Of a stretch of DNA of 64,000 nucleotides, positions 1 to 64,000 are shown piece after piece. The notes under the pieces are model-generated. The model saw only the letters and a program-made list of their open reading frames with translations, did not search any database and was not told where the DNA came from. A program made the translations under genes and the position numbers. This DNA comes from a virus. Position 1 is the first letter of the stretch; the number at the start of each line of letters is the position of its first letter. The stretch is from IMG/VR virus record IMGVR_UViG_3300045988_101367, positions 11,047-75,046 of that record; one strand, given 5' to 3'.

Positions 1-632
1 GATTCTTCTAACTCTCCTTTACGAAATTTCTAATTAAGCCACTTTTTAAAATCTTCCATAGTTCCTCCATCGTCAAATTTTAAAAGACCTCCTTCAGCAT
101 TATAAGATATAGGTTGATTATCCTAACTCCACTATTTAAAGATAGCTTCAACATCCTATCCAGAATTTAAGGCTTTTCTCAGAGCCTTTCTCTAACCTCC
201 AGTATAAGCATATGGATCTAGTCCTCTACTAGACATAAAAGCTCTTACTTGTGATCGATTAAAATTATTAATTGGGGCATTTATAGAAGTTATTTCCTAT
301 ATACTAGGAGGAAGAGTAGCCTAATCTATTAACTGATTAGTAGCAGGACTATTAAACTATGGTTTAAAATATATTCCAATATTATAATCTTGTCCTGCAT
401 ATTTACCTTTAGTAGGATTCTAAAATACTCCCATCATTTGAGAACCCATATTAGAGGCAGCCTTCTAAAAATTAGAATTATCTCCAACATTACCTTTGAA
501 TTTACTAAAATAATCCCCAATTCCGGAATTCTATTCCTCTTTAGTCATAGTATTATAATCATTTCCATTCCAAGAAAAATAGCGATTACCTGCTTTTCTA
601 GCAGCATTAAATGCCTGTTTAAATTTCAACAT
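1..632 (-). CDS. late-region protein, 3' partial (gene runs past window start); TAG-recoded
   Basis: ATG at 632-630 (minus). A long protein-like frame (MLKFKQAFNAARKAGNRYFSWNGNDYNTM...) is open only if plus-strand cta (minus TAG) codons are read as sense. Plus-strand ORFs 390-665 and 705-908 are antisense to it. Confidence 0.4.
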
Positions 633-661
633 TTTTATTTGGATATTTTATATAAAAATAA

Positions 662-892
662 TTAGGAAAATTTGGATTTTTCAATCTTCTAAAGGTCCTT
701 AGTATTGAAAATTGCTTCCTACAAAACTCCATCTGTAGTAAACCATCTACACTTTATTCCAATTAATACATCAGTATCTTTATTTTTAAATACAGTAGTT
801 ATTTTTTTAACTACTAGCATCTTAGGAACATTTCCAATGTCCTACTTTAAAGTAACAACCTCACCTGGTTGGAAATATATTTTATCTTCCAT
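662..892 (-). CDS. small late protein (76 aa) with 3 in-frame TAG
   Basis: MEDKIYFQPGEVVTLK(Q)DIGNVPKMLVVKK...; ATG overlaps the 3' end of the upstream gene by 11 nt. Confidence 0.35.
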
Positions 893-1463
893 TGAATCTC
901 TCTGTTAAATCATCATTTACTATTGCTATTAATCTTGCTTCATTTACAAGCTCTAAGCCTTGTTTATAGAAAGGCACTGGAATAATACTAGTTCTAGGAT
1001 AGAATACACAATCTCCTATCTGTGCCCATTTACATTCAGGACCTACCTCTACAATTACTCCTGATTTGGTAATATTCTCTTCTTCCTCAATTTCGCCATT
1101 ATCATTATTTTTATATTGAGGTTTTTGACCTCCTAAATCAATGATAAGTCCGCCAACCTTTTTAATACGTTGAAAAGGATTCTCAGCAAAAGGTTTTATA
1201 ATAATATAATTACCAATAGGTCTAATCTCAGCTTTAGATGACATAGTAAATTCTTCAACGGCTTTCTCTAAAGCTTTAGCATGTTCTTCAAAACGATTTA
1301 CATACTCATCTACTTGAGTATTAAACTTACTAATAGCTTCATTCTTTACTAAATCATCTGCTTGTTTCTCATTAACATTAAAGTGCATACCACCACTTTC
1401 TAAGCCATTAACTGTCATGGCTAACTTTTCATTCTGATTAAAAATTGCTCTGTCTTTACTCAT
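882..1463 (-). CDS. GroES/Cpn10-like co-chaperonin domain protein with N-terminal coiled-coil extension
   Basis: C-terminal IRPIGNYIIIKP...GGLIID...KSGVIVEVGPEC...IGDCVFYP...LIAIV resembles the GroES beta-barrel pattern; standard ORF from the track. Confidence 0.5.
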   Translation of the reverse strand: MSKDRAIFNQNEKLAMTVNGLESGGMHFNVNEKQADDLVKNEAISKFNTQVDEYVNRFEEHAKALEKAVEEFTMSSKAEIRPIGNYIIIKPFAENPFQRIKKVGGLIIDLGGQKPQYKNNDNGEIEEEENITKSGVIVEVGPECKWAQIGDCVFYPRTSIIPVPFYKQGLELVNEARLIAIVNDDLTERFNGR

Positions 1464-1464
1464 A

Positions 1465-1737
1465 TCACCATTTATTTACAGGACAGTGTGCATTTACAAG
1501 TCTAGTCTTAGCATTAAGACGACATCCACAACCATTTTGATAACCTGGTCGTGCATTTGTACTCACATCTCCCGTTTCTACATTTAACCATAATCTACTA
1601 TTACACATTCCGCCTAGAGCGTTACTAAATAACGGGCATCTATGACAGATTTTTAATCTAGCTTCAGAAATATCAGTATCTAACCCTAGGGCTTCTTTAG
1701 CATGACCTTCTATAATCTAAGCAATAGGTAATTTCAT
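1465..1737 (-). CDS. small Cys-rich zinc-ribbon protein (CxxC...CxxC), one in-frame TAG
   Basis: Manual minus-strand translation: MKLPIA(Q)IIEGHAKEALGLDTDISEARLKICHRCPLFSNALGGMCNSRLWLNVETGDVSTNARPGYQNGCGCRLNAKTRLVNAHCPVNKW. Confidence 0.4.
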
Positions 1738-1738
1738 A

Positions 1739-2656
1739 TTAATATACAATAGGTTTACGTCTCGCTACTTTTAATTGTTGTTTTTTCTTTTTGTAGTAGT
1801 CAGCAAGCATACGTTCTACTTCATCTTTTCGATAAATACAATGATATAGAGTATTTTTCATATTATGATCATAATGATTAAGAATTAAATCTTTAATCAC
1901 ATATTCTGGATGTCTCTGTTGAAGCATAAATGCATAAGTAGAAAGTTGCATCTCATAGTGACCATAATTGCAATCCTCAATAGTGTTTAAAGGGTATTGC
2001 ATTTTAGTAGTACCTCTAGTAACTGTATTAAATCCTCCTTTTAAGTCTATTTTTTTATTAGTTTTATGGTCTACAATAGTAACTTCATTACCATATTTAA
2101 CCATTAAATCAATTTGTCCTGCTAAGTTTAAAACATTATCAGGAGTAGACCAGGAAATTAAATACTCAGGATATACACCATTTTCTAAGTCTAATTTAGT
2201 ATATCCCTCTTTACATATAAATTTACCTCCTAATCCAAATTTCTGTAAAGGCTTATCATCCTTCATATTGTAAAAAGAATGTTCTAATTGAGAATGAATT
2301 TTTGTTCCTCTCTCACAAGACTCTATTTTATTAGCTTCCCATTCATCAAGAATGTTCTGTTGTTCCTTATTAAGGTCATTAATGTCTACAGAATAAGCCT
2401 CTAAAATTTCTTTAGTAATTCTGTGTGTATTAAGTAAAGTCTTTTTTAAATCTTTCCATACATCTGTATCTAGAATTTTTTCCAAAGCTTTATACTTAGA
2501 CCAAAAATCTGAATCAAAAGGTTGTGCATAACTTCCTATTAAAGTAGTTACTGAGATATACTCTTTTTTTGGATTATTAATATCCCAATAAACGTGAGTA
2601 GAATCATTGAAAGCTACTCCATCATTTTCTTTATCAATCTTCATTGTCATTGCCAT
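1739..2656 (-). CDS. PD-(D/E)XK family nuclease (RecB/Cas4/YqaJ-like fold)
   Basis: Motif GQIDLMV-x12-TIVDHKT fits D...(D/E)XK; 305-aa ORF from the track. Confidence 0.5.
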   Translation of the reverse strand: MAMTMKIDKENDGVAFNDSTHVYWDINNPKKEYISVTTLIGSYAQPFDSDFWSKYKALEKILDTDVWKDLKKTLLNTHRITKEILEAYSVDINDLNKEQQNILDEWEANKIESCERGTKIHSQLEHSFYNMKDDKPLQKFGLGGKFICKEGYTKLDLENGVYPEYLISWSTPDNVLNLAGQIDLMVKYGNEVTIVDHKTNKKIDLKGGFNTVTRGTTKMQYPLNTIEDCNYGHYEMQLSTYAFMLQQRHPEYVIKDLILNHYDHNMKNTLYHCIYRKDEVERMLADYYKKKKQQLKVARRKPIVY

Positions 2657-3344
2657 TTACAGTATCATCAAGTATTGTAGATAATCGTTGAATTTGTGGA
2701 GAAATAACTGTATTATAATAACCTAACTCATATTGTTTAGGCTATTTATACAAAACTACTATTATTCCTATAGGATTTCTAACTCCTTCTATAGGATATA
2801 AAGCAGCTGAGTATGCCCCACTCTATTCTAACTTTTTATATAATCTAGGGAAAGTGTTTTTAATTTGAGGAAGACTATCAACTCTTAAATAAGTAGTATC
2901 ATCAATTTTACTTAATTCTTCTTGGTAATTAGTATACTATAAAGTCTACCAATAATCTCCGACATATTCATCAGAATATGATTTTACACTTTCTCTTATA
3001 CAATCTAAATAAATATAACTAAAACCCTGTAAGCTATGCTTAGTATTATGATAACTTAATAGCAAAACATTACTACAATCAGGATCTTTTATTTTTATAT
3101 TATCAATACACTAAGCTATATAAGGAGCTTGTTTAAATCCATTATCTTCTTCTTTACGTAATTCTTCTTTCTATTTTTTTAAAGCACTAGAAAGAGTTTC
3201 TTCATAATAACTTCTAGGAATTGGATTTAGTATAAATATTAATAATACAAAAATAATTATAGTTTTAGTTTCTGAAGTTAAGTTGGAAATAAGATTCCAT
3301 AATTTTTTTAAATAATCTAAAATAACCATTACAATTTTTTCCAT
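2634..3344 (-). CDS. hypothetical late protein (~236 aa) with several in-frame TAG
   Basis: ATG at 3344-3342 and TGA at 2636-2634. Gene length is a multiple of 3 only in the TAG-readthrough frame; it overlaps the nuclease gene start. Confidence 0.4.
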
Positions 3345-3490
3345 ATTACTATAAGTAATATTTGTATATATGTTATCTATAATAACATTATTACTATATT
3401 TAATAGGTAAAGTTATTATTATTTTGTACTATTTAAGTATATATATAGGTTATTTATATTCAAAAGTATTTTAATCTTATTTATTACATT
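3345..3490. promoter_or_regulatory. divergent intergenic region between minus-strand and plus-strand late operons
   Basis: AT-rich 146-bp gap with genes diverging on both sides; no specific promoter motif verified. Confidence 0.25.
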
Positions 3491-4255
3491 ATGACTAATT
3501 CTGAATTACAAGAAAGAATTTGTTCTGCCTATTAGGATTTTAAGATTAAAAATCAGTATAGTTTTATAAATAAACTAAAGAAAGGCGGATAGATAAAAGA
3601 TAGAAAAGATACTATTCATATAAAAGATAAAAATAAGGGTAAGTTTACTGCCTCAGCTAAAGCAGCTGGAGAATCTGTACAGGAGCATGCTAAATCTATA
3701 TTAAATAATCCTAATGCTACTCCTTTACAAAAACGTCGAGCTAATTTTGCTAGAAATGCTGCTAAATGGAAACATGCTAATGGAGGCACTATTCTTAAAA
3801 TGTAGTTAGCAGGTAAGATGCCTGGAACTAGGAGTCAATATAATAATGTGACTTAGATATATCAAGCTTTAGTAGATAAAGGAGTTACCCCACAGGCAGC
3901 TTTAGATTTAACTAACCAAAAGGTTGCAGAAAAAGGTTGGACTGGATTCGCTACTGGAGATAATAAAAAATATCCTAATGCACAATCTTTTGCAGACCAT
4001 ATAATTAATTGGCATAGTAGAATGTATCCAGACTCACTTAAAGCCTAGAATTTTTAGTAGTACTATGATGGAATACAAAAAAATGCTAAGTACATGTATA
4101 ACTCTGAAAAAGGCTATAATGGTTACAGAAAAGATTTATTACTTACAAGACCTGGGGTAAAGAAAAGAATTAATTATTATAGAGCTACTAAAGGATTAGG
4201 ACCATTAGCTTTAGTTAATTTTAATTAGCCTGGTAATTATTCTAGTTATGCGTAA
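3491..4255 (+). CDS. hypothetical late/virion protein (254 aa) with 7 in-frame TAG
   Basis: Continuous protein-like frame MTNSELQERICSAY(Q)DFKIKN...GWTGFATGDNKKYPNAQSFADHIINWHSRMYP... only if TAG is sense; ends TAA 4253-4255. Confidence 0.45.
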
Positions 4256-4493
4256 GAATAAATATTATAAAGAAAATAAAAAGATTTTAAATGAACATAA
4301 AACACAATGTATAATATGTGGTGAATCAGCTAAATGTTGTTTAGAATTTCATCATACTGGAGAAAAATTATTTAATATATCACAAGCTGTAAGTCATATA
4401 CCTACAGATTTATTTATTAAAGAATTATCTCAAACAGTTTGTGTTTGTAAAAATTGTCATTCTAAAATACATAATGGTTTGATAAAATTATGA
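4248..4493 (+). CDS. HNH endonuclease (small, free-standing)
   Basis: CIICGESAKCC-LEFHH-x-N...CKNCHSKIH matches the HNH zinc-finger nuclease signature; standard code; overlaps neighbours by a few nt. Confidence 0.6.
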   Translation: MRKNKYYKENKKILNEHKTQCIICGESAKCCLEFHHTGEKLFNISQAVSHIPTDLFIKELSQTVCVCKNCHSKIHNGLIKL

Positions 4494-5152
4494 GTGAATA
4501 TTTTAAATATGAAGCTTTAGATATTCCTGATAAACCTGCTACAGAAGTACTAAAAAGTAAAGGTTTAGATTTAGATTTTACTCCTAAACAATATTAGTAT
4601 ATTCCTGAATTAAATACTGGAGATTTTCATATTAATGGTTTAAATTTAGATGGATATTTTTCTATTAATAAAGCTAAAGAGCCTGTACAATATAAATATA
4701 CTCAGCTTAAATTAAACCATAATACTCCTAGTAAAAATAAATAGGTACTAGAATAGACTTTAGATAAATATGGTATCACTGGAAACAAGAAAACTACTTT
4801 AATGAAGATAGCTTCTCTAGAATCAGGATTTAATTCTAAAGCTCAATCTAAAAATAGTTCTGCTGCTGGATGGTTCTAGTTTATAGATAGTACTAGAAAT
4901 AAATATTCTAATTTATCTAGAGAACAGTTTAAAAATAGTCCTGATGCACAAGTATTAGCCGCATCACAATTATATGATGATAATGCAAGATTTTTAAGAA
5001 ATAATGGTATAGCAGCTACTGGAGAAGCTATAGCAGCATCATGGTTAAATCCAAAATGGACTAAAAATTATTATAAGTATGGTATTGCAGGAGGGTCTGA
5101 TGCCAATGGTACTAGTGTTGCAAAATATATAAATAAATTTAGAAATGCCTAA
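4490..5152 (+). CDS. lytic transglycosylase (SLT-domain) peptidoglycan hydrolase, TAG-recoded
   Basis: LESGFNSKAQSKNSSAAGWF(Q)FIDSTRNKY matches the SLT ES...AxGLMQ motif. The motif Gln is encoded by TAG, which supports TAG=Gln. Confidence 0.6.
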
Positions 5153-5788
5153 AATTTTGGAAGAATTGGATCGTCAAGTAGATAAATGGGAACCTACCGC
5201 GGCAGCTATATCTTTAGGTAGTTTAGGACTAGGTGCAGGTATAAGTACTACCGCTGTAGGTGCTCCTATAGGAGGAATTATTGCTGGAGTAGGTTAGTTG
5301 CCTTCTTTAGTTATAGATGGTTATCAAGCTGGTAGAGGATGGTACAAGACTTTTAAAGAATCCCCAAGTAATTTTGGAAATGCCGTATGGAATACTTTGG
5401 AAACTGGGGCAGATATATTAGGAGCTAAATTTGCATCAGCTTTAGCTAAGGGAGGTTCTAATTTTCTTAGATCTAGCGTATACAAACCTGGTTATTACCC
5501 TAAACATCATTCTCCAAGAGTTAATGCTATGCGAAAGAGACAAGTCGACGTAGTATTAAATTAGCAGAAAAAGAAGCTACTGAAAAATTGGCTAAAAGAG
5601 GAGTTCGATCAAGTCAAGGTTCATACTTTACATCTAAATTAAACTAGGAATTAAATAAACCTTATTTAGAGTAGGTAGCTAAAAGGAATACTGTAGTAGC
5701 AAATGATGTTACTAAATTAAGTCCTAAAATATAGTTACCTATTTAGATTATACCTAATATTATTGATATACATGCCAGAAATAAATAA
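5145..5788 (+). CDS. Gly/Ala-rich membrane-associated late protein; reading frame switches -1 between about 5525 and 5564
   Basis: Frame 0 gives MPKILEELDRQVDKWEPTAAAISLGSLGLGAGISTTAVGAPIGGIIAGVG(Q)LPSLVIDGYQAGRGWY.... A protein-like frame with 5 TAG continues in the -1 frame (…AEKEATEKLAKRGVRSSQGSYFTSKLN(Q)ELNKPYLE(Q)VAKRNTVVANDVTKLSPKI(Q)LPI(Q)IIPNIIDIHARNK) to TAA 5786-5788 and has no ATG of its own. Confidence 0.3.
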
Positions 5789-6287
5789 TAATAATTATAA
5801 TATTTGGAATAAATAGTTATCTCAAGCATGGGGTAATTAGGATTTATCTAAAGACCATTACGATTATAGAAAATACTATAATGACCAACCTATAGTAGCT
5901 TGGCTATAGTTAAATAGTATTCTAGCACATAATTGGAATAGGTATATTCCTACTGGGCATTTTCCTGATGAAGGAGCTTCAGGGACTTATAAAACTAAAA
6001 CTCATCCGACTTATCCAGATTTAGGAGATAAATCTTGGAGTAGAGATAATAAGATATATTATTTAAGTAAAGATCAATATATAAAACCTAATAGTGGTTA
6101 GCCTTTAGATTATACTATGGACTATCTAGGTTCCGATTATGACTATAATAATGGTGGAACTAAAGTAGTTTATGATGGAGCTAATGTTCTCCCAACATTG
6201 TATATTACTAAAACTAAAGGTAGTGGATTTAATTTAAAACCCAATAAAAATAATAATGGATACATATATTTTGACAGAAAAGATTGA
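5772..6287 (+). CDS. hypothetical late protein (171 aa), TAG-recoded
   Basis: MPEINNNNYNIWNK(Q)LSQAWGN(Q)DLSKDHYDYRKYYNDQPIVAWL(Q)LNSILAHNWNRYIPTGHFPDEGASGTYKTKTHPTYPDLGDKSW...; ends TGA 6285-6287. Confidence 0.45.
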
Positions 6288-6471
6288 GGAATTACAAAGA
6301 TTTTTAGATTTTGTAAGTGAGAGGGATAAATAGTTATGGGATAAATATTTAAAAAAATATGAAACAGGTGATTAAAACTGGAAAAGGATTACTATGGAAA
6401 ATAGAACACCCAGTAGAAATATCATATTCTAAGATTACTCTAGATTCTTTATTAAAACTATGTGAAAAAAT

Positions 6472-6687
6472 ATGAAATAGTTTTTAATTAAATTAATAAC
6501 AGCACATACTGGAATAAGTAGTAAAAGAGTGTGTGGAATATTAGGATGGATAGTAAGTTTAATTATTCTAATATACTGTTCTATTAGTTAGATACAAGCT
6601 CCTGATATGATAGATACAGTTTTATATTGTTGTATGGGATTACTAGGTATAGATAGTATAACTAGTATATGGAAAAATAAAGTATAA
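6472..6687 (+). CDS. small two-TM membrane protein (holin-like candidate), 2 in-frame TAG
   Basis: MK(Q)FLIKLITAHTGISSKRVCGILGWIVSLIILIYCSIS(Q)IQAPDMIDTVLYCCMGLLGIDSITSIWKNKV; two hydrophobic helices. Confidence 0.3.
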
Positions 6688-6689
6688 AT

Positions 6690-7826
6690 ATGCCAATAGT
6701 AGATGAGAGTAAACAAAATAAAGGAGTAAATAATAATACTCGGAATAAATAGATGGCTATAGATATGGAATATTATAATAGATTAAATCATCCTAGATTT
6801 AAATCTTCATATCTTGGTGCTAAATATTAGTAGAGAGTTATTCCCGTTAGAACTTTAAATGGGGTACAAGATGTATTTGTAGATAATAGAGGGACTATAA
6901 AATAGGGTGGGCATACTAATTTTAAATTATATAATTATAGTAATAAGAATAGAACCCATCCTATAAAAGGAGCTTATGCTAGAGAAGTAGATAGTTGGAA
7001 TAATAATACTAGTCCTATTAAAGCATTAGTTAATTCAGGAATAGGTTATGCTTTAGCTCCAGCTGCTTAGGCAGTATATGATTATACTAAAGGTGCTTTA
7101 GATATATCTAAGAATCTAACTAAAGCTAGTAATTATTTAGTAATGCTTCCTGTAATAGGATATGCTGTAAAAGTTCCTTTAAAACGTGGAGTAGAAGTAG
7201 CTATGAGAACTTCTAATAATGCGAATCCTATAGAAGACATAGTATATAATATGCATAAGGCAAGTCCTAAAAAACATGCTGGAGTATTTTCTTATATATC
7301 AACTGGTGTAGGTTACAATACCTATGCTCCTGAAGCATATACTGGATTTTAGAAAGCAGCTAAAGGCAATGATATGATTGATGCTTATTTATATAATAAA
7401 ACTATAAATCCTTCTTATGGAGTAAGAAAGATAAATGTAGATTATGGTCCACATGAAAATTATATAAGAAAGATATATCCTTATAAAGATATTCCTGTAT
7501 ATGAAAATACAGAAACTTTAGATTTCTTTACTAAGAAACCTATGTAGAAAGCTTCTAATATAACTAATAAAACTCCTTGGAAAGGTGCTAATAATAATCT
7601 AGATTTTGGAGATAATGGAGTTGAGGCTGCTGGACATTTAGTTTAGGAAGGAACATCTAATGGTAAGAAAGTATATAGAGCACAAGATATTTGGAAGTTT
7701 AATCCTGATGAATATAAGTAGAAATGGAGTTCATATGATTTAGACAGTAAAGCTGTATTAGGATTAAAAATATTAGATAAATTAGGAACTCCAGTAATAG
7801 TAAGAACACCATGGCTGTATAGATAA
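6690..7826 (+). CDS. hypothetical late/structural protein (378 aa) with about 9 in-frame TAG
   Basis: ATG 6690 to TAA 7824-7826 is a multiple of 3. The frame is continuous and protein-like, and includes track ORF 7143-7352, only when TAG is sense. Confidence 0.5.
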
Positions 7827-8042
7827 TTACTGATAATGATTCAATACTGATATGAAGATGGGTAGTTGTATGGTAGAAGAAAATCAAATAAGATCCCTTT
7901 TAAAATTAATTCTGATAAAGCTAATAGTATAATATTTCCATAGGTTTAGGCTAAAGGAGTAGATCCTAACATCTACTTTAGTATACCACTCGGCAAAATA
8001 TAAAGAAATGCCCACTGCTAAAAAAATATCTACTCCTAAATA

Positions 8043-8918
8043 GAAAGAAGAAACAATAGTGGTAAATAGTTGATTAATTTAGTAGGAAATGGATTAAGTA
8101 GAAAACTATAGTTATTTTTTGATTCAGAACCTGAGCATACTAGTAAAAGAATTAAAATTCCTAATAAAAAAGTAACTAGAAATAAGAGGAGAGAAAATTT
8201 AGAAATAGAAATATCTCCAAATAGTTATACTATAAATGATACTACTAAAATAAACTCTAGAAGATATCGTATACCAGAATCCATAAATTTAACAAAGTAT
8301 ACTTTTGGTTATAGAAATAGAGGTGATTATACTCCTATAAATAGTATAGCAGCTCCTATTACTGCTTTTTCTAATTTCAAATCTAAAGAAAGTATATCTC
8401 CTAATAATTAGAATTATATAGGTATAGATTCTATTGGTAAATTTGTTTTTGGTAAATATTCAGATATTCCTAATGGAAGTATGATTTCTCCAACATTTAA
8501 AAATATAGTTACTGGTTTTAAAACAGATTCTAAAGATAATGTATTATTCATGGAAAGTAATTCTAATGGTTCTAAAAAAAGTCCTATATTAAATGCTATA
8601 GTAAATGGTAAATCTGTAAATAACAGATTAAATTTCTTAGCTAATAATAATAGAACTGATGAATATGGTTCTATAGCTGGAGGAAGAATAATTATATAGG
8701 CTGGTAAAGAAGTTCGTTTAGTTTCTGGAAGTATAGATAATATTAGAGATGAGATAGAGGCTATGAAATCTAGAAACAATGTTAAAACAGTAGATTTATA
8801 TACTCTAGATAATGGTACTTATCATTCAGGATTAAGAACCTTTGATAAAATATTTACCAGAGATGATTTATTAGAATATGATGCTGGTGGAGGAAATTTT
8901 TTGTATATAAAGCAATAA
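8043..8918 (+). CDS. hypothetical late protein, C-terminal ~290 aa; start unresolved
   Basis: Frame open from 8043 with TAG as sense and includes track ORF 8481-8699. No ATG in the first ~60 codons. An upstream short ORF 8008-8073 lies in the +1 frame, so a -1 shift or indel is possible. Ends TAA 8916-8918. Confidence 0.35.
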
Positions 8919-8925
8919 TACCACA

Positions 8926-8969
8926 ATAGCCGAAGTTTCTCAAATGAGAAGCCTCGGCTATTTTTTTTT
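8926..8969 (+). terminator. rho-independent terminator
   Basis: atagccgaagtttctc / gagaagcctcggctat stem (~14 bp, 2 mismatches) followed by T9. Confidence 0.6.
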
Positions 8970-9002
8970 AAAATTAATAAATATCCATCCCCAAATATTT
9001 AT

Positions 9003-9160
9003 TAATAAGTAACAGATAATTCATTTAACTTATCGCAAAAATCAAGAGTTAATTGATTATCTTGTAAATCATTATCTCCTATAGTATCAATAATCTACTG
9101 TACTTCATTAAGTACTTTGTTCATTTTAGACTTTAAGTCTTTTAATTTTTGGTTAGTCAT
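9003..9160 (-). CDS. small protein (52 aa) with 1 in-frame TAG
   Basis: MTNQKLKDLKSKMNKVLNEV(Q)IIDTIGDNDL...; start overlaps the stop of the upstream gene. Confidence 0.25.
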
Positions 9161-9444
9161 TAATTAATTTTTATATAATCATTAACATCTAGATTATCAT
9201 ATATAGAAGTCATTGTATATCCTGTAATTGGATTTCTATAATGATATTTTTTAATTTCTATATCTTCCTCTTCTGAATTAGAATTTATATTTTGGTTGTC
9301 TTTAATCCATTGGTCTAAATCAGCTTCTGTCCCATTCTCTAATTGAAATAGAATCTTAGGTTCTGATTTTAATCGTTTTAATTTTTTAGTAAGATTAGTT
9401 GTTTTTAAAATCTTACCATTTAATTCATAAATTGCTGCTATCAT
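9160..9444 (-). CDS. hypothetical acidic protein (~94 aa)
   Basis: Track ORF 9160-9456 uses a TTG start inside the tRNA; the first ATG (MIAAIYELNGK...) is at 9444-9442. Confidence 0.4.
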   Translation of the reverse strand: MIAAIYELNGKILKTTNLTKKLKRLKSEPKILFQLENGTEADLDQWIKDNQNINSNSEEEDIEIKKYHYRNPITGYTMTSIYDNLDVNDYIKIN

Positions 9445-9445
9445 G

Positions 9446-9517
9446 TTCTCCCACAAGGATTCGAACCCTGACTAAAAGATTTAGAGTCTTCTGTGCTAAC
9501 CATTACACCATAGGAGA
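9446..9517 (-). tRNA. tRNA-Sup(CUA), amber suppressor
   Basis: Hand-folded cloverleaf: acceptor TCTCCTA/TGGGAGA, D-stem GTGT/GCAC, anticodon stem GAAGA/TCTTT with loop CTCTAAA (U33, anticodon CTA, A37), T-arm CAGGG-TTCGAAT-CCTTG, discriminator A. No CCA encoded. Confidence 0.7.
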
Positions 9518-9705
9518 ATATTATCTTATAAATAACTACTAACACTAAAAGGATTTTCAGTAGAAGTAGTTTTATTATCACTAGTGTTTATTGTAATAAA
9601 TCCATTATGTGGTATATCTTTTAAAACCATATAGTTAATTTAGGTCCATTAATAATATTTACTAGTTCTATTAATTGAGATACTGTAAGATTAGAAACTA
9701 TCTTA

Positions 9706-10008
9706 TTAATTTTTTGTAATGTTTCTATCATTTAAAAAATCCACTATGTGTTTAAATTCTTGTTTATATTTTTTATATTTAGAATTATCTAAATTAGAAG
9801 AAAAATCTTCTAAAGATATATCTGAGATAATTCCAAATATTAGACAAGCATTGTTAAATGTTTCATCATCTAATTTACTACAATATTCTTCAAATTCATC
9901 TACCTTTTTAGTCATGGTTATATGAATTACATTATCAATAACCTATAAATTTATATTATACTAATCAGGAAGGTCTTTAATACTTTGTATTAGTTGTTCT
10001 TTATTCAT
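9706..10008 (-). CDS. hypothetical protein (~100 aa) with 2 in-frame TAG in an N-terminal extension
   Basis: Track ORF 9706-9915 extends upstream through two TAG to ATG 10008-10006 (MNKEQLIQSIKDLPD(Q)YNINL(Q)VIDNVIHITMTKKVDEFEEY...). Confidence 0.35.
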
Positions 10009-10125
10009 TTAATATTTCTTTTTGATTACACGAGTAATATAGTCGAGGTAGGGAATATTAAAAGTTAATTTTTGTAAAAGTTAATATTCTAAGATTTTTA
10101 AATTAAAATTTTAAAAATTCAATTA

Positions 10126-10593
10126 CTAAATAAACTTATACTCAATTATATTTTTTATAATTTGAGTTCTATCAGATATTTTACCTTTAAAAAAGTATTC
10201 AGGATTTAAATAGTAAACAGCTTTATATCTAGAATCTTTTAATAACATCTTTTTCTTTACTAAAGAAGTAATAGTATTACGTATAGTTCCAGCAGCTAAG
10301 TTAGTTTTAATTTTAATAGTATCTCTAAGTTCTTCATCTAAAGAAATCTTATTTCCTGGAAGTGCCCTATCTTTATCTTCATAATAATTAGAAGTATACC
10401 ATAAAACAGCTAATACATTAGACTCTGCTTTAGATAACTTATAAAATTCTTCATTATCTCTTAAATATATCTGGCAGAATTGTTCAGCACTAACAGTTTT
10501 AATAGCTGATAATATCTCTCCACCCACTCCAACTTTAATTGACTCTATTTGTTTCATATTAACATTTGTTTTAATTAAAATTAATTTATTCAT
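10126..10593 (-). CDS. hypothetical protein (~155 aa), possible DNA-binding regulator
   Basis: Track ORF uses a TTG start; the first ATG gives MNKLILIKTNVNMKQIESIKVGVGG.... No confident family assignment. Confidence 0.35.
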   Translation of the reverse strand: MNKLILIKTNVNMKQIESIKVGVGGEILSAIKTVSAEQFCQIYLRDNEEFYKLSKAESNVLAVLWYTSNYYEDKDRALPGNKISLDEELRDTIKIKTNLAAGTIRNTITSLVKKKMLLKDSRYKAVYYLNPEYFFKGKISDRTQIIKNIIEYKFI

Positions 10594-10609
10594 ATGATTC
10601 AAAATAAAT

Positions 10610-10637
10610 TCACAAAAATTATGTCACAAAAATTATG
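10610..10637. repeat. 14-bp direct repeat x2 (tcacaaaaattatg)
   Basis: Two tandem copies seen directly, just upstream (in minus orientation) of gene 10126-10593. Confidence 0.8.
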
Positions 10638-10820
10638 AATAGAACAAATGTAGGAATGAATGAAGTGAATCCTCCAATGAATAGAATAAATCTGTGAGTG
10701 CATAAAAAATTTGTAAGTGTCTGATAATCAAGGAGTTATGAAAATACCCTTCTTATCTTATACGTGAAAAATATTTTACATTTTTAAAATTTTAAAATTT
10801 TTAAGGTTACTTTATATATT

Positions 10821-10830
10821 CCCCCCCCCC
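10821..10830. repeat. C10 homopolymer tract
   Basis: cccccccccc in a genome with <30% GC. Further C-runs (ccccttagagcccccc) lie at 10919-10936. Confidence 0.9.
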
Positions 10831-10993
10831 GTTATTTTTTAGGAACTGTTACATTAATGGCTTTTATTGAAGTAGTTAATTTTTAAATTAAATTTAGTGA
10901 TTTACACGGGTGTTCACTGCCCCTTAGAGCCCCCCACATATTTGGAGTAAAAACCAAACAAAAAAATTATTAACAAATTTAAAAATTAAAACT

Positions 10994-11413
10994 ATGTCAC
11001 AGATTACAGTAGGTAAAGATGGCGATGTTCGCCACAGCGCTATGTCAGCTAGACAAATAGCTGAAGAAACAAAGCAGAGTACAAACATCAGATTGGCATT
11101 TGGTGCCATAGTACAACTGAATGCGCAGGATTTTACAATTCCTGCGAACATGATGACTGGGCAGCCAGCTCAGCCATCGCAAATACTCACCGCCAGCGGT
11201 ATCACCGTTGGTAATTTGGAAGGGGAGCGTACTGTGAATGTTACTCGCATCTTGTCTTTAGTTTGCCTAGGTTGCAATAACTTAACACAGGCATCTACTT
11301 GGTTGGCTGACCATCATGTAGTAGGTTTTGATGTTGATATTGAAACATTACAGAACTATGGCAACGCACGAAGATTTTCTAATGTGCGTTTGGTAACTGA
11401 GAATGCTGAGTAA
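10994..11413 (+). CDS. hypothetical protein (139 aa), GC-rich moron-like gene
   Basis: ORF composition (~45% GC by eye) differs sharply from the flanks. It is bounded upstream by C-tracts and downstream by a strong terminator. No family recognised. Confidence 0.5.
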   Translation: MSQITVGKDGDVRHSAMSARQIAEETKQSTNIRLAFGAIVQLNAQDFTIPANMMTGQPAQPSQILTASGITVGNLEGERTVNVTRILSLVCLGCNNLTQASTWLADHHVVGFDVDIETLQNYGNARRFSNVRLVTENAE

Positions 11414-11417
11414 CAAA

Positions 11418-11454
11418 GGGGAGAGAGTAATCTCTCTCCTTTAAAATTTTTTTT
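11418..11454 (+). terminator. rho-independent terminator
   Basis: ggggagagag-taat-ctctctcc stem followed by tttaaaattttttttt. Confidence 0.6.
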
Positions 11455-12516
11455 ATAAATTTCTTTGTATTTTTTGTATATGTTCAAAACTATTAAGGGA
11501 GTTTATGGGAAAAATAAACTTGTTGACTTAGAAACTTTAGAATTCTACAATGTTCAACTTCCGACACAAATTGTTGGAATTTTTATGTTGTTGATTATTG
11601 AGAATGATAAAGTTATCGTGGTCAAGTATGCTAATTGGAGAAATAGCTGGAATTGGTGGGGAATAAGTTGGGATTGGGTGAGGAAGGTGAGTTATTTATA
11701 TGGTTTGGTATGAGTTTTTGTGTTCACACAAACCTCCCATCCACCAAACAAACCTTTCCCAATTTCCCAATCTCTCTCACTAAAACCAACTTATATATCA
11801 CTCCAAAAATCATCATCACATCAAATAAATTTTAAGGATATTGTACAATAATATTTTTATTCTTTGTAAGATGTTTAATCAAAAATAATAAAAACAAAAG
11901 GTTTTTACCCAAAAGTTGAAATCCCTGTCTAAAGTTTACTTTAGACGAAATTCTATATCGTAAATTAGCTAAGTTGATGAATCTTATAATTAATGGGAAA
12001 TTTACACAACGAAAAATGTATTATGTATCTATTGATACTGCGATATTTAAACTTATAAACAATTTAACTATTTAAATAAAATGAAGAAATACAACATTTG
12101 GAATAAAATTTTCCATAAAAGGAAATTAAACAAGAATGTTGCGGATTATAAACTTCAACAAAGTCTTGTTAATAGTTATGAGTCTAAACGATACTCCATA
12201 AAAGAATTTGGCGTAAAGGGTTTCGTAATGCTAACCTTGATCCAGATAAATATGGAATGTTTAAGATATATAAATGAGGTTTATATTGGAGGAATCTATG
12301 GTCTTAATACTCGAACTATCGCACGATTCTAAAAAAGAACCATATACACAGACATGCTATGTCTTATGTGCTTATAAAAGATTGTTAAAATCTAATATTA
12401 TAGCACTTGCAGATAATGCTAAGTTATTAGTACCAACAAAATAATTATAAGATTCTTACAATCCTACTTATAGGAATGGGTAAAATAGCATATAATAATT
12501 TTAAAGAAATGAACTC

Positions 12517-12885
12517 ATGAAAAATTTAAATAAAAAAATTATATCAGGTTGTGAGAGTCTTGCCGGTAAAGCTCTCACAATAGATCATGATGCTAAAACT
12601 TATCACATTGGTGATAGAGTAATTCCATTTTCTTCTTGTGTTATTAAAGAAGGTAAAATTTATTACTTGACACCAATGTGTAAAGCTCTTATTAATATGG
12701 GTTTTAATGGCGTAGCAGATTTTACCTCTAATACAGTTATTTGTACTAGTTTTGATAATTGTAATTGCAATATTAAAACTGTAGGACCTGTAACTATCGA
12801 CGATAGAGTCTTTATTAAGATTACTCTTAATTCAGAATTTCCAATGTATGAAAGTTACGAATCTTTAAGAAGTGAAGTTTATTAA
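12517..12885 (+). CDS. hypothetical Cys-rich protein (122 aa)
   Basis: Track ORF; its 3' end lies inside the tandem duplication. Confidence 0.4.
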   Translation: MKNLNKKIISGCESLAGKALTIDHDAKTYHIGDRVIPFSSCVIKEGKIYYLTPMCKALINMGFNGVADFTSNTVICTSFDNCNCNIKTVGPVTIDDRVFIKITLNSEFPMYESYESLRSEVY

Positions 12886-13286
12886 GTAAAAGAATGAATC
12901 TGCACTCTAGTACTATAGAGTATAATGAATAGTTGGCATCTTGGAAAGAAAATTGGTTAATCATAAGACAAGACTTATGTATTTTTAAAATAAAATAGTT
13001 ATCAACTAATACAGTTATTTGTACTAGTTTTGATAATTGTAATTGCAATATTAAAACTGTAGGACCTGTAACTATCGACGATAGAGTCTTTATTAAGATT
13101 ACTCTTAATTCAGAATTTCCAATGTATGAAAGTTACGAATCTTTAAGAAGTGAAGTTTATTAAGTAAAAGAATGAATCTGCACTCTAGTACTATAGAGTA
13201 TAATGAATAGTTGGCATCTTGGAAAGAAAATTGGTTAATCATAAGACAAGACTTATGTATTTTTAAAATAAAATAGTTATCAACAA
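12729..13286 (+). repeat. perfect tandem duplication, 2 x ~279 bp
   Basis: Sequence from taatacagttatttgtactag... to ...aaaatagttatcaac occurs twice back to back (12729-13007 and 13008-13286). Copy 2 carries a fragment of the 3' end of gene 12517-12885. Confidence 0.8.
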
Positions 13287-13425
13287 TATACAGTTTAGAT
13301 CATTTCGCTAGTTCGGTCTGTGATAGATAGAGCTCTAGTGTAAACCTACATCCTGCATATCCAAAGTAGCAGACTCTTAATGAGAAAGGTGATGGCACAT
13401 TATTAATAATTAAATTAAAAAAAAA

Positions 13426-13596
13426 TGGAGACAAAAGACATTATTAAGATTACAGCATTAGTCTTTTCTAAAAAGAAAACTATTGCACAAGTAAGTAAGG
13501 AGTACAAAGCTATTCATGGTAAAGAACTTCCAATCAAGAGTGACTTAGAAACATTACAAGCACAATTATCTTTGGGAGGAATTTATCAATGGTGAC
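13426..13596 (+). CDS. small hypothetical protein (56 aa)
   Basis: METKDIIKITALVFSKKKTIAQVSKEYKAIHGKELPIKSDLETLQAQLSLGGIYQW. Confidence 0.3.
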
Positions 13597-13948
13597 AATG
13601 AATCACAATACTCTGGGAGAATTAGTAATAATGCTCTCAGCACAGATTGATGCAGAGTACAATATTTCTAAGACTACACATGCTAACTATGTTAATGCTT
13701 TCAATAAGAAGTATCAATATCTTAATAATACATTAAGAATTATTTCTGGAGAAAGTATAAAGGGGGGAACATTTGCAGCATATATTAGAAATCCTTTGTT
13801 AGTATTATCGGGACTAATTATGGATAAGTACAAGAAAATATTATTTACAGATATAAAAGGTAACACTTTTGTTGTAAATAATGTTAAATGGCTTTACCAA
13901 TATATGAGTTCTAAAAACATTAATACAGAACCAAGAATATATGGATAA
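13589..13948 (+). CDS. hypothetical protein (119 aa)
   Basis: Track ORF, standard code. Confidence 0.4.
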   Translation: MVTMNHNTLGELVIMLSAQIDAEYNISKTTHANYVNAFNKKYQYLNNTLRIISGESIKGGTFAAYIRNPLLVLSGLIMDKYKKILFTDIKGNTFVVNNVKWLYQYMSSKNINTEPRIYG

Positions 13949-14339
13949 AGGTTTGCTAGGAATTGTTATACTTGCTTTTATTCTATGTGTGATTTGGGCT
14001 ATTGCCAATCATAATAAAGAAATAAAACAAGTAAAACTTAATCAGCTAAGAGATATAAGAAGCAATATAAACAATGCTTTAAGTCTCTACGATTGTTTGT
14101 ATATACATATTAATATGTATAATAAAGGATTTACTAGGAGTAAATCTTTGACATCTGATGGAATAGTATTTCTATCAGATAACTTATCATCTAAAACTGT
14201 AATGTTCAAAGAAGGAACTTTAGAATATATCGAAGGTCATTATGAAGCTGACTCTGAAATTTATAAAACAGCATTAGCTACATATAAATCTAGATTAATT
14301 TCTGAAGTTAATCTTGAACTAGTTAGATATAACTATTAA
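13941..14339 (+). CDS. hypothetical protein with N-terminal TM helix (132 aa)
   Basis: Track ORF; the GLLGIVILAFILCVIWAIA segment is hydrophobic. Confidence 0.4.
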   Translation: MDKGLLGIVILAFILCVIWAIANHNKEIKQVKLNQLRDIRSNINNALSLYDCLYIHINMYNKGFTRSKSLTSDGIVFLSDNLSSKTVMFKEGTLEYIEGHYEADSEIYKTALATYKSRLISEVNLELVRYNY

Positions 14340-14350
14340 TTTTAAAAATT

Positions 14351-14746
14351 ATGGAATTATTATTTAATGTTAAACAGAAAAATGTTGTGGCTAAGATTGG
14401 TGAAGATTACTTCTTTCTTAGCAAGAAACCAAAGAAGCTAGAGTTTGCTGATTCAGTGCATAAGACTTTAGTCTTAAAGCATTTTAAAGCTCTGAAACCA
14501 ACTATTGAAGAACATTCAGTTATTGATGAGTCATTAACTGTAGATGAGTGGAAAGATTTTCCAGTATGGTTAGAGAATGAATCTAATGGCGCTGAAGGAA
14601 ATCTTGAAATTACTAAATTTACTTATGGTAATATTAAACTGTATGTAAATGGTGGATGCCTTTGTGGAAATGTTCCAGAATATGCTTTAAAAGGCATCAT
14701 TAAATTGTTCAAACAATCTAAAACGAAAGAAAATGCAGACAATTAA
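14351..14746 (+). CDS. hypothetical protein (131 aa)
   Basis: Track ORF. Confidence 0.4.
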   Translation: MELLFNVKQKNVVAKIGEDYFFLSKKPKKLEFADSVHKTLVLKHFKALKPTIEEHSVIDESLTVDEWKDFPVWLENESNGAEGNLEITKFTYGNIKLYVNGGCLCGNVPEYALKGIIKLFKQSKTKENADN

Positions 14747-15227
14747 GAAAGTAAAGTACAGCATTGAAAGAATTGGTAACAGTACGTTTTGTACTATGTC
14801 TTGTGATTTAGAGTACATAATGGATTACTTAGAAGGAGCTAATACAAAAGTTTCAAGTGCTGATACTTCTGTATTCCTTAAAATTGCGACTTCTAAAGAA
14901 AGAAAGATTTTCATTAAAAATCTTGCTTCTTGGGGACTTACTGTTGATAATTCTACTGTAACAGTCGTTTCTAAAATTACTTTAAGTAAAAATGATAAGG
15001 ACGACCAGGTAGTAGCTAATCGAATTGTAAGAGATAAAGCTATGCATACTATGTGTAAAGTTATTGCAAATGCTTTGAATCAGGCTTTGGATTCTACTTA
15101 TAATAGATTAGCTAAAGTAAACAATATTATTAATAAGTTAGAGCACATTGCTTATCATTTAAAATACAATGAGAATTATATATGTGATATTTGTCCAGAC
15201 TCAGAAGATAATAATGTGATACTATAA
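14733..15227 (+). CDS. hypothetical protein (164 aa)
   Basis: Track ORF. Confidence 0.4.
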   Translation: MQTIKKVKYSIERIGNSTFCTMSCDLEYIMDYLEGANTKVSSADTSVFLKIATSKERKIFIKNLASWGLTVDNSTVTVVSKITLSKNDKDDQVVANRIVRDKAMHTMCKVIANALNQALDSTYNRLAKVNNIINKLEHIAYHLKYNENYICDICPDSEDNNVIL

Positions 15228-15335
15228 AATTGTCTATGTTAAAGTTTAAAATTTGCAAAATATGATGATTTAAACTATAAAATTTGAAATTAACAAATTT
15301 TTACTTTTACAATGGATATTTGAAACTATAGTAGA

Positions 15336-15599
15336 GTGTTGTTAAGAAACAATGCTCTATATACTATTAACTTTATAAAAATTATAATTATGAAAGTTTT
15401 AAGAAAGATATATAATGTTATTAACAATAGCATTCAGTCTCGCGTAGTCAATTCTAAAGAAGAGGCTAACAAATACATTATTTCTCTCAATAGAACTTTA
15501 GAAAATAAAGTATCTCTTGAGACAGTAAATAATAAACAGGTAGAAGCCGTTAAAATTAATGGTAAATGGTGTATATCTGAAACTGAAATAATAGAGTAA
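15336..15599 (+). CDS. hypothetical protein (87 aa)
   Basis: Track ORF. Confidence 0.35.
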   Translation: MLLRNNALYTINFIKIIIMKVLRKIYNVINNSIQSRVVNSKEEANKYIISLNRTLENKVSLETVNNKQVEAVKINGKWCISETEIIE

Positions 15600-15619
15600 T
15601 TCTGTAAAGTTCATATATA

Positions 15620-15650
15620 TTGTTGGCAACTAGCAGATAATTAGTTGCAC
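15620..15650 (+). promoter_or_regulatory. conserved hairpin element upstream of a tRNA (copy 1)
   Basis: attgttGGCAACTAgcagataatTAGTTGCac is repeated almost exactly at 18826-18858; both copies immediately precede a tRNA gene. Confidence 0.4.
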
Positions 15651-15652
15651 TT

Positions 15653-15725
15653 GGTCCTGTAGCTCAGTGTATAGAGCAGGAATCTTCTAAATTCCGGGTC
15701 GTGAGTTAGATTCTCACCAGGACCA
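15653..15725 (+). tRNA. tRNA-Arg(TCT)
   Basis: Acceptor GGTCCTG/CAGGACC, D-arm GCTC-AGTGTATA-GAGC, anticodon stem GGAAT/ATTCC with loop CTTCTAA, T-arm GTGAG-TTAGATT-CTCAC. Confidence 0.65.
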
Positions 15726-15730
15726 CACAT

Positions 15731-15811
15731 GCGGAGTTAGCTTAATGGCTAGAGCACCTCACTTCCACAATTCATAGAGAGGTTATATTGGTTCGAATCC
15801 TTTACTCCGTA
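15731..15811 (+). tRNA. tRNA-like gene with non-canonical anticodon region
   Basis: Acceptor GCGGAGT/ACTCCGT, normal D-arm, T-arm ATTGG-TTCGAAT-CCTTT (two U-U mismatches). No 5-7-5 anticodon hairpin is present; only ACCTC...GAGGT pairs, around an 18-nt loop, so the anticodon is unresolved. Confidence 0.3.
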
Positions 15812-15825
15812 CTAACATTAAAAGA

Positions 15826-16185
15826 TTGAGTAATATGAAAAAGATTATTTTATTAATGAGTTTTATTGTATTAACTACAATAGCTCATGCGTTTAATTAT
15901 GGTTCTATCACTATTTATCAAGATGGTGAATGGGGCAAACCATTGTATATTAAAACTTCAGTAGTATATAATGAAGCCAGAAAAACTATTACTTTTAGTA
16001 ATAGTAAGTTTGGTAAAATGGTATTAAAAATATACTCTTCTGAAATGAAGGATGGAGTAGAAATCCATAATTGTGGAGAGGTTAATACAGGAAGACGCTT
16101 TGTTGTCTTTATTACAGTAAGAAATAATATTCCTTATGTAACTCTCAGCGCTTCCGCAGATACCATGTTTTCATTTGGCTTTTAA
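15826..16185 (+). CDS. secreted protein (signal peptide) (119 aa)
   Basis: MSNMKKIILLMSFIVLTTIAHA signal-like N-terminus; track ORF. Confidence 0.45.
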   Translation: MSNMKKIILLMSFIVLTTIAHAFNYGSITIYQDGEWGKPLYIKTSVVYNEARKTITFSNSKFGKMVLKIYSSEMKDGVEIHNCGEVNTGRRFVVFITVRNNIPYVTLSASADTMFSFGF

Positions 16186-16240
16186 GTTTCCATAATAATG
16201 TGTTAACGTTTTACTAGTTTTCCGATATAAACTAGTACTT

Positions 16241-16324
16241 ACGGTAGTAGCTCAGTGGTTAGAGCATCTCTTTTTATAATAGGTCATTTCGAGAAGGTCA
16301 TTGGTTCGAATCCTTTCTACCGTA
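16241..16324 (+). tRNA. tRNA-like gene, long extra arm, anticodon loop TTTTATA (nominal anticodon UUA)
   Basis: Acceptor ACGGTAG/CTACCGT perfect, D-arm GCTC-AGTGGTTA-GAGC, weak anticodon stem TCTCT/ATAGG (one mismatch), same unusual T-arm ATTGG-TTCGAAT-CCTTT as the 15731 gene. Confidence 0.3.
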
Positions 16325-16406
16325 CAAATTTAATTTGATATATTGTTAGTGTGTTTGGATAAATCCTGTATTAGTACGTTACCACTATTCTCCTTTATAG
16401 AAATGT

Positions 16407-16462
16407 AGGCTATAGCTCAAAAGGTTAGAGCACCCCGAGATTGTGGTTCGATTCCACATATC
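16407..16462 (+). tRNA. tRNA-like remnant (D-arm-like plus T-arm TGTGG-TTCGATT-CCACA, no anticodon arm)
   Basis: Only about 56 nt of tRNA-like sequence; no acceptor pairing found. Confidence 0.2.
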
Positions 16463-16469
16463 TCCCTAT

Positions 16470-16545
16470 ATACGGATGCCTGAGTGGTCGAAAGGGTAGG
16501 TCTCCAAAACCTATAGAGACGAAAGTTGAACAACTACTCCGTGTG
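16470..16545 (+). tRNA. tRNA-like gene with anticodon arm TAGGT-CTCCAAA-ACCTA (anticodon CCA); T-arm not canonical
   Basis: Acceptor ATACGGA/TCCGTGT pairs and the D region GAGTGGTCGAAAGGG is class-II-like, but the 3' part lacks a TTCGAAT-type T-arm. Confidence 0.3.
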
Positions 16546-16565
16546 CAAAATAAGATTATAAATTA

Positions 16566-16639
16566 GCTTTCTAAGCTTTAAGGTGAAGTACGAAACTTTT
16601 AATTTCGGGAAGACAGGTCAGTACTGTCAGGGAGCACCA
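16566..16639 (+). tRNA. tRNA-Lys(TTT), CCA encoded
   Basis: Acceptor GCTTTCT/AGGGAGC (two G-U), anticodon arm CGAAA-CTTTTAA-TTTCG, T-arm GACAG-GTCAGTA-CTGTC, 3' ACCA. Confidence 0.6.
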
Positions 16640-16680
16640 TTAATTTTTAATTTATTAAAAGTATTCATTTGTAATACACG

Positions 16681-16710
16681 AGATTCTCAGTCTGTGAAGA
16701 TAGAGAATCT
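16681..16710 (+). promoter_or_regulatory. hairpin with conserved loop gtctgtgaagata (copy 1)
   Basis: agattctc-AGTCTGTGAAGATA-gagaatct; a second hairpin with the same loop lies at 16861-16890. Both precede tRNA genes. Confidence 0.4.
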
Positions 16711-16714
16711 ACTT

Positions 16715-16787
16715 GGCACTATCGTCTAGCTGGTTAGGACGGGATTCTTTCAAGATCCAAAGGCGATCTCGAGCATCGCTAGTGCTA
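16715..16787 (+). tRNA. tRNA-Glu(TTC)
   Basis: Acceptor GGCACTA/TAGTGCT, anticodon arm GGATT-CTTTCAA-GATCC, T-arm GCGAT-CTCGAGC-ATCGC. Confidence 0.65.
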
Positions 16788-16860
16788 CTCTTCCATATTT
16801 AAAAAACTAATACAATTAATATTTAAAATATAAAGTCAGCGAACGTTAAAGAGTTGTTAG

Positions 16861-16890
16861 GCTTCTTGTCTGTGAAGATAGGAAGCTTTA
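16861..16890 (+). promoter_or_regulatory. hairpin with conserved loop gtctgtgaagata (copy 2)
   Basis: gcttctt-GTCTGTGAAGATA-ggaagc. Confidence 0.4.
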
Positions 16891-16892
16891 TT

Positions 16893-16964
16893 GGAGAAAT
16901 GACTGAGTGGTCCACCCTGCTAAGGTGTTAGTCATGCTCGAAGGTTCGAATCCTTCTTTCTCCG
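16893..16964 (+). tRNA. tRNA, atypical; candidate anticodon GCT (Ser)
   Basis: Acceptor GGAGAAA/TTTCTCC and T-arm GAAGG-TTCGAAT-CCTTC are perfect. The D and anticodon regions fold only as CACC-CTGCTAA-GGTG. Confidence 0.4.
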
Positions 16965-17020
16965 CTTTATACATACTTGTAATTATAAAATATGGTTCGT
17001 GAGAATAGTATTTTATTCTT

Positions 17021-17092
17021 GGGATATTGGTGTAACGACAGTCACGTTGGGATTTGACCCCAAAAGAAGAGGTTTGACTCCTCTATATCCTT
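17021..17092 (+). tRNA. tRNA-Gln(TTG)
   Basis: Acceptor GGGATAT/ATATCCT, anticodon arm TTGGG-ATTTGAC-CCCAA, T-arm AGAGG-TTTGACT-CCTCT. A gagaata...tattctt hairpin lies upstream. Confidence 0.65.
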
Positions 17093-17106
17093 CTAATTTT
17101 AACAAT

Positions 17107-17780
17107 ATGAAATATGATTGGTCAAAAGAAAGAATTGAATCAGTTATTGCAGACTGCGATTCATTATCTTAGGTATTAGAAACATACCTAGAGCAGGTAA
17201 TAATACTGCTACATTAAGAAAGAAATTAGAGGAATTTAACATAGATTATTCACATTTTACTTATGGAGCAAAAGGTAAAAAAGGAATTGAAAATTATGTT
17301 CCAGTAAAAGAATATTTAGGTACTGGAAAATACATTCAAACTACCAAATTAAAAGAAAAGTTAATTAAAGAAGGTCTTAAAAAGAATGAATGTGAAAATC
17401 CTAAGTGTCCTTGTAAGAATGGATATTGGTTAGACAATCCTTTGATATGCTAACTACATCATATTAACGGCAATAATAGAGATAATAGATTAGAAAATTT
17501 ACAGATGTTGTGCCCAAATTGCCATTCACAAACAGATAATTATTGTGGACAAGCTGCAAAATATTTCTGTGGTGCAAAAAAGAAGACAAAAGCTGCACGA
17601 TATTGTCCTAAATGTGCAGCCAAAATGGCACAAAAAGTAGATTTACCAACTAAAGATGATCTTATAAATAAATTTAAAGAACTAAAATCTTTTGTTGCTG
17701 TAGGTCAATTTTATAAGGTATCAGATAACACCGTTAGAAAATGGTGTAAGAAATACCATATACTAAAAAAGAATTAGTAT
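17107..17780 (+). pseudogene. HNH endonuclease, disrupted (frame change plus internal TAA)
   Basis: C-terminal frame carries CPCKNGYWLDNPLIC-(TAA)-LHHINGNNRDNRLENLQMLCPNCH, a classic HNH motif. The N-terminal MKYDWSKERIESVIADCDSL... frame is offset by one and itself contains a TAG. Confidence 0.5.
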
Positions 17781-17812
17781 TATTCTTAAAAGATTTTAAC
17801 TAAGAATTTTAA

Positions 17813-17850
17813 GTGGACTGTCAGCCCCAGTTCGAATCTGGGTAGCCCAA
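17813..17850 (+). tRNA. tRNA 3'-half fragment (T-arm CCCAG-TTCGAAT-CTGGG plus acceptor strand TAGCCCA)
   Basis: No matching 5' acceptor strand, D-arm or anticodon arm upstream. Confidence 0.3.
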
Positions 17851-18038
17851 CAACTGAAATAGGTACTAAACAACTCTCAGTAACTCTATTAAATAGCGTA
17901 ATTACCTTAAAATTAATCATTTGGGTTAAAAAGAGAAAGAACGTTAGATAGCTGAGGACAATGGAATAGTTTAAATATAACCAGTGAATATCGCCTATTA
18001 TTTAAATAGATTATTAACACATTAATTATAGATAAATT

Positions 18039-18428
18039 ATGACAAGACAAGATTATTTTATTAGTAAAACCAATTTAATAGCACAAATAGAAAGTGCTAA
18101 GAAATTTGGTTGTAAACATGTACTCAAGTGTGCAAAGTTAAACTTAGCTGAACTTGAAAAGAAATACAAAAAAGAACATCTTTCTAATCCTCTGTTCAGT
18201 TACATGGTAACTGATGAAGAACTGGACGAACTTATTAGAAATGATGAAAAGCCTACATTTAAAATCAAAGTAACTTTTAAAAGTGGAGAAGCTTATGATT
18301 TAATGTTTTATCATGAACTTAAAAGTGGAGTTAAACATTCTGATGTTGTGAAATGGGCGATGATAGGATTAACTAAAACTATTCATCATCCTGAAAATAT
18401 TGTAAATGCTCGTTTTATTATGGGTTAA
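18039..18428 (+). CDS. hypothetical protein (129 aa)
   Basis: Track ORF. Confidence 0.4.
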   Translation: MTRQDYFISKTNLIAQIESAKKFGCKHVLKCAKLNLAELEKKYKKEHLSNPLFSYMVTDEELDELIRNDEKPTFKIKVTFKSGEAYDLMFYHELKSGVKHSDVVKWAMIGLTKTIHHPENIVNARFIMG

Positions 18429-18433
18429 GAGAT

Positions 18434-18793
18434 ATGGAAATAAAAACAATACAGATTGACTCTGATACATTTTTAGTGTTTAAGGGACGAGAGTACAGAC
18501 AGATAAACATAAATGACATTGTATGTATAAAAACATCTGGTAAATATAGTACTATAATAGATGTTCATGGCAATAGTATTATTGTGTGTTGTTCATTAAA
18601 AAATATTTCACGTGTTTTATGTATTAATTTTATTCTTGCAACACAAGGATTTTTAATAAATCATAAATACATATCTGAGATAACTAGAAAGAATGATGAA
18701 AACAATACATATATCTTAAAATTAAATGATGATATTCATACAACTGTGGATATTTCATTACATATAGCTACAAACATGTTAAAACAATTGTAA
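18434..18793 (+). CDS. hypothetical protein (119 aa)
   Basis: Track ORF. Confidence 0.4.
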   Translation: MEIKTIQIDSDTFLVFKGREYRQININDIVCIKTSGKYSTIIDVHGNSIIVCCSLKNISRVLCINFILATQGFLINHKYISEITRKNDENNTYILKLNDDIHTTVDISLHIATNMLKQL

Positions 18794-18825
18794 TACCATA
18801 ATAATTTAAGGTTTATAAAATAAAT

Positions 18826-18858
18826 ATTGTTGGCAACTAGCAGATAATTAGTTGCTCC
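18826..18858 (+). promoter_or_regulatory. conserved hairpin element upstream of a tRNA (copy 2)
   Basis: attgttGGCAACTAgcagataatTAGTTGCtc; near-identical to 15620-15650. Confidence 0.4.
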
Positions 18859-18860
18859 TT

Positions 18861-18943
18861 GGCTCAGTATCCGAATTGGTATAGGAGATGGTCTTAAACA
18901 CCATTGGACATGTGTCCGTACGGGTTCGAGTCCCGTCTGAGCT
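18861..18943 (+). tRNA. tRNA-Leu(TAA), class II
   Basis: Acceptor GGCTCAG/CTGAGCT, anticodon arm ATGGT-CTTAAAC-ACCAT, long variable arm GGAC-ATGT-GTCC, T-arm ACGGG-TTCGAGT-CCCGT. Confidence 0.65.
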
Positions 18944-19029
18944 AGAATAGCAAATGAGAAACCTCCACGTGGTGCTATTCGGATAACGCTAATTCTCATA
19001 AAATTAATATAGTTCAGATTATAAGCTAA

Positions 19030-19134
19030 TTAAATATGGCGGAATTGGTATACGGCAGTAGATTGACGGAAGCGCCTCTAAAGTCGTCGTTAAATATTTC
19101 TTGAGGATTAAAGGTTCGAATCCTTTTGTTTAAG
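19030..19134 (+). tRNA. tRNA-like element (~105 nt) with canonical T-arm AAAGG-TTCGAAT-CCTTT but unresolved body
   Basis: AT-only acceptor pairing TTAAATA/TGTTTAA. It contains a CTCTAAA loop identical to the suppressor tRNA anticodon loop, but I could not fold a stem around it. Confidence 0.2.
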
Positions 19135-19268
19135 TTAGCTTGTCTGAACTACATAATTGATTATTTATTATGTTTTGAAAAATTAAAATCATTCATAATT
19201 ACTATGAATTTGTGAAAATTTATAAGTAATGTAAAATTTTCGTTTTGTAAAAGATTTTATCTTTTTTT

Positions 19269-19305
19269 AAACTCATACTGCTTGCGAAAGTAGTATGAGT
19301 TTTTA
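19269..19305 (+). terminator. hairpin terminator with conserved loop (gcttgcgaaagt)
   Basis: aaactcatact-gcttgcgaaagt-agtatgagttt followed by ttttaaat. A related hairpin with the same loop core (aagagct-ttgcttgtgaaagtag-agctctt) lies at 19565-19595. Confidence 0.5.
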
Positions 19306-19451
19306 AATAAGGCTATATAGCAATACTAGTATAAAAGCATGTCCAGATGCTTAATCCCTAGAATAGGCTGTCTGATTCAATATGGCGGCACATAGTCAAC
19401 TAACTAGGCAAAGCGTTTAATAAAAACAAATGCTCTTACTGAATTGTAATG

Positions 19452-19523
19452 AAATGTGTAGCTCAGTGGTTAGAGCATCTATCGTTGAGTAGAAGGTTGG
19501 CAGTTCAAATCTGTCCACATTTC
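19452..19523 (+). tRNA. tRNA with atypical anticodon arm (possible 8-nt loop)
   Basis: Acceptor AAATGTG/CACATTT perfect, D-arm GCTC-AGTGGTTA-GAGC, T-arm GGCAG-TTCAAAT-CTGTC. The anticodon region folds as TCTA-TCGTTGAG-TAGA. Confidence 0.4.
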
Positions 19524-19719
19524 CTTTTTCTATCATTATTTTAATTTTTAATTTATTAAAAATAAAAGAGCTTTGCTTGTGAAAGTAGAGCTCTTATCAA
19601 AATTATGCGAAAACTTTAATAAGTCGGAGGACTTACAAAAACTCAAAAACAGTGTGTCTTAGTTGCAACGTTCTCTTGACTGAGAAAGGAGAGGATTAAC
19701 GACCCTCAGACACATCTTC

Positions 19720-19792
19720 GGGCTTGTAGTTCAATCGGTTAAAACGGGAGACTCATAATCTCTTATTCTCGGTTCAATCCCGGGCGAGCCCA
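19720..19792 (+). tRNA. tRNA-Met(CAT) (elongator or Ile-lysidine type; 1-72 pair is G-C)
   Basis: Acceptor GGGCTTG/CGAGCCC, anticodon arm GGAGA-CTCATAA-TCTCT, T-arm CTCGG-TTCAATC-CCGGG. Confidence 0.6.
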
Positions 19793-19941
19793 CTATTTCT
19801 TTTATTATATTATTCTATTTTAAAAAGTCTAATTAGTTAATCTAGTTAGGCTCTTTTTTGTTTAATTAAATAGCACATTAACATATAGATTTTACAAATG
19901 AAATAAACACTCTTGAATCTGAGAAGCTCAGATTAGAGGAA

Positions 19942-20304
19942 ATGTTGGAACGTAATAATGATCGTTTGCAACTTTTAAAGGAGGTATCTACAAAACCTAG
20001 TTCTGATGGATATAGAAGATTCTTTAAATTAAAAGGATATTCTTTATTATACACTGGAGGTAAGTGTCTTAATTCTGACTATTTTGTATTTAATTGTACT
20101 TTAATAAGTACGGCAGGGCATCTTAGCCGTAGATATTGGAATGTAGAAGAGTTAAGTAAGCAAGTGCTAAGGAAATATCCAAAGAAGAATTTATTAAGTG
20201 GGCAACAGAGTATCAGCAAAGAAAGCTTAATAATATTAATAGTGACTATACTCAATTATTCAAATATATTAATAGTATACCTAATGATGGTAAAGAATAC
20301 TTAG
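19942..20304 (+). CDS. hypothetical protein, N-terminal part; protein-like signal moves to the -1 frame near 20170-20300
   Basis: The first ~85 codons of the track ORF look protein-like and the tail looks like out-of-frame AT-rich text. The -1 frame is open from ~20160 and runs into ORF 20340-20540. Confidence 0.3.
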   Translation: MLERNNDRLQLLKEVSTKPSSDGYRRFFKLKGYSLLYTGGKCLNSDYFVFNCTLISTAGHLSRRYWNVEELSKQVLRKYPKKNLLSGQQSISKESLIILIVTILNYSNILIVYLMMVKNT

Positions 20305-20339
20305 TATCTGATTTATGCGGAGAACAGTTTTGCTTTAAT

Positions 20340-20540
20340 ATGTTTCGAACTAAGGCAGGTAGAGATGAACTATTAATTACTAAAATAAAAGTAAATAATG
20401 GTATTATTATGTTTTATGTTAATTCTAAGAAACAGTGGTACTATTATGAGGATTTAGGAGAAAGTAAATGGTATGCTGATCAGCTTATCAATTATTTAGA
20501 TTTAACTAAATTTATGCACAAAGATGAAGGATATAAATAA
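20340..20540 (+). CDS. hypothetical protein (66 aa, or C-terminal part of a longer frameshifted gene)
   Basis: Its frame is open for ~60 codons upstream of the ATG (…KEEFIKWATEYQQRKLNNINSDYTQLFKYINSIPNDGKEYLVSDLCGEQFCFN-MFRTKAG...). Confidence 0.35.
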   Translation: MFRTKAGRDELLITKIKVNNGIIMFYVNSKKQWYYYEDLGESKWYADQLINYLDLTKFMHKDEGYK

Positions 20541-20648
20541 AATTATTGATTTGGAATGGATAAAATAGTATTATAGGTAAATGGCATCTTTTCTCAAGCG
20601 TAGAAAGGATGCCATAGAACTAGGATTCTATAAATTAGTTAAATAATT

Positions 20649-20945
20649 ATGTGTTGGATAGAAATTTTAAGAAATGTAAAATATCAAGTTGCAGATAAAG
20701 ATATTGAAATTTATAAAATAGTTACATTGGCTAATAAGCAATCGTGTGTATCTATCATTAAAAACTTTAATTATACTGCAAATATATTATATAAAATACC
20801 AACCCTTGAATGTAATGAGATAGCTAGAAGGTATGGGACGCTTAAGATAGAAAAAGCTTATCATAGTTATACTGGAGTACAATTTGTATGTAATTCTGCC
20901 TTTCACATAGTCAAGGGGATGCAAACGTATGATATTCGGAAATAG
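20649..20945 (+). CDS. MCW-family paralog 1 (homologous C-terminal ~30 aa continues in the +1 frame to ~21037)
   Basis: Shares MCW start, xYKIV and GYHSY-x-V-FVC(N/D)S motifs with paralogs 2 and 3. After ...DIRK-TAG the +1 frame reads RRMFIPFENDSYIATFIIPKGAVYTINNCV, matching the paralog 2 C-terminus (…RIFRVDNSLYLATFIIPSGFVYF…). Confidence 0.45.
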   Translation: MCWIEILRNVKYQVADKDIEIYKIVTLANKQSCVSIIKNFNYTANILYKIPTLECNEIARRYGTLKIEKAYHSYTGVQFVCNSAFHIVKGMQTYDIRK

Positions 20946-21077
20946 AAGAATGTTTATACCTTTTGAAAATGATAGTTATATAGCAACTTTTATAATTCCT
21001 AAAGGTGCTGTCTATACTATTAATAATTGTGTCTAATAAAATTATGTATACTGGTAGATATTTAAAACTGTAAAATT

Positions 21078-21515
21078 ATGTGTTGGACTTGTAATATTAA
21101 TAAATTAAAAGCTCAAATAGCTAAAGAAGATATTAATGTATATAAAATAGTTAAGAAAGCTACTAAGAAATATTGTATATCTCCATTTATGGATTATACT
21201 TACTATTCAAAAGATATACAGCCTTCTTTAACTTTAGGAGTAATGATTGAACCTTGTTCAATTTTTGCAAAAATTACAGAAGGTTATCATAGTTACTCTT
21301 CTGTAAATTTCGTATGTGATTCAATAGTGCCGGACATCTTTGGAGGTTGTGTAAAAACTATACAGTGTGGAAATCGTAATAGAATATTTAGAGTAGACAA
21401 TTCTTTATATTTAGCTACCTTTATAATTCCCTCAGGTTTTGTATATTTTACAAACGAAGAAGGTGAAATTGTTTCTAATAAAATTCGCTACACAGGTAAA
21501 TATATAAAATTATGA
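21078..21515 (+). CDS. MCW-family paralog 2 (145 aa)
   Basis: Track ORF; see paralog motifs above. Confidence 0.5.
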   Translation: MCWTCNINKLKAQIAKEDINVYKIVKKATKKYCISPFMDYTYYSKDIQPSLTLGVMIEPCSIFAKITEGYHSYSSVNFVCDSIVPDIFGGCVKTIQCGNRNRIFRVDNSLYLATFIIPSGFVYFTNEEGEIVSNKIRYTGKYIKL

Positions 21516-21733
21516 AAAAAAGTATTATTAATTATAGGATTATTATTAATTGTTGTTTTAGTCAATAGTTACAATTATCCTGACACGTGGACAGGTAAGA
21601 GAAGCTGGGCTTATGAGAATAAAACATTAGAAATAATGTATGATTCTAAAAAGAAACTTCATAAGATAGTTATTTATTCCGAATTTAGAGAAGGAATGAC
21701 AGCTATTGATTTGGATACCAATACATATAAATA
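21512..21733 (+). CDS. small secreted/lipoprotein-like protein; frame broken in an A7 run right after the ATG
   Basis: With one A fewer the frame reads MKKVLLIIGLLLIVVLVNSYNYPDTWTGKRSWAYENKTLEIMYDSKKKLHKIVIYSEFREGMTAIDLDTNTYK. As written, ATG+A7 shifts the frame to an early stop. Confidence 0.3.
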
Positions 21734-21736
21734 ATT

Positions 21737-21955
21737 ATGCCTTGGTTTATTCAATTAATAATGGCTATATTTATGATAATACTTTATATTGCTATATTTA
21801 TGGGAATGTATACTAGTTCCAGTTATTCAGATAAACGAATATTTTATAGTTTTGGAATAGGAACGTATAGTACACTTCTATTGTTATTTTGGATATTACA
21901 ATATAGTATTCATCATACAATCATCTATTGGAGAATTATAGAATTATTTAAATAA
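21737..21955 (+). CDS. small membrane protein (72 aa, two hydrophobic helices)
   Basis: Track ORF MPWFIQLIMAIFMIILYIAIFMGMY.... Confidence 0.4.
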   Translation: MPWFIQLIMAIFMIILYIAIFMGMYTSSSYSDKRIFYSFGIGTYSTLLLLFWILQYSIHHTIIYWRIIELFK

Positions 21956-21979
21956 AGTAAAACAATTTATAATTAAATT

Positions 21980-22375
21980 ATGTGTTGGTCAAATTATATG
22001 GTAACTCCAATTGTATTGAAGAAGCCTTTGAAAGTTTATAAAGTAGGCACGGCAAAAACTTTAGGTATCTTTATAAGTTTATATCAAAATTTTAGATACT
22101 ATAAATCTCAGACTATGCCTACAGTAAAGATAGGACCTAAATTTGAAAGGTTTAAATCTGTTATGGGATGTGTGGGAGAACTTTGGAATTATGATCGTTT
22201 TTATATACATGAAGGTTATCATTCATACTTAACTGAAGAAATGGCTAAGGGTAGAATGTATAGTGCTGAAATAGGAATATTTGAAATTCCAGTAGGTGCT
22301 ACTGTATATATCAACTATGCATATAGAGAAGTAGTTAGTACTGATATTAAATATTTAGGATTATTAGAAGAATAA
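21980..22375 (+). CDS. MCW-family paralog 3 (131 aa)
   Basis: MCW...VYKV...EGYHSY... motifs shared with 20649 and 21078. Confidence 0.5.
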   Translation: MCWSNYMVTPIVLKKPLKVYKVGTAKTLGIFISLYQNFRYYKSQTMPTVKIGPKFERFKSVMGCVGELWNYDRFYIHEGYHSYLTEEMAKGRMYSAEIGIFEIPVGATVYINYAYREVVSTDIKYLGLLEE

Positions 22376-22751
22376 CCAATTTGGGGGATACCTATATAGT
22401 CGTGAATATTATAGGGCAGATTGATAAGAAACGGAAACAATGAATGGGTAATTCTAGTAACCCTCAGGAATTGTGAACGAAAGTTTCAAAGTACGTTAGA
22501 TTCGTAAGTCCTCCACTGCGAAGTTTCAATCATTGTACCTAATTAGGGAAAAGAGAAGTTACCTACATAATCCGGAGTATGTAGGACAGGTGATAAGGCG
22601 AAACATGATTATTATCTAAGTAGTCGAAGTACGTTCGATTCGTATTACTTCTCCAAAGTCTTTGATAGACTGAAATGCCAGGTTTCATAGGAGTATATTA
22701 ACTTTTAGTTAGTATACTCCTTTTTATATTTAATACATTAACAAATAAATT

Positions 22752-23087
22752 ATGGACAATCAAGAAATTTTTAATCAAATTAGAGAATTGCAAAAGCAAC
22801 GAACTCTATTAAGTGCGCAAGATACAGCTTTAGTAAATAAGATTAATGAGCTAAAAGATAAAATAGCATTAAAGAATATCAAGAAGGGCTATTATACTGA
22901 TAATAATGGTTTATACTGTAAAGTCTATGATATTAAAGAAGATGTTATATTTGTGTATGAAGTTAATACATCTGAGCTGTATGCTACCATGGAAGTTTAT
23001 CCTTATTATAGAGCCTTCAGTAATGCATATTGTAGAGAGTGCACTAGAGAAGAGTATGACAAAGCTCTAGATTATTTTAAAAGTTAA
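22752..23087 (+). CDS. hypothetical protein (111 aa), N-terminal coiled coil
   Basis: Track ORF. Confidence 0.4.
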   Translation: MDNQEIFNQIRELQKQRTLLSAQDTALVNKINELKDKIALKNIKKGYYTDNNGLYCKVYDIKEDVIFVYEVNTSELYATMEVYPYYRAFSNAYCRECTREEYDKALDYFKS

Positions 23088-23106
23088 GCATATATACAAA
23101 AGGATT

Positions 23107-23286
23107 ATGGAAAGAAAAATAGGTGAAATATTTACTTATAATGGTAAAATTTATCAGGTAGTAAAATCTGATATATGTGCGAATTGTGCATTTAGAGAGA
23201 ACGATTGTAGTATTATTAGATCACGTATAGGTCTATGCGTCTTTAGTATAAGATTTGATAAAACTAATGTAGTTTTTAAAAAATAA
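23107..23286 (+). CDS. small Cys-containing protein (59 aa)
   Basis: MERKIGEIFTYNGKIYQVVKSDICANCAFRENDCSIIRSRIGLCVFSIRFDKTNVVFKK. Confidence 0.3.
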   Translation: MERKIGEIFTYNGKIYQVVKSDICANCAFRENDCSIIRSRIGLCVFSIRFDKTNVVFKK

Positions 23287-23292
23287 AATAAT

Positions 23293-23451
23293 ATGGCACA
23301 AGAAGGATGGATATGCCCTAGATGTGGAAAGGTAAACGCACCTTGGGTGATGCAATGTTCCTGTAATATGGGTACTCAAGTATTACCTAAAGTTGGTGCT
23401 CCTTACTATGAAGGAGACCAAACAACATGTAATACAAAGGAGAGAAAGTAA
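23293..23451 (+). CDS. small zinc-ribbon protein (52 aa)
   Basis: MAQEGWICPRCGKVNAPWVMQCSCNMG... Confidence 0.3.
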   Translation: MAQEGWICPRCGKVNAPWVMQCSCNMGTQVLPKVGAPYYEGDQTTCNTKERK

Positions 23452-24021
23452 TGAGCAAAATTAAGAAATTATTAAGTCAAGCATTCAGTCAGCTTGATGA
23501 ATACAATAAAGGTGGTGCTACTCAGCATAATCTTCTTTGGAAGGCTATGGGCAATATTGAGGATGCACTTAAAGAATTGGAGGATGGGTAAAATAAATGT
23601 TAAAAAGTCAATTCTAGAAATTGTCGAAAGAATAATCTAGAAATACTCAAAATAGACTTAGTAAATAGTGATGAAGCTTTTGCTAGACGCTATAATGAAG
23701 ATAGAAATATATTTTCCTGTAAAGTCTATATCACTTTAGAGGACTTAGACTTTGAAGTAGATTCTGTCTTTTGGCATGATGACGTTTTAGGTACTGTATA
23801 CTGTCAAGATAAAGATACTAAAGAACCAGTATGGATAGTGTCTCGTGGCAATGAAGGAGGTTCTTGGTGGGAAGTTAATAGAGTTCCAGAGTTTTACAAA
23901 AATCAATTTAAAACTAAAGAATGAAGCACTCCTACGAAATTAAAACTGTCTATGTTGGTCATAGAGATAAAAATAGTTAATGGATTCTCAATTCGTGTTA
24001 ATATTAATGTAAAAGAAAAGT

Positions 24022-24225
24022 ATGACAAGAAATGAAGCAATGGCTTTCGCTATCAGCGTAGGAAAGCCAATAAGACATAACTCATTTTCAAAGGGTGAGT
24101 TTGTCCGATATAAAGGAAAGGAGTTAGTTGACGAAGAAGGAACTATCCTTCCTCAACAAGAGTTTTGGGCTATCCGTTCAGGTGGCTTTTGGGAGAATGG
24201 GTGGGAAGAATATAAAGATAATTGA
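24022..24225 (+). CDS. hypothetical protein (67 aa)
   Basis: Track ORF. Confidence 0.35.
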   Translation: MTRNEAMAFAISVGKPIRHNSFSKGEFVRYKGKELVDEEGTILPQQEFWAIRSGGFWENGWEEYKDN

Positions 24226-24227
24226 TT

Positions 24228-24593
24228 ATGACTAGAGAAGAAGCAAAAAAGTTATTGCCTATTATTAAGGCATACGCAGAAGGAAAGAAAATTATAGTAA
24301 AAGATAAAAGACTCTCTGATAAAGAGTATAACTGATCTGAAGTAAATGATTGCTCTTTTAATATAAAGCAATTTGATTACCGTATCAAACCAGAACCTAT
24401 TTACAGACCTTTTAAGGACGCAGAAGAGTGCTGGAATGAAATGCAAAAACATCAGCCAATTGGATGGACTAAACTAAAAGGAGCAATCGAGTACAGTTTT
24501 ATAACAGATGTTAATGATAGTATTAATTATTCAGATGCTATTAAAGAATATACATTTGCAGATGGGACTCCATTTGGTATAAAAGAAGAATAG
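24228..24593 (+). CDS. hypothetical protein with one in-frame TGA (24333-24335); terminates with TAG
   Basis: MTREEAKKLLPIIKAYAEGKKIIVKDKRLSDKEYN-TGA-SEVNDCSFNIKQFDYRIKPEPIYRPFKDAEECWNEMQKHQPIGWTKLKGAIEYSF...; frame is continuous across the TGA. Confidence 0.35.
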
Positions 24594-24595
24594 TT

Positions 24596-24844
24596 ATGAG
24601 CAAAACAGATTTACATTCATCATTGCTTTTTTTAATGATTAAACTGGAAGAGGCTAAAAACAATTCAATGTCTGACAAAAACTTTGTTGCTGCATTAACA
24701 GATGTTCTCAGATATTTCCGTGATAATGGAGAATTAAAGAAAGCTTATGAAATCCAAAAGGATTCATTAACAAATATGGCTAATAGTCCTTGGGCGAAAT
24801 TGGTATGTTCACTTCAAAAGTACAAGAAGATAAAGTTGATGTAG
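24596..24844 (+). CDS. hypothetical protein (82 aa)
   Basis: Track ORF. Confidence 0.4.
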   Translation: MSKTDLHSSLLFLMIKLEEAKNNSMSDKNFVAALTDVLRYFRDNGELKKAYEIQKDSLTNMANSPWAKLVCSLQKYKKIKLM

Positions 24845-25087
24845 AGTTGCCTGACATTGATGCTCTAATAAAAGAAAATACTTCTGATGAGTTTATTGAA
24901 AGGAAAATCAACGATATTCTAGGTATTAAAGAAAAATGAACATGAATAATAACGATAATAACTTAGAAATCTTAGAAGAATTTACATACTCCATTCTCAA
25001 AGACCTAAAAAGTTTAGAACCCGATATATCTCAACTAGTAGATGGATATTTTTGGCATTTAGTAGTATAGAACTTAAAAAAAAATAA

Positions 25088-25387
25088 ATGATATTCTATA
25101 GATTTGGTGAAATTCCAGAAGATGAATGTTCATCTATATGGAACAATAATAATGAAGTAATAGGTAAAGAAAAAGGTGTGTCTGTTTATGAAGCTCATAA
25201 AAACATAAATGGAATATACTCTCCTGTTCTTCCATTTCCAACAAATGAGATAGCATTTAATGATTTTATATATAATGTAAAATACTTTACTGGCAATAAA
25301 TATCTAGTAACTGGTGATTTGTTAGATGAAACTGGTACTGATGGCGAACCATTAATTAAGAATGTAAAAATATTAAAAAAATTATAG
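25088..25387 (+). CDS. hypothetical protein (99 aa)
   Basis: Track ORF. Confidence 0.4.
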   Translation: MIFYRFGEIPEDECSSIWNNNNEVIGKEKGVSVYEAHKNINGIYSPVLPFPTNEIAFNDFIYNVKYFTGNKYLVTGDLLDETGTDGEPLIKNVKILKKL

Positions 25388-25389
25388 TT

Positions 25390-25794
25390 ATGGAAACAGA
25401 AAATATAAATAACTATTCGGAAATGTCTATTGAGGACTTGGAAAAACTTAAAATAAAGTTTCTAAGTCAAAGAGATAATATAGAGAATACTATAGGAAAA
25501 ATAATAAATAATATAAGAGCTAAAAAACTGCAAGTTAGTAATCACGCTCTTAGAGAACATCCTTACTATAAAGATAACACATCTTATCTAAAAGTAGTTA
25601 TCAATGATGGTACTGGCTATACTGTAACTAAAATCACTCCTGGTGGTAAATGTATAGGTATATACCAATTTAATGCAGATAATACTAACTTTTTAAAATA
25701 TTATAAAATCTGTTCTCAATCTGAATGGGAAAGTGCCATAGATAGACTTAATATATGGTTTAAAGATGCTAGTTTAAAAATTAAAAAGTTATGA
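25390..25794 (+). CDS. hypothetical protein (134 aa)
   Basis: Track ORF. Confidence 0.4.
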   Translation: METENINNYSEMSIEDLEKLKIKFLSQRDNIENTIGKIINNIRAKKLQVSNHALREHPYYKDNTSYLKVVINDGTGYTVTKITPGGKCIGIYQFNADNTNFLKYYKICSQSEWESAIDRLNIWFKDASLKIKKL

Positions 25795-26030
25795 TTAAAG
25801 CAACAGAAGCAAAGACTATATCTAGGTCTGCTGTATTAGACCCGCATATATTAGATCAAATAAACTTTGCTATAATTAAAGAAGCTAGTAAAGGTAATTA
25901 TGCAGCTTGGATTGGTGCTATACTTCCGACAACTAATGTTGACAAATATTATAATTACCTTAAAAAGTTAGGATTTGAGATTAGTCTTCGTTATAAGGGT
26001 GAATATGGAGTTTATGTAGTTTGGTGTTAA
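25791..26030 (+). CDS. hypothetical protein (79 aa)
   Basis: Track ORF. Confidence 0.4.
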   Translation: MIKATEAKTISRSAVLDPHILDQINFAIIKEASKGNYAAWIGAILPTTNVDKYYNYLKKLGFEISLRYKGEYGVYVVWC

Positions 26031-26051
26031 AAATAAAAAAAAATAAAAAAT

Positions 26052-26261
26052 ATGAATAAACTTTGGATATTACCAACAATTTGTTTTATAATTGTTTTAG
26101 CTTGGTCAGTTCCTAGCTACTATTATCAGAAAGCAAAAATTCTGGAATTGCAAATAATTGTAGATAGACAGTCAAACGCTATTCAGCAACTTGAAAGAGA
26201 AAAGAATAATATTGAAGTAACTATTCCTCAGTATTTAGATAGTTTGCCTGGTGGTGATTAA
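26052..26261 (+). CDS. small membrane-anchored protein (69 aa)
   Basis: Hydrophobic N-terminus LWILPTICFIIVLAW. Confidence 0.4.
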   Translation: MNKLWILPTICFIIVLAWSVPSYYYQKAKILELQIIVDRQSNAIQQLEREKNNIEVTIPQYLDSLPGGD

Positions 26262-26277
26262 TTAAATATTTAAAAAT

Positions 26278-26622
26278 ATGTATTTAGAAGGAGATAAATG
26301 GAAAAATTGGCACACTAGATGTTCTGATGCTGCCATTAAAGAGAACAAAAGTGAAGAAGATACTAAACTAAGTACTATATCAGTGTCTAAATTACTTGAG
26401 TATGCACATACTGCATTGCATCATTGTGAGATTAATAATTTAGACCCTTATAAAGTCCCAGTATTTCTTACACTAGATCATAATGAGAACTTGTATTCTT
26501 ATGTAGGATTATCTATATGTAGTAGTAGTCAGTTGGGAACTTATGTAACTTTAGGTTCTTCAGATTATTATAAAATGTTCTATGTTGCTCCAGATTCTAA
26601 ACCTGAAGTTGGTGAATATTGA
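26278..26622 (+). CDS. hypothetical protein (114 aa)
   Basis: Track ORF. Confidence 0.4.
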   Translation: MYLEGDKWKNWHTRCSDAAIKENKSEEDTKLSTISVSKLLEYAHTALHHCEINNLDPYKVPVFLTLDHNENLYSYVGLSICSSSQLGTYVTLGSSDYYKMFYVAPDSKPEVGEY

Positions 26623-26658
26623 AGAAGTAGAGGTGTAGGTTATGATTTATCTGGTTTT

Positions 26659-26904
26659 GTGGTATCTAAACTAGCTGGAGAACGTTTAACTAGACTAGTT
26701 AAATATGTATTAAATACAGATGAACCTCTGTCTCATCTAGATTACAGAGAATTTGAACCTAATTGGATTCAATTCAAGTTTCAAAAAGAAGAATTTAATC
26801 TGGAATTACTAGATAAACTCGCAAGAGCAAATGATAATATAGTTAATGAAGCTATATTAAGACAATGTATGATTAATGATTCCGAAAAAGAGACAGATTT
26901 ATAA
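26659..26904 (+). CDS. hypothetical protein (81 aa)
   Basis: Track ORF. Confidence 0.35.
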   Translation: MVSKLAGERLTRLVKYVLNTDEPLSHLDYREFEPNWIQFKFQKEEFNLELLDKLARANDNIVNEAILRQCMINDSEKETDL

Positions 26905-27205
26905 TTTCTTTGACGATGGTAAATGTTCGCCAAGTAGGTTATATAAAGCTTATATAAAGAAAGTAATTCCTTTTAATAAAGCTGATATACATCTAAAGAT
27001 ACATTTAGTTAATAGTGCTCTTAACTGTAGTTGGATATGGAATGGAGATACTGACTATTTTATAGGTTGTTATATTCCTGAGTACGACGATCATCTTATT
27101 TGGTTTGCAAGAACTAAATATGATACATGGTTCAGTATGGATATTCAATCTAATTGGCAAGGAGGATTATTAGATGTCAATAGAGATATTCAATTTAGTT
27201 TTTAA
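26876..27205 (+). CDS. hypothetical protein (109 aa)
   Basis: Track ORF. Confidence 0.4.
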   Translation: MIPKKRQIYNFFDDGKCSPSRLYKAYIKKVIPFNKADIHLKIHLVNSALNCSWIWNGDTDYFIGCYIPEYDDHLIWFARTKYDTWFSMDIQSNWQGGLLDVNRDIQFSF

Positions 27206-27321
27206 CATTAATTAAGTTTTAAATTATGGGTAATGAAGATAGAATAGATCCAGATGATTGGTATAATAATTACAATTATTTACGTGGTAGACACTAATTT
27301 ATAAAAGAGTTCTTTTAAATT

Positions 27322-27654
27322 GGGGCATTCGTGGTTTTGATTGTATAGGAGATAAGAAACACAGCAAGACAGTTGGAGAGACAACAAAACAATAATCGCT
27401 AGAGTTATCAATATGACTCCTGTTTCTTACGCTATTGCAGCCTAAGAAACCGAGCAGCACTTGCTTGGGAACGGAAAGGTGCATTATTCTTTTATTTCTT
27501 TATTAGTTCTCTGTATACTTTAGGAACAGAGTGGTGGAAGTTGGCAATGTTAATCTTGTCAACCCTAACAGACAAGGATAGTCTTTAAAACCTATGCTGT
27601 AAGAACGTTTTGATGCAAATATGCAAGACTGGAGTTCGACTCTCCAATGCTCCA
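27322..27654 (+). ncRNA. ssrA: tmRNA (SsrA-like) candidate
   Basis: 5' GGGGCAT pairs with 3' ATGCTCC (one G-U), giving a tRNA-like acceptor with discriminator A. 3' T-arm TGGAG-TTCGACT-CTCCA. Internal tag-like reading frame ...aat atg act cct gtt tct tac gct att gca gcc TAA (…SYAIAA*) resembles the ...YALAA tmRNA tag ending. No protein ORF in the region. Confidence 0.55.
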
Positions 27655-27688
27655 CTAGTTCATAGAACTATTTTATTATTTGTTTTTA

Positions 27689-27730
27689 ATCCCTGGGCTA
27701 TTATTATAGTTCAGGGATTTTTGTTTAATT
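27689..27730 (+). terminator. rho-independent terminator
   Basis: aatccctg-ggctattattatagtt-cagggatt followed by tttg/ttt. Confidence 0.5.
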
Positions 27731-27886
27731 TTAACTGTTAATTATGGGAATTTTTAGTAATTTTTTAAAAGAAAACAAAAAAGAACAGAAGCCTTTAATA
27801 ACTATAGATAAAGAATTATCTAAGTTAGCGGTGGATTTAGTAGGGTTTCAGAAGGCACAGCATTAATTCCTTTAAAGTCTAATGAT

Positions 27887-28594
27887 ATGTCTGGAGAATA
27901 TGCCAGATTATGTGGATTAGGCAATAGTGCAAATGCTAAATTCTTAAAAGACAGAATACGTGATATTGATGCATATAACAGAAATATCATAAAAGCTTGT
28001 GAGTTGTTAGCTTATATAAAAACTATAAATGAGTTTTTAGGAGACTCTGTTGTATTAGTTAGTAAAGATTCTTTTTATAAATTGTGTCATAAATATAAAT
28101 TATCTGTTGGATCTCTTGAACAATTCACCGGAGTTATACCTGATGCTAATTTAAAGGAGTTCTCAGATATAAAGTATAAGATGGATCATTACTCTGGTTA
28201 TGTGAAATTAAATACAAACCATCACACAATAGAAATTAAACGTATATATAATCGTAGTGATAAGAGTGATTCTAGTATTAGTAAATACTTTGATTATAAT
28301 TTTAATATTATTTCTTATCCTGCCTATCTATATCGTATGAGTGATATTAAAGAATTTAAAGATAAGGAATGGGCTGAAAAAGTCTCTCTTGATGTACGTT
28401 ACATACATAGAGACGAAATATTCATAGCTTGTCCAAAATCAAATCTACAAGAGAAGGAAGTTATAGTTTCTCACCCTGTAGATCCAATAATATTTCAATA
28501 TTGTCCTTATGGAGTATTAATATATACTATGTGGGGAAAAGAAGCTGAAGATAAAGTATTTGAAGAATATAAAAAGTTAAGAACTATAAAATAA
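27887..28594 (+). CDS. hypothetical protein (235 aa)
   Basis: Track ORF. Confidence 0.45.
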   Translation: MSGEYARLCGLGNSANAKFLKDRIRDIDAYNRNIIKACELLAYIKTINEFLGDSVVLVSKDSFYKLCHKYKLSVGSLEQFTGVIPDANLKEFSDIKYKMDHYSGYVKLNTNHHTIEIKRIYNRSDKSDSSISKYFDYNFNIISYPAYLYRMSDIKEFKDKEWAEKVSLDVRYIHRDEIFIACPKSNLQEKEVIVSHPVDPIIFQYCPYGVLIYTMWGKEAEDKVFEEYKKLRTIK

Positions 28595-28699
28595 ATATGG
28601 AAGAACATATTAATAACTCTATTAAAATAATTGATAATATGTTATATAACATAGATATTCTTATAAATTTATTAAAGTAATTATTAAACATTTATCAAA

Positions 28700-28966
28700 A
28701 TGGGTAAACAAATTTGGTTGCAAGATGGCAACGTTTTTAGTCAGGGTAGTGCGACAACAGTATCTCATCCTGAAGGATTACCGAAAGGTATTTATGAAGT
28801 AAAAGTCTCAATGACTGGATTTTACTTAAGTAAAATCGCTGAGTCTTTTACGTTTGATTACAAACTGTATGGTCTAAACCAAAAATTTATTAATTATGTC
28901 TTAAAGACATATGATAACACTACAGGTAATTTAGGTGTTCTGTTAGACGGAATCAAAGGAACTGGT
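28700..28966 (+). CDS. AAA+ ATPase, exon 1 (ends in Walker A ...LLDGIKGTG)
   Basis: The ORF terminates right after GIKGTGKI. Joining ...ggt (28966) to exon 2 aaa aca gtt... restores the GxxxxGKT Walker A. Confidence 0.5.
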
Positions 28967-30277
28967 AAAATTTAAGCAAATTCAGTAAGCTTAAATTTTT
29001 AAAAATTTTATATTTATTTGGATTTAATAAAATTTCATATATATTATAATAATATTAATTTTAACTATATGAATATGAAATTTGTAATTAATGAAGAATT
29101 AGGAGAAAAAATTAAAACTTTGTACTTAATAGATGGATTAAGTTGTACTAAGATTGGTAAAGAGGTTGGAATTTCTACTTCTACTATAAGTTCATTTCTA
29201 AAAAGAAATGGAATTGAAGTAGTTAATAAACAAAACAAATTATTATTTGATCTAGATAAAGATATTATTCCTAAATATAAGCAAGGGATAAGTTTATCTA
29301 AATTAGCTAAAGAGTATCATACTTCTATCCAAACTTTGTCTAGAAAATTAAAAGCTAAAGGGATTGAAATAATCAATCATCAAAATGAAACTAAATTTAA
29401 TGAACATATCTTCGATGTTATAGATACCGAGGAGAAGGCTTATTGGTTAGGATTTATATTTGCTGATGGTTATATTTCATCAAGAGATAACGGTTTTGAA
29501 CTATCTTTAAAAGGCTCTGATATTGAACACTTACATAAATTTAATAAGTTTATGGAGCATAATAAAGATAATGTCAAATTAGGGGAAGTTAAGAATAAAG
29601 ATAAAACTTTTTTAAGATGTCGCTGGGGAATAGTCAATAAGCACTTATGGAATACTCTAAATAATTTAGGATGTATTCCAAGAAAAAGTTTAACTCTTCA
29701 ATTTCCTAATATTTCTGAAGAATTAAAAATTCCTTTTATTAGAGGATACTTTGACGGAGATGGTTGTCTAAGTTATTATTAGAGAGCTAAAATTTTACCA
29801 AAAGTTTCATTTCTAGGAACTGAGCAATTTTTAGTAAAGATACAATCAATATTAAATAATTTTAATATAAAAAGTTCTTTAGTAAAAGATGCGCGAATGG
29901 AAAATACTCTAGTATTAAATGTATCTTCAACAAATTCTTTAGATTTTTTAGACTTAGTATATAGTAATAGTTCCATTTATTTAGACAGAAAATATAAAAG
30001 ATATAAAATTTTTAAAACTTGCCGTTCTAAACAGGAATGTTTAGAATTATTAGCGGGTGAAAACGGAGAAGGCTGTGATGCTAATTCCGTGGTAAATGAA
30101 GATAGTAACGAATCTTCATCACTGTAACGCGTAGAAGTTGAAACTCTTATAAGAGAATATAATACTTCCAAGAGCACCCGCTCTCCCAATCATTTGAATG
30201 GAGAAAAAGGTACGCTGAGCTATAACAAACAAGAAGTTATAGAAATATAGATAAAAAGCTATATGATAACAATACTG
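28967..30277 (+). mobile_element. group I-like self-splicing intron carrying a LAGLIDADG homing-endonuclease ORF; approximate boundaries
   Basis: It splits an ATPase gene between Walker A and Walker B. The 5' exon ends in U and the intron ends in G (…atactg|aaaacag). Its 3' ~230 nt and first ~20 nt are homologous to the ORF-less intron at 60123-60374. Confidence 0.5.
29018..30127 (+). CDS. LAGLIDADG homing endonuclease (two motifs) with N-terminal HTH repeats; needs readthrough of TAG 29780-29782
   Basis: AYWLGFIFADGYIS and IRGYFDGDGCLSYY are the two LAGLIDADG motifs. The track ORF stops at TAG immediately after motif 2, yet the same frame continues (…(Q)RAKILPKVSFLGTE(Q)FLVKIQSILNNFNIKSSLVKDARMENTLVLNV…) to TAA 30125-30127, as expected for a full-length enzyme. 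Confidence 0.6.
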
Positions 30278-31165
30278 AAAACAGTTACCGCAAAGGAACT
30301 TTGTAATCATTTACAGCTTCCTGTGATCTTAGTACAATCAATGGGTGTTGATACTAATAGTAAATTAATAAAATATTTATCTACCTCTATTGATTTTGAC
30401 TGTATCTTCTTCTTTGATGAATATGAGAAAGAATTTAAAAATTCTTCAGATGTTCTTTCTTTCATGGATGGTACTTATAACTCTATTTATCGTAAGGTAT
30501 TTTTACTTACTACTAATGAGTTAAATGTAGACCCAGATCTTCTTGGTAGACCTTCTAGAATAAGATATAAAAAGTCTTTCAGTAATCTTTCTGAGGAAGT
30601 TACTAGAGAGATTCTTAATGATATCTTGGAAGATAAAACTGCTATAGAAAAGGTTATAGAGCTAACTCATTCTATGAATATTATTACTATAGACTTAATT
30701 AAAGCTATAGCAACTGAAATTAATATTCATGGAGTAGAAGCTCTTCCTGATATTAAAGAAACCTTTAATATTGAATTCTCTAGGTTTACTTATTTGTATA
30801 GAGAAGTACAAATCAGACATTGTGACTTGAAATTTACTCCTGAAAATATAAAGAATATATTAAAAGCTTTTTATAAGTTTAAAGAAATTAAAAAGAAAGA
30901 TTGGAAGAAACATACTCGTGAAGAAAGCAAATTCTATAACGAATGGTCTACTAAGTTCAATGAGGATTATGGTTCCACTACTGAGGATAAAGAGTTAAAA
31001 TATCTGGAACCTGGAGATTATTTTGAGGATGATCGTATATTGATGGTAAGTATTAAAGAAAAATATGTAGTAACTATGACTGATTATGGGAATATTAGAA
31101 TATATATAATTAATAGTTGCTATTCTACAAGTAAAGCTACAGGTCTTGTAAATTACGAATTATAA
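30278..31165 (+). CDS. AAA+ ATPase, exon 2 (Walker B FFFDEYE, sensor LLTTN, Arg-finger-like RPSR)
   Basis: KTVTAKELCNHLQLPVILVQSMGV…CIFFFDEYE…VFLLTTNE…LLGRPSRIRY; the track ORF 30263-31165 begins inside the intron 3' end. Confidence 0.5.
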   Translation, partial: KTVTAKELCNHLQLPVILVQSMGVDTNSKLIKYLSTSIDFDCIFFFDEYEKEFKNSSDVLSFMDGTYNSIYRKVFLLTTNELNVDPDLLGRPSRIRYKKSFSNLSEEVTREILNDILEDKTAIEKVIELTHSMNIITIDLIKAIATEINIHGVEALPDIKETFNIEFSRFTYLYREVQIRHCDLKFTPENIKNILKAFYKFKEIKKKDWKKHTREESKFYNEWSTKFNEDYGSTTEDKELKYLEPGDYFEDDRILMVSIKEKYVVTMTDYGNIRIYIINSCYSTSKATGLVNYEL

Positions 31166-31243
31166 AAAATAAATGCCCCCCTGGAATTAATATCAGTTAG
31201 TTCTTAGATATTTAATTTTTATTATTTAAACATTTACAAATTT

Positions 31244-32797
31244 ATGGAACATTTAGTTCTTATTGGTGTTATCGCAGTCGTTATTATTGTACTACTTGTT
31301 ATTATTGCTACAATGTATGTTAAAGCTCCTCCTTCGATGGCGTACATTCTTTCAGGTTTTCGTAAGGAGCCACGAGTACTTATCGGTGGTGGTGGAGTAA
31401 AAATTCCTGTACTTGAACGATTAGATAAAGTATATCTTGGTCAAGTAACAGTTGATGTTAAGACTTCACAACCAGTTCCTACTCATGATTTCTTGGATGT
31501 AATGGTAGATGCCGTATGTAAAGTTAGGGTAAAACCTGATACAGAAGGCACTAGACTTGCAGCTAAGAACTTCTTGAATATGAATTCTGTGCAGATTGCT
31601 GCTCAGGTGAAAGATTCTTTGGAGGGTAATATGCGTGAAGTAGTAGGTTCTCTTGACTTGATTAAGATTAACACTGATAGAGATGCATTCTCTGATGAAA
31701 TTCAGAAGAAGGCAGCTCCTGATATGGCTAAGTTAGGTCTTGAGATTTTGTCTTGCAATATTCAGAATATTACTGATGAGAAAGGCTTGATCCGTGATTT
31801 GGGAGCTGATAATACAGCAGCTATTCAGAAGAATGCTAAGATTACCCGTGCTAATGCTGATAGAGATGTAGCTAAGGCTCAGGCTGAGGCTGACAATGAG
31901 GCTAATGAAGCACGAGTAAAGGCTGACACCATTATTGCTGAACGTAATAATGAATTAGCTATTAAGAGAGCTGAACTGAAGAGATTGTCTGATATTAAGA
32001 AGGCTGAATCTGATGCCGCATATGAAATTCAGCAGCAGGAGCAGCAGAAAACTATTAATATCAAGACTGTAGATGCTGATATTGAGAAGACTCGTAAAGA
32101 ACAAACCTTGTCTGAGGAGAAGATTAAGATTAAGCAGAATGAGTATCTTGCAGATGTAAATGCTAAGGCTGATGCTGACAAGTATCAGACAGAAATTGAT
32201 GCTCAGGCTGCTTTAGAGAAGCAGAAGCGTGAGGCTGAGGCTGAAGCTTATAAAGCAGAGCAAACTGCTAAGGCTGTAAAAGCTAAGGCTGAAGCTAATC
32301 GTTATTCTCAGGAGCAGGAGGCAGCAGGTATTCGTGCTAAGGGTGAAGCTGAAGCATATGCTACTCAGCAGACCTTGACTGCGGAAGCTGAAGGTACTAA
32401 AGCTAAACTTTTGGCAGAAGCTGAAGGTGTGAAGGCTAAGGGTCTTGCAGAAGCTGAGGCTATGCAGAAGAAGGCTGAAGCATACAGTAAGTATGGCTCT
32501 ATTGCTGTAATTGACATGCTTTCTAAACTTAATGAGAAAGTTCTTCCTGATATGGCTAAGTATATTGCTGAACCTATGAGTAAGATTGGCAATATGACAG
32601 TTTATGGAACTAATGGTTCTGAGGCTTCTGGTATTTCTGGTAATGTACCTGCTATTATTAAGCAGACTCGTGACATTGTAAAAGATGCCACAGGTGTAGA
32701 TATGGCAGACATTATGAAGGCTAACACCATTGATGCTAAGGTTAACAAGAATGTTAACGTTAATGGCGATGTAGAAAACACCAATGTAAATGTATAA
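31244..32797 (+). CDS. SPFH/band-7 flotillin-like protein (517 aa), N-terminal TM helix, long Ala/Glu/Lys-rich coiled-coil region
   Basis: N-terminal membrane anchor, SPFH-type core (…YILSGFRKEPRVLIGGGGVKIPVLERLDKVYLGQVTVDV…), then extended EAEA/AKA repeats typical of flotillins (FloT/YqiK-like). Higher GC than the flanks. Confidence 0.7.
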   Translation: MEHLVLIGVIAVVIIVLLVIIATMYVKAPPSMAYILSGFRKEPRVLIGGGGVKIPVLERLDKVYLGQVTVDVKTSQPVPTHDFLDVMVDAVCKVRVKPDTEGTRLAAKNFLNMNSVQIAAQVKDSLEGNMREVVGSLDLIKINTDRDAFSDEIQKKAAPDMAKLGLEILSCNIQNITDEKGLIRDLGADNTAAIQKNAKITRANADRDVAKAQAEADNEANEARVKADTIIAERNNELAIKRAELKRLSDIKKAESDAAYEIQQQEQQKTINIKTVDADIEKTRKEQTLSEEKIKIKQNEYLADVNAKADADKYQTEIDAQAALEKQKREAEAEAYKAEQTAKAVKAKAEANRYSQEQEAAGIRAKGEAEAYATQQTLTAEAEGTKAKLLAEAEGVKAKGLAEAEAMQKKAEAYSKYGSIAVIDMLSKLNEKVLPDMAKYIAEPMSKIGNMTVYGTNGSEASGISGNVPAIIKQTRDIVKDATGVDMADIMKANTIDAKVNKNVNVNGDVENTNVNV

Positions 32798-32803
32798 ACA
32801 TTA

Positions 32804-32840
32804 AGTATCACAGAGGGAGGGAATAATCTCTCCCTCTTTT
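32804..32840 (+). terminator. rho-independent terminator
   Basis: agagggagggaataatctctccctc stem followed by tttttct. Confidence 0.55.
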
Positions 32841-32859
32841 TCTAACTTTTAAAAATTTT

Positions 32860-34893
32860 ATGGAATACTTAGATTTTAGAAATCTTGTTACAGAAGCATG
32901 TAATAAGATGATTAAAGAGAACAAACATCTCTTTATTCTTGACACTCAAAAAGAGTTTTTATGGATGGCTTATATGGAATCTTTCCCTGAAGGAGCCGTA
33001 CGTCAAGAATTTAACTGTGTAAATTGTAAACATTTCATTACTCGCTATGGAGTATTAGTCTCTGTAGATGAGAATTATAAAATACATTCTTACTGGGAGG
33101 ATGTTCACGCTGAAGGAATGTTTGCTAAAGTTGTAGACAATATGTTACAAGTGCTTAAAAATACTAAAATTAGGAATGCATTTGTTACGAAAGAGACTAC
33201 GATGGGTTGTAAATGTAATCAGCAGATACTACCTTCTAAAGAAATAATTACTTGGAACCATTTTTATGCTACTCCTACAAGTAATTTAATTATGGATAAG
33301 TCTCAGATTCCAACATTCCGTGCAGGTGCTAAATCTTCACATGATGTATGGGTAAGAACTTTATCTGAAATTAACTATAATTCTGTACAAACAGTATTAG
33401 ACTTAATTGTAGATGATAACCTCTATAGAGGTGACACTTATCTACGTCAAGTGAGTGCTTTAAAGACTGCTCTTGATACAATAGAGAGTAAGCACTTGGA
33501 AGGTTTTGAGTTAGATAATTATGCTTGGATATCTTCTTGTGTACTTCCTGATGCTGTAACACATATACTTAATAGTGCTATAGGTCAACTTCTTAAAGAC
33601 ATAACTGATACTAACAATGTTGAAAGTTCAGTTAAAAAGTTTGAAGCTATGGTTGCTCCTTATAATTATAAGAGACCTAAGGGTATTATCACCAAAACTC
33701 AGGTAGAAAATGCTTATAAAACTGTAGTAGAACTTGGTTATGAAGATTCTTTAGAGCGCCGTCATGCTAAAGTAGAAGATATATCTATTGAAGATGTTAT
33801 CTTTGTAAATAGAGAAACTCGTAAGAGAATGTTAGGAGGATTTGATTCTCTTATGAATGAAACTTCTAATACTAGCAAAACTGCTACAGACTTTGAGAAG
33901 ACTGCTATTCCAACAACTATGGAAGAGTTCCTTAATAATATTGTTTCTAAGGCTAGTAAGCTTGAATTATTCTTTGACAATAAGTTAAATAATAATTTAG
34001 TAACTCTTACTGCCCCAGTTAATAAAGAAGCTCCTTCTATGTTTAAATGGAATAATGGGTTTGCTTGGGCATATAATGGTAATATCTCTGATGCTATTAA
34101 ACAACGTGTTAAAGAAGTAGGAGGTAAGGTAGATGGCTATATGAGAATCTCTCTTCATTGGTATAATTACGATGATTTGGATTTACATATGGATAGTCCT
34201 TATGGACACATTTATTATAGTAATAAAGCGGACCTTCTTGATGTAGATATGAATGCCTATGGAGGTAGTGCTTTTGAAGAACGTAATAATCCTAAGAAAT
34301 TCTCTCGCAATGCTGTAGAAAATATCATTTTCTCAGGAATTCCTAAAGCAGGTACTTATAAAGTATTTGTTAACAACTTTGCTAAAGTTGAAAATATTGA
34401 TTTAGGATTTGAAGTAGAAGTAGAACTCAATGGAGTTGTTCATACTTATGTGTATGATAAAGACGTCCCTCATAAGAGCGATGTTTCAGTATTAGACTTT
34501 ACTTCTAATGGGCGTGAAGTTATCTTTACTAAAGAACATTTAAGTAGTACTACAGCATCTAAAGAAATTTGGGGAGTAAAGACTCAGAACTTCGTTGAAG
34601 TATCTGCTATATGCTTATCTCCAAATTACTGGGGAAATAATAAAGTAGGTGCTAAGCACTATTTCTTTATATTGAAGGATTGTAAGAATCCAGATGCTGT
34701 TCGTGGATATTTTAATGAATATCTTAAAGATGAACTCACTAAAAATCATAAGAGAGTATTTGAAGTATTAGCATCTAAAGCTTTAACTCCTTATGATGAT
34801 AATCAGATGAGTGGTTTAGGATTTATAGCTACTTCTCGTAATTCACTTATGGTTAGAGTAGATTCAGGTAAAATTTATAAAGTAAACATTTAA
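32860..34893 (+). CDS. large hypothetical protein (677 aa) co-located with the flotillin gene
   Basis: Track ORF. N-terminal FNCVNCKHF Cys pair. No family recognised by eye. Confidence 0.5.
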   Translation: MEYLDFRNLVTEACNKMIKENKHLFILDTQKEFLWMAYMESFPEGAVRQEFNCVNCKHFITRYGVLVSVDENYKIHSYWEDVHAEGMFAKVVDNMLQVLKNTKIRNAFVTKETTMGCKCNQQILPSKEIITWNHFYATPTSNLIMDKSQIPTFRAGAKSSHDVWVRTLSEINYNSVQTVLDLIVDDNLYRGDTYLRQVSALKTALDTIESKHLEGFELDNYAWISSCVLPDAVTHILNSAIGQLLKDITDTNNVESSVKKFEAMVAPYNYKRPKGIITKTQVENAYKTVVELGYEDSLERRHAKVEDISIEDVIFVNRETRKRMLGGFDSLMNETSNTSKTATDFEKTAIPTTMEEFLNNIVSKASKLELFFDNKLNNNLVTLTAPVNKEAPSMFKWNNGFAWAYNGNISDAIKQRVKEVGGKVDGYMRISLHWYNYDDLDLHMDSPYGHIYYSNKADLLDVDMNAYGGSAFEERNNPKKFSRNAVENIIFSGIPKAGTYKVFVNNFAKVENIDLGFEVEVELNGVVHTYVYDKDVPHKSDVSVLDFTSNGREVIFTKEHLSSTTASKEIWGVKTQNFVEVSAICLSPNYWGNNKVGAKHYFFILKDCKNPDAVRGYFNEYLKDELTKNHKRVFEVLASKALTPYDDNQMSGLGFIATSRNSLMVRVDSGKIYKVNI

Positions 34894-34905
34894 TAATTAA
34901 CAACA

Positions 34906-35274
34906 ATGTACAAAGAAGCATTACAAAAGAAATTACGTTTTAAGACAAACAAGGGTATGCTTACTACAGAAGATTTGTTCGACTTATCTCTGCAGAATCT
35001 TAACACTTTAGCTATTATGCTGGATAAGAAAATTAGTGAGGCTCCTAAGAAGTCTTTCATTGAAGAGCTCCCAGCTGAAGAAAATGATGATGAACTTCGT
35101 TTCAGCATCGTAAAAGATGTAATTAATATTAAATTAAAGGCTCGTAAAGACAATATTGATAAAGCACAAGCTGATGCTCAAAAGAAACGCATCCTTGAGA
35201 TCCTCGCAAAGAGAAATGACGAAGAGCTTGAGAAGAAATCTACTGAAGAACTTCGTGCTATGCTTCAGAATTAA
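34906..35274 (+). CDS. hypothetical coiled-coil protein (122 aa)
   Basis: Track ORF, charged and helical. Confidence 0.4.
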   Translation: MYKEALQKKLRFKTNKGMLTTEDLFDLSLQNLNTLAIMLDKKISEAPKKSFIEELPAEENDDELRFSIVKDVINIKLKARKDNIDKAQADAQKKRILEILAKRNDEELEKKSTEELRAMLQN

Positions 35275-35391
35275 AATTTTTAAGATTTTATTTTTAGAAA
35301 AAAAATTCACAACTATAATAACTTCAGTAATAAGGAGTACTTATTGAACGTTGTGAAACGTGAATTATAGTCGTGATAATTAAAGGAAACT

Positions 35392-35430
35392 CAATCTTTT
35401 GAGGGGACTCTATTTAGAGTTCCCTCTTTT
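35392..35430 (+). terminator. rho-independent terminator
   Basis: gaggggactct-attt-agagttccctc followed by ttttgg. Confidence 0.5.
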
Positions 35431-35438
35431 GGTTTATT

Positions 35439-35660
35439 ATGACTAGCAAATTTAAATTGTATGAAAGTATTGTTTTAGACAATATCAAATTTACAGTTAT
35501 TAATATTAGTGTAATTCCACAATGTGCTCAATATATAGATGATAAATTTGTCTATTTATTTGATTTTAATTATTCTTTAAGTTATGGGGATTACAAGATA
35601 GAACTCACAGAGACAGAAATAAATAATTTAATTAAAAATAATAAAGTAAACAAAAATTAA
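35439..35660 (+). CDS. hypothetical protein (73 aa)
   Basis: Track ORF. Confidence 0.35.
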   Translation: MTSKFKLYESIVLDNIKFTVINISVIPQCAQYIDDKFVYLFDFNYSLSYGDYKIELTETEINNLIKNNKVNKN

Positions 35661-35813
35661 CTTTTATAGTTAAATTATATTTATATCACAAACGGGTTAG
35701 GACTGTTATAGTTACGAATTTCATGATTCCCAGATGTATATATCTATAAATATACTGACTTTTTTGAAGATTTCAACATGAAATTGGAAGGGTCGTACTT
35801 ACCTTAGTACACA

Positions 35814-35848
35814 GAACCGAGAATTGGGAAGTTCTCGGTTCATTTTTA
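35814..35848 (+). terminator. rho-independent terminator
   Basis: gaaccgagaa-ttgggaag-ttctcggttc followed by atttttaaatttt. Confidence 0.55.
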
Positions 35849-35922
35849 AATTTTATTAAAATTATATTTTGAATAATAAAATTTAGATTTATAATAGTCA
35901 ATACGATAAAAAAGAATAAAAA

Positions 35923-36078
35923 ATGAAGAAATTACTTGTATTTAGTGTGTTATTTACACTCTTAAGTTGTTCTACTGGTTCAAATAATTCAGTAAATTCA
36001 ACTTCAAATGATTCTATTAATGTTGATACTACAGTAGTTGATACTACTGCTATTGATTCAACTGTATGTCCTGATTAA
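35923..36078 (+). CDS. small lipoprotein (51 aa; signal peptide plus LLSC lipobox)
   Basis: MKKLLVFSVLFTLLSCSTGSNNSVNSTSNDS... Confidence 0.4.
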   Translation: MKKLLVFSVLFTLLSCSTGSNNSVNSTSNDSINVDTTVVDTTAIDSTVCPD

Positions 36079-36089
36079 TCAGGACTTTC

Positions 36090-36170
36090 GTCTAGATAAC
36101 CAAGTGGTCAACGGCAGCAAGCTGTTAACTTGCCCCGAAAGGTTCCTAGGTTCGAATCTTAGTCTAGACG
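36090..36170 (+). tRNA. tRNA-Asn(GTT) with unusually long variable arm
   Basis: Acceptor GTCTAGA/TCTAGAC perfect, anticodon arm GCAAG-CTGTTAA-CTTGC, ~12-nt variable region, T-arm CTAGG-TTCGAAT-CTTAG. A palindrome gtcctgattaatcaggac precedes it. Confidence 0.5.
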
Positions 36171-36241
36171 CAATAATATATGCCTCTTATTTCTAAGGTT
36201 AGCTACCTTCTCGAAAAGAAATGTGTACACAAGAGGCGCCT

Positions 36242-36318
36242 GGAGTATTAAGCCCTGTTGGTAAGGGAACTAGACTGTCATTCTAGTAAAACTAAGGGTT
36301 CGAATCCCTTATATTCCG
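36242..36318 (+). tRNA. tRNA-Asp(GTC)
   Basis: Acceptor GGAGTAT/ATATTCC, anticodon arm CTAGA-CTGTCAT-TCTAG, T-arm AAGGG-TTCGAAT-CCCTT. Confidence 0.6.
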
Positions 36319-36343
36319 CAACTAATTAAAAAAAATAAATAAT

Positions 36344-36820
36344 ATGAAAAAAACTTTTAATTATCAATCTGATGCAAATTTTTATGATAAAAAGGATTTT
36401 ATTATAGCTACTTTAAAAAGAAAAATAAATAGTTTTAAAGAGTATGATGCTGAAAGAAAAAAGCATTATGCGGGACTAGAACAAAAAATCGGAGAGTTAG
36501 AATCTTATATAGATGAATTAGAAAATGGATCGACTATAGCTTCCTTAAATAATAAGATTCAGTCTTTAGAAAATGAGATTGAGAAACAGAATCTTAAAAT
36601 TAGAGAGTTAAGAGCTAAAGTTAATATATCTTTATTTGATAATACTAAGTCTTTTAGAGAATTGGAATCTATAGCAAATAATTTGAAAGACTTTAATAGC
36701 ATGAAATTAGCTATTAAAGCTCTCAAAAAACATCTTAAAGATAATAAAAAAACTATATCTGATTTAGTATATGAATTAACACAAGCTAAACTTAAAATAA
36801 AACAATTAACTGGAGAGTAA
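36344..36820 (+). CDS. hypothetical coiled-coil protein (158 aa)
   Basis: Track ORF, followed by ggaga-gtaa-tctcc hairpin terminator (36800-36830). Confidence 0.45.
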   Translation: MKKTFNYQSDANFYDKKDFIIATLKRKINSFKEYDAERKKHYAGLEQKIGELESYIDELENGSTIASLNNKIQSLENEIEKQNLKIRELRAKVNISLFDNTKSFRELESIANNLKDFNSMKLAIKALKKHLKDNKKTISDLVYELTQAKLKIKQLTGE

Positions 36821-36830
36821 TCTCCAATTT

Positions 36831-36904
36831 GGGCTCGTAGTTCAGTTGGCTAGAACGCTACTTTTGCAAGGTAGATGTCGTGGGTTCGAGTCCCACCGTG
36901 GTCC
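36831..36904 (+). tRNA. tRNA-Ala(TGC)-like with mismatched acceptor stem (possible pseudogene)
   Basis: D-arm GTTC-AGTTGGCTA-GAAC, anticodon arm CTACT-TTTGCAA-GGTAG, T-arm GTGGG-TTCGAGT-CCCAC. The 3' strand CGTGGTC does not complement the 5' GGGCTCG (2-3 mismatches). Confidence 0.4.
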
Positions 36905-36923
36905 ACTATTAAATTAAATATTT

Positions 36924-37262
36924 ATGAAAATAACTATTGATACAGACAATTTAGAAACATTAAAGTATAAAACTGAAGATGTTCCTATTTTAATGAAGAC
37001 TTTCCAACAATTAATAAATAAATTAATGTATGAAGTAATAGGGAATTATTATTCTGTAGACAATGTTCCTGAAGATGCTCCAAAATGGGTAAAAGAAGAA
37101 CTACTTAATGTAGGAAAAACCTGTTATATGGATGGGCATATGAATAAAGAATATGTCTTTAAAGGTATTCAAGAAACATTTGAGGATTATTATTATATAT
37201 TAGAAGATAATAATAAAAAAATTTCTTATTCTTCATGCGTTGGAAAGATATCTTATAAATAA
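36924..37262 (+). CDS. hypothetical protein (112 aa)
   Basis: Track ORF. Confidence 0.4.
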   Translation: MKITIDTDNLETLKYKTEDVPILMKTFQQLINKLMYEVIGNYYSVDNVPEDAPKWVKEELLNVGKTCYMDGHMNKEYVFKGIQETFEDYYYILEDNNKKISYSSCVGKISYK

Positions 37263-37264
37263 AT

Positions 37265-37342
37265 GCAAGATTAGTGTAGCTGAAGGCGCATATCTGGCTT
37301 CCAACCAGAAGGCTTGCGTGGGTTTGATTCCCACATCTTGCA
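37265..37342 (+). tRNA. tRNA-Gly(TCC)
   Basis: Acceptor GCAAGAT/ATCTTGC perfect, anticodon arm TCTGG-CTTCCAA-CCAGA, T-arm GTGGG-TTTGATT-CCCAC. Variable region is longer than usual. Confidence 0.55.
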
Positions 37343-37436
37343 CTATGATAAAGCTCTAGAATACTAGTTACAGGAGCAACGTAACTTATAGGGTGCCTCT
37401 CAACGATGCATACTCGCCTATTAGGTGTCGTAGAAC

Positions 37437-37467
37437 CTACGAACTGGAATGGTTCGACGTTTTTTGC
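37437..37467 (+). terminator. rho-independent terminator
   Basis: acgaac-tggaatg-gttcgacgt followed by tttttt. Confidence 0.45.
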
Positions 37468-37739
37468 ATTCCTACAGAATCCTAAATAATAAAAATAGAG
37501 ACCATAAGATTGTCTCTAACAGGGGTGATTTACCTGGGATTCTTAATTTTTTAAACTCTCCTCCTAGATATTTTATAAGTTAAACTTTAAATTTGATTTA
37601 TTATGATGAAAATTTTAAAAAGAACTTTAAAAGCATTTAAGAAGGGTTGGACTTGGTATGCTAATCAGTATTGTAGATTATACATGCCTCCAATTATTTA
37701 ATCTTATTATTTAATTTGTAAGTACCAAAGGGGTACTTA

Positions 37740-37775
37740 CTGATGTTGAGTCGGGCAATAAGCTCGACTTTTTTG
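37740..37775 (+). terminator. rho-independent terminator
   Basis: gagtcgggcaataagctcgac hairpin followed by tttttt; preceded by a 9-bp-stem hairpin gtaagtacc-aaagg-ggtacttac. Confidence 0.45.
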
Positions 37776-37805
37776 TTTGTATACATTTTAAAAATTTTAT
37801 ATATT

Positions 37806-38174
37806 ATGGGAATAATTAACACAATTAAAACAACATTAAATGGTATTAATGGTGCTACTTGAATTAACAATGTTAAAATAGAAGGAGCACAAACCATTAG
37901 TATTAATAATGGTAAAATTTATGTAAATGGAAATTTAAGAGAAGGTCTTGAAAGTCCATCTATAGAAGTAAAAATAGAAGGTAATGTAGCTAGTGTACGT
38001 ACTGATAGTGGGGATGTCTCAATTACAGGGGATGTTTCAACTGTTAATACAACTAGTGGTGATGTATCCTGCAAAGACGTTAAAGGTGGAGTATTAACAA
38101 TGAGTGGCGATGTTACTTGTAGTAATATTGGTGGAAATGTTAGTACTATGAGTGGTAACATATGCCATAACTAA
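37806..38174 (+). CDS. repeat-rich (GDVS/GNVS) beta-helix-like protein with one in-frame TGA (37860-37862)
   Basis: MGIINTIKTTLNGINGAT-TGA-INNVKIEGAQTISINNGKIYVNGNL...SGDVSITGDVSTVNTTSGDVSCKDVKGGVLTMSGDVTCSNIGGNVSTMSGNICHN; frame continuous across the TGA. Confidence 0.35.
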
Positions 38175-38188
38175 AAAGATTATTTATA

Positions 38189-38569
38189 ATGAGAAGATTT
38201 AAATTTATATTAATATTATTATGTTTCTTATACGCTAAAAGTATTGCTCAAACTGTAACTCATGTAACTCTTACTTGTTATCAACCAGTAAAGAGTCAGT
38301 GTGATAATAAACCATTAGTTACAGCTGATGGTTCTAAAATAAATTTACACCATTTAAAACATAATAAAATTAAGTGGTGTGCTATATCTCGTGATTTACT
38401 TTATTTATTTCCAAAGAATAAACCTAAAAAAGTGTTTATAGAAGGATTTGGGATATATGAAGTTAGAGATATTACTAATAAACGATTTAAACATAGAGTC
38501 GATATATTAGTGCATCCAAAAAATTCAAAAAAGATTTTATTAAAAAATGTAAAAATTAAAATATTATAA
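38189..38569 (+). CDS. secreted protein (126 aa), possibly 3D-domain/RlpA-like peptidoglycan-binding
   Basis: Signal peptide MRRFKFILILLCFLYAKSIA. Segment TLTCYQPVKSQCDNKPLVTADGSKI weakly resembles a 3D-domain motif; low confidence. Confidence 0.4.
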   Translation: MRRFKFILILLCFLYAKSIAQTVTHVTLTCYQPVKSQCDNKPLVTADGSKINLHHLKHNKIKWCAISRDLLYLFPKNKPKKVFIEGFGIYEVRDITNKRFKHRVDILVHPKNSKKILLKNVKIKIL

Positions 38570-39075
38570 TGGAAGAAGTATGGAAAGACATTGAATGGCA
38601 TAAGGGAGCATATAAAATATCCAATTTAGGAAGAGTCTACTCTGTGCAAAGAAAAAAGATTAAAAATACTTTTATAGATAAAGGTGGATATGTGAGAGTG
38701 TAACTCTATCATAATTATACTCAAAAAAGATTTTTGGTACATCGCTTAGTAGCTGAAGCGTTTATACCTAACTCTAATAATTATCCACAAGTGAATCATA
38801 TAGTAAATAATTGTGTAGATAATTTAGAATGATGTACTAATAAGTATAATTGCAATTTTGGTACTAAACCTGAAAAATCTAGAAAAAATTCATCAAAGTT
38901 ACAGTTAAACAAAAGATCAGTAGCAATATATGATTCCGAAAATAATTATATAGATACTTGTAAAAGTATGATGGATGTTGCAAGAAAACTAAATTGTAGC
39001 TATTCAAATGTTCAATCTGTACTTTATGGTCGAACTAAAACTTGTAAAGGATATGTACTTAAATATACTGAATAA
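38569..39075 (+). pseudogene. NUMOD4/HNH_3-type homing endonuclease with in-frame TAA and TGA
   Basis: MEEVWKDIEWHKGAYKISNLGRVYSV...GYVRV-TAA-LYHNYTQKRFLVHRLVAEAFIPN...VDNLE-TGA-CTNKY...; the TGA sits at the conserved Trp of the NLEW motif. Confidence 0.5.
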
Positions 39076-39157
39076 AAGACATAAACATCGTATTAATACA
39101 CCCCAAAAATTCTAAACGAATCAGTATCAAACATGTAAAAGTTAAAATTCTTAAATA

Positions 39158-39586
39158 ATGTGTTTATATTTGCAATATAAAGAAGAATGTGTAACTACTT
39201 CTAACATATATGTATGGAAAGCTCTAATAAATTATGGTAGGTTCGGTTATTATTCACCAATATTTAATTATAGATATAATATAGGAGAAACTTATACATC
39301 ATACTTAGACCGAAATAAGAATAGTGTATCTGTAGATATAGGACTACATTCTTTTGGATATAATATAAAGATAGTAAGTCCTTATGCTGGAAGATATGAA
39401 TGTCGTGAAGATACACATAATAGTTTTGATATTGATGAATCTATTGATACTATAGGTTTATTTATAATTCCTGAAGGAAGTCACTATTATACTGATGGAT
39501 ATTTCTACGCAAGTGATACTTTAAAATTATTAAGAACTCTTCCAAAAAATAAATTTTTTAATTATATGATGAACAGACGACATTAA
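39158..39586 (+). CDS. hypothetical protein (142 aa)
   Basis: Track ORF. Confidence 0.4.
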   Translation: MCLYLQYKEECVTTSNIYVWKALINYGRFGYYSPIFNYRYNIGETYTSYLDRNKNSVSVDIGLHSFGYNIKIVSPYAGRYECREDTHNSFDIDESIDTIGLFIIPEGSHYYTDGYFYASDTLKLLRTLPKNKFFNYMMNRRH

Positions 39587-39688
39587 AAGAAATTATAGAA
39601 GCCTTTGATGGCAAGGAGAAAGGGACTAGTAAGTTTATCTTATTAGTCCCTATTTTTGTATTAACATTACTAATATTTATTAATTTAA

Positions 39689-39889
39689 ATGGTTAAGTAT
39701 AAAAAGTGTGGAGCATTACGAATTAGAATAGATGGTAATAAATGTATTGTAGTAAATCTTAAATTACCATCTATTACTAGTCGTAGTACTTCATATTTAG
39801 GGTTTTTAAGAGAAACTATTTTAGATAGTAATAAGCAAGAGTTTAATAATGCTGTAGAAACGATCTGTACTAGGATTAAATCTTTATAG
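39689..39889 (+). CDS. hypothetical protein (66 aa)
   Basis: Track ORF. Confidence 0.3.
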   Translation: MVKYKKCGALRIRIDGNKCIVVNLKLPSITSRSTSYLGFLRETILDSNKQEFNNAVETICTRIKSL

Positions 39890-39954
39890 TATTATATTAT
39901 CTTACTTATCATAACGTAGATGATTATTATAGAAAATTATTAATATGATTAAAT

Positions 39955-40137
39955 GTGTTTATTGATTTAACATTAGACAATGACAATATTAATAGAAGAT
40001 ATTTAATAGCCGTAGATGATATTTCCTTAGTAGAAGAAGTTGGTGAAAGCTCTTACATTATGTTAAAGAGTGGAGGCTGCTTATCTGTGAAGGAATCTAT
40101 TGATTATATAAAGTCTTTATTAAATGTTGTCAAGTGA
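39955..40137 (+). CDS. hypothetical protein (60 aa)
   Basis: Track ORF. Confidence 0.3.
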   Translation: MFIDLTLDNDNINRRYLIAVDDISLVEEVGESSYIMLKSGGCLSVKESIDYIKSLLNVVK

Positions 40138-40351
40138 TAAAGTAAATGTAAATTTAGGATGTGGAGGATGGGTTATTCCAGTAACTTTTATTATTTTATT
40201 AGTTGCTAAAGTTATTTTACATTCAGATATTTCATGGTTAGTTGTTTTTAGCCCATTCTTAATAGGAATAGGACTTATAATTATACTCTGTATTATATTG
40301 CTAATTTTATATTGTATACCTGATGGAAAATTTAACAGATATTATAAGTGA
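40124..40351 (+). CDS. small membrane protein (75 aa)
   Basis: Two hydrophobic helices. Confidence 0.35.
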   Translation: MLSSDKVNVNLGCGGWVIPVTFIILLVAKVILHSDISWLVVFSPFLIGIGLIIILCIILLILYCIPDGKFNRYYK

Positions 40352-40387
40352 TCTAGATGATTATTGGAATGATCTAGAAGCAGACTA

Positions 40388-40573
40388 TTGGAATTCCTTA
40401 GAAAAAGAAGGATTATGAATTCAGATACTCTTGAAATAAAAGTAAATAAAGCTTGGAAAACATTAATTGCAGAGTCTCCTATATATCTATTAATGTTTAA
40501 TAGAGAGTTAGGAAAGTGTAAAGACTTTTTTATTCTAGGATATTATACAGCAATTAGGGATTCTCACTTATGA
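40388..40573 (+). CDS. hypothetical protein (61 aa)
   Basis: Track ORF. Confidence 0.3.
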   Translation: MEFLRKRRIMNSDTLEIKVNKAWKTLIAESPIYLLMFNRELGKCKDFFILGYYTAIRDSHL

Positions 40574-40797
40574 ATTATCAAAAAGCTAATCAAGTATCTT
40601 TATTAGTAGAATTAGTTAAATCTTCTGAAATAGTGTCTAAAGAATATTCTGAAGCACATATACCAGAAGATTTAATTTCTAATATAAAGATATTGTGTAT
40701 GAAAGATAGCAGTTTTAGAAGAAGTTTCTATAGTATAATGCAAAAACTTGGAAAGAAATATTCAGATATTTATATAAATAAATTATCAGCATTATAA
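40570..40797 (+). CDS. hypothetical protein (75 aa)
   Basis: Track ORF. Confidence 0.3.
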   Translation: MNYQKANQVSLLVELVKSSEIVSKEYSEAHIPEDLISNIKILCMKDSSFRRSFYSIMQKLGKKYSDIYINKLSAL

Positions 40798-40896
40798 ACT
40801 TAGTTTGTTTGAAATTAATAAAGCGAATCTTAACTCATAAGTATTATGTTGCTAAATATTGCTTTCAAATAGGATTATATTGGCAAGGTATTACTC

Positions 40897-41196
40897 ATGA
40901 TTTGTCTAAATTTAGTTTTACAGAATTTTCAAGAGCTATTAAGTATTGGGATACATTCCTTAGATAATGGAGAAATTCCTGCTAAAATGCCTAAAAAATA
41001 TGTTCTAGAACTTATATGTGATTATTTAGCAGCAGCTAAAACATATGGAGCTGACCCTAGAAGAGAATATACATGGTGGCTTAAACAACAGCCTCATATG
41101 AAAATCCACAAAAAAACTAAGAGTTATATAACTGAAGTGTTTTATAAATATAGTATAGGTTTAACATTAAAAGAATCAATTAATGGAAATTATTAA
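40897..41196 (+). CDS. hypothetical protein (99 aa)
   Basis: Track ORF. Confidence 0.35.
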   Translation: MICLNLVLQNFQELLSIGIHSLDNGEIPAKMPKKYVLELICDYLAAAKTYGADPRREYTWWLKQQPHMKIHKKTKSYITEVFYKYSIGLTLKESINGNY

Positions 41197-42473
41197 TGCA
41201 ACTGATGGCTACAAGCTTGGTCATCATCGTATGTACCCAGAGGGTACACAAATGGTCTATAGTAATTGGACTCCTAGAAGTAATCGTTACTTCCCAGAAG
41301 CTACAGAAGGTTCTGTAGTATTTGGTATTCAGTACTTTGTAAAGAAGTATTTGATAGAGGAATTTAACAAATGGTTTGCTCTTCCTAAGGAAGAAGCTAT
41401 TAAGCAATTTGCTTATCGTGTAGGCAACTTTGTAGACCTTAATCAGGTTGGAACAAAACATATTGAAGAACTTTATGATTTGGGGTATCTTCCTATTGAA
41501 ATTAAAGCTCTTCCTGAAGGTTCTATCTGCCCTATAAGAGTGCCTATGATGACTATTAAGAACACTCTTCCTGATTTCTTCTGGTTGACTAATTACTTGG
41601 AAACTTTAATTAGTTGTACTCTATGGCTCCCTTGTACTTCTGCAACAAGTGCTCGTCTTTATAAGAAGAGACTTATAGAACATGCTAGAAAGACTGGATT
41701 CCCAGAGGAAGTAAATCTAGGTTTCTCTTGTCACGATTTCTCAATGAGAGGTATGGCAGGACTTGATGCTGCTATTATCTCTGGTATGGCTCATATGACT
41801 TCATTCTGTGGTAGTGAAACAATTCCTGCTATTGAAGCAGTAGAACATTATTACAATGCAAATGTTACTGAAGAACTTGTAGCTGCAACTGTTCCGGCTT
41901 CAGAACATTCAGTAATGTGCGCAGGAGGTGAGGATGGTGAGATTGAAACATACCGCCGTCTTATTAATGACCTATATCCAACAGGTATTATCTCAATAGT
42001 ATCTGATACTTGGGATTTTTGGCAGGTAGTTGAGAAATTCTTGCCTAAGCTTAAGGCAGATATTATGAAACGTGTTGGTCGAGTAGTAATTCGTCCTGAT
42101 AGTGGTGATCCAGTAGACATTATTTGTGGTCTTCGTACAAATCCTCACTATCATACTGCTATGAAAGAAGGTAAGTATTACTGTGATTTTAATCCATTTA
42201 TGGACGATGATGAAAATCATTATGTAGAAGTATCTGAAGGTCAGTACTATGGAGCATATTATATGCTAGGAAAAATCTTTGGATGGAATACTACTGTAAA
42301 TGACTATCGTTATCCAAGTACCAAGGTTGGATTACTTTATGGAGATTCTATTACTCTGGAGCGTCAGCGTGATATCTATGCTAGATTGGAAAACGCTCAT
42401 ATGGCAGCTTGTAATCTTGTTCTAGGTATTGGATCTTATACTTATCAGTTTAAGAGTAGGGATTCACTTGGCT
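41183..42473 (+). CDS. nicotinamide phosphoribosyltransferase-like enzyme (NAMPT family; Namat-type candidate), exon 1
   Basis: N-terminus MEIINATDGYKLGHHRMYPEGTQMVYSNWTPRS matches the NAMPT start (…[23 protein letters not shown]…). The frame stops 7 codons after ...SRDSLG inside the intron. Confidence 0.65.
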
Positions 42474-42686
42474 TAACTGCGAGGCCCTTTATATAGTAAT
42501 GTATATCGAATAACCGGAAGAATTGCTGGGAAGAGTTTGTTAATTCTTAATCAGCAGCCGAGCCACAGGGAAGACTGAGGAAGGTTCAGAGACTAAGGAC
42601 ACTACGGTGAGCCTACAGCCTCCGGAATCCCTAAATATAGGGATTATGATATAGTCCATAAAAATTAACATAATTTAGCTTTTATG
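42474..42686 (+). mobile_element. group I self-splicing intron (IA2-like core, no ORF), 213 nt
   Basis: Contains P (ccggaagaattgctgggaagag), Q (aatcagcagcc), R (ggttcagagactaa) and S (gatatagtcc) consensus-like elements. 5' exon ...cttggcU can pair with gaGGCC (P1 with U-G at the splice site). Intron ends in G before tcgcag...; splicing restores the NAMPT C-terminus in frame. Confidence 0.65.
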
Positions 42687-42949
42687 TCGCAGTAAAAGCA
42701 ACTGCTTGTATAATTAATGGAAAGCTTATAGAAATCTATAAGCATCCAAAGACTGATGATGGAACAAAGAACTCTCTCAAAGGTCTTATTAGAATTGAAG
42801 AAGAGAATGGTAAGTATGTCGCTTATGACCAGCAGACTAAGGATGCAGAACTGCAAGGTTGTCTTAAAACAGTCTTTGTAGATGGAGAATTAGTAAGAGA
42901 ATATTCTCTTTCTGAGATTCGTGAACGTGTAAATTCAACATTAGTATGA
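42687..42949 (+). CDS. NAMPT-family enzyme, exon 2 (C-terminal 87 aa)
   Basis: …FAVKATACIINGKLIEIYKHPKTDDGTKNSLKGLIRIE…CLKTVFVDGELVREYSLSEIRERV aligns with the NAMPT C-terminus (…[29 protein letters not shown]…[21 protein letters not shown]). Confidence 0.6.
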
Positions 42950-43440
42950 TAGAAATTGTTAATGGAGATTTACTTCAGTCAAATTTACCTCTTATAGCCC
43001 ATCAAACTAATTGTTTAGGAGTAATGGGGGCAGGTATAGCTAAGGCTATTAAAAATAAATGGAATAGCGTATATACACGATATGCCAATTATTGTAAATA
43101 TTTTAAATATTCTAAAGAATTATTAGGGAAATGTCAAGTATGTATAACAGGAGATGAACCTATTAATCTCGTAGCTAATTTATTTGGAGAATATTCTTTT
43201 ACTGAATCAGTAGCTCCCTATGAAAATAGACATACTGATTATGATGCTCTTAAAAAAGCTTTATTAGATTTAAAAGACTTTTGTAAAGATAACGAGATTA
43301 CAGAGATAGGCATTCCTTATAAATTAGGATGTGGATTAGCAGGAGGAGATTGGGACGGAGTAGTTTATCCTATGCTCCAAGAACTTTTTGCTAATGATTT
43401 AACAATAACCCTTTATATTTATAAATTATGCAACAATTAA
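42946..43440 (+). CDS. macro domain protein (ADP-ribose binding/processing)
   Basis: GDLLQSNLPLIAHQTNCLGVMGAGIAKAIKNKW matches the macro-domain GDIT…VNAAN…GGGVxGAI pattern. Confidence 0.55.
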   Translation: MIEIVNGDLLQSNLPLIAHQTNCLGVMGAGIAKAIKNKWNSVYTRYANYCKYFKYSKELLGKCQVCITGDEPINLVANLFGEYSFTESVAPYENRHTDYDALKKALLDLKDFCKDNEITEIGIPYKLGCGLAGGDWDGVVYPMLQELFANDLTITLYIYKLCNN

Positions 43441-44237
43441 ATTTAGTACATTTAGAAGATAGTGATATTAAGTATTCTATCTCTAGATTCCCTGATGGAG
43501 AAGTTCAAATTTCATTAGAAGAATTCAGTCATAAGGAGCAAGTATTAGTTAACTGTAGAGTTACTAATGCTGAAGACTTATTTATACTTATACAAGTTTT
43601 AGATATTCTTGATAGACATGAAGTTCTGTATAAGTTAAATATCTATTACTTAATGAGTATGAGAATGGATAGAGTAATGGATTTCAATAGACCATTCACT
43701 TTAAAAATAGTCTTAAACATATTAAAAAATTGTAATGCAGAGACTATTGAAATTTTAGAACCTCATTCTGATGTTTATTATGATCCTAGATTCGGAGTTA
43801 AATTTATGCCTCTCTATAGTGAAAAGAATCCATCTAATAATACTTGGAAAGAATTTCAATTAGTTTTCCCAGATGCTGGAGCTGTAAAGAGAAATGAATT
43901 CAGATATAATCGCGTAGGAATTACTTGTAGTAAAGTCCGAGATTTAACTACTGGAAAAATCTTAGAGATTAAAATAGATAATCCTGAAAATATACAGGAT
44001 AAACCTCTGTTAATTCTTGATGATTTATGTGATGGTGGTGGAACCTTCTGTGGTATTGCTAAAGCATTTAATGCTTTAGGTATTTCTAAAGAGCGTTTAA
44101 ATATTGCAGTTACTCATATGGTAAATTCTAAGGGTATAAAGAATCTGTCAGAAAATTTTAATCACGTATGGTTTACTAATTCTTATAAAGACTGGGACAA
44201 TCTTCCTGAGAATGTTACAATGTTTAAGGTTATCTAA
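43428..44237 (+). CDS. ribose-phosphate pyrophosphokinase (PRPP synthetase) family enzyme; Adps-type candidate
   Basis: FPDGE (cf. Prs FSDGE), PDAG and the PRPP-binding loop DDLCDGGGT (cf. DDMIDTGGT). Confidence 0.65.
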   Translation: MQQLNLVHLEDSDIKYSISRFPDGEVQISLEEFSHKEQVLVNCRVTNAEDLFILIQVLDILDRHEVLYKLNIYYLMSMRMDRVMDFNRPFTLKIVLNILKNCNAETIEILEPHSDVYYDPRFGVKFMPLYSEKNPSNNTWKEFQLVFPDAGAVKRNEFRYNRVGITCSKVRDLTTGKILEIKIDNPENIQDKPLLILDDLCDGGGTFCGIAKAFNALGISKERLNIAVTHMVNSKGIKNLSENFNHVWFTNSYKDWDNLPENVTMFKVI

Positions 44238-44378
44238 TGTATATTTTGGGACTTATTATAACTATTATTTTGGTAATAATTATAATTGATCCAAGATTAG
44301 ATATTACAGATAACCAATGTATATTGTGGTATTCAAATTTAGAAGGAGAACGTTGTTATTTAATACTTTGGAATAAAA

Positions 44379-44705
44379 ATGATCATTATAAATAAAAATG
44401 AATTAGATCCTAACTTAATTCATGACATTAATTTGGAGTTAGAAGCATTATTTACAGATAATAGAACTTGGGAAATTAGTTCTAGTACTGGAGATTTAGA
44501 TGATGCTTCAGATATACGAATTGTTATTAAAGGTGAGGGACACTGTTATATTTCCACAACAGAGGATACTGAAGAGTATGTTAGGGATTTATTAAATGGT
44601 TATAGAAAAGCTCATAGTTTTAATACTTTTTGTATGTCTACAACGTATTTTGATCCTGAAAAGAACGGAATAGTATTTGAATATGCAAATTACATATCTT
44701 TATAA
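44379..44705 (+). CDS. hypothetical acidic protein (108 aa)
   Basis: Track ORF. Confidence 0.4.
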   Translation: MIIINKNELDPNLIHDINLELEALFTDNRTWEISSSTGDLDDASDIRIVIKGEGHCYISTTEDTEEYVRDLLNGYRKAHSFNTFCMSTTYFDPEKNGIVFEYANYISL

Positions 44706-44707
44706 CT

Positions 44708-45121
44708 ATGTTACAGATTTATACTGATGGTGCTTATAAATCTTCTATTGACCAGGGAGGTATTGGAATAGTATGGATGAAGGATGATGAAGTATTTAAA
44801 AAATACTCTAAAGGCTTTAAACATACTACTAATAATAAAATGGAATTAATTGCTATGCTATGTGCTTTTAAGTCCATTAAAACTCCAATAGATGAAGTAG
44901 AATTTATAAGTGACAGTCAATATGTATTAGGATGTCTTACTAAAGGATGGAAGAAAAAAAAGAATGTAGAGCTCTGGAATATTTTAGATAAAGAATATGA
45001 AAGAGTTAAATCTTTAATAAAAAATATTAAATTTACCCATGTTAGGGGACATCAAGATTGTTTTGGTAATAATCTAGCGGATGAATTAGCTAGTAATGCT
45101 AGTTTAGAATTATTAGAATAA
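44708..45121 (+). CDS. ribonuclease H (RNase HI type)
   Basis: IYTDGA…GGIGIV…NNKMELIA…SDSQYV…THVRGHQD…NNLADELA follows the RNase HI catalytic motif order. Confidence 0.7.
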   Translation: MLQIYTDGAYKSSIDQGGIGIVWMKDDEVFKKYSKGFKHTTNNKMELIAMLCAFKSIKTPIDEVEFISDSQYVLGCLTKGWKKKKNVELWNILDKEYERVKSLIKNIKFTHVRGHQDCFGNNLADELASNASLELLE

Positions 45122-45336
45122 TGTATTTAGTTATATCAATAATAATTGTTGCAGGTATGGCTATTTATATTGGATCTGCATTTGCTGTTATAGACAGATG
45201 GACTGAAATTAATGTTCCTACTAATATAATAACAATATTAATATTAGTATGTCCAATTATAAATACGTTATTAGCACTGTATTACCTGTATCCTGAGTTA
45301 ACAGAAACTTTAAGTAAAATTTTTAAAAATAATTAA
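45121..45336 (+). CDS. small membrane protein (71 aa)
   Basis: Two hydrophobic helices. Confidence 0.35.
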   Translation: MYLVISIIIVAGMAIYIGSAFAVIDRWTEINVPTNIITILILVCPIINTLLALYYLYPELTETLSKIFKNN

Positions 45337-45338
45337 TT

Positions 45339-45518
45339 ATGGCTAAAGAAATTGTAAAAGCAACAGTGGATACTATTACTATTTATTGTACTACTGGTGG
45401 TAAAATTGCGGTAAAACGTAGTGACCGATTAAAACCAAGTAGATATTTCGATGATATCAAAGATGCTCGTAAGTATGCTGATGAGCACTTTGAAGGTAAT
45501 GTCTCAGAGTCTCTCTAA
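45339..45518 (+). CDS. small hypothetical protein (59 aa)
   Basis: MAKEIVKATVDTITIYCTTGGKIAVKRSDRLKPSRYFDDIKDARKYADEHFEGNVSESL. Confidence 0.3.
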   Translation: MAKEIVKATVDTITIYCTTGGKIAVKRSDRLKPSRYFDDIKDARKYADEHFEGNVSESL

Positions 45519-45795
45519 GACATTTTCATTTCTAGAGTGGTAAATTGTTCATGATTCTAAATTTAGAAGTTTGTAGGCTATTCTAGATGTGTCTATGACT
45601 AAATTATGGTATTTTACCTAGATAATTTTAATATTACACAGATGATTAATTTTCTTTTAATTTTCAATTCTAGTTAAAATGAAGTATAAGGCAAAGCTTG
45701 AAAGACTTCGTCAGAAGCAGGTATGGTGGGATAAGCTCCCTCAAACAGTAAAGAATGCAACAACAAGACCTGGTGGTATTGGATCAAAGTAATCT

Positions 45796-46113
45796 ATGAT
45801 AATTAAAGAGTCTGATTTTGAATTAAGATCTTCAACAAATGATGAAAGTTGTCCTCATTGGGATTTATATATTATGAAGACCATTAATGCCAAATCTAAA
45901 ACTAGAGAGGCTAGAGAGGAACTTACTTTAGCAGGATATGGATTAACCTTATCTGGAGCTATGGCATCAATTGCTAGATATAGAGTAGCTAAAGCTAATT
46001 CTGAAAAGGCTTTTACTATGCAACAATATTTAGATTCCTATACAAAAGAACTTCATAGATTATATGATATTGTGGGGGAAACTCCTAACAATACTACTTT
46101 GATGGAGGAATGA
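45796..46113 (+). CDS. hypothetical protein (105 aa)
   Basis: Track ORF. Confidence 0.4.
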   Translation: MIIKESDFELRSSTNDESCPHWDLYIMKTINAKSKTREAREELTLAGYGLTLSGAMASIARYRVAKANSEKAFTMQQYLDSYTKELHRLYDIVGETPNNTTLMEE

Positions 46114-46379
46114 TTAAGTCCATTCCTATAACTACTTGGAGAGACGAACATCATAGAGATATTACAGTTTCTAAGATGTTCGTTTATGAACTTACAGCAT
46201 ATACTCACTATAAAGATAGAGAGGAATTGCTAGGTAGCAAGTTTATATCTTCAAGTAAACCTCTTAAAGAGAGGATACAAGTTACTAAAAAAATTGGATA
46301 CAGAATTATAAAATCCATTGACTTAGTATCAGCTCCTCTAGATTATATTATTAATAATTCCAAATTTAAAAAATTATGA
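46110..46379 (+). CDS. hypothetical protein (89 aa)
   Basis: Track ORF. Confidence 0.4.
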   Translation: MIKSIPITTWRDEHHRDITVSKMFVYELTAYTHYKDREELLGSKFISSSKPLKERIQVTKKIGYRIIKSIDLVSAPLDYIINNSKFKKL

Positions 46380-46798
46380 CAAACACTAAACAGAAACTTG
46401 TAGATTACAGAGAAGGTAGTTTTGTAGACTTTGAAGGTAAAGATCATTACTTTGTAGTATGCGCTGTTCTTAGAGAAAGTGCTGTATTTGAAAATCCTAC
46501 TAGAATTCTTAGTTTTGGAGTATCTTTCTGTAATCCGGTAGATAAACACAACAACGAACTTGGTAAGAAAATTGCTTATGGTAAAAGTATTAGTGATAGA
46601 AATACCAACGTACTATTAGGTAGAGCAGGACTTCTTAATATTGAGACTGTAAAATATATACTTGATAATGAAGTTAATCACGTAAAACAATATCCTGAGC
46701 AGTATAGTGTGGCATATGCCAAAGCTAAAGATAAATATGAAAAAGATAAAGCTTTAGCTCAAAAAGCAGCTTTATATAATAAGGCAGTAGCAGATTAA
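46376..46798 (+). CDS. hypothetical protein (140 aa)
   Basis: Track ORF; GVSFCNPVDKHNNELGKKIAYGK motif, family not recognised. Confidence 0.4.
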   Translation: MTNTKQKLVDYREGSFVDFEGKDHYFVVCAVLRESAVFENPTRILSFGVSFCNPVDKHNNELGKKIAYGKSISDRNTNVLLGRAGLLNIETVKYILDNEVNHVKQYPEQYSVAYAKAKDKYEKDKALAQKAALYNKAVAD

Positions 46799-47371
46799 TG
46801 AAACTTTTAGATAGATTAATTTTAATATTAATTTTTATTACTATTATAGGAGCTACTATCTTTTTATATAAAGGGTTTAAATCTATTACTGTAATGCCTA
46901 CAGATACCTTAGAAAGAAAAATAGACTCATTAAATAGTAAGAAAAATTCTATTAAAGTTGATATCAATAAGTGTGATACTGCTATCTACTATAATAAAAC
47001 TATCTATGTTAAAGAGAAGGACAATATTATTAAGCAGTCTCCTGATAGCGACATGCAGTTTTTCACAAACTACATTCAAGAAGTCGGGAGAAAACTTCTT
47101 ATTGACACCGTATCAATTAAAAATAACTAATCTTATTTTTAATGAGCATAAATATTTACTAGTAAATGATAGTCTACAAAAAATTCAAATAAATAACTAC
47201 AAATCTTTAGTAAATACGCTGGATAGTACGCTAACATATAAAAATTATCAAATAAAGATTCAATCTGATAAAAATAATGAATTGTATATACAAAATAAAA
47301 AATTATCAAAATTGAATTATTTATTTGGAGGTATAAGTATATTATCTATAATATGTGCTCTAATACATTAG
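46798..47371 (+). CDS. membrane-anchored protein; apparent +1 frame change within T5 run 47059-47063
   Basis: Track ORFs 46798-47130 and 46958-47371 overlap in different frames. Each is protein-like on its own side of a gtttttc run, and removing one T joins them into a ~190-aa protein with N- and C-terminal hydrophobic segments. Confidence 0.35.
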
Positions 47372-47520
47372 ATACTTGCATAAAGGATACTGACGGTAAG
47401 AAATTTAAATTTCCAGATAGAGATTGTAAGAATTGTAAAAGATATAAATGCTTAGTAAATATGGACATGCTTAAATGTAATTTTGCTAAGTATGGATGCA
47501 GAAATTATAATCCTAGATAA
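47353..47520 (+). CDS. small Cys-rich protein (55 aa)
   Basis: MCSNTLDTCIKDTDGKKFKFPDRDCKNCKRYKCLVNMDMLKCNFAKYGCRNYNPR. Confidence 0.3.
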   Translation: MCSNTLDTCIKDTDGKKFKFPDRDCKNCKRYKCLVNMDMLKCNFAKYGCRNYNPR

Positions 47521-47579
47521 CTAAAATTACTAAAAATTGATAAATAATATTTACGCCTTGAAAAAGGATTACCATATTA

Positions 47580-47918
47580 TTGAGGAAATTTATTTATCAA
47601 TTAATGGTTGTTTATAGTAAATTACTTGAGAAATTTAATGATAGCTTAGGCTATGTGATATATGTATTCGAATTGTTAGATAATGAGGATAAGCTTAGAG
47701 AAAAGACTAAATACCTTATGTGTACTCAACCTCCTAATTGGAGCGCTGCTACTATAAATTATGGGGATATTGGTTATCTCGAAGTGAAGCCTGTAATAGC
47801 AGGGATAGATGAATGGTACAATGGAGACACACAACAGAAATACAGATATAATAATGTCTGGTTTATTAAGTTTGTCCCTCAGAGACCTAAAAACGTAGAT
47901 GATATAATAATACAATAA
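47580..47918 (+). CDS. hypothetical protein (112 aa)
   Basis: Track ORF. Confidence 0.4.
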   Translation: MRKFIYQLMVVYSKLLEKFNDSLGYVIYVFELLDNEDKLREKTKYLMCTQPPNWSAATINYGDIGYLEVKPVIAGIDEWYNGDTQQKYRYNNVWFIKFVPQRPKNVDDIIIQ

Positions 47919-47934
47919 ATAATCTTTAAGATTT

Positions 47935-48921
47935 ATGACAACAGTTTTAGGTGATAAACTCAATCAAGCTTTTGAAGCTAAGAATAACGATGTAGAAACA
48001 TTTCTCTGGAAAGGTTCCAGAAAAATTGTAGATGGTGAACGCATTCAGTCTTCCATGAAAATGATAGATATGACTGAAGAAGAATTATGTAAAGCATATA
48101 AACATTGTGAATCAATGCTTTATAGTGACAACTATGAAAATCCTGGACGACAAGTTTTGTTGGAACAGATTGAAGATCAAAGAACTCGCTGTAATGCTGA
48201 GTTGTTCTTAATTTGGCTATTGTACCCAGGTGAAGGTAGTACTAGACAAGGTATTGTAAGAACTAGTTTCTTTAATATGCTCAATCAGCAGATTACTGCT
48301 CAGGCAGAACAGTTTGCTAAAGAGAATGCAGAAAGTGGTGAGGGCGAAACAAATGTTAGTGCTATTGCAGAAACTCTCTTTAAAGAGTGGACTCTTAATG
48401 ATATTATGAATAGTGATGAAGATTCATTTACCATGTTTGCTTCATTACCATTGTATATCGTTAGAGAAGCTTGTTTATCTGCTTTAGGTAAATGTATCCG
48501 TAAACACATTACTCTTACATTTATTACTGAGCTTGGATTGTGGTTTACACGTTCTGAGTTATTAGAATTAAATAAAAAAGACGAGAATGGTCGTTTAGTA
48601 GATAGAATTAAGCAAGTTGCTGAACTTCTAAATATTAAACTGAGAGACCCTAAGAATCCTGAAGATAGAAAAGGTCTTGTTTTAAAAATTAATGATAGAA
48701 AAGGCTTAACTCTAAAAGAGTTTAGCGCAATGCTTACCTTCCGTAAGGATAAATATGATAAGCGTTATAATGATCTGACTAAAGTACAATTGGAAACCTT
48801 AAGAGATAAAGTTTTACTGCATCTCGAAAATAAGGTTAGATGGCAAGCTTCAGAGTGGGAGAAGCGTATTAAACAAATCAAAGCAGTAGCTGATTACAAT
48901 GGCTACAAACTCTCTGATTGA
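47935..48921 (+). CDS. hypothetical protein (328 aa)
   Basis: Track ORF. Confidence 0.45.
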   Translation: MTTVLGDKLNQAFEAKNNDVETFLWKGSRKIVDGERIQSSMKMIDMTEEELCKAYKHCESMLYSDNYENPGRQVLLEQIEDQRTRCNAELFLIWLLYPGEGSTRQGIVRTSFFNMLNQQITAQAEQFAKENAESGEGETNVSAIAETLFKEWTLNDIMNSDEDSFTMFASLPLYIVREACLSALGKCIRKHITLTFITELGLWFTRSELLELNKKDENGRLVDRIKQVAELLNIKLRDPKNPEDRKGLVLKINDRKGLTLKEFSAMLTFRKDKYDKRYNDLTKVQLETLRDKVLLHLENKVRWQASEWEKRIKQIKAVADYNGYKLSD

Positions 48922-50188
48922 AGGAGAACTATTTCATAAAATCACTAGAGATGAACGACAAGAAGAGTGTCGTAGAAAATGGATAAAAAATCGTTGTGTG
49001 GGGACAATAGTCGCATCTACTGGATTTGGTAAGAGCAGAATAGGACTAAACTGTATTAAAACAGTGCTAAAACACTTTCCACAATATCGAGTACTAATAA
49101 TTGTACCAACAGAAACTTTACAAAAACAATGGTGTGGTCATATAGATTCTAATGGGCTAGGATTAAGTTGTGATGTACAAATAATAAACACTGTAATAAA
49201 ACATCCTGCCAAATATGATCTTTTAGTACTGGATGAAGCGCATAGATATGCAGCTGAGACTTTTGTAAGATTATTTGAAGTAGTAAAATACCAATTTATC
49301 TTAGGTCTTACAGCTACTTTTGAGCGTCTTGATGGTAGAGATAAAATATTAGCAAAATACTGTCCAGTAATTGATACTATTGATATTAATACTTGTCTTG
49401 CAAATGGTTGGGTTAGCCCATATAAAGAATATCTAGTCTTAGTAAATGTTGATGATTTAGAAGAATATGAAAAAATAAATAAAGAATTCATTTCTCATTT
49501 TGAATTCTTCGGATTCTCTTGGGAGTTAGTTAATAAATTAGCCGGTCCTATGGGTTGGCGAAATAAACTACTCCTAAGAGATTCTATGTGTAGTGATCCT
49601 AATAAAAAGTCTGAAGTATTACAAAGTATAAATTATCATGCTATCAGATTTTGGTCTACTATGCATGAGAAAAAAGCTTTCATAAATAATCATCCAAAGA
49701 AAATTGAAATAGTAAAGAAAATTATAGAAGCTAGAAAGGATAAAAAAATAATAACTTTTGCTAATAATATTAAAATGGCAGAAAAAATTCCTAATGCTAC
49801 TGTATATTCTAGTAGAACTTCTAAGAAAAGAAGTGCTACAGCTATTGAAGATTTTAACTCTGGAAAGATAACTTTATTATCTACAGTAAAAAAAGCTGAT
49901 GAAGGACTTGATGTAAAAGGTCTTTCTGTAGCTATTATATTTGGATTAGATAGTTCAACTACTAGAGCTTGTCAACGGAGAGGAAGATCAATCCGCTTTG
50001 AGAAAGGTAAGACAGCAGAGATATTCAATATAGTATTAAATAGGACTCAAGAGACCAAGTGGTTTTATGATTCTCATAAGAGAGATTCTTTTATAACTAT
50101 AGACGAATCAGAATTGGATAAAGTATTACAAGGTAAAGACTTTACCCCAGGTGAAAAGATAGTTCCTAAATTTGATTTTAGATTCTGA
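48899..50188 (+). CDS. superfamily-2 DEAD/DEAH-box helicase
   Basis: Walker A-like TGFGKSRIG, motif II LVLDEAHRY, SAT-like TAT, and C-terminal helicase motifs (QRRGRSIR). Confidence 0.65.
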   Translation: MATNSLIEGELFHKITRDERQEECRRKWIKNRCVGTIVASTGFGKSRIGLNCIKTVLKHFPQYRVLIIVPTETLQKQWCGHIDSNGLGLSCDVQIINTVIKHPAKYDLLVLDEAHRYAAETFVRLFEVVKYQFILGLTATFERLDGRDKILAKYCPVIDTIDINTCLANGWVSPYKEYLVLVNVDDLEEYEKINKEFISHFEFFGFSWELVNKLAGPMGWRNKLLLRDSMCSDPNKKSEVLQSINYHAIRFWSTMHEKKAFINNHPKKIEIVKKIIEARKDKKIITFANNIKMAEKIPNATVYSSRTSKKRSATAIEDFNSGKITLLSTVKKADEGLDVKGLSVAIIFGLDSSTTRACQRRGRSIRFEKGKTAEIFNIVLNRTQETKWFYDSHKRDSFITIDESELDKVLQGKDFTPGEKIVPKFDFRF

Positions 50189-50266
50189 ATCTATGTATTA
50201 ATATCACTCTGAGAAGAGATTAACTTAATTACAGTATGGAAGACTTTTAATTATTCGAATTACTGT

Positions 50267-50878
50267 ATGTTTGATTTAAACATTGATGAAGAAATAACAA
50301 TTTTAGAAAAATATAATATTACTCCTACTGAATTATTTGTTATTAAAGCTATTAATGCTTATATAGAAGATTATTCAGAAGATTATCTTCGTAGGTATTT
50401 GGCTATTGATAAAAAGTATGTAGGAAGTTTTATAGATATACTTAAATCTTTACAAGATAAAGGTCTTATCCTTAAAAGTTATAAAATTATTCCAGGAATG
50501 AAACTAGTTCCTGAAGAGATACCATTTAATAAAAACTTCCTAAAATGTTTAGCTAAGAGTTCCTTTGAAATGGGAAAAGAACTTAGAGAACATTATCCTA
50601 GATTTAGAAATATTAATGGATGCTTAACTAGTATGCTAGGTGTTTCTAAAAAGTTTAATAGTCTTGAAGATGCTTATAGAACTTATGGAAAGAAAATCCA
50701 TTGGAATGAAGAACTTCATAAAAAGATTATTGATTTACTAGATTGGGAAGCTAATACTGATAATGGTATTATTAATTATAGCTTAGCTACATTTATTGTA
50801 GATGAAAAATGGGAAGACCTTGAAGCTTTAAAGAATGGAGATTCAGGTATGAATTATAATTCAATCACCACTCTGTGA
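50267..50878 (+). CDS. hypothetical protein (203 aa)
   Basis: Track ORF. Confidence 0.4.
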   Translation: MFDLNIDEEITILEKYNITPTELFVIKAINAYIEDYSEDYLRRYLAIDKKYVGSFIDILKSLQDKGLILKSYKIIPGMKLVPEEIPFNKNFLKCLAKSSFEMGKELREHYPRFRNINGCLTSMLGVSKKFNSLEDAYRTYGKKIHWNEELHKKIIDLLDWEANTDNGIINYSLATFIVDEKWEDLEALKNGDSGMNYNSITTL

Positions 50879-51957
50879 GTTTAGAAAGTTTTAAACGTTC
50901 GATAGAGCTTGGTAGACAAGGATTTAATCAAGGATTTAGTATGGGTCTTCCTAAATTGGAAGAATTAATAGGAGGTATTACTAAAAGTACCATGACTCTT
51001 TTATTTGCGAGTTCAGGACAAGGTAAAAGTTCATGTGTATTATATTCTTACATATATGCTCCTTTAAAAGAACATTTAGAAGATAATAAATTAAAAATTA
51101 TTTTCTTTGCTCTTGAAATGAAAGAAGACTTTATTATAGCTAAATTATTAAGTACCTATTTATATGATACCTATCATATTGTTGTAACTGCTAAACAAAT
51201 ATTATCTATAGGTAAAGATTATATTTTACCTGATGATTTATATGAGTATGTACAACTAGGATATGATTGGCTAGAAAAAGTATATAAAGTACTAACTATA
51301 TACGAAGGCTCTTTTAATTCTGATAGGCTCATAAAAGTTACAATGGAAGAGCTTAAAAAAGAAGGAGAATTTACAGAGAATAAATATATTCCGAAAGACC
51401 CTGAAAAAGTAATACTTTCAGTAACTGACCATGTTGGATTGATCCAACCATCCAATGGAAGGAACAGAAAAGGAGAAATTGATGATTATACTAATAAATT
51501 AGTTATCATTAGAAATAAAACAGGATTATCTCCAATTATTGTTATGCAATCCAATAGAGCAGTGGCTAACATGGAAAGAAAAAAGAATGAAGCTTTCATG
51601 GAGCCAATGGTGGAGGATATTAAGGAAACATCCACTGTTTCAGAGAATTCTGAAATTATTTTAGCTGTATATAATCCTCAAGTTGATAAAAGAAAAACTT
51701 ATAGAGGTTACCAAGTTAAAGAAATGGGTTATAGGTTTCGAAGTATTCTTGTACTAAAGTCAAGATATGGAGAAAACCAAGTAGCTGATTGCTGTTTCTT
51801 TGACGGAGCAGTAAATAAGTGGATGGAAATGCCTAAGCCAGAAAAAATCTTTGATTATTCTAGATATCGAGCTACAAATAACAGTTCAACAGATAATACA
51901 ATAAAGAATGAAGATAAAGATGAAAAAGTGAAAAATAAATTAGACTATAATTTATGA
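50875..51957 (+). CDS. DnaB-like replicative helicase (RecA-fold C-terminal domain)
   Basis: Walker A LLFASSGQGKSSCV, Walker B-like ILSVTDHVGLIQ, RecA/DnaB-like layout. Confidence 0.55.
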   Translation: MSLESFKRSIELGRQGFNQGFSMGLPKLEELIGGITKSTMTLLFASSGQGKSSCVLYSYIYAPLKEHLEDNKLKIIFFALEMKEDFIIAKLLSTYLYDTYHIVVTAKQILSIGKDYILPDDLYEYVQLGYDWLEKVYKVLTIYEGSFNSDRLIKVTMEELKKEGEFTENKYIPKDPEKVILSVTDHVGLIQPSNGRNRKGEIDDYTNKLVIIRNKTGLSPIIVMQSNRAVANMERKKNEAFMEPMVEDIKETSTVSENSEIILAVYNPQVDKRKTYRGYQVKEMGYRFRSILVLKSRYGENQVADCCFFDGAVNKWMEMPKPEKIFDYSRYRATNNSSTDNTIKNEDKDEKVKNKLDYNL

Positions 51958-52709
51958 TTATTGGTTTAGCAGGTTTGAGTGGTACCGGAAAAAGCACTTC
52001 TTTGCGTTATTTAGATTATAAATCAACATTTATCATTAGTTGTACTAACAAGCAACTTCAAATTCCTGGATTTAGACGTAAGTACAAGAAAGCTGAAGTT
52101 GTAAATAAGAAGCCAGTTGGAAATTGGCTTGTGTCTAATGATTATACTACTATTGGTAAGTGGTTAAAGATTATTGATAAATTACGTTCTGATATTAAGA
52201 CAGTAGTCATAGATGATGCTAACTATTGTCTTTCAAATAATATAATGGATTCTGCCCTTGAAAAAGGTTGGGATAAGCACGTTGTGTTTGCTAAAAATTA
52301 CTATGATTTAATCATGGAAGCTAGTGAACTGCGTGAAGATCTTAATGTAGTATTCATTAGTCATATTATTAATGCTGGTACTGACCTCGATGAACATTGG
52401 CAGTTATATTCTAGTGGTAAAATGTTGGATAGAACTGTAAATATTGATGGTTTATTTTCTTATATTTTATATACTGAACGCCAGGTTGATAATGAGGGCA
52501 ATATTAGTTATTTCTTTAGAACCAAAACCAATGGTAACGATACTTGTCGTAGTGTTGATGGATGTTTTAAAGATAAACTGATTGAACCTAATATGCAGAA
52601 GGTTTTAGATACTATCCATAACTTTGAATATGGTGAGGAAGAAGAAGAAATCGCAGATGACCATAATGAAACCAATAATGATGACAATATTTTAAATGAA
52701 GCTAATTAA
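51954..52709 (+). CDS. P-loop NTPase (AAA/RecA-like recombination or replication ATPase)
   Basis: Walker A GLAGLSGTGKST near the N-terminus, Walker B VVIDDAN. Confidence 0.5.
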   Translation: MIIGLAGLSGTGKSTSLRYLDYKSTFIISCTNKQLQIPGFRRKYKKAEVVNKKPVGNWLVSNDYTTIGKWLKIIDKLRSDIKTVVIDDANYCLSNNIMDSALEKGWDKHVVFAKNYYDLIMEASELREDLNVVFISHIINAGTDLDEHWQLYSSGKMLDRTVNIDGLFSYILYTERQVDNEGNISYFFRTKTNGNDTCRSVDGCFKDKLIEPNMQKVLDTIHNFEYGEEEEEIADDHNETNNDDNILNEAN

Positions 52710-53301
52710 AATGACAATTAAGTCCGAGTGGCTTAATGAAGAAACTGGAGAAATTTTTACTGATACACGTGAATTGAAGGATGATTCTGTAAAGAAGCCG
52801 TCTACTCGTAAGTCTTCTTCTAAAAAGAAAGATTCAGAAGTAGATGATACAAATCCTAATCCACTATTAATTCTTGAGGAGAATAAGTATATTCTTAATA
52901 AGGCTGCTGTTGAGGCTCTTGGTGTAGAACCAGGAGATAAGGTAGACATTAAACAGCAGAAACTTAATAAGAAGGAGTGCTTAGTTATCGGAGCTGCTGA
53001 AACATTTGGTACGCAGTCAGGTAATAAATTAACTCAGAAGAATGCAGTTTCATATAGAGGAAAGAATAACCAGAACCTTGCTGAGCATGGTAATGAGTTT
53101 ACTTTCACTCCACATCCTAAAATTGATGGATTGTTTATATTAACAGGTAATCGAGAGCCTGAGATTAAAGAAGATGTAGTTCCTGAAGCAGAGGATATTG
53201 CATCAGAAGATGAATTAGATGACGAAATGGCTAGTCTTATTGACGGCAACGCAGATGATACAGAAATCTCAGATAATGATTTTAATTTCGATAATCTTTA
53301 A
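52696..53301 (+). CDS. hypothetical acidic protein (201 aa)
   Basis: Track ORF. Confidence 0.4.
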   Translation: MKLIKMTIKSEWLNEETGEIFTDTRELKDDSVKKPSTRKSSSKKKDSEVDDTNPNPLLILEENKYILNKAAVEALGVEPGDKVDIKQQKLNKKECLVIGAAETFGTQSGNKLTQKNAVSYRGKNNQNLAEHGNEFTFTPHPKIDGLFILTGNREPEIKEDVVPEAEDIASEDELDDEMASLIDGNADDTEISDNDFNFDNL

Positions 53302-53313
53302 TAATATAGCAAT

Positions 53314-54084
53314 ATGAATTTAAATTTTGGTGGTCTTGGTGATATTAATCCTACAAGTAAGAAAGGTCTTCGTCCTTATGGAATTTATCTCGTTCAGTTG
53401 AAAAGTGTAGAAACTAAGGAAGGTCAAGGTAAACAAGACCCTAGTACAACTTGGAAATCTCTGGTACTTCATTTTGAAGGAGAACAAGGAACTTATCAAG
53501 AATCATTGTTTTATCCTAATGAAAGTTCTGCTAAAAGATATGAGGGTAAGAGAAAGGATTCTAAGGGTGTAGAATTCCCATATGTACTTCCTTCAGCATT
53601 TGAACAGCTTAAAGGTTTTATGCTGCATATTATAACAGTAGTAGGTGGTGATAAAGCTAAAGAATTGTTTGTAACTAAAGCTCCTACTTGTAAGAGTACT
53701 GACCAATTCATGCAGCTTTTCCAGGCAGTATTGACTAAGTATTGTATGAATAAAAACTTTTATTTAAAGCTTAGCGGTCATAAGGAAAAGAAAAAGGATG
53801 AAAAGGGAATTTCAAAGGAAACTGGTAATGTATTTGCTAAGATTCCTGATATTGGAGCTATTAATAGTGATGGACAGTTCTATATCCGTGATAATTTTGC
53901 TAGCTTAGAGGAAGATAAATTGTCATTCTCTAGTTATGAGATTAAGCAGAAAGAGGATATGGAGAAGCGTAAGCCTACTGCTCCTGTGCCAGCAGCTGAT
54001 TCAGAAGAGGCTAAATCTATTGACTCTACTGAAGGCAAGGAGGCTCAAGATGAAGACTTCGATGCTATGCTAGCAGATATGTAG
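53314..54084 (+). CDS. putative single-stranded DNA-binding protein
   Basis: Acidic C-terminal tail …DEDFDAMLADM typical of SSB proteins; replication-gene context. Weak call. Confidence 0.35.
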   Translation: MNLNFGGLGDINPTSKKGLRPYGIYLVQLKSVETKEGQGKQDPSTTWKSLVLHFEGEQGTYQESLFYPNESSAKRYEGKRKDSKGVEFPYVLPSAFEQLKGFMLHIITVVGGDKAKELFVTKAPTCKSTDQFMQLFQAVLTKYCMNKNFYLKLSGHKEKKKDEKGISKETGNVFAKIPDIGAINSDGQFYIRDNFASLEEDKLSFSSYEIKQKEDMEKRKPTAPVPAADSEEAKSIDSTEGKEAQDEDFDAMLADM

Positions 54085-54107
54085 TAATTATAAAGTAAGT
54101 AGTTTTT

Positions 54108-55118
54108 ATGGAATTAGATTTTTCTTATAAACCAGATATTACTAAGGACTACTTACTTAAATATAACACAGAGGAAGCCTATATGGAGTATTATCTTGGC
54201 GTAAAAGTTTCAAAAAAATTAATTTGTAATCCTTTACGTAAAGATAAAAATCCTACGGCTTCCTTTTTTCGTAACTCTAAAGGAGAACTTATATTCCATG
54301 ATTTTAATGGGAGCTTTTATGGAAACTTTATATCAGTAGTTATGACTAAATATGCTTGTAAATACCATCAAGCATTAGACATTATAGCTAAAGATTTTGG
54401 CTTATTAAAAGGACAAAATAATTATCATTCTGTAATACAATCAAGCACTTCTTTTGTTAAAACAAATGAGCCAGCAGATATACGAGTAGAAATAAAAGAT
54501 TTCTCAGAAGATGAATTAAAATGGTGGGGTAAACAAGGAGTTTCTTTAGAATTACTAAATAAATATAAAGTATATTCTTGTCGTACTGTATTTTTAAATG
54601 GTAATATTCAAACTATAAAGACTAAAGATAACTTTATCTTCGGATATTATGGAGGAACAATGCAAGGTAAAGAATTGTGGAGAATTTATTATCCTAAACG
54701 TAAGGAATATAGATTTCTAACAAATTGGCCCTCTAAAAAGGTTCAAGGTTATAGTCAGTTACCTAAAAAAGGTACTTTATTAGTTATAACTAAAAGTATG
54801 AAGGATACTATGTGTTTAAGAGGTTTAGGTGTAACAGCCTGTGCTCCAAATAGTGAAACACAATGGTTATCTGAAAATATGTTAAATGATCTAAAAGAAA
54901 GATTTACTTATATAGTAACTTTTTATGATAATGATAGACCTGGAATGTTTAATATGGCTAAGATAAGAAGAAATCATCCAGAATTACTTTATTTCTTTAT
55001 ACCTCATAAATTCAAAGTAAAAGATATAAGTGATTTTTATAAAAAATATGGTCGACAGAATACTTTAAAATTTATAAAGTATTATATAAAAAAATTAAGT
55101 AACTATGTCAAAAAGTAA
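54108..55118 (+). CDS. DNA primase (TOPRIM domain)
   Basis: TOPRIM-like YIVTFYDNDRPG (DxD) and upstream E residue; lies next to the helicase genes. Confidence 0.5.
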   Translation: MELDFSYKPDITKDYLLKYNTEEAYMEYYLGVKVSKKLICNPLRKDKNPTASFFRNSKGELIFHDFNGSFYGNFISVVMTKYACKYHQALDIIAKDFGLLKGQNNYHSVIQSSTSFVKTNEPADIRVEIKDFSEDELKWWGKQGVSLELLNKYKVYSCRTVFLNGNIQTIKTKDNFIFGYYGGTMQGKELWRIYYPKRKEYRFLTNWPSKKVQGYSQLPKKGTLLVITKSMKDTMCLRGLGVTACAPNSETQWLSENMLNDLKERFTYIVTFYDNDRPGMFNMAKIRRNHPELLYFFIPHKFKVKDISDFYKKYGRQNTLKFIKYYIKKLSNYVKK

Positions 55119-55164
55119 TTAGAATCTGAATACTGCTATTAGAATAACATATAAAAACGGCGAT

Positions 55165-55674
55165 GTGCACGATTATACATCTATAGAGGAATGCTCTGAG
55201 AAAACTAAAATAAGTCAAGCAGCTCTTAAAATTAGATGTAATAAATCTGGAAAAATGGCTGATGGCACTTTATATGAATGGATAGATAGCCATACTAAGA
55301 AGAGTTATCAAGCTAAAAAATCTAGAAATAAAGGAAGTGCATGGGAAGCAGATATAATTCATCATCTTAGAGATATGGGGTATACTGAGTGTGTAAGTAC
55401 TAGAGGAGAGAGTAAGTTTACAGATAATAATAAAGTTGATATCATTGATAGGTCTGGAAAATTACCTATAAATATTCAAGCAAAACATACTGCTAATACT
55501 CCAGCATATTTTAAGATAGAAAATTCTTGTCCTTATAAGGACAAGTCATTTGTGCTATGCTGGAAGAAGGCTCCAACAGAAGGTAGTGTTAGTCCAGGAG
55601 CAATAGCAATGATTCCTATGGATTTCTTTTATACTTTATTAGAATGTTATTCTAAAAGTAATAATTTAATATGA
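55165..55674 (+). CDS. hypothetical protein (169 aa)
   Basis: Track ORF. Confidence 0.4.
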   Translation: MHDYTSIEECSEKTKISQAALKIRCNKSGKMADGTLYEWIDSHTKKSYQAKKSRNKGSAWEADIIHHLRDMGYTECVSTRGESKFTDNNKVDIIDRSGKLPINIQAKHTANTPAYFKIENSCPYKDKSFVLCWKKAPTEGSVSPGAIAMIPMDFFYTLLECYSKSNNLI

Positions 55675-55859
55675 GAGAACTATTAGCCTTAGGAGTAATA
55701 GATTTTATAATAAGTACAATATTAATTTTACTTAAGATTTTTGGAATATTGTTATGGAGTTGGATAACATTAGCAGTGGTAATATTTTTATCACTCCCAA
55801 TTACCATAATGATATTATTTATTATTATAATGATAATTATATATAACAATACCAAATGA
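55671..55859 (+). CDS. small membrane protein (62 aa)
   Basis: Hydrophobic throughout. Confidence 0.3.
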   Translation: MRELLALGVIDFIISTILILLKIFGILLWSWITLAVVIFLSLPITIMILFIIIMIIIYNNTK

Positions 55860-56101
55860 ATAATTATATTTTTGCAATTTGTCAGAGTAATAAAAATAAA
55901 CTTCATAAGTTAACTGCATCTTCATATGAGGAAGCTGTTGAAAAGGCTAAAGAAGAAGTTGATAAGTACTTAAATTTAGACGATGATACATATGCTATTC
56001 TTGATAACAATGATAGCTGGATAAATATCAGAGCTGAATTGGCTAAGAAAGGTATTGGGGTAACATATATAAGAGATATTGAGGAATTATTTAATCTATG
56101 A
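55856..56101 (+). CDS. hypothetical protein (81 aa)
   Basis: Track ORF. Confidence 0.35.
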   Translation: MNNYIFAICQSNKNKLHKLTASSYEEAVEKAKEEVDKYLNLDDDTYAILDNNDSWINIRAELAKKGIGVTYIRDIEELFNL

Positions 56102-56634
56102 AATTAAAAATTGGTTTAGATTTAGATGATACATTAAATGAGTTTATGAATCCATATTTAAAAAGATTTGGATATCCTAAGTCTGATGGAGAAATAACAA
56201 AAAATGTACAACAAGTTTTAATAAAAGACAGAGAATGGTGGATAAATCTTCCAATAAAAAATAAAATAAACTTTATACCTGAATTATATTGTACTAAAAG
56301 AGTATGCAATAAAGACTATAGTAAAACATGGCTAAAGAATAATGGTTATCCTAGTAAACCTGTTTATCAAGTCTTGTGCCAGCGTGCTAATAAAGCTCGG
56401 TATATAAAAGGTAGAGTTGATATTTTCATTGATGATTCTATTAGTAATTTTATTCAGATGAATCTAGCAGGATTGCCTTGTTTATTAATAGCTTCTGAAT
56501 CTAATGAAAAATGGGGTCCTTATGGTAAGATTTATAGTTTAGATAAAGAAGAGATAGAATATGGGTATGAATGTATAAAAGAGTCGGAAGACTTTAACAA
56601 TTACTTACGTGAAATTAAGTCAAATTTCTATTAA
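56098..56634 (+). CDS. HAD-family 5'(3')-deoxyribonucleotidase
   Basis: N-terminal IGLDLDDTL is a DxDxT HAD motif I; size and layout match NT5C-type nucleotidases. Confidence 0.55.
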   Translation: MKLKIGLDLDDTLNEFMNPYLKRFGYPKSDGEITKNVQQVLIKDREWWINLPIKNKINFIPELYCTKRVCNKDYSKTWLKNNGYPSKPVYQVLCQRANKARYIKGRVDIFIDDSISNFIQMNLAGLPCLLIASESNEKWGPYGKIYSLDKEEIEYGYECIKESEDFNNYLREIKSNFY

Positions 56635-57655
56635 ACCTCTGATAGAGACTTTAAGAGTTGAAGATATTGATGATAATACTTATTTCTCAGAAAAGTATAA
56701 TAATTATATCTCAAACTCTAGATTATCTAAGATAAATCCAGATCAAGATGGTTCTCCAACAGAGTTCTTTGATAATTGGGGTAAGACTAAGTTAAATACA
56801 ACTAGTTTGGAATTTGGTAGTTGGTTACATACTTTAGTTTTACAACCTGATGACTTCTTTCTAACAGATGTTAGCAGACCTACTGCTAAAATGGGGTCAA
56901 TGGCAGACTATATTTATAAGAAAACACAAGGTATCAATGTTACTAATGATATTATATTAGAAGCATCTGATAAATGTGATTATTATAAAGATAAAATGTC
57001 AGATAAAAAAATAGAAAAAGTGTTAGCAGACTGTGCTCAATACTGGTGTGATAGAAAAGCTTTTGAAAAAGAAAATAATGATGCTAGAACACCAATATTT
57101 ACAGATCCTAAAAATCATGCTAAACTGAAAGTCTGTCTAGAGTCTCTAGATAGTGATACACAAATTCAATCTTTACTAAACCCTGAAGGATTACTAGAAC
57201 AACCAATTATTGGTAATGAAATAGCTTTCCTTATAGATGTTTTAGTAGAGGCTCCAGAGCATAAACCTTTTATATTAAAAATTAAGTCTAAACTTGATAA
57301 TTATAGTATAGATAAAGAAGAAGGAATAATCACTGTAAATGATTTAAAAACCACAGGAGATTTAATAAATAACTTTGCTAAAGGAGCTCTTATTAAATAT
57401 CACTATTATAGAGAGATGGCTTTATATAGTTGGTTATTAACTATGGCTGTTAAGAAGAATTATAACATTGAGAATCCTAAAATTAGAAGTAATTTCTTAG
57501 TAGTAGAAACTATTCCAAATTTTAATACTAAAGTAGTTCCTATGACTAGAGAACTTTTTAATAAAGGATTTAAAGAGTTTACTCACCTTCTTAAATTAGT
57601 AGCATTCTATTGTATGCATGGTTATGAGGGATTCGGAATTACTCAAGAGACCTGA
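56609..57655 (+). CDS. hypothetical protein (348 aa), possible recombination exonuclease
   Basis: Track ORF; weak resemblance to YqaJ-type nucleases. Low confidence. Confidence 0.35.
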   Translation: MKLSQISIKPLIETLRVEDIDDNTYFSEKYNNYISNSRLSKINPDQDGSPTEFFDNWGKTKLNTTSLEFGSWLHTLVLQPDDFFLTDVSRPTAKMGSMADYIYKKTQGINVTNDIILEASDKCDYYKDKMSDKKIEKVLADCAQYWCDRKAFEKENNDARTPIFTDPKNHAKLKVCLESLDSDTQIQSLLNPEGLLEQPIIGNEIAFLIDVLVEAPEHKPFILKIKSKLDNYSIDKEEGIITVNDLKTTGDLINNFAKGALIKYHYYREMALYSWLLTMAVKKNYNIENPKIRSNFLVVETIPNFNTKVVPMTRELFNKGFKEFTHLLKLVAFYCMHGYEGFGITQET

Positions 57656-57977
57656 TTATACTAAACTTTCCGATTTATATCGTAAATACTTTAGTTTAGG
57701 GTCTTTAGGGGAAAGTATAAATTTAAAATTTGCACTTATATCGTTACTTGGATATATGGTAAATTCTATGAAGAAGAAAAAACCTGGAGTTACTTATTAT
57801 GAAGTAACTGCTAAATTAGCAGAAAAAACAGGTCTTGATGAAGATACAATACAAGCTATTGCTATCATCACTGAGGATTTTTCATATGGATGTACCGATT
57901 TTCCAACATTTGGCGTGCAACCAAAAGACATGCCAACAAAAATAAGAGAATTAATGGGAAAATTTCTTCCATTCTAA
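57618..57977 (+). CDS. hypothetical protein (119 aa)
   Basis: Track ORF. Confidence 0.3.
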   Translation: MVMRDSELLKRPDYTKLSDLYRKYFSLGSLGESINLKFALISLLGYMVNSMKKKKPGVTYYEVTAKLAEKTGLDEDTIQAIAIITEDFSYGCTDFPTFGVQPKDMPTKIRELMGKFLPF

Positions 57978-58105
57978 AAAAATTAATTTTTTTATAATTT
58001 TCTTTTTGGAGGCAAAAAATATAGAGTATATTAGCCTTACAAAGATAAAGAAAAAACATCGCAGATGATTTGATAATAAGAATTAATGTTAATATATTTT
58101 TGAAA

Positions 58106-58750
58106 ATGAGTGAAATTTTTAATTTTAAGAGTTTTGAAGTAAGTGCAGAAACAAAGGAAGCAGCAGTAGCACAGGTAGAGAAAGAGAATTTTCATATTAA
58201 TGGTGATGCAACACAGGCATGGAAGAAGTTCCATGAGAAGACTGCTAAAGTAACTTCTAATGATGAGAAGGAATTTAAGCTGGAGTATTTGAAGAAAAAG
58301 ACTAAGAATGCTCCTGGTAGTGGTTTCATTGTAACTCTTTCTAGTGCTGTTGCAAGTACACGTGAGCGTCCTTGGAAGGTTGTTGATATTAAGACTGAGG
58401 GTAAGCGTGATACTCAGAAGAAGTTTGATTTGGTAGACCACGATACAAAGGAAGTACTGAAGACTTTGAAGTCTGAGCGTGTAAAGAACGAAAAGGCTGG
58501 TGAAGCAATTCTTGATAAGGATGGTAACGATACTGGTCGTGTTGAGCCAGATACAAAGGTTATTCGTCCTACTAAGACCGCAGCTAAGGAAATGGCTAAG
58601 GAACTTATTAAGAAGGGCTTTAAGGGTCAGATAGATATCGTTCAGGGTAAGGAGTCTATTGGCTCTGACCCAGTAGTAGCTACTGTAACTTATACTCCAT
58701 CTAAGAGTACTCGTAATGGAAGATGGATGGTTTTTGGTCTGGAATTTTAA
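58106..58750 (+). CDS. abundant-looking basic/acidic hypothetical protein (GC-richer)
   Basis: Track ORF 58070-58750 with the likely ATG at 58106 (MSEIFNF...); followed by a strong terminator. Confidence 0.45.
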   Translation: MSEIFNFKSFEVSAETKEAAVAQVEKENFHINGDATQAWKKFHEKTAKVTSNDEKEFKLEYLKKKTKNAPGSGFIVTLSSAVASTRERPWKVVDIKTEGKRDTQKKFDLVDHDTKEVLKTLKSERVKNEKAGEAILDKDGNDTGRVEPDTKVIRPTKTAAKEMAKELIKKGFKGQIDIVQGKESIGSDPVVATVTYTPSKSTRNGRWMVFGLEF

Positions 58751-58769
58751 TTTTATTCATAATTTTTAA

Positions 58770-58808
58770 AGTAAGGCAGGTGCTCGCGAGAGTATCTGCC
58801 TTTTTTAA
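58770..58808 (+). terminator. rho-independent terminator
   Basis: aaggcag-gtgctcgcgagagtat-ctgcctt followed by ttttt. Confidence 0.55.
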
Positions 58809-58880
58809 TTTAGATACCTTTTATTTTACTAGATACTTTTATTTATAAAGGCGTAACAGCTATCTAATTTTTAAAAAAGT

Positions 58881-60122
58881 ATGAAACAAGCAACAAAATC
58901 TTCTTATATTAAGTTCTTTAATGATGCAATTAATAATAATCGTTCTTTAAAAGCTCAGTGTACTATATCAGGAAAAAATATAAATACTGTATATATTACA
59001 ATGAGAAATCTTAGAAAGAAAGAAAATAAAGATGAAGATGACAAGAAGATATTGGAATTATATGATAGACTAAAGGATACTAAGAAAAAAGAAGTAAAGA
59101 AAGATACAGATGATGCTTCTAATACTTGGGAAATAAGAGACGAGGAGACTGGTAAAATTACTGGATATAAGTTTGAGATTTTCAGAAGAAATAAGCCCGC
59201 AATCACAGGAGTCTTTACTAGAAACGAAATGAATAGTGTATATAGAATGTATACTTATTACGGTTCTGGTTTAACCCAGCAGATTGTCAGCAGATATTTC
59301 CCAGATTATTCTCTTATTGACTTTAAAAGAATTTTACGAGCTTTTAATATTACTAAAGCATCCTCTCCGTTTGCTCCTCATATGTATGAAGAATATACTG
59401 AGGATGAATTAAAAGAAATGCATCTTAGGGAAAAAGAGAATGATTTCTTAAAAAGAATAGAGAAAGATGAGGTAAAGGATTTAAGAGCTTTAGTTACTAA
59501 GTTAACTAAGGAAACCTCTAAGTCTTTAAATAAGGAACTTATAGAAGACACTATTAAAAATACAGTAAAGGATTATAAAGAGCTTCCAGTAAATATTAAT
59601 AATAAAGAAGCGAAATATCCTGATTTAATTATATGGTTATCTGATTTACATATCGGAGCTTATAATGCTAAATATAGTAGTTTTGTACAGTTACCTTCTT
59701 ATGATGTTCCAGAAATTAAATCTAGATTATCTAGAATTGTGGAATCTTTTGTGGGACAAGAATATCATTCTGTATATGTAGTTAATCTTGGAGATTCTAT
59801 TGATGGATTCAATAAAGAAACTACTAGAGGGGGTCATGAGCTTCCTGAGATTCTTGATAATAAAGAAATTAGTGAAGCATTTATAGAGTGTATGATGGAG
59901 TTCTTTGCTACTCTTACAGTAAAAGTAAAAAGTGAAGATTTTAATTATCTCTCTATAGGAGAATCTAATCATGGTGGGGATTTTGAATGGTTAAATCAAA
60001 AACTCTTAGCTGCATATTTAACTAAATATAATATTAAGAGTTATATTAGTAACTATCCTATTGATAATTTTATTATTGGAGATCATCAATTCCTGTATGC
60101 TCACGGTAGAGTTTTGCCGTAT
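58881..60122 (+). CDS. calcineurin-like metallophosphoesterase (Mre11/SbcD-like), exon 1
   Basis: Motifs IIWLSDLHIGA, NLGDSIDG, GESNHGG and GDHQFLYAHG, in the order expected for this family. The ORF ends a few codons later inside the intron. Confidence 0.5.
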
Positions 60123-60374
60123 ATTTGAGAAATCAAATATGTTAAAACAAACCAATATCGGTGAAGGCTGTGATGCTAATACCGAGATAACTACAGAAAC
60201 TAAAGAGTCTGTAGCATCGTAGAGCGTAGAACTTGAACCTGAGAAATCAGAATAAAATAGTTCCAAGAGTGGTTTGCCCTCAGCACGTAAAGGTGGAGGT
60301 GAATATGTACGCCGAGCTATAGTAAATAAGAAACTATAGAAATACAGATAAAAAGCTGTATGATAACAAAACTG
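60123..60374 (+). mobile_element. group I-like intron without ORF, homologous to intron 28967-30277; approximate boundaries
   Basis: ~230 nt share ~85% identity with 30050-30277 (e.g. gaaggctgtgatgctaat…, tacgccgagctatag…, tatagaaatacagataaaaagctgtatgataacaaaactg). The start atttgagaaatcaaata resembles atttaagcaaattcagta of the other intron. Confidence 0.5.
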
Positions 60375-60674
60375 AAAGATAATAATTCTCAGACTAGACA
60401 ATTTCCTCTTACTTTAAATCCTCAGACTGAATTATTCTTTGCTAATTATATAGCAGAAAAAGGTATATATAGTCCTCATATTTATGTAGTAAAAGGTGAT
60501 TTACATAATTATGCTTATACTACTGGTAAACGATTTGATTATATATCAGTAGGTAGTATGTATGGTAGTAGTAATTATATTACAGCTAATTTTGGATATA
60601 CTAAATGGAGTATTAATTATACTATTGTAAAAGATAAAGATATTTTGATGGGAACTATTAAAGGAAATAATTAA
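60375..60674 (+). CDS. metallophosphoesterase, exon 2 (…VVKGDLHNYAY… GHxH-like motif)
   Basis: The track ORF 60360-60674 begins within the intron 3' end. The frame matches exon 1 when spliced at …tat|…ctg|aaa gat. Confidence 0.45.
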   Translation, partial: KDNNSQTRQFPLTLNPQTELFFANYIAEKGIYSPHIYVVKGDLHNYAYTTGKRFDYISVGSMYGSSNYITANFGYTKWSINYTIVKDKDILMGTIKGNN

Positions 60675-60937
60675 TGAAGGACATAAGACTTCCAGAAACA
60701 TCCGATAAATCTATAGACATTTCTGCTATAGATACAAATACTGAAGGTATTATCTTAGCATACAAAGGTAATAAACCAATAGGATTTATTGGATATGACG
60801 ATGATAATAATGAGTGGGTATACTTAGATGATATTACTATAAACTGTAGTTACAAACGAGACGAAAATTTATTAGCTTTACTAAGAAACGTAATAGCTAG
60901 TAATTACGCCGATAGTTTTAAATTAGTTGATTTTTAA
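60674..60937 (+). CDS. small protein, paralog family member A (87 aa)
   Basis: …IDISAIDTNTEGIILAYKGNKPIGFIGYDDDNNEWVYLDDI… resembles 60941-61114 and 61832-62068. Confidence 0.4.
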   Translation: MKDIRLPETSDKSIDISAIDTNTEGIILAYKGNKPIGFIGYDDDNNEWVYLDDITINCSYKRDENLLALLRNVIASNYADSFKLVDF

Positions 60938-60940
60938 ATA

Positions 60941-61114
60941 ATGAAATATATTACTATTCCTAAAAATAGTGAACACACTATAGACTTAGCAGCTATTACT
61001 GATGATTATAAAGGCATAATTATTGTTTACAAAGAAGGTATGGCTGTAGGAAGAATTTCATATTGCTCAGATACCGAGTTGTGGTATTTTTATGACAATA
61101 TAGATAATGCTTAA
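60941..61114 (+). CDS. small protein, paralog family member B (57 aa)
   Basis: MKYITIPKNSEHTIDLAAITDDYKGIIIVYKEGMAVGRISYCSDTELWYFYDNIDNA. Confidence 0.35.
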   Translation: MKYITIPKNSEHTIDLAAITDDYKGIIIVYKEGMAVGRISYCSDTELWYFYDNIDNA

Positions 61115-61217
61115 TTTGATACATGTAAAGATACATTATTAGAAGTAGTCAATGAATTAATAGATATTAAACATATAGCAGATAGTTTTAAATTATTAGA
61201 ATTTTATACTAACAACG

Positions 61218-61838
61218 ATGATTGATAGAGAAGACGTTTTACAGGAAGCTTTACATAAGTGTTTTGTAGAAATGTATAGATGGGCTCAACCTTCTATAGA
61301 TTTGGATGAGCTTATTAAGAAGGGATTTAAAGATAGTACAGAATATCCTTTATATGCTAGACATTATTTATCTCAAGATAATTTTAATTATATAAGAGAT
61401 ACTTATATGTATGCATATGGTATTAAGGATACTTGGGATGATACTTTTGAAATATTAATTAAGCAACTTTTAGAAGGAGGTATAGAAGATGACTATAAAA
61501 AAGCTACTCCTGATAAACCTGCTTATAGAGATTATAAAAAAGTTCTCCCACTAAAAGAAGTTATTACTTGCCCAGGAGAAGTTGATACTATTATTGACTA
61601 TATAAAGAAATGTCAAAACTTTTATAAAGAACATTGCTATGAAACTAATAAATTTTCTTGTAGTATTGCATTAGGTCCTAGTCCCAATTGTAATGCAAAA
61701 CATGTTACAGAATATTGGCATAGTCATGGCAAACCAGAGTTTAAAATAGTAGAATATAATATCTCAGATGTTATTTACGGAGACGGAGACTTTGAAGAAG
61801 TATCTGATGAAGAGTTTCTCACTACATTAAGATGGTAA
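61218..61838 (+). CDS. hypothetical protein (206 aa)
   Basis: Track ORF. Confidence 0.4.
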   Translation: MIDREDVLQEALHKCFVEMYRWAQPSIDLDELIKKGFKDSTEYPLYARHYLSQDNFNYIRDTYMYAYGIKDTWDDTFEILIKQLLEGGIEDDYKKATPDKPAYRDYKKVLPLKEVITCPGEVDTIIDYIKKCQNFYKEHCYETNKFSCSIALGPSPNCNAKHVTEYWHSHGKPEFKIVEYNISDVIYGDGDFEEVSDEEFLTTLRW

Positions 61839-62068
61839 CTAATGAAATTACTAAAGATAACAAGACACTACTTATCTGCTATAAAAATTCATATCCCTGT
61901 GGGCAAATATTATACAACGGGAGTAAGTGGATATATATTACTAGTGTAGATATAAATAAAGTTAATTATGCGGAAGATACTCCCCATAATTTAGTACAAA
62001 AATTATTAGATAAAGAAATTATTGATAATATAATGTTTTTCACATACAATGGAGAGAATGCCAACTGA
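61832..62068 (+). CDS. small protein, paralog family member C (78 aa)
   Basis: …LICYKNSYPCGQILYNGSKWIYITSVDINKV…. Confidence 0.4.
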   Translation: MVTNEITKDNKTLLICYKNSYPCGQILYNGSKWIYITSVDINKVNYAEDTPHNLVQKLLDKEIIDNIMFFTYNGENAN

Positions 62069-62843
62069 ATTTACTTTAGAAGAAGTATTAAAAGGAAAAG
62101 CTACTAGTATTAAAGGTAAAGATTATCTTCCTACTAGAGGATATATTGAGCCTTTTCTAGAAAGAGTTCAAAAATTAACTTCTGATATTAGAGTACATGT
62201 AAAATTACCTGATCAAATCACTTATAATAAAAATGGTGACATAGATACTGCTGATTTAACTTTTAATAGAGTATGGTTGGAAGCAGTATTACCAAATGAA
62301 TATCAATATGCTAATCATCAGCAAGTAATTGGTATGGTATATGGTCTAGATACTAGAAAAGCTGTTGTAAAAATATACTCAGGTGCCGTAAATTCTGCTT
62401 GCACTAACCTTTGTGTGTTTAATCCAGACAGTTTAGTAGTTAATGAAATAGAACCCGAGACTCCTATTGACTTTAAGCCAATTACAAGACTTGTAGAGCA
62501 AACTACAGAGATAGGAGTTACTCTCAGACGTTTTGCAGATACAGATTTTGACTATACTAATAAAAGTTTTGTAAATGAACATTTGGGTAGATGGATTCGT
62601 AACTGTATGTCTGAATCTGTTGATAATGGTTTTGGTAAAGTAAAATTATCTACATCAACTCCTATTGATGCTTATAAATTATTATTTGATAAAAAAGATA
62701 GTCCATATCTTATATCAGATGATAACGCAAATATGTTTACTGTATATAATGCATTCACTCAAATTATAACTGATTCTATGAAAAAGGATATTATGAATCA
62801 GGTTGAGAAAACTTTACTAGTAAACAGCATTTTAACTTTGTAA
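62049..62843 (+). CDS. hypothetical protein (264 aa)
   Basis: Track ORF. Confidence 0.45.
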   Translation: MERMPTEFTLEEVLKGKATSIKGKDYLPTRGYIEPFLERVQKLTSDIRVHVKLPDQITYNKNGDIDTADLTFNRVWLEAVLPNEYQYANHQQVIGMVYGLDTRKAVVKIYSGAVNSACTNLCVFNPDSLVVNEIEPETPIDFKPITRLVEQTTEIGVTLRRFADTDFDYTNKSFVNEHLGRWIRNCMSESVDNGFGKVKLSTSTPIDAYKLLFDKKDSPYLISDDNANMFTVYNAFTQIITDSMKKDIMNQVEKTLLVNSILTL

Positions 62844-62940
62844 ATAATATTTTGAAATAACTATATAAGCACTATATTATTAGTTCAATACTAGTATTAT
62901 AATGCTTATTTCGTAGATGATTTAAAATGTTAATTTATAA

Positions 62941-64000
62941 ATGTTATTTATGGTAATAAAGAGAGACGGAATTAAAGAAGAGTTTAACAGAAACAAAATT
63001 AGAGATGCTGTACTAAAGGCTTTTGGAATTACCCAAAATTCTAGTAAAACAATGGACGAAGATATTTACAGAGCAGTTACTGAGATAACTAATTCTGTAG
63101 TAGAGACTGAAGATCAATCTATTGAGGATATTCAAGACCAAATTGAAGAACTTTTAATGGATTTAGGATATCACGATGTGGCTAAAAAATATATTCTATA
63201 TCGTAAAGAACGTGAAGATATTAGAAATCATGCTACTAGGGATATTAAATTTATTCATAATTTTGTAAAATCTGATAATACTGCTAATGCTACTATTGAT
63301 GATAATAGTAATGTAGGAACTAAAGGTATTGGAGTATTAAACGCTGAAATACATAAAGTCGATAATAAACTTACTAATACAGAATGGTGGGAAAGTTTTG
63401 TAAAGAAGAGAGACCCTAACTTTAATATAAAAGTTATGAGGAATGACTTTAAAACTATTTTGTATCCTCATGACTCATCTTCTCAAGTAGGGGAACCATA
63501 TTGTATGGCAGCTTCTATGTATCCTTTCTTGTTGTTTGGATTAGAGAAATTAGGAGGTAAATCAGCTGTTCCAAAGAACCTTGATTCATTCTGTGGTATT
63601 TATGTAAATTTAAACTTTGCATTAGCCTCTGAAATTAAAGGAGCAGTAGCTACTCCTGAGTTTCTGATGTATATGGATTATTTCTGTAGAAAAGAATGGG
63701 GAAATAATTATTATCTCAAACCAAGTGTAAAAATAACTACAGATTATTGTATAAAACAGAAAACTATTGGCAGTCAAATTGATCAGTATTTCCAACAGGT
63801 AACTTATTCCATTAATCAAATAGCGGGAGCTAGAGGAATGCAGTCTCCATTTACAAATTTTTCATTCTTCGATAAATATTTCTTTGAAGGTATGTTTGGA
63901 GAATTTGTATTTCCAGATGGAACAAAGCCAGAATGGAATTCTACTAATTGGTTACAAAGACGTTATTTACATTGGTTAAATCAAGAAAGATTAAAATGTA
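62941..64000 (+). CDS. nrdD: anaerobic ribonucleoside-triphosphate reductase (class III RNR), 5' partial at window end
   Basis: N-terminal ATP-cone (VIKRDGIKEEFNRNKIRDAVLKA…) followed by NrdD-like core (…GEPYCMAASMYPF…). No stop before the window end. Confidence 0.55.
   Translation, partial: MLFMVIKRDGIKEEFNRNKIRDAVLKAFGITQNSSKTMDEDIYRAVTEITNSVVETEDQSIEDIQDQIEELLMDLGYHDVAKKYILYRKEREDIRNHATRDIKFIHNFVKSDNTANATIDDNSNVGTKGIGVLNAEIHKVDNKLTNTEWWESFVKKRDPNFNIKVMRNDFKTILYPHDSSSQVGEPYCMAASMYPFLLFGLEKLGGKSAVPKNLDSFCGIYVNLNFALASEIKGAVATPEFLMYMDYFCRKEWGNNYYLKPSVKITTDYCIKQKTIGSQIDQYFQQVTYSINQIAGARGMQSPFTNFSFFDKYFFEGMFGEFVFPDGTKPEWNSTNWLQRRYLHWLNQERLKC

Follow-up and report, generated by a model that had tools for sequence, protein, structure and literature searches.

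Bacterial flotillins of the FloT/YqiK type and the eukaryotic flotillin-1/2 belong to the SPFH superfamily, whose assembly structures are deposited with 16 to 44 chains per entry, and in the solved HflK/C-FtsH complexes (7vhp) SPFH proteins form a cage that encloses an AAA protease. Phage-encoded flotillins are almost unstudied, and the literature we searched mentions them only in passing, with their role in phages described as unclear; one such paper records an SPFH lipoprotein from an N4-like phage. The DNA analyzed here (the window, 64,000 nucleotides of a virus record in IMG/VR) encodes a flotillin directly upstream of a 677-aa protein, now assigned to the DUF8224 family, and the initial annotation had taken the two genes for a functional pair. 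We instead favor, with a probability of roughly 0.6, a reading in which they are two independent units, namely an old operon of DUF8224 and a 122-aa gene, and a Bacteroidales flotillin cassette that replaced a different, type-2 flotillin in a phage family that needs a flotillin. The locus comprises the following features.

28700..28969, + strand: 5' part of the AAA ATPase gene (phrog_2376), ending inside Walker A (GTGK), from the ORF list and sequence reading
28970..30280, + strand: intron-like insertion, about 1311 nt long, interrupting the AAA gene and absent from the related loci L004, L005, and L007
29018-30127: LAGLIDADG homing-endonuclease ORF within the insertion, with one in-frame TAG at 29780 (Pfam LAGLIDADG_3, phrog_4645)
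30281..31165, + strand: 3' part of the AAA ATPase gene (Pfam AAA, E 1.7e-6; phrog_2376, E 2e-28; alignment to L004)
31166..31243, + strand: 78-nt spacer 5' of the flotillin gene, with a weak AT-rich hairpin after a C-rich tract
31244..32797, + strand: flotillin "type 1," 517 aa with stop TAA in the ORF list; anchor, SPFH/Band_7, Ala/Glu-rich coiled coil, Flot; Bacteroidales-derived
32812..32837, + strand: terminator-like hairpin and T tract directly 3' of the flotillin gene (-18.5 kcal/mol, z -4.7)
32860..34893, + strand: DUF8224/phrog_1735 protein, 677 aa, stop TAA, with a three-part predicted layout
34906..35274, + strand: 122-aa helical protein (phrog_2018, E 4e-31), the conserved partner of DUF8224
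35401..35426, + strand: intrinsic terminator closing the unit of DUF8224 and the 122-aa gene (-18.6 kcal/mol, z -4.6)

A flotillin gene within a phage operon

Direct reading of the 517-aa protein places a hydrophobic anchor at residues 4-24, LVLIGVIAVVIIVLLVIIATM, and an Ala/Glu/Lys-rich stretch after it. Pfam Band_7 (PF01145) covers residues 28-206 (E 8.3e-22, profile positions 3-175 of 176), Pfam Flot (PF15975) follows the Ala/Glu-rich coiled coil at residues 380-467 (E 1.6e-10), and solved flotillin-1/2 structures match residues 25-336 with an E of 1e-43. Together with a match to the NCBIfam FloT model (NF058507), these results bear out the initial description of a flotillin with an N-terminal transmembrane helix, an SPFH/band-7 core, and a coiled coil. 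Judged by its domains, the protein is a complete, true flotillin with the same architecture as FloT/YqiK-type flotillins and flotillin-1/2. It differs from the FloT/YqiK type in being encoded by a virulent-type gut phage, within a phage operon, and in its score of 260.5 bits (E 3.4e-77) against the FloT model, whose curated cut-off of 700 bits it does not reach; the protein is best classed as flotillin-like and not as an equivalog of Bacillus subtilis FloT. It also has no NfeD-like partner gene beside it, the upstream gene being the AAA ATPase and the downstream gene DUF8224, and an NfeD-like neighbor is likewise missing at the Bacteroidales chromosomal relatives examined.

Bacteroidales origin and selection

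The best of 521 bacterial relatives of the phage flotillin come from Paludibacteraceae and other Bacteroidales (56-68% identity over residues 1-509). In a neighbor-joining tree, the phage flotillins are monophyletic and nested in a 16-leaf clade that otherwise consists entirely of Paludibacteraceae/Bacteroidales, save one MAG labeled Bacilli (L008), and the neighbors of the chromosomal Bacteroidales flotillins are housekeeping genes (MutS2, an outer-membrane protein, an ABC transporter, and an M24 peptidase). These relationships point to a low-GC Paludibacteraceae-like Bacteroidales chromosome as the donor, which was probably the host lineage.

GC content in the window peaks over the 1.55 kb of the flotillin ORF, at 39.9% against 29.7% for the window as a whole (z 3.7, with 0.08% of equal-length windows as high). 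Part of this excess arises from amino-acid composition (Ala 14.5% versus 4.6%; GC1 0.56) and not from foreign origin alone. With a GC3 of 0.29, the phage gene stands beside a low-GC Paludibacteraceae homolog (L011) at 39.2% GC and a GC3 of 0.31. At 32.1% GC (z about 1, seventh among 33 ORFs) and with a GC3 of 0.20 versus a mean of 0.19, the 677-aa gene is not GC-rich. Both genes had been called GC-richer than the genome and horizontally acquired as one island; the flotillin retains both descriptions, the second by its Bacteroidales identity, nested clade, and composition, but the 677-aa gene does not share its composition, and the pair does not behave as a single island.

Values of dS are alike for the flotillin, DUF8224, and the 122-aa gene (0.55-1.15), and the flotillin has therefore co-diverged with its neighbors. 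Its dN/dS of 0.055-0.061 (about 0.06) indicates strong purifying selection on the flotillin, the corresponding values being 0.18 in DUF8224 and 0.16-0.18 in the 122-aa gene, and the flotillin's identity to L004 is 94% versus 79% for the neighbors.

Insertion between the AAA ATPase gene and DUF8224

In the window's gut-phage group, the AAA ATPase gene (phrog_2376) lies immediately 5' of the DUF8224 operon. In L005, a 60%-identical relative, it directly abuts DUF8224 (AAA stop at 5999, DUF8224 start at 6001), whereas the window, L004, and L007 have the flotillin with its hairpin between the two. This comparison marks the flotillin as a cassette of about 1.7 kb, made up of spacer, gene, and hairpin, that was inserted between the AAA gene and DUF8224, and its presence between them sets this locus apart from other DUF8224 loci.

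The AAA gene is itself interrupted in the window, and a blastn comparison with the uninterrupted homolog in L004 aligns its 5' part to about 28970. When TAG is read as sense, the match of the homing-endonuclease ORF spans 9-301 of 308 profile positions. Rfam Intron_gpI has no match in 27000-37000 at E up to 0.1, a search in which a large ORF insert could mask an intron.

Strong terminators had been thought to bracket the flotillin and the 677-aa gene. The hairpin at 32812-32837 instead lies between them, the terminator at 35401-35426 follows a third gene (34906-35274), and the C-rich tract before 31244 is accompanied only by the weak AT-rich hairpin of the spacer (-6.7 kcal/mol, z -2.1), for which the terminator scan makes no call. 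The hairpin at 32812-32837 persists in L004 and L007, where both of its arms have changed, and an annotated terminator of phage Karma occupies the place equivalent to 35401-35426. Only 22 nt separate the first hairpin from the DUF8224 start codon; transcription of DUF8224 must therefore depend on read-through or on a promoter in the 3' end of the flotillin gene, and so the flotillin may be co-transcribed with DUF8224 after all.

DUF8224 and its 122-aa partner

The 677-aa protein, which the initial annotation could not place in a family, is matched end to end by phrog_1735 (E 2.4e-200, residues 1-675, profile positions 2-671 of 673). Pfam PF26675, DUF8224, is precomputed on homologs 97-41% identical to it, so that this assignment comes by way of homologs, the Pfam copy searched being without that model. 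Clustered at 50% identity, the family comes to about 3,400 clusters, with members in Kuttervirus, Bastille-like, phiCbK-like, and N4-like phages. PhaxI gp088, CcrKarma gp288, JBP901 gp067, and Pokken gp039 are 35-45% identical to the 677-aa protein, which belongs to the family over its full length, and they have the same length, small downstream partner, and terminator. DUF8224 is present in 522 phage records and the 122-aa gene in 421, with matching taxon counts and adjacent coordinates, and among distant IMG/VR loci a homolog of the 122-aa protein follows DUF8224 in 63 of 64, lying within 150 nt in 47. Conserved linkage of this kind identifies the two genes as a probable old operon of many large virulent phage families, which here ends at the 35401 terminator.

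The structural model of the 677-aa protein has a confident N-terminal domain (residues 1-270) without a solved relative, followed by a TerD-like beta-sandwich (approximately residues 425-560) and a C-terminal beta-rich domain; pLDDT is 40-85 in the C-terminal half, the TerD-like match included. TerD proteins (PDB 2qz7 and 2kxt) are calcium-binding beta-sandwiches, whereas the TerD-like part here, modeled with moderate confidence, is one domain of a 677-aa protein and has no sequence-level match to TerD in Pfam to E 10 or in the PDB by phmmer and profile search. If the modeled resemblance is real, this domain may bind metal or calcium. The lone Pfam trace is 15 residues of DUF2135 (E 0.12), and the profile and fold searches gave no match to the NfeD-like, vWA, or nuclease folds that had been proposed. 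Nor do PADLOC defense models match the flotillin, DUF8224, or the 122-aa protein. Some DUF8224 homologs carry a "DNA-directed RNA polymerase" label in GenBank, which we rejected: neither Pfam nor fold comparison finds an RNA polymerase domain, and the label goes back to an annotation made automatically for phage BIS47, whose source paper makes no statement backing it. The 677-aa protein is not a recognized virion or replication component. Inspection by eye of the DUF8224 and AAA sequences revealed neither a transmembrane segment nor a signal peptide, and the DUF8224 product is probably cytoplasmic. We would guess that it acts as an enzyme or adaptor in complex with the small helical protein early or midway through infection.

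Probable replacement of a type-2 flotillin

A second flotillin, type 2, is found at 74 viral loci and is 25-29% identical to type 1. Represented by L005 and by the "flotillin family protein" of phage csAssE-Sib, it occurs in the same phage family and early region and is the same kind of SPFH scaffold, but it is longer (566-646 aa versus 517 aa) and its gene lies downstream of one for a multi-TM partner about 170 aa in length. This partner is conserved between L005 and csAssE-Sib (E 5e-20) and has no homolog in the window. Type 2 is present on 31 of 63 distant DUF8224 contigs. It is on no type-1 contig and is missing both at the window's syntenic site and from a 121-kb record of the same phage, as judged by pattern-seeded scans of contigs that are in part incomplete. 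Because the two types were never found together on a contig, the phage family appears to retain a flotillin function even though the gene has been replaced.

Under the reading of two independent units, the ancestor of one clade would have acquired a Bacteroidales flotillin at the junction of the AAA gene and DUF8224, and this gene would have taken over from the type-2 flotillin and the small membrane-protein partner of related gut phages. The data show what the flotillin is, where it came from, that it was inserted, that it is under purifying selection, and that it is not linked to DUF8224; its role in the infected cell we infer from solved SPFH assemblies: the N-terminal helix would anchor the protein in the host inner membrane, and the coiled coil and Flot region would oligomerize into a large cage that fences off a patch of membrane. 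Such a cage might maintain or reorganize membrane organization, or enclose a membrane client, during phage replication.

Alternative explanations

If the flotillin, AAA ATPase, DUF8224, and 122-aa protein instead formed one membrane-associated machine, the cage would recruit or enclose the AAA and DUF8224 proteins at the inner membrane, by analogy with HflK/C-FtsH, and the adjacency of the phage SPFH gene to a classical AAA-family ATPase gene recalls that system. The order of AAA, flotillin, DUF8224, and 122-aa genes is held in 15 of 16 close loci, all of one phage clade, and recurs in baboon and human gut assemblies; the 22 nt between hairpin and DUF8224 start make co-transcription likely; and an unrelated flotillin also stands near the AAA gene, since type 2 precedes AAA-DUF8224 by 0.7 kb in L005, and at 33 of 75 type-2 loci it precedes the AAA homolog by 2-5 kb. 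The position of both flotillin types within a few kb of the same AAA gene might stem from a functional link instead of shared synteny. The co-occurrence of flotillin and DUF8224 is, however, confined to this lineage, which is half of what the initial annotation named as grounds for refuting its pairing; the other half, a recognized virion or replication role for the 677-aa protein, was not found. No flotillin lies within 6 kb of any of the 64 distant IMG/VR DUF8224 loci, Kuttervirus, Bastille-like, phiCbK-like, and N4-like phages carry DUF8224 and the 122-aa gene free of flotillin, and DUF8224 is absent at nine of nine other flotillin-bearing viral contigs. Other viral flotillins lack the AAA gene as well, neither the AAA gene nor DUF8224 occurs within 6 kb of the six flotillins closest to that of L005, and in type-2 phages DUF8224 is 12-16 kb from the flotillin. 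The phage ATPase, unlike FtsH, has no protease domain detected by Pfam and no visible membrane segment (its sole PADLOC matches are weak ones to the IetA/BrxF P-loop), so that the likeness to HflK/C-FtsH is one of analogy. These observations count against the proposed functional pair, and they make a four-component machine quite unlikely.

The two-unit reading leaves room for several roles of the flotillin. Its cages could stabilize the inner membrane against abortive-infection effectors or block entry of competitor DNA, and the early/middle region in which it lies is rich in likely counter-defense or auxiliary genes (NAMPT, Macro domain, and phosphoribosyltransferase at 41-44 kb, and a Tad2-like gene in the same region of L004). 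Purifying selection and the keeping of function across gene replacement would suit this role, but no PADLOC defense model matches the flotillin, no SPFH protein with such a role is described in the literature searched, and its architecture is near-identical to that of housekeeping host flotillins, and we regard counter-defense or superinfection exclusion as similarly improbable. Flotillins scaffold membranes and large phages require long, controlled latent periods, which could suggest that microdomains organize or sequester holins or other lysis proteins to time lysis; the gene nevertheless sits among early/middle standard-code genes with no adjacent lysis gene, away from the TAG-recoded virion/lysis-type genes at 3.4-8.9 kb, making this role very unlikely. 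The least credible reading, already disfavored, is a recent, functionless pick-up from the host. Raised GC, host-like composition, and restriction to one clade are what a neutral passenger would leave, but it would hardly keep a dN/dS of about 0.06 over lineages with dS of 0.7-1.1, its full 517-aa length, and better conservation than its neighbors, or be present exactly where the ancestral type 2 was lost.

Implications for gut phages

A broader proposal, doubtful as it stands, is that flotillin cages are indispensable to host takeover by an entire family of abundant human-gut phages of about 170-190 kb. These phages would build SPFH compartments of their own on the inner membrane, possibly with the phrog_2376 AAA ATPase in the manner of HflK/C-FtsH, for organizing replication or assembly or for shielding from abortive-infection effectors, and the need would be strong enough to drive capture of a host gene after the ancestral one was lost.

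With DUF8224 recognized as half of a two-gene module of about 3,400 clusters and no partner of the flotillin, a false lead is removed, and that module becomes open to knockout study in tractable model phages (CBA120/PhaxI-like Kuttervirus, phiCbK-like, and Bacillus Bastille-like). The apparent retention of a flotillin through replacement in a widespread family of gut phages and the strong purifying selection together argue that scaffolding of membrane microdomains is important when Bacteroidales are infected, and the phage flotillin offers a concrete gene with which to test that role.

A host-derived flotillin inserted beside DUF8224

In this region a phage carries a host-derived flotillin beside a member of DUF8224. 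The window shares 97% identity with MT835492.1, a 121.6-kb "Bacteriophage sp." record from human faeces that has no annotation. Close relatives come from human and baboon gut, as IMG/VR and metagenome contigs that reach ~181 kb. Its GC content is 29.7%, and the + strand holds nearly all genes. The features concerned are as follows.

28700-31165 (+), AAA ATPase gene (phrog_2376), split by an insertion
31244-32797 (+), flotillin gene, 517 aa (type 1)
32812-32837, hairpin between the flotillin and DUF8224 genes
32860-34893 (+), DUF8224 gene, 677 aa (phrog_1735)
34906-35274 (+), 122-aa gene (phrog_2018)
35401-35426, hairpin after the 122-aa gene

The 517-aa and 677-aa reading frames are both present as the initial annotation had them, and its description of the first product as a flotillin with a transmembrane helix, SPFH core and coiled coil is borne out by matches to Pfam Band_7 (E 8e-22) and Flot (E 1.6e-10), to the NCBIfam FloT model (E 3e-77, with a score under the equivalog cut-off) and to the solved flotillin-1/2 structures (E 1e-43), as well as by a hydrophobic anchor within residues 1-24 that is followed by an Ala/Glu/Lys-rich region. 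Both genes had also been called GC-rich, which stands for the flotillin gene (39.9%, z 3.7; no other 1.55-kb stretch of the window is as GC-rich) and falls for the 677-aa gene, which is ordinary in composition (GC 32.1%, GC3 0.20). The flotillin excess is due in part to amino-acid composition (Ala 14.5% versus 4.6%; GC1 0.56) and in part to GC3, which at 0.29 lies ~2 sd above the window value of 0.19 +/- 0.05. This raised GC3 speaks against an amino-acid effect alone, and the GC and GC3 of the gene both match those of a homologue from a low-GC Paludibacteraceae genome (GC 39.2%, GC3 0.31).

The flotillin is an insertion between the AAA gene and DUF8224. In the 60%-identical related locus L005, the AAA gene (stop at 5999) directly adjoins DUF8224 (start at 6001); in the window, and in those relatives whose DUF8224 is 76-98% identical, this site is taken up by the flotillin with its hairpin. 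The proposed pairing of flotillin with the 677-aa gene dissolves on wider comparison, since no flotillin lies within 6 kb of DUF8224 in any of 64 distant loci and nine other flotillin-bearing viral contigs lack DUF8224. Horizontal acquisition of the flotillin, by contrast, is upheld: the sequences closest to it are full-length flotillins encoded on the chromosomes of Paludibacteraceae, Prevotellaceae and other Bacteroidales (56-68% identity), and those from phages group as a single clade nested among sequences from Paludibacteraceae. The Bacteroidales chromosomal genes have housekeeping-gene neighbours and lack the NfeD partner. The dN/dS of the phage flotillin is ~0.06 versus 0.16-0.18 for its neighbours at similar dS, and the gene was therefore acquired before the lineages split and is strongly constrained.

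DUF8224 and its partner genes

The 677-aa protein, taken initially to be of unknown family, matches phrog_1735 over its full length (E 2e-200), and its homologues carry Pfam PF26675 (DUF8224). By tblastn the family is present in 522 phage records, among them those of Kuttervirus and other Ackermannviridae, Bastille-like Bacillus phages, phiCbK-like Caulobacter phages, some N4-like phages, Mydovirus and Cellulophaga phi4:1. Exhaustive searching with HMMER gave 3,384 clusters at 50% identity (E <= 1e-3), and lengths are 643-754 aa in all of the best 150 of these. Members at 35-45% identity conserve several motifs, among them CxxC, W.HF, LYRG, VAPxNYKRP and DDLDLH, together with LDVDMN, VENI, SPNYW and GNKHxFF. 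The AlphaFold model has a mean pLDDT of 72.6, with the N-terminal domain (residues 1-270) above 90 and the C-terminal half moderate.

The NfeD, vWA or nuclease folds suggested for this protein gave no signal in profile or structure searches. Against Pfam, NCBIfam and PADLOC models, the 677-aa and 122-aa proteins gave only 15 residues of DUF2135 (E 0.12), PDB sequence searches with the 677-aa single sequence, its profile and its isolated beta-sandwich gave no meaningful match, and Foldseek found nothing below E 0.1 in the PDB and only uncharacterised phage proteins in BFVD. The label "DNA-directed RNA polymerase" on some DUF8224 homologues is propagated automatic annotation; Pfam and PADLOC gave no RNA polymerase or defence-model signal. 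Three records, PP179312.1 (Arace01), OL615011.1 (Gloob) and OY978796.1, carry this label or have the homologue broken into pieces called "ATP-dependent protease" and "DNA methyltransferase", and these unsupported names are spreading by similarity. A full-text literature search found no papers on PF26675, DUF8224 or phrog_1735.

The 122-aa gene is a real partner of DUF8224. Its family is present in 421 phage records whose taxon profile is that of DUF8224, adjoins DUF8224 in four of five isolate phages compared by coordinates (~4.7 kb separates the two in Cellulophaga phi4:1) and lies downstream in 63 of 64 distant IMG/VR loci, within 150 nt in 47; in phage Karma the two genes are followed by a terminator. 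For the 122-aa protein, the predicted structure is of low confidence (pLDDT 67). The AAA ATPase stands beside this pair in gut phages and Bacillus JBP901, more distantly in Pseudomonas Arace01, and not in Kuttervirus or Karma. tRNAs lie within 6 kb of DUF8224 in 12 of 21 representative loci and in none of PhaxI, JBP901, Karma and Arace01; they flank the module in many gut-phage relatives and not in isolate phages.

Transcription signals

The region had been described as an island bracketed by terminators, a picture that the hairpins do not fit. Two are strong (-18.5 and -18.6 kcal/mol, z ~-4.6), one lying between the flotillin and 677-aa genes and the other past the third gene, and the C-rich tract upstream of the flotillin forms a weak hairpin only. 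The hairpin after the flotillin is kept in relatives, with changes in both arms. Only 22 nt separate it from the DUF8224 start codon, so expression of DUF8224 needs read-through or an internal promoter. The motif TTAAACATTTAYCAAA, common to the regions upstream of the AAA and flotillin genes, shows no enrichment (3 matches versus 0.96 expected; 9 of 100 shuffles reach 3), and a sigma-70 scan, whose model does not cover Bacteroidales promoters, gave 54 sites versus 45 expected.

Recoding and other genes of the window

With TAG read as sense, window positions 3437-8918 (+) hold six long ORFs (169-381 aa, 2-9 in-frame TAGs each), and that at 4475-5152 matches transglycosylase and lytic tail protein families. 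The tRNAs at 9445-9517 (-) and 16241-16325 (+) comprise one suppressor-type tRNA with anticodon CTA and another with TTA. In-frame TAG is absent from the flotillin/DUF8224 genes, each of which has TAA as its stop. In L006, a 44%-identical, 196-kb contig, genes 5598-6011 and 8962-9972 beside DUF8224 contain in-frame stops under the standard code, and recoding may therefore reach early-region genes in that lineage.

Twelve tRNA genes form two loose clusters, 36090-37343 (+) and 15653-19793 (+); for that at 19452-19524 the reported "anticodon" has two bases (tt), and locus L191 shows a like oddity. A tmRNA lies at 27322-27657 (+) (Rfam RF00023, 49 bits, E 3.6e-17; ARAGORN tag peptide ARVINMTPVSYAIAA), and L005 and another relative, L179, have one near the corresponding region. 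The AAA gene at 28700-31165 (+) is split within Walker A (GTGK/T) by an insertion of ~1311 nt that L004, L005 and L007 lack; it encodes a LAGLIDADG homing endonuclease whose ORF is full length only if one TAG (29780) is read through, and Rfam gave no group I intron match there.

A second GC-rich stretch (~36%), 41183-44237 (+), carries NAMPT (nicotinamide phosphoribosyltransferase), Macro-domain and phosphoribosyltransferase-domain genes, followed by RNase H and helicase genes; it resembles a cluster for NAD+ salvage or counter-defence. NAMPT is also near DUF8224 in L006. The baboon-gut locus L004 has a Sequestin/Tad2-like gene (anti-Thoeris sponge family) at 17092-17784, ~9 kb downstream of DUF8224, with no counterpart in the window.

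Proposed function and replacement of the phage flotillin

By homology with the solved flotillin-1/2, QmcA, stomatin and HflK/C, the phage flotillin would form a large membrane-anchored cage, and our best guess is that this cage would maintain or reorganise inner-membrane organisation during a long infection. Rival explanations would have the protein act in counter-defence, set the timing of lysis or cooperate with the AAA ATPase.

L005 encodes a different flotillin, a 603-aa Band_7 protein 27-29% identical to that of the window and encoded upstream of the tmRNA and the AAA gene. This type 2 (566-646 aa) is non-orthologous to type 1 and occurs in 74 IMG/VR loci (L195-L268; 49-83% identity). Two such regions are:

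L005, 1783-4128, type-2 flotillin with upstream multi-TM gene
L269 (phage csAssE-Sib), 5408-7635, type-2 flotillin with upstream multi-TM gene

The conserved ~170-aa multi-TM protein that precedes type 2, found also in csAssE-Sib (E 5e-20), has no Pfam match; possibly an NfeD-like partner, it is widespread among related gut phages. Type 2 lies on 31 of 63 distant DUF8224 contigs, 12-16 kb upstream of DUF8224, and is absent from the syntenic site of the window and from MT835492.1; the two types were never found together on one contig. The most economical reading is that a host-derived flotillin took the place of an ancestral phage one, and it is this pattern of replacement that forms the main point of interest of the finding.

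What the first reader, a model, noticed from the sequence alone, without database searches (positions are those of the whole stretch)
41183..44237. NAD+ reconstitution (NARP1-like) module: NAMPT-family transferase + macro domain + PRPP-synthetase-family kinase
Adjacent genes encode a NAMPT-like protein (N-terminal ATDGYKLGHH…, C-terminal TVFVDGELVREYSLSEIRERV), a macro-domain protein, and a Prs-like protein (FPDGE, DDLCDGGGT). The recently described phage NARP1 counter-defence uses a Prs homolog (ADPR pyrophosphokinase) together with a NAMPT homolog (nicotinamide-ADPR transferase) to rebuild NAD+ after depletion by Thoeris, DSR and similar systems. This would be that pair with a macro domain inserted between the two enzymes, which is not part of the minimal described pathway and could process ADP-ribose derivatives. 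The transferase gene also carries a group I intron.
Basis: partly seen in the sequence, partly recalled or inferred. Interest (0 to 1): 0.75.

Follow-up and report, generated by a model that had tools for sequence, protein, structure and literature searches.

The report
Phage NAD+ rebuilding operon with phosphatase
A human-gut phage carries a three-gene operon that most likely rebuilds NAD+ after bacterial defences destroy it; this kind of operon (NARP1-AP) was described in 2026, so this is a new example rather than a new system, with a self-splicing intron in one gene as a small twist.

Summary
On the + strand, 41183-44237 encodes a NAMPT-family protein interrupted by a 213-nt group I intron (42474-42686), then a 164-aa macro-domain protein, then a 269-aa Prs-family protein. 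The genes overlap at their start and stop codons.

By sequence these are Namat, Adpp and Adps. That is the three-enzyme 'NARP1 with associated phosphatase' (NARP1-AP) described by Osterman et al. (bioRxiv 10.64898/2026.01.28.702374).

- **Namat:** it carries the signature motif (GSYTYQFKSRD). It scores 476 bits to the SPbetaL1 Namat structure against about 207 bits to human/rat NAMPT.
- **Adps:** the Prs-like protein groups with validated Adps and apart from true Prs in 200/200 bootstraps.
- **Adpp:** the macro protein is 38% identical, full length, to the validated ADPR-1''-phosphate phosphatase of Vibrio phage Gary.
- **Essential residues:** all four residues whose mutation kills the Gary operon are conserved here.

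The Namat-macro-Adps order is already in that paper's table. The intron is real. Intronless alleles, a compensatory P1 change, a 6-bp P10 helix and a LAGLIDADG-bearing copy in relatives all support it.

Verdict: a new member of a known kind, from a human-gut phage lineage. Enzyme activities are inferred, not tested.

The parts
41183..42473 (+). Namat (nicotinamide ADP-ribose transferase, NAMPT family), exon 1: codons 1-430 plus the first base of codon 431
   Evidence: Pfam NAMPT_N + NAPRTase and NCBIfam PRK09198 422 bits. The best solved structure is 9W5X/9W5W, the SPbetaL1 Namat, at 476 bits, against about 207 bits for human/rat NAMPT. The exon holds the catalytic His242, the SCL Arg35 and the SCH motif GSYTYQFKSRD. 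It ends on the U of a U.G pair in P1.
42474..42686 (+). Group I intron, 213 nt, with no ORF (lacks a homing endonuclease gene)
   Evidence: Rfam RF00028 58.9 bits against a gathering score of 50. P1 pairs exon GGCU with IGS GGCC. P10 pairs IGS CUGCGA with the first six exon-2 bases, UCGCAG. The last intron base is G. Nine relatives carry the uninterrupted gene reading ...SRDSLGFAVKAT.... L103 carries the same intron (96.7% over 212 nt) with a compensatory P1 change and a LAGLIDADG ORF.
42687..42949 (+). Namat exon 2 (last 87 codons plus the TGA stop)
   Evidence: The spliced product aligns without a gap across the junction to the SPbetaL1 Namat (GIGSFTYQYNTRDTFGFAMKAT) and through to the C-terminus. 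The stop codon overlaps the macro gene's start codon as ATGA.
42946..43440 (+). Adpp-like macro-domain protein (predicted ADP-ribose-1''-phosphate phosphatase), 164 aa
   Evidence: Pfam Macro 36.6 bits and phrog_335 'phosphatase' 135.6 bits. It is 38% identical over its full length to Vibrio phage Gary KNV71_gp137, the validated Adpp (E 5e-27). Gary H24 and N27, whose mutation abolishes function, correspond to H19 and N22 here. It also matches yeast Poa1p structures weakly (6LFU, E 8e-5).
43428..44237 (+). Adps-like protein (predicted ADP-ribose pyrophosphokinase, Prs family), 269 aa
   Evidence: It falls below every NCBIfam Prs cutoff (TIGR01251 71 bits; E. coli Prs scores 423, Gary Adps 100). 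In an NJ tree it groups with the validated Gary and SPbetaL1 Adps, apart from five true Prs, in 200/200 bootstraps. Lys169 corresponds to Gary K192. It has the Adps-type motifs EPHS and DDLCDGGGT. It overlaps the macro gene by 13 nt.

Best explanation
This is a NARP1-AP operon: a phage counter-defence that rebuilds NAD+ from the fragments left by NAD+-depleting bacterial immune systems.

Proposed mechanism, all inferred from homology to tested enzymes:
1. Adps (43428-44237) uses ATP to pyrophosphorylate ADP-ribose, giving ADPR-pyrophosphate.
2. Namat (41183-42473 plus 42687-42949) joins ADPR-PP to nicotinamide and yields NAD+ directly.
3. The macro protein Adpp (42946-43440) removes the 1''-phosphate from ADPR-1''-phosphate. 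That compound is the product of RES-domain (aRES) NADases, and plain NARP1 cannot use it. Adpp therefore feeds ADPR into step 1.

The three genes are translationally overlapped in one + strand gene array. Full-length Namat requires removal of a 213-nt group I intron that sits five codons after the adenine-clamp motif. The phage is from the human gut. A Bacteroidales host is inferred only, from the nearest homologs.
For: Shown by sequence:
- **Namat versus Nampt.** The window protein scores 476 bits to the SPbetaL1 Namat crystal structure (9W5X/9W5W) against about 207 bits to human/rat NAMPT. Over about 400 aa it is 45.7% identical (376 bits) to SPbetaL1 Namat, against 28.5% (162 bits) to the NARP2 Nampt of KVP40. 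The Namat-specific motif GSX-phi-X-phi-X-phi-TRD, with aromatic X residues (PMC12774641), reads GSYTYQFKSRD here. KVP40 Nampt has GMGGGLLQQLDRD at that position. Arg35 aligns with the adenine-stacking Arg40.
- **Adps versus Prs.** The split between phage Adps sequences (including both biochemically validated ones) and Prs has 200/200 bootstrap support. All NCBIfam Prs models score below cutoff, as they do for Gary Adps.
- **Adpp.** It is 38% identical over its full length to the purified, assayed Gary enzyme (paper text).
- **Essential residues.** The four residues whose mutation abolishes Gary NARP1-AP function (Adpp H24 and N27, Adps K192, Namat H243) are all conserved here.
- **Operon definition.** The definition used in the paper is a macro Pfam hit within two genes of an Adps/Namat pair. 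It is met here. The Namat-macro-Adps order is already listed there, for example in Vibrio phage RYC.
- **Conservation.** The layout is conserved in 17 IMG/VR contigs of this lineage and, in a different gene order, in two contigs of 345 and 412 kb.
- **No NARP2 partner.** tblastn with KVP40 Nmnat gives E > 5. No CTP_transf_like or NUDIX Pfam hit appears among 61 ORFs.
- **Plausible trigger.** The paper's table of predicted aRES carriers includes Bacteroides thetaiotaomicron and Prevotella.
- **Intron.** Evidence.
Against: - No activity was measured. All chemistry is inferred from 26-46% identical homologs.
- The motif's Thr is Ser here (KSRD instead of xTRD).
- Close macro homologs also occur alone, away from NARP1. 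Geobacillus virus E3 has one at 42.7% identity. Sequence alone therefore does not fix the substrate.
- The macro protein also hits the DarG macro model (62.7 bits, far below its cutoff of 250).
- My Adps/Prs tree is a small NJ tree: 13 sequences, two of them partial and copied from printed alignments.
- Only 64 kb of a genome of about 145 kb was searched for Nmnat.
- Relatives with a deleted or split Namat show that the module is dispensable or decaying in part of the population.
- Splicing of the intron was not demonstrated.
Confidence: 0.8

Rival explanations
1. The Adps/Namat pair is a working NARP1, but the macro protein has another job. It might reverse ADP-ribosylation of DNA or protein (DarG/TARG1-like), or hydrolyse another ADPR derivative such as O-acetyl-ADPR, instead of dephosphorylating ADPR-1''-phosphate.
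For: - The NCBIfam DarG macro model matches (62.7 bits, E 3.5e-17).
- The best PDB matches are BT1257, a DarG-type 'RNase III inhibitor' macro, SCO6735 and TARG1 (35-41 bits). Poa1p scores lower, at 25.6 bits.
- Homologs at about 40% identity occur outside NARP1 operons (Geobacillus virus E3).
Against: - It is much closer to the assayed Gary Adpp (86.7 bits, 38% identity, full length) than to any of those proteins.
- Gary Adpp itself also hits the DarG model (34.9 bits), so that hit does not discriminate.
- The residues corresponding to Gary H24 and N27 are conserved.
- The gene is overlapped on both sides by Namat and Adps. It stays linked to them across 17 related contigs and, in a rearranged order, in two large phage contigs.
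- It lacks the DarT-binding half of DarG (164 aa against 338).
Confidence: 0.12
2. The genes are ordinary NAD salvage enzymes. A true Prs makes PRPP and a true NadV/Nampt makes NMN, boosting host salvage (NARP2-like) with a host or distant phage NMN adenylyltransferase.
For: - Database names say so (phrog_448 'nicotinamide phosphoribosyl transferase', phrog_619 'ribose-phosphate pyrophosphokinase').
- phrog_619 also matches E. coli Prs (193 bits).
- Namat enzymes retain some PRPP activity in vitro (PMC12774641).
- Only 64 kb of the genome was searched for Nmnat.
Against: - The Prs-like protein scores 71 bits on TIGR01251, where E. coli Prs scores 423. It separates from Prs in 200/200 bootstraps.
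- The Namat clamp motif is present. The protein is about twice as similar to Namat as to KVP40 or human/rat Nampt.
- No Nmnat or Nudix gene was found in the window.
- According to Osterman et al. 2024, 97% of Adps-clade genes sit next to a Namat gene, whereas bacterial prs genes only rarely do.
Confidence: 0.04
3. The module is a decaying remnant. The intron does not splice efficiently, so Namat is truncated at 437 aa and the pathway is inactive in this phage.
For: - One close relative has deleted nearly all of Namat (MT835492.1).
- Another has an internal deletion of about 63 aa (MT836666.1).
- Five have Namat split into two ORFs.
- The intron has lost its homing endonuclease gene.
Against: - The intron keeps a full catalytic core above Rfam's gathering score, an intact P1 with a U.G pair, a 6-bp P10 and a terminal G.
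- Both exons are intact and in frame. Exon 1 is 97-99.8% identical to that of intronless alleles.
- The exact Adps protein was read on 18 human-gut metagenome contigs. The one shown has the same intron-bearing layout.
Confidence: 0.04

Closest known systems
NARP1-AP (Adps + Adpp + Namat) of Vibrio phage Gary; Osterman et al., bioRxiv 10.64898/2026.01.28.702374
   Same: The same three protein families sit in one tight operon. Identities to the Gary proteins are 38-40% for Adpp, 30% for Adps and 43% for Namat. All four mutationally essential residues are conserved. The macro gene lies between or next to the two core genes.
   Different: The gene order is Namat-Adpp-Adps. Gary has Adps-Adpp-Namat, although the window's order is listed for Vibrio phage RYC and others. 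The window comes from a human-gut phage lineage that is absent from the paper's Table S1, which lists mainly Vibrio and Pseudomonas phages with some Acinetobacter and Pseudoalteromonas. Namat carries a group I intron. Activity is untested here.
NARP1 of Bacillus phage SPbetaL1 and E. coli phage Bas63 (Osterman et al. 2024; Namat structures 9W5X/9W5W, PMC12774641)
   Same: The window has an Adps/Namat pair and the Namat selectivity-clamp motif (GSFTYQYNTRD in SPbetaL1, GSYTYQFKSRD here). It also has the SCL arginine, the catalytic His and the Adps catalytic Lys.
   Different: The window has a third, macro, gene. Its Namat has an insertion of about 40 aa after DSGDPVDIICG; Gary Namat is also longer there. 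The motif's Thr is Ser. An intron is present.
NARP2 (Nampt + Nmnat) of Vibrio phage KVP40
   Same: It includes a NAMPT-family enzyme and has the same purpose, restoring NAD+.
   Different: The window has no Nmnat. Its transferase is only 28.5% identical to KVP40 Nampt and carries the Namat motif, which KVP40 lacks. A Prs-family Adps is present in place of Nmnat.
Poa1p (yeast ADP-ribose-1''-phosphate phosphatase) and the TARG1/DarG macro subfamily
   Same: They share the macro fold family. The window protein gives weak direct matches to Poa1p structures (6LFU, E 8e-5) and stronger ones to TARG1/DarG-type macros.
   Different: These are distant relatives (25-41 bits). The window protein is phage-encoded, is a single 164-aa domain, and has no DarT partner or DarT-binding domain.
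Phage group I introns with homing endonucleases (Staphylococcus Twort-like phages, crAss-like phages)
   Same: The intron matches Rfam RF00028. Stretches are similar to sequences in Dulem virus 41 (81% over 116 nt), crAss-like cr131_1 and Staphylococcus phage records, lying in or next to polymerase/primase, major head and terminase genes. It is inserted in a highly conserved coding stretch. A LAGLIDADG-bearing copy exists in a relative.
   Different: The host gene is Namat. My one literature search returned three papers, none about an intron in this gene family by title or abstract; I did not read them. The window copy has lost the endonuclease ORF, apparently by deletion between (A/G)CTTTTAT direct repeats.

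Membership tests
NARP1 (Adps + Namat) | A Prs-family protein that belongs to the Adps clade, separate from cellular Prs | tested here: met
   In an NJ tree of 13 sequences, 8 phage proteins (including the validated Gary and SPbetaL1 Adps) split from 5 Prs in 200/200 bootstraps. TIGR01251 scores 71 bits here, 100 for Gary Adps and 423 for E. coli Prs, against a cutoff of 113. Sampling is small and the method is NJ only.
NARP1 (Adps + Namat) | [quoted passage not shown] | tested here: met
   The window reads G-S-Y-T-Y-Q-F-K-S-R-D, with aromatic residues at positions 3, 5 and 7. Position 9 is Ser instead of Thr. The NARP2 Nampt of KVP40 has GMGGGLLQQLDRD.
NARP1 (Adps + Namat) | Selectivity-clamp loop (beta1-beta2) that supplies an Arg/Lys/Tyr stacking residue | tested here: met
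   Window TPRSNR(35)YF aligns with SPbetaL1 TPRTSR(40)VE (residue roles). This rests on alignment only. No structure was modelled.
NARP1 (Adps + Namat) | Adps and Namat genes lie in close proximity (within 10 genes) | tested here: met
   The two genes are separated by one 164-aa gene, and the reading frames overlap.
NARP1 (Adps + Namat) | Catalytic residues: the Namat His (Gary H243, equivalent to the phosphorylated catalytic His of Nampt) and the Adps Lys (Gary K192, SPbetaL1 K162, B. subtilis Prs K197) | tested here: met
   Window Namat H242 and Adps K169 align with them.
NARP1 (Adps + Namat) | Enzyme activities: ADPR + ATP gives ADPR-PP; ADPR-PP + nicotinamide gives NAD+; no PRPP synthesis | not testable with these tools
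   This needs purified proteins with LC-MS or an NAD-Glo assay.
NARP1-AP (NARP1 with associated phosphatase) | A macro-domain protein (PF01661, PF14519 or PF20016) within two genes of the NARP1 pair | tested here: met
   PF01661 scores 36.6 bits against a cutoff of 22. The gene lies between Namat and Adps. The criterion is quoted.
NARP1-AP (NARP1 with associated phosphatase) | Homology to the validated Adpp, with the functionally essential His and Asn (Gary H24, N27) | tested here: met
   38% identity, E 5e-27, full length. H19 and N22 lie in the motif AHQTNC, against AHQCNC in Gary.
NARP1-AP (NARP1 with associated phosphatase) | ADPR-1''-phosphate phosphatase activity, and rescue from aRES defence | not testable with these tools
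   This needs the enzyme assay and phage infection assays.
Group I intron (Rfam RF00028) | A covariance-model score at or above the gathering score | tested here: met
   58.9 bits against 50 when 651 nt are searched. The hit is lost to the speed filters in the whole-window search and in a three-locus search of relatives.
Group I intron (Rfam RF00028) | A U.G pair at the 5' splice site in P1, a terminal G, and P10 pairing with the 3' exon | tested here: met
   The 5' exon ends ...GGCU and pairs with the IGS GGCC. P10 pairs CUGCGA with UCGCAG (6 bp). The last intron base is G42686. The L103 copy has exon GGGU with IGS GCCC, a compensatory change.
Group I intron (Rfam RF00028) | Alleles of the same gene exist with and without the insert, and the junction restores the conserved protein | tested here: met
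   Nine IMG/VR relatives have an uninterrupted gene. L090 reads GGT TTC GCA, equal to the predicted ligated exons, and gives RDSLGFAVKAT. This matches the SPbetaL1 Namat alignment.
Group I intron (Rfam RF00028) | Self-splicing | not testable with these tools
   This needs in vitro transcription with GTP, or RT-PCR.
NARP2 (Nampt + Nmnat) | An NMN adenylyltransferase (Nmnat/NadR-type) partner gene | tested here: not met
   tblastn with KVP40 Nmnat gives a best E of 5.5. No CTP_transf_like or NUDIX Pfam hit appears among 61 ORFs of at least 90 aa. Only this 64-kb window was searched.
Canonical ribose-phosphate pyrophosphokinase (Prs) | Reaches the curated NCBIfam cutoffs for Prs | tested here: not met
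   The best results are TIGR01251 at 71 bits against 113 and PRK01259 at 51.5 against 297. E. coli Prs scores 423 and 533 on the same models.
DarG antitoxin (DNA ADP-ribosyl glycohydrolase) | Reaches the NF048014 cutoff and has the C-terminal DarT-binding domain | tested here: not met
   62.7 bits against a cutoff of 250. The protein is 164 aa against a 338-position model, so only the macro part matches. I did not search for a DarT-like gene; the adjacent genes are Namat and Adps.

The most novel reading that the evidence does not exclude
In this gut-phage lineage the accessory slot between Namat and Adps may be a swappable 'feeder' position.

- The window lineage has a macro phosphatase there.
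- crAss-like phages carry a small unrelated DxDxT (HAD-like) protein at the same position.
- Mobile elements keep breaking and repairing Namat. These include a group I intron with or without a LAGLIDADG gene, and an insert that splits the gene in two.

If the macro enzyme here, or the crAss-like substitute, processes an ADPR derivative other than ADPR-1''-phosphate, that would point to a still-unknown non-canonical NADase defence in Bacteroidales. It would also define a new NARP1 variant.
Probability: 0.12. Interest if true: 0.55.

Novelty: new member of a known kind. Interest (0 to 1): 0.3.

Why it matters
This instance extends NARP1-AP beyond the phages where it was described (mainly Vibrio and Pseudomonas, with some Acinetobacter and Pseudoalteromonas) to an abundant human-gut phage lineage. 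The exact Adps protein was read on 18 gut-metagenome contigs. That implies NAD+-depleting defences, probably including RES-type enzymes that make ADPR-1''-phosphate, are a real selective pressure in gut bacteria.

The population-level variation is a natural experiment on how dispensable and how mobile this counter-defence is. Alleles with the intron, without it, with intron plus endonuclease, with a split Namat and with Namat deleted all coexist. It also gives ready-made intronless sequences for cloning.

The finding does not change the understanding of the pathway itself.

Tried and rejected
- **Rfam at larger scale.** The whole-window searches (gathering and E-value modes) and a three-locus search of relatives all miss the intron because of the speed filters. 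Only the 651-nt search finds it. I therefore cannot say whether the window holds other introns. A search for the core motif GGTTCAGAGACTA found only this copy.\n- **Alternative 3' splice site.** The end of the Rfam alignment (G42678) would imply a different site. I rejected it because it forces the junction ...LGFFYVAVK..., gives no P10 pairing, and disagrees with intronless alleles and the SPbetaL1 alignment.\n- **PHROG membership.** phrog_619 does not separate Adps from Prs, since E. coli Prs scores 193 bits on it. I did not use it as a test.\n- **genome-contig scan.** The scan with E. coli Prs returned only Gammaproteobacteria at 80% identity or more. Outgroup diversity had to be supplemented with partial B. 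subtilis and Sulfolobus sequences copied from printed PDB alignments.\n- **Bootstrap method.** Biopython's rooted-clade support gave meaningless zeros. I recomputed support as unrooted splits.\n- **Promoter scan.** It was not above shuffled expectation (36 found against 40 expected) and was not used.\n- **DAC15 gp037.** I tested it as a possible divergent macro domain and rejected that: no Pfam hit, and BLASTP E 0.5 against the window macro.\n- **Split Namat in relatives.** I considered an intein or a second intron. No intein-like termini are visible by eye, and a three-locus Rfam scan gave no hit, though that scan also missed the known intron copy in L103. This is left as 'gene in pieces', unresolved.\n- **Structure prediction.** Not run. 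Sequence identity to assayed enzymes already answers the family question, and a fold model would not fix substrate specificity.

Full report
**Observation.** The coordinates and quoted peptides are correct.
- On the + strand, ORF 41183-42496 begins MEIINATDGYKLGHH. It matches Pfam NAMPT_N and NAPRTase, NCBIfam PRK09198 (422 bits) and phrog_448.
- ORF 42946-43440 (164 aa) matches Pfam Macro at 36.6 bits against a cutoff of 22.
- ORF 43428-44237 (269 aa) contains FPDGE and DDLCDGGGT. It matches Prs-family models only weakly.
- The C-terminal peptide TVFVDGELVREYSLSEIRERV is encoded downstream of the first ORF's stop, in frame with the TGA at 42947-42949.
- When 42350-43000 is searched alone, Rfam's group I intron model scores 58.9 bits against a gathering score of 50, E 2e-14.

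**Gene structure and the intron.** I place the intron at 42474-42686 (213 nt).
- The 5' exon ends on the U of a U.G pair in P1 (exon GGCU paired with the internal guide GGCC).
- The intron ends in G.
- The first six bases of exon 2 (UCGCAG) are perfectly complementary to the guide segment CUGCGA next to P1, which forms a 6-bp P10.
- The spliced gene encodes 517 aa and reads ...GIGSYTYQFKSRDSLG-F-AVKATACIINGK... across the junction. This aligns without a gap to the SPbetaL1 Namat.
- Nine related IMG/VR contigs carry the uninterrupted gene. L090, for example, reads GGT TTC GCA at the junction.
- One relative (L103) has the same intron at 96.7% identity over 212 nt. Its exon reads GGGU and its guide reads GCCC, a compensatory change that supports P1.
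- The L103 copy continues for about 1 kb and encodes a LAGLIDADG endonuclease (PF00961, 40 bits).
- The window copy lacks that ORF. The boundaries fit a deletion between (A/G)CTTTTAT direct repeats.
- Parts of the intron resemble sequences that lie in or next to polymerase/primase, major-head and terminase genes in crAss-like and Staphylococcus phage records.
- The alternative 3' site suggested by the end of the Rfam alignment (42678) is rejected. It adds residues, has no P10 and contradicts the intronless alleles.

**What the three proteins are.**

*Namat.*
- The best solved structures are 9W5X/9W5W at 476 bits. The depositing paper identifies these as the SPbetaL1 Namat.
- Human and rat NAMPT score about 207 bits.
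- Over the same ~400 residues, the window protein is 45.7% identical to SPbetaL1 Namat and 28.5% identical to the NARP2 Nampt of KVP40.
- The structural paper (PMC12774641) defines a Namat-specific clamp motif, GSX-phi-X-phi-X-phi-TRD, with aromatic X residues that stack on the adenine of ADPR-PP. It also defines a loop Arg/Lys/Tyr.
- The window reads GSYTYQFKSRD, and Arg35 aligns with the stacking Arg40. KVP40 Nampt reads GMGGGLLQQLDRD.

*Adps.*
- It scores below every curated Prs cutoff. On TIGR01251 it scores 71 bits, where the validated Gary Adps scores 100 and E. coli Prs scores 423.
- I built a neighbour-joining tree of eight phage proteins (including both biochemically validated Adps) and five Prs. 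The phage/Prs split was recovered in 200 of 200 bootstraps.
- The window protein clusters with gut-phage homologs, including crAss-like DAC15 gp038.
- The phage group shares [ED]PHS and DDxxDGG motifs where Prs has DLHA and DDxIDTGGT.

*Macro protein (Adpp).*
- It is 38% identical (E 5e-27) over its whole length to KNV71_gp137 of Vibrio phage Gary.

**Comparison with what is known.** A January 2026 preprint from the Sorek laboratory (10.64898/2026.01.28.702374) reports the following.
- RES-domain defence proteins (aRES) cleave NAD+ to nicotinamide and ADPR-1''-phosphate.
- Plain NARP1 cannot use that product.
- 15% of 859 phage NARP1 operons carry a macro-domain gene.
- The macro product (Adpp; the purified protein was Gary gp137) dephosphorylates ADPR-1''-phosphate to ADPR.
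- The three-gene operon is named NARP1-AP.

The operon definition (a macro Pfam hit within two genes of an Adps/Namat pair) is met here. The Namat-macro-Adps order is already in their Table S1. Their strain list gives the inactivating mutations Adpp H24A and N27A, Adps K192A and Namat H243A. The aligned window residues are H19, N22, K169 and H242, all conserved.

A second 2026 preprint shows another accessory enzyme (RyDEP) inserted in a NARP1 locus. It feeds ADPR into the pathway from cyclic ADPR signals. Accessory 'feeder' genes are therefore an established theme.

**Rivals.**
- *Canonical salvage (NARP2-like).* This is disfavoured by the tests above. In addition, no Nmnat was found in the window (tblastn E > 5), and there are no CTP_transf_like or NUDIX hits among 61 ORFs. 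Only 64 kb of a genome of about 145 kb was visible.
- *A different role for the macro protein.* This cannot be excluded by sequence. It also matches the DarG macro model (62.7 bits against a cutoff of 250). Its best PDB matches are TARG1/DarG-type macros. A 42.7%-identical homolog in Geobacillus virus E3 stands alone. Against this, Gary Adpp shows the same DarG cross-match. The window gene is also overlapped by Namat and Adps on both sides and stays linked to them in 17 contigs of this lineage. In two contigs of 345 and 412 kb the three genes are linked in a different order.
- *Decay.* This is suggested by relatives with damaged Namat but contradicted by the intact exons and intron core here.

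**Context.**
- The window is AT-rich (about 30% GC). Almost all genes are on the + strand, and it has 12 tRNAs and a tmRNA.
- The closest GenBank record is an unannotated human-faecal phage scaffold, MT835492.1.
- The exact Adps protein was read on 18 human-gut metagenome contigs. The one shown, a 144.6-kb contig, has the same intron-bearing layout.
- The nearest characterised homologs of Namat and Adps are in crAss-like Bacteroides phages (62% and 46-47%). Namat is about 52% and Adps about 37% identical to those of Prevotella Lak phages.
- A Bacteroidales host is therefore an inference.
- The preprint's list of predicted aRES carriers includes B. thetaiotaomicron and Prevotella.

**Verdict.** The module is a sequence-level member of NARP1-AP, a kind already described. 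The new points are the gut-phage lineage and the intron (with its endonuclease polymorphism) in Namat. The enzymology is inferred, not shown. Interest is modest.

Noticed in passing
window 9445-9517 (-), 16241-16325 (+), and 2600-8900: Two suppressor-type tRNAs are present, with anticodons CTA (reads TAG) and TTA (reads TAA). In code 11, the stretch 2.6-8.4 kb has no ORF of 90 aa or more. Reading TAG as sense gives five ORFs of 225-381 aa between 2.6 and 8.9 kb. This suggests stop-codon recoding in part of the genome.
   Followed up: partly
window 27322-27657: A phage-encoded tmRNA is present (Rfam RF00023, 49.1 bits against 47; ARAGORN tag peptide ARVINMTPVSYAIAA).
   Followed up: no
L002 (MT835492.1) 7337-7522: The closest GenBank relative has a deletion. 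It fuses the N-terminus of the upstream DUF5662 gene to the last 29 codons of Namat (...LYWQG|CLKTVFVDGELV...). Nearly all of Namat is removed, while Adpp (85% identical) and Adps (95% identical) remain intact.
   Followed up: partly
L089, L091, L092, L094, L103 (IMG/VR), e.g. L089 1723-4004: In five relatives Namat is in two ORFs, broken just after the catalytic-His motif EHSV. Each piece has new tail or head residues. The insert is about 690 nt in L089 and about 170 nt in L091 and L103. In L089 it holds a short ORF with a WHLDHIRP (HNH-like by eye) motif but no Pfam hit. It looks like a 'gene in pieces' produced by a mobile element. Whether the halves work together is unknown.
   Followed up: partly
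L004 (Bacteroides phage DAC15) 6484-6912; L003 (MT836666.1) 6328-6522: In crAss-like phages the slot between Namat and Adps holds a different small protein, not a macro gene. DAC15 gp037 is 142 aa, matches phrog_1238 at 64.6 bits, has no Pfam or PDB match, and contains DFDNT, which looks like HAD motif I by eye. MT836666 keeps a 64-aa remnant that is 65% identical. It may be a non-homologous accessory enzyme of NARP1.
   Followed up: partly
L003 (MT836666.1) 5001-6365: This relative's Namat (80% identical) has no intron. It lacks about 63 residues right after RDSLGFAIK, which is exactly at the intron insertion site. It also has no macro gene.
   Followed up: no
window 40809-41196: The DUF5662 gene just upstream of Namat lies in two overlapping frames (40809-40967 and 40897-41196). 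It lacks about 34 residues, including HHRGRNPHH, relative to the intact 170-aa copy in MT836666. The same broken layout is conserved in the IMG/VR relatives.
   Followed up: partly
window (ORF not located): One ORF of at least 90 aa elsewhere in the window matches Pfam LAGLIDADG_3 (E 1.3e-5). It is unrelated to the L103 intron endonuclease. It hints at other mobile elements or introns that the filtered Rfam scans would miss.
   Followed up: no
L105, L107 (IMG/VR contigs of 345 and 412 kb): Very large phage contigs carry Adps, Namat and, about 1 kb further on, an Adpp homolog (52-56% identical to the window's). NARP1-AP therefore also occurs in megaphage-sized genomes, in a different gene order.
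   Followed up: no

Follow-up and report, generated by a model that had tools for sequence, protein, structure and literature searches.

A 213-nt group I intron without an endonuclease ORF, probably self-splicing, interrupts a phage NAMPT-family gene

Why would a phage gene of the NAMPT family halt within its reading frame and resume 213 nt further on? The gene lies in a 64,000-nt stretch of viral DNA, hereafter called the window (IMG/VR record IMGVR_UViG_3300045988_101367, positions 11,047 to 75,046). Its unspliced frame, which runs from 41183, reads ...YQFKSRDSLG and then encounters TAG (42494) and TAA (42497), seven codons beyond position 42473. An original prediction, made from the sequence alone, had placed a compact group I intron at this point, and the halt after ...SRDSLG and the resumption 213 nt on were found exactly at the coordinates it gave. 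Our preferred reading, to which we assign a probability of about 0.9, is that the pre-mRNA of this NAMPT-family gene contains, in the insert, a self-splicing group I intron and the non-autonomous remnant of a homing lineage. The features on which this reading is built are listed in Table 1.

Table 1. Predicted exons, intron and intron structural elements of the NAMPT-family locus (window coordinates).
Feature	Position	Strand	Sequence or basis
Exon 1, NAMPT-family gene	41183..42473	+	430 codons plus first base of codon Phe431; ORF list
Group I intron, 213 nt, phase 1, without endonuclease ORF	42474..42686	+	Rfam RF00028, R1 model, intron-less alleles
Exon 2, NAMPT-family gene	42687..42949	+	stop TGA 42947-42949; first 6 nt UCGCAG form a P10 strand
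P motif	42521-42532	+	AATTGCTGGGAA
Q motif	42549-42557	+	AATCAGCAG
R motif	42584-42596	+	GTTCAGAGACTAA
S motif	42648-42657	+	GATATAGTCC
P1 hairpin	42470..42486	+	GGCU|U 42470-42474 with AGGCC 42482-42486; U42473.G42483 at 5' splice site
P10 guide CUGCGA, in P1 loop	42477-42482	+	pairs with exon 2 UCGCAG 42687-42692, 6/6
P2 hairpin	42490..42505	+	UAUAUA-GUAA-UGUAUA, GNRA loop
P3 5' strand	42514..42520	+	CCGGA.G; partner 42619-42625
P4 with enclosed P5	42524..42556	+	P4 UGCUGG 42524-42529 / UCAGCA 42551-42556
P5	42531-42537 with 42542-42548	+	loop UGUU
P6 and P6a	42557..42585	+	P6 GCC/GGU; P6a CCACAG/CUGAGG, one A.A mismatch in window
P7 5' strand	42589..42595	+	G.GACUA, bulged A; partner UAGUC.C 42652-42657
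P7.1 hairpin, between P7 and P3 3' strand	42596..42614	+	AGG-A-CAC-UACG-GUG-AG-CCU
P3 3' strand	42619..42625	+	C.UCCGG
P8 hairpin	42626..42645	+	AAUCCCUA-AAUA-UAGGGAUU
P7 3' strand, within S element	42652..42657	+	UAGUCC
P9 hairpin	42662..42676	+	AAAUU-AACAU-AAUUU
3' tail ending in omega G	42677..42686	+	AGCUUUUAUG

The insert sits after the first base of a UUC codon (Phe431). Deleting the 213 nt and joining 42473 to 42687 produced a 517-aa ORF that contains ...SLGFAVKATACIING..., with a predicted spliced junction of ...CACTTGGCT|TCGCAGTAAAAG... at the nucleotide level. In the predicted spliced mRNA, the end of exon 1 (...GATTCACTTGGCT) abuts the start of exon 2 (TCGCAGTAAAAGCAACT...). Both exons are intact, with no frameshift or stop across the 517 codons. 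Two Pfam domains were found in the spliced product, NAMPT_N (E = 3.8e-9) and NAPRTase (E = 4.6e-34), and the protein is similar over its full length to a NAMPT of solved structure (PDB 9w5x, E = 1.4e-141). The spliced frame had been expected to match NAMPT and indeed does, as its alignment with 9w5x is free of gaps across the junction (RDSLG|FAVKAT vs RDTFGFAMKAT). By homology, the host gene is a NAD-salvage gene of the NAMPT family. A macro-domain gene comes next, and a Prs-like gene lies two genes downstream. Phage Nampt-family genes have been associated with NAD+ reconstitution against NAD-depleting defences, NARP1 consisting of a Prs-like (Adps) and Nampt-like (Namat) pair and NARP2 of a true Nampt with Nmnat (bioRxiv 10.1101/2024.02.11.579819).

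When the spliced protein was used to search viral contigs, at least 16 close alleles (L003-L012, L052, L058 and L066-L069) turned out to lack exactly these 213 nt. Their NAMPT genes are 92-99% identical to that of the window, and the same range was obtained for exon 1. Because the intron-less alleles are colinear at 42473|42687, where the uninterrupted target sequence is TCTTTGGGTTTCGCAGTTAAAGC, the boundaries 42474-42686 are taken as exact, and we consider these alleles the most direct evidence for them. The 5' splice site was placed after U42473 by the Rfam alignment and by direct inspection. At the other end, the intron had been predicted to finish on a G, which is the case: its last base is G42686, the terminal (omega) G. 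Two other 3' splice sites were tried and rejected. Splicing after G42678, where the Rfam model ends, leads to a stop after four codons, and splicing after G42689 deletes one residue and loses P10. G42686 is preferred because it restores the reading frame and retains P10.

The insert has the anatomy of a group I ribozyme. The four core elements named in the original prediction (P, Q, R and S) are all located where it had put them. P, Q and R follow one another in this order at a single place in the window, and 100 dinucleotide shuffles gave no such arrangement, while the R and S 9-mers taken individually occur at chance frequency. Helices P1 to P10 were each found to be paired in the window by a pair-by-pair script check. 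The P1 helix had been foreseen correctly, with exon GGCU (42470-42473) facing intron GGCC (42483-42486) and the U.G pair at the cleavage site; the P10 guide lies directly 5' of the P1 guide. In P7, the pair G42591-C42656 is expected to be the guanosine-binding pair. A minimum free energy fold, computed with no use of homology, recovered P2, four P3 pairs, P4, P5, P6, P6a, P7.1, P8 and P10, with a thermodynamic z-score of only -1.68. The weak points of the window copy are the A.A in P6a, an A.C in P3 (paired in some relatives) and a weak, all-A/U P9. The gap between P7 and the 3' strand of P3 is 23 nt long and holds a single interrupted hairpin of 19 nt (P7.1). Introns of subgroup IA2, the type of T4 td and Twort, have two extra helices, P7.1 and P7.2, in this interval; the Twort introns presumably belong to this subgroup.

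Whether a covariance model recognizes the insert depended on how much sequence was scanned. When 42380-42780 was scanned alone, the Rfam group I model (RF00028, Intron_gpI) matched 42464-42678 on the plus strand over all 253 model positions, with 58.9 bits and E = 1.3e-14, above its gathering score of 50 bits. The Rfam search suggested as a check of the original prediction thus turned out positive at the locus. That prediction had also counted the lack of a covariance-model hit towards its refutation, and here the two scans differed: the local one matched, and the scan of the whole window at gathering thresholds reported tRNAs and one tmRNA only, a result that by itself would have told against the intron in error. 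Similarly, an Rfam E-value scan of three relatives jointly (L066, L068 and L070, 23.6 kb) returned no match, though L070 has a 97%-identical copy of the intron. Since the locus-only scan finds the intron, we attribute both misses to the speed filters of Infernal. Routine Rfam scanning misses this intron unless a short slice is scanned.

We also built a covariance model of our own (R1) from the window, L070 and Dulem virus 41, using a hand-written structure from which P7 was omitted. R1 scored 258 bits on the window intron and had 170 matches from 100 sources in a search of viral contigs, among which the P4/Q motif pattern was found in at least 120 stretches. With filters off, the next-best R1 scores in the window were 17.7 bits (54689-54778) and 14.4 bits (60102-60285). 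A second intron of the same type was rejected on these weak scores, on the lack of an Rfam intron at 60102-60285 and on R and S elements that are unpaired elsewhere; the window appears to have only one intron of the R1 type.

Compensatory changes were observed in homologous copies. In L070, whose intron occupies the same NAMPT site and is 97% identical, a C>G change on the exon side of P1 is matched by G>C in the guide, and an A-U pair of P2 is replaced by G-C; the A.A of P6a is an A-U there, and a G-C of P10 a G.U. The copy at the same NAMPT site in L205 shows two double changes in P10 (CUGCGA/UCGCAG to UUGCAA/UUGCAA) and a compensatory A-U to G-C change in P2. In the split primase/polymerase gene of Dulem virus 41, P3 goes from CCGG/CCGG to UGGG/CCCA, the P6a mismatch is a U-A pair, and P7.1 has an A-U to G-C and a C-G to U-A replacement. 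On a larger scale, a family alignment of 144 distinct sequences had 94.0% of its cells paired, compared with 61.9% in shuffles; this alignment is model-fitted, so pairing is somewhat inflated, an effect that does not touch the test of P7 and the hand-checked close copies. Double-sided changes were seen at 55 of 58 pairs in the 144 sequences, and the covariation score was 0.541 vs 0.123 in shuffles (0/500 reaching the observed value) and at most 0.095 in slid registers. P7, which was left out of R1, was paired in 97% of cases vs 23-56% in slid registers, its outer pair being A-U (n = 100) or G-C (n = 27), with G-C at the guanosine-binding position in 136 of the 144. P3 and P4 were 99% and 100% paired among these homologues, and 111 have U.G at the 5' splice site. 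Most R1-family members lack a hairpin of the P7.1 type (helix 10 is mostly gaps in the alignment). The exact 17-mer of P7.1 was found in 30 viral stretches, and R1 matched 29 of the 30 loci fetched in addition to Dulem virus 41 (L001) and the window. The group I identity proposed originally is upheld by the RF00028 match, the intron-less alleles and the compensatory changes.

By every sequence-level measure applied here, the intron is genuine and probably functional. The structure, the boundaries, the covariation, the allele polymorphism and the endonuclease-bearing cognates described below are observed; from them, we infer catalysis and splicing in vivo, which would proceed in four steps. First, P1 would form between the intron guide and the last bases of exon 1, placing U42473.G42483 at the cleavage site. 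Second, an exogenous guanosine held in P7 would attack after U42473. Third, pairing of the guide CUGCGA with the six bases at the start of exon 2 would create P10 and bring G42686 into the G site. Finally, the 3'-OH of exon 1 would attack after G42686, joining ...CUUGGCU to UCGCAG... and restoring both the UUC codon and the 517-aa enzyme.

The rival that survives best treats the locus as a pseudogene with a dead intron, one that is group I by descent but was inactivated, perhaps recently, and no longer splices, so that the decaying NAMPT gene yields only a truncated 437-aa product. Part of the phage context speaks for it. The nearest GenBank relative, MT835492.1, is an unannotated 121.6-kb human-faecal phage scaffold with 95.8% identity over 88% of 24 kb, in which most of NAMPT is deleted and the N-terminus of DUF5662 is fused to the C-terminus of NAMPT. 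(As this deletion removes the NAMPT portion, the scaffold was rejected as an intron-less reference.) In the window, the neighbouring DUF5662 gene is itself broken (frameshifted or deleted), the intron has the P6a and P3 mismatches noted above, and its endonuclease ORF is gone. By these comparisons, the NAMPT gene is dispensable in this phage lineage. However, both exons have stayed intact, open over 517 codons and as close to the uninterrupted alleles as stated above. Moreover, P1 and P10 are fully paired and have changed in step with the exons, all core helices and the G-site pair are kept, and the same allele occurs on 13 contigs. We therefore hold a dead intron to be quite improbable.

These 13 contigs also bear on a second rival, a foreign intron-like fragment misjoined into NAMPT during assembly. 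The window does come from an uncultured source, and its core motif is common across many viral contigs. However, the exact truncated 437-aa exon-1 product, read-through tail included, was found on 13 public contigs that were assembled independently from several sources, human-gut runs among them, and an assembly artefact is unlikely because this product is identical on all of them. Exon 2 was never called by gene callers on these contigs. Furthermore, the intron interrupts this codon on four other contigs as well (L070, L205, L217 and L225), and the guides are complementary to the exon ends of NAMPT itself, with which they covary. We regard an artefact as effectively refuted.

Non-splicing recoding, whether by translational bypass, suppressor-tRNA read-through, or an in-frame protein insert or intein, can draw on an insert length that keeps the frame (213 = 71 x 3) and on window-encoded tRNAs with the anticodons CUA and UUA, but it has next to no likelihood given nine in-frame stops (two TAG, five TAA and two TGA), a length four times that of the T4 gene 60 gap, the absence of an intein-like ORF (no plus-strand ORF of at least 30 aa lies within 42474-42686), and RNA structure and covariation that a group I ribozyme fully accounts for. 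Because all three kinds of stop are in frame, the insert is noncoding under any stop-codon recoding, suppressor tRNAs included, and the two TGA rule out read-through by the latter.

Returning to the self-splicing intron, its distribution among NAMPT genes points to a homing lineage. The intron is present in the window, L070, L205, L217 and L225, and each time it interrupts the G|F codon of an RD(S/T)LGFA motif. The NAMPT genes of L205 and L217 are about 58-77% identical to that of the window, with L205 at about 77%, and that of L225 about 40%. The intron-minus genes comprise the 16 close alleles and a group with 77% identity. The L205 intron (1,230 nt) contains an open frame of 318-323 aa in which two LAGLIDADG motifs (Pfam LAGLIDADG_1, E = 4e-7) accompany SANT/Myb-like repeats; this frame continues beyond the 3' splice site and ends within exon 2. 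In L070 (1,221 nt), the endonuclease frame has stayed open only over its C-terminal 193-213 aa (LAGLIDADG_1, E = 8e-9). The ORF insert of L070 lies between the direct repeats AACTTTTAT and AGCTTTTAT(G), of the form A(A/G)CTTTTAT, and the window has one repeat copy, AGCTTTTATG, at the position of this insert. The nine nucleotides 42678-42686 of the window equal the last nine of the L070 intron, where they code for the C-terminal A-F-M of the ORF; this tail is likely a scar from loss of the endonuclease gene.

These copies are most simply arranged as a decay series that would lead from an intact endonuclease ORF (L205) through an N-terminally decayed one (L070) to its deletion (window). Such a lineage would home into NAMPT codon Phe431 by means of its intron-encoded LAGLIDADG endonuclease, and deletion of the ORF would be most simply explained by recombination between the flanking direct repeats. 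The window intron most likely lost its LAGLIDADG ORF, a direction that follows from parsimony only. Because it has no ORF of its own while introns at the same site carry LAGLIDADG_1, the window copy is best viewed as a non-autonomous, splicing-only remnant.

Sequence divergence around the site is compatible with mobility. The intron core of L205 is 87.5% identical to that of the window, vs 72.5% and 65.6% for the flanking exons, and the respective values for L225 are 74.8% vs 61% and 54%. A core better conserved than the exons fits horizontal transfer, and structural constraint alone could also explain it. All intron-less close alleles have clustered synonymous differences at 42466-42473, plus one at +9 of exon 2: exon 1 ends with TCA CTT GGC T in the window vs TCT TTG GGT/A T in the intron-less alleles, both encoding S-L-G-F. 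Such a cluster would be expected from co-conversion in homing, or from selection for P1 pairing or endonuclease resistance. A broader scenario, speculative and rather doubtful in our opinion, would have a NAMPT/Namat-specific homing lineage crossing unrelated phage clades, with the RDSLG|F and SEHS catalytic-site codons of this anti-defence gene as battlegrounds for co-infecting phages, the window copy kept because it protects its NAMPT allele from the LAGLIDADG endonuclease of relatives, and exon co-conversion spreading NAD-reconstitution alleles horizontally. Separately, a second insertion, which adjoins SEHS in relatives, was considered as an intron and had no Rfam match (L068, L225 and L205) and no R1 match; the enzyme may be in two pieces there, or the insertion may be an intron that these models do not recognize.

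In the literature searched, we found no report of an intron in a phage NAMPT or nadV gene; papers mention NAMPT/nadV and introns separately. The NAMPT family thereby joins the phage genes targeted by homing introns. There is also a practical consequence: because gene callers truncate the enzyme at 437 aa, surveys of phage NAD-reconstitution or anti-defence genes will under-count or misjudge such alleles. Our knowledge of how group I introns work is unchanged, as this type of element is common in phage genomes and the example is ordinary, if well supported.

Several known systems can be set beside this intron. The terL gene of phage Quidividi (MH321490.1; Twort-like Staphylococcus phages, Herelleviridae), annotated in its GenBank record as 'interrupted by two introns', also has a group I intron in a phage protein-coding gene. 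Its P1-P2-J2/3 module is near-identical (94% over 34 nt) and the end of its 5' exon is similar (UUGGGU|U), and R1 matches its 5' part only (33.6 bits). However, the Quidividi intron differs in its terminase host gene, its VSR-type homing endonuclease ORF, the host phylum and the phage family.

An abundance of group I introns of about 200 nt has already been described for gut phage genomes (PMC12880540). The Jug jumbo phages of the human gut have approximately 18 introns per genome, of about 206 nt, and metatranscriptome reads confirmed splicing for roughly half of the introns tested (PMC12880540). Introns of Jug and crAss-like phages resemble that of the window in gut habitat, size class and fragmented gene calls, and they are either ORF-less or equipped with HNH or LAGLIDADG endonucleases (PMC12880540). 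They differ in the genes affected, which are given as terL, nrdD and those for DNA polymerase and the major capsid protein, with zero occurrences of NAMPT (PMC12880540). Jug phages also have larger genomes (360-400 kb) than the present phage, whose size we judge to be about 175 kb from related IMG/VR contigs of about 170-180 kb. R1 also matches the point where the major head protein gene of the crAss-like phage cr131_1 (NC_055902.1) is interrupted; this split gene and the Quidividi terL intron are the nearest annotated relatives. The closest core relative in an annotated record is that of Dulem virus 41 (PP511520.1), with 92% identity over 76 nt, 81% over 116 nt and an R1 score of 196 bits. 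It shares the P7.1 hairpin with its UACG loop and differs in P2, P5, P8 and P9; the record gives the split primase/polymerase gene as separate CDSs and a 'hypothetical protein', with no intron annotation.

The introns of T4 td, nrdB and nrdD and those of Twort are long-established group I introns in phage genes. The T4 introns are mobile and lie in nucleotide-metabolism genes at conserved catalytic-site codons, and their endonucleases follow a life cycle of invasion, decay and loss. The T4 endonucleases are of the GIY-YIG or HNH type, whereas that of the NAMPT site is a LAGLIDADG enzyme fused to SANT/Myb-like repeats. The T4-like pattern is repeated here, with presence or absence of the intron among close relatives and the coexistence of endonuclease-plus and endonuclease-less forms. 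With full, decayed and deleted endonuclease ORFs as well as intron-free alleles at one site, NAMPT offers a natural series for the life cycle of homing endonucleases in gut phages.

The NAMPT gene of several viral relatives is broken at a second site, immediately past the catalytic-His motif ASEHS, and this split reaches even NAMPT genes just ~40% identical to that of the window. The N-terminal ORF ends in a novel tail of ~30 aa, and the C-terminal ORF starts at its own ATG with a leader of ~20 aa. The two halves have nothing between them in some relatives and are separated by an HNH-type ORF or by a pair of small ORFs in others. No intron was found at this split by Rfam (loci L068, L225, and L205) or by R1, the covariance model of the window-type group I intron. 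The arrangement is either a two-piece NAMPT that arose when a free-standing endonuclease gene invaded, or an intron of a type not yet recognised.

Directly 5' of the NAMPT gene, the window harbors a split DUF5662-family gene (40809-41196, + strand, ~388 nt); it reads as ORFs 40809-40967 and 40897-41196, which overlap but lie in different frames. The gene is a single whole ORF in L066 and L070 (167 aa, 504 nt), and the window copy is probably a pseudogene resulting from an internal deletion. In MT835492.1 (L002), the nearest GenBank relative, a deletion has left a fusion of 32 codons from the start of the DUF5662 gene with 29 codons from the end of the NAMPT gene (3247-3432; junction ...GLYWQG|CLKTVFVDGELV...). 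Both the enzyme and the intron are lost by this deletion, so phages of this lineage can do without NAMPT.

Scanning with R1 also revealed extraordinary tandem arrays of group I introns of this type in other viral contigs (L132, L150, L133, and L136). At least 14 matches were packed into ~4 kb of L132 (IMGVR_UViG_3300044846_005229, 279 kb; about 1500-5400, - strand), while L150 had at least 11 and L133 at least nine in 2.2 kb. With the Rfam model Intron_gpI, a 58.9-bit match, above the gathering score, was lost to the default Infernal filters in scans that took 64 kb or 23.6 kb in one piece and was seen solely with a 401-nt slice. A negative whole-window Rfam scan of AT-rich phage DNA should not be read as evidence of absence.

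Transfer RNA genes of the window are clustered at 15.6-19.8 kb and 36.0-37.3 kb. The window has two suppressor-type tRNA genes, with anticodons CUA (reading UAG) and UUA (reading UAA), and its long ORFs end in TAA (20) more often than in TGA (8) or TAG (4). In the related locus L066, an HNH-type ORF carries TAG in frame within a CxxCG-x-EKP motif. Stop-codon recoding in the lineage of this phage is possible. The UUA-anticodon tRNA gene is 85 nt in length with a long extra arm, and ARAGORN made an odd call with a 2-nt "anticodon" at 19452-19524. A phage-encoded tmRNA was also predicted, with the tag peptide ARVINMTPVSYAIAA (ARAGORN).

Coordinates of features in the window and of the ASEHS split in related loci
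Feature	Position	Strand	Remark
Suppressor-type tRNA gene (CUA)	9445-9517	-	One of two
Suppressor-type tRNA gene (UUA)	16241-16325	+	
Predicted tmRNA	27322-27657	+	Rfam 49.1 bits, cut-off 47
Equivalent of ASEHS split site, window	about 41913-41962		
Macro-domain protein gene	42946-43440	+	Start overlaps NAMPT stop
Prs-like phosphoribosyltransferase-fold protein gene	43428-44237	+	3' of macro-domain gene
RNase H gene	44708-45121		After Prs-like gene
ASEHS split, L066-L070	about 3732-3988/4508		
ASEHS split, L205	10672-11492	-	
ASEHS split, L225	about 895-1627		

Compared with the solved homologue 9w5x (PDB), the NAMPT-family protein of the window has an insertion of ~40 aa (residues 317-356, window 42131-42250) with the sequence LRTNPHYHTAMKEGKYYCDFNPFMDDDENHYVEVSEGQYY. 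The pairing of this Nampt-like gene with the downstream Prs-like gene recalls the anti-defence operon NARP1, a Prs-like and Nampt-like gene pair for NAD+ reconstitution (bioRxiv 10.1101/2024.02.11.579819).
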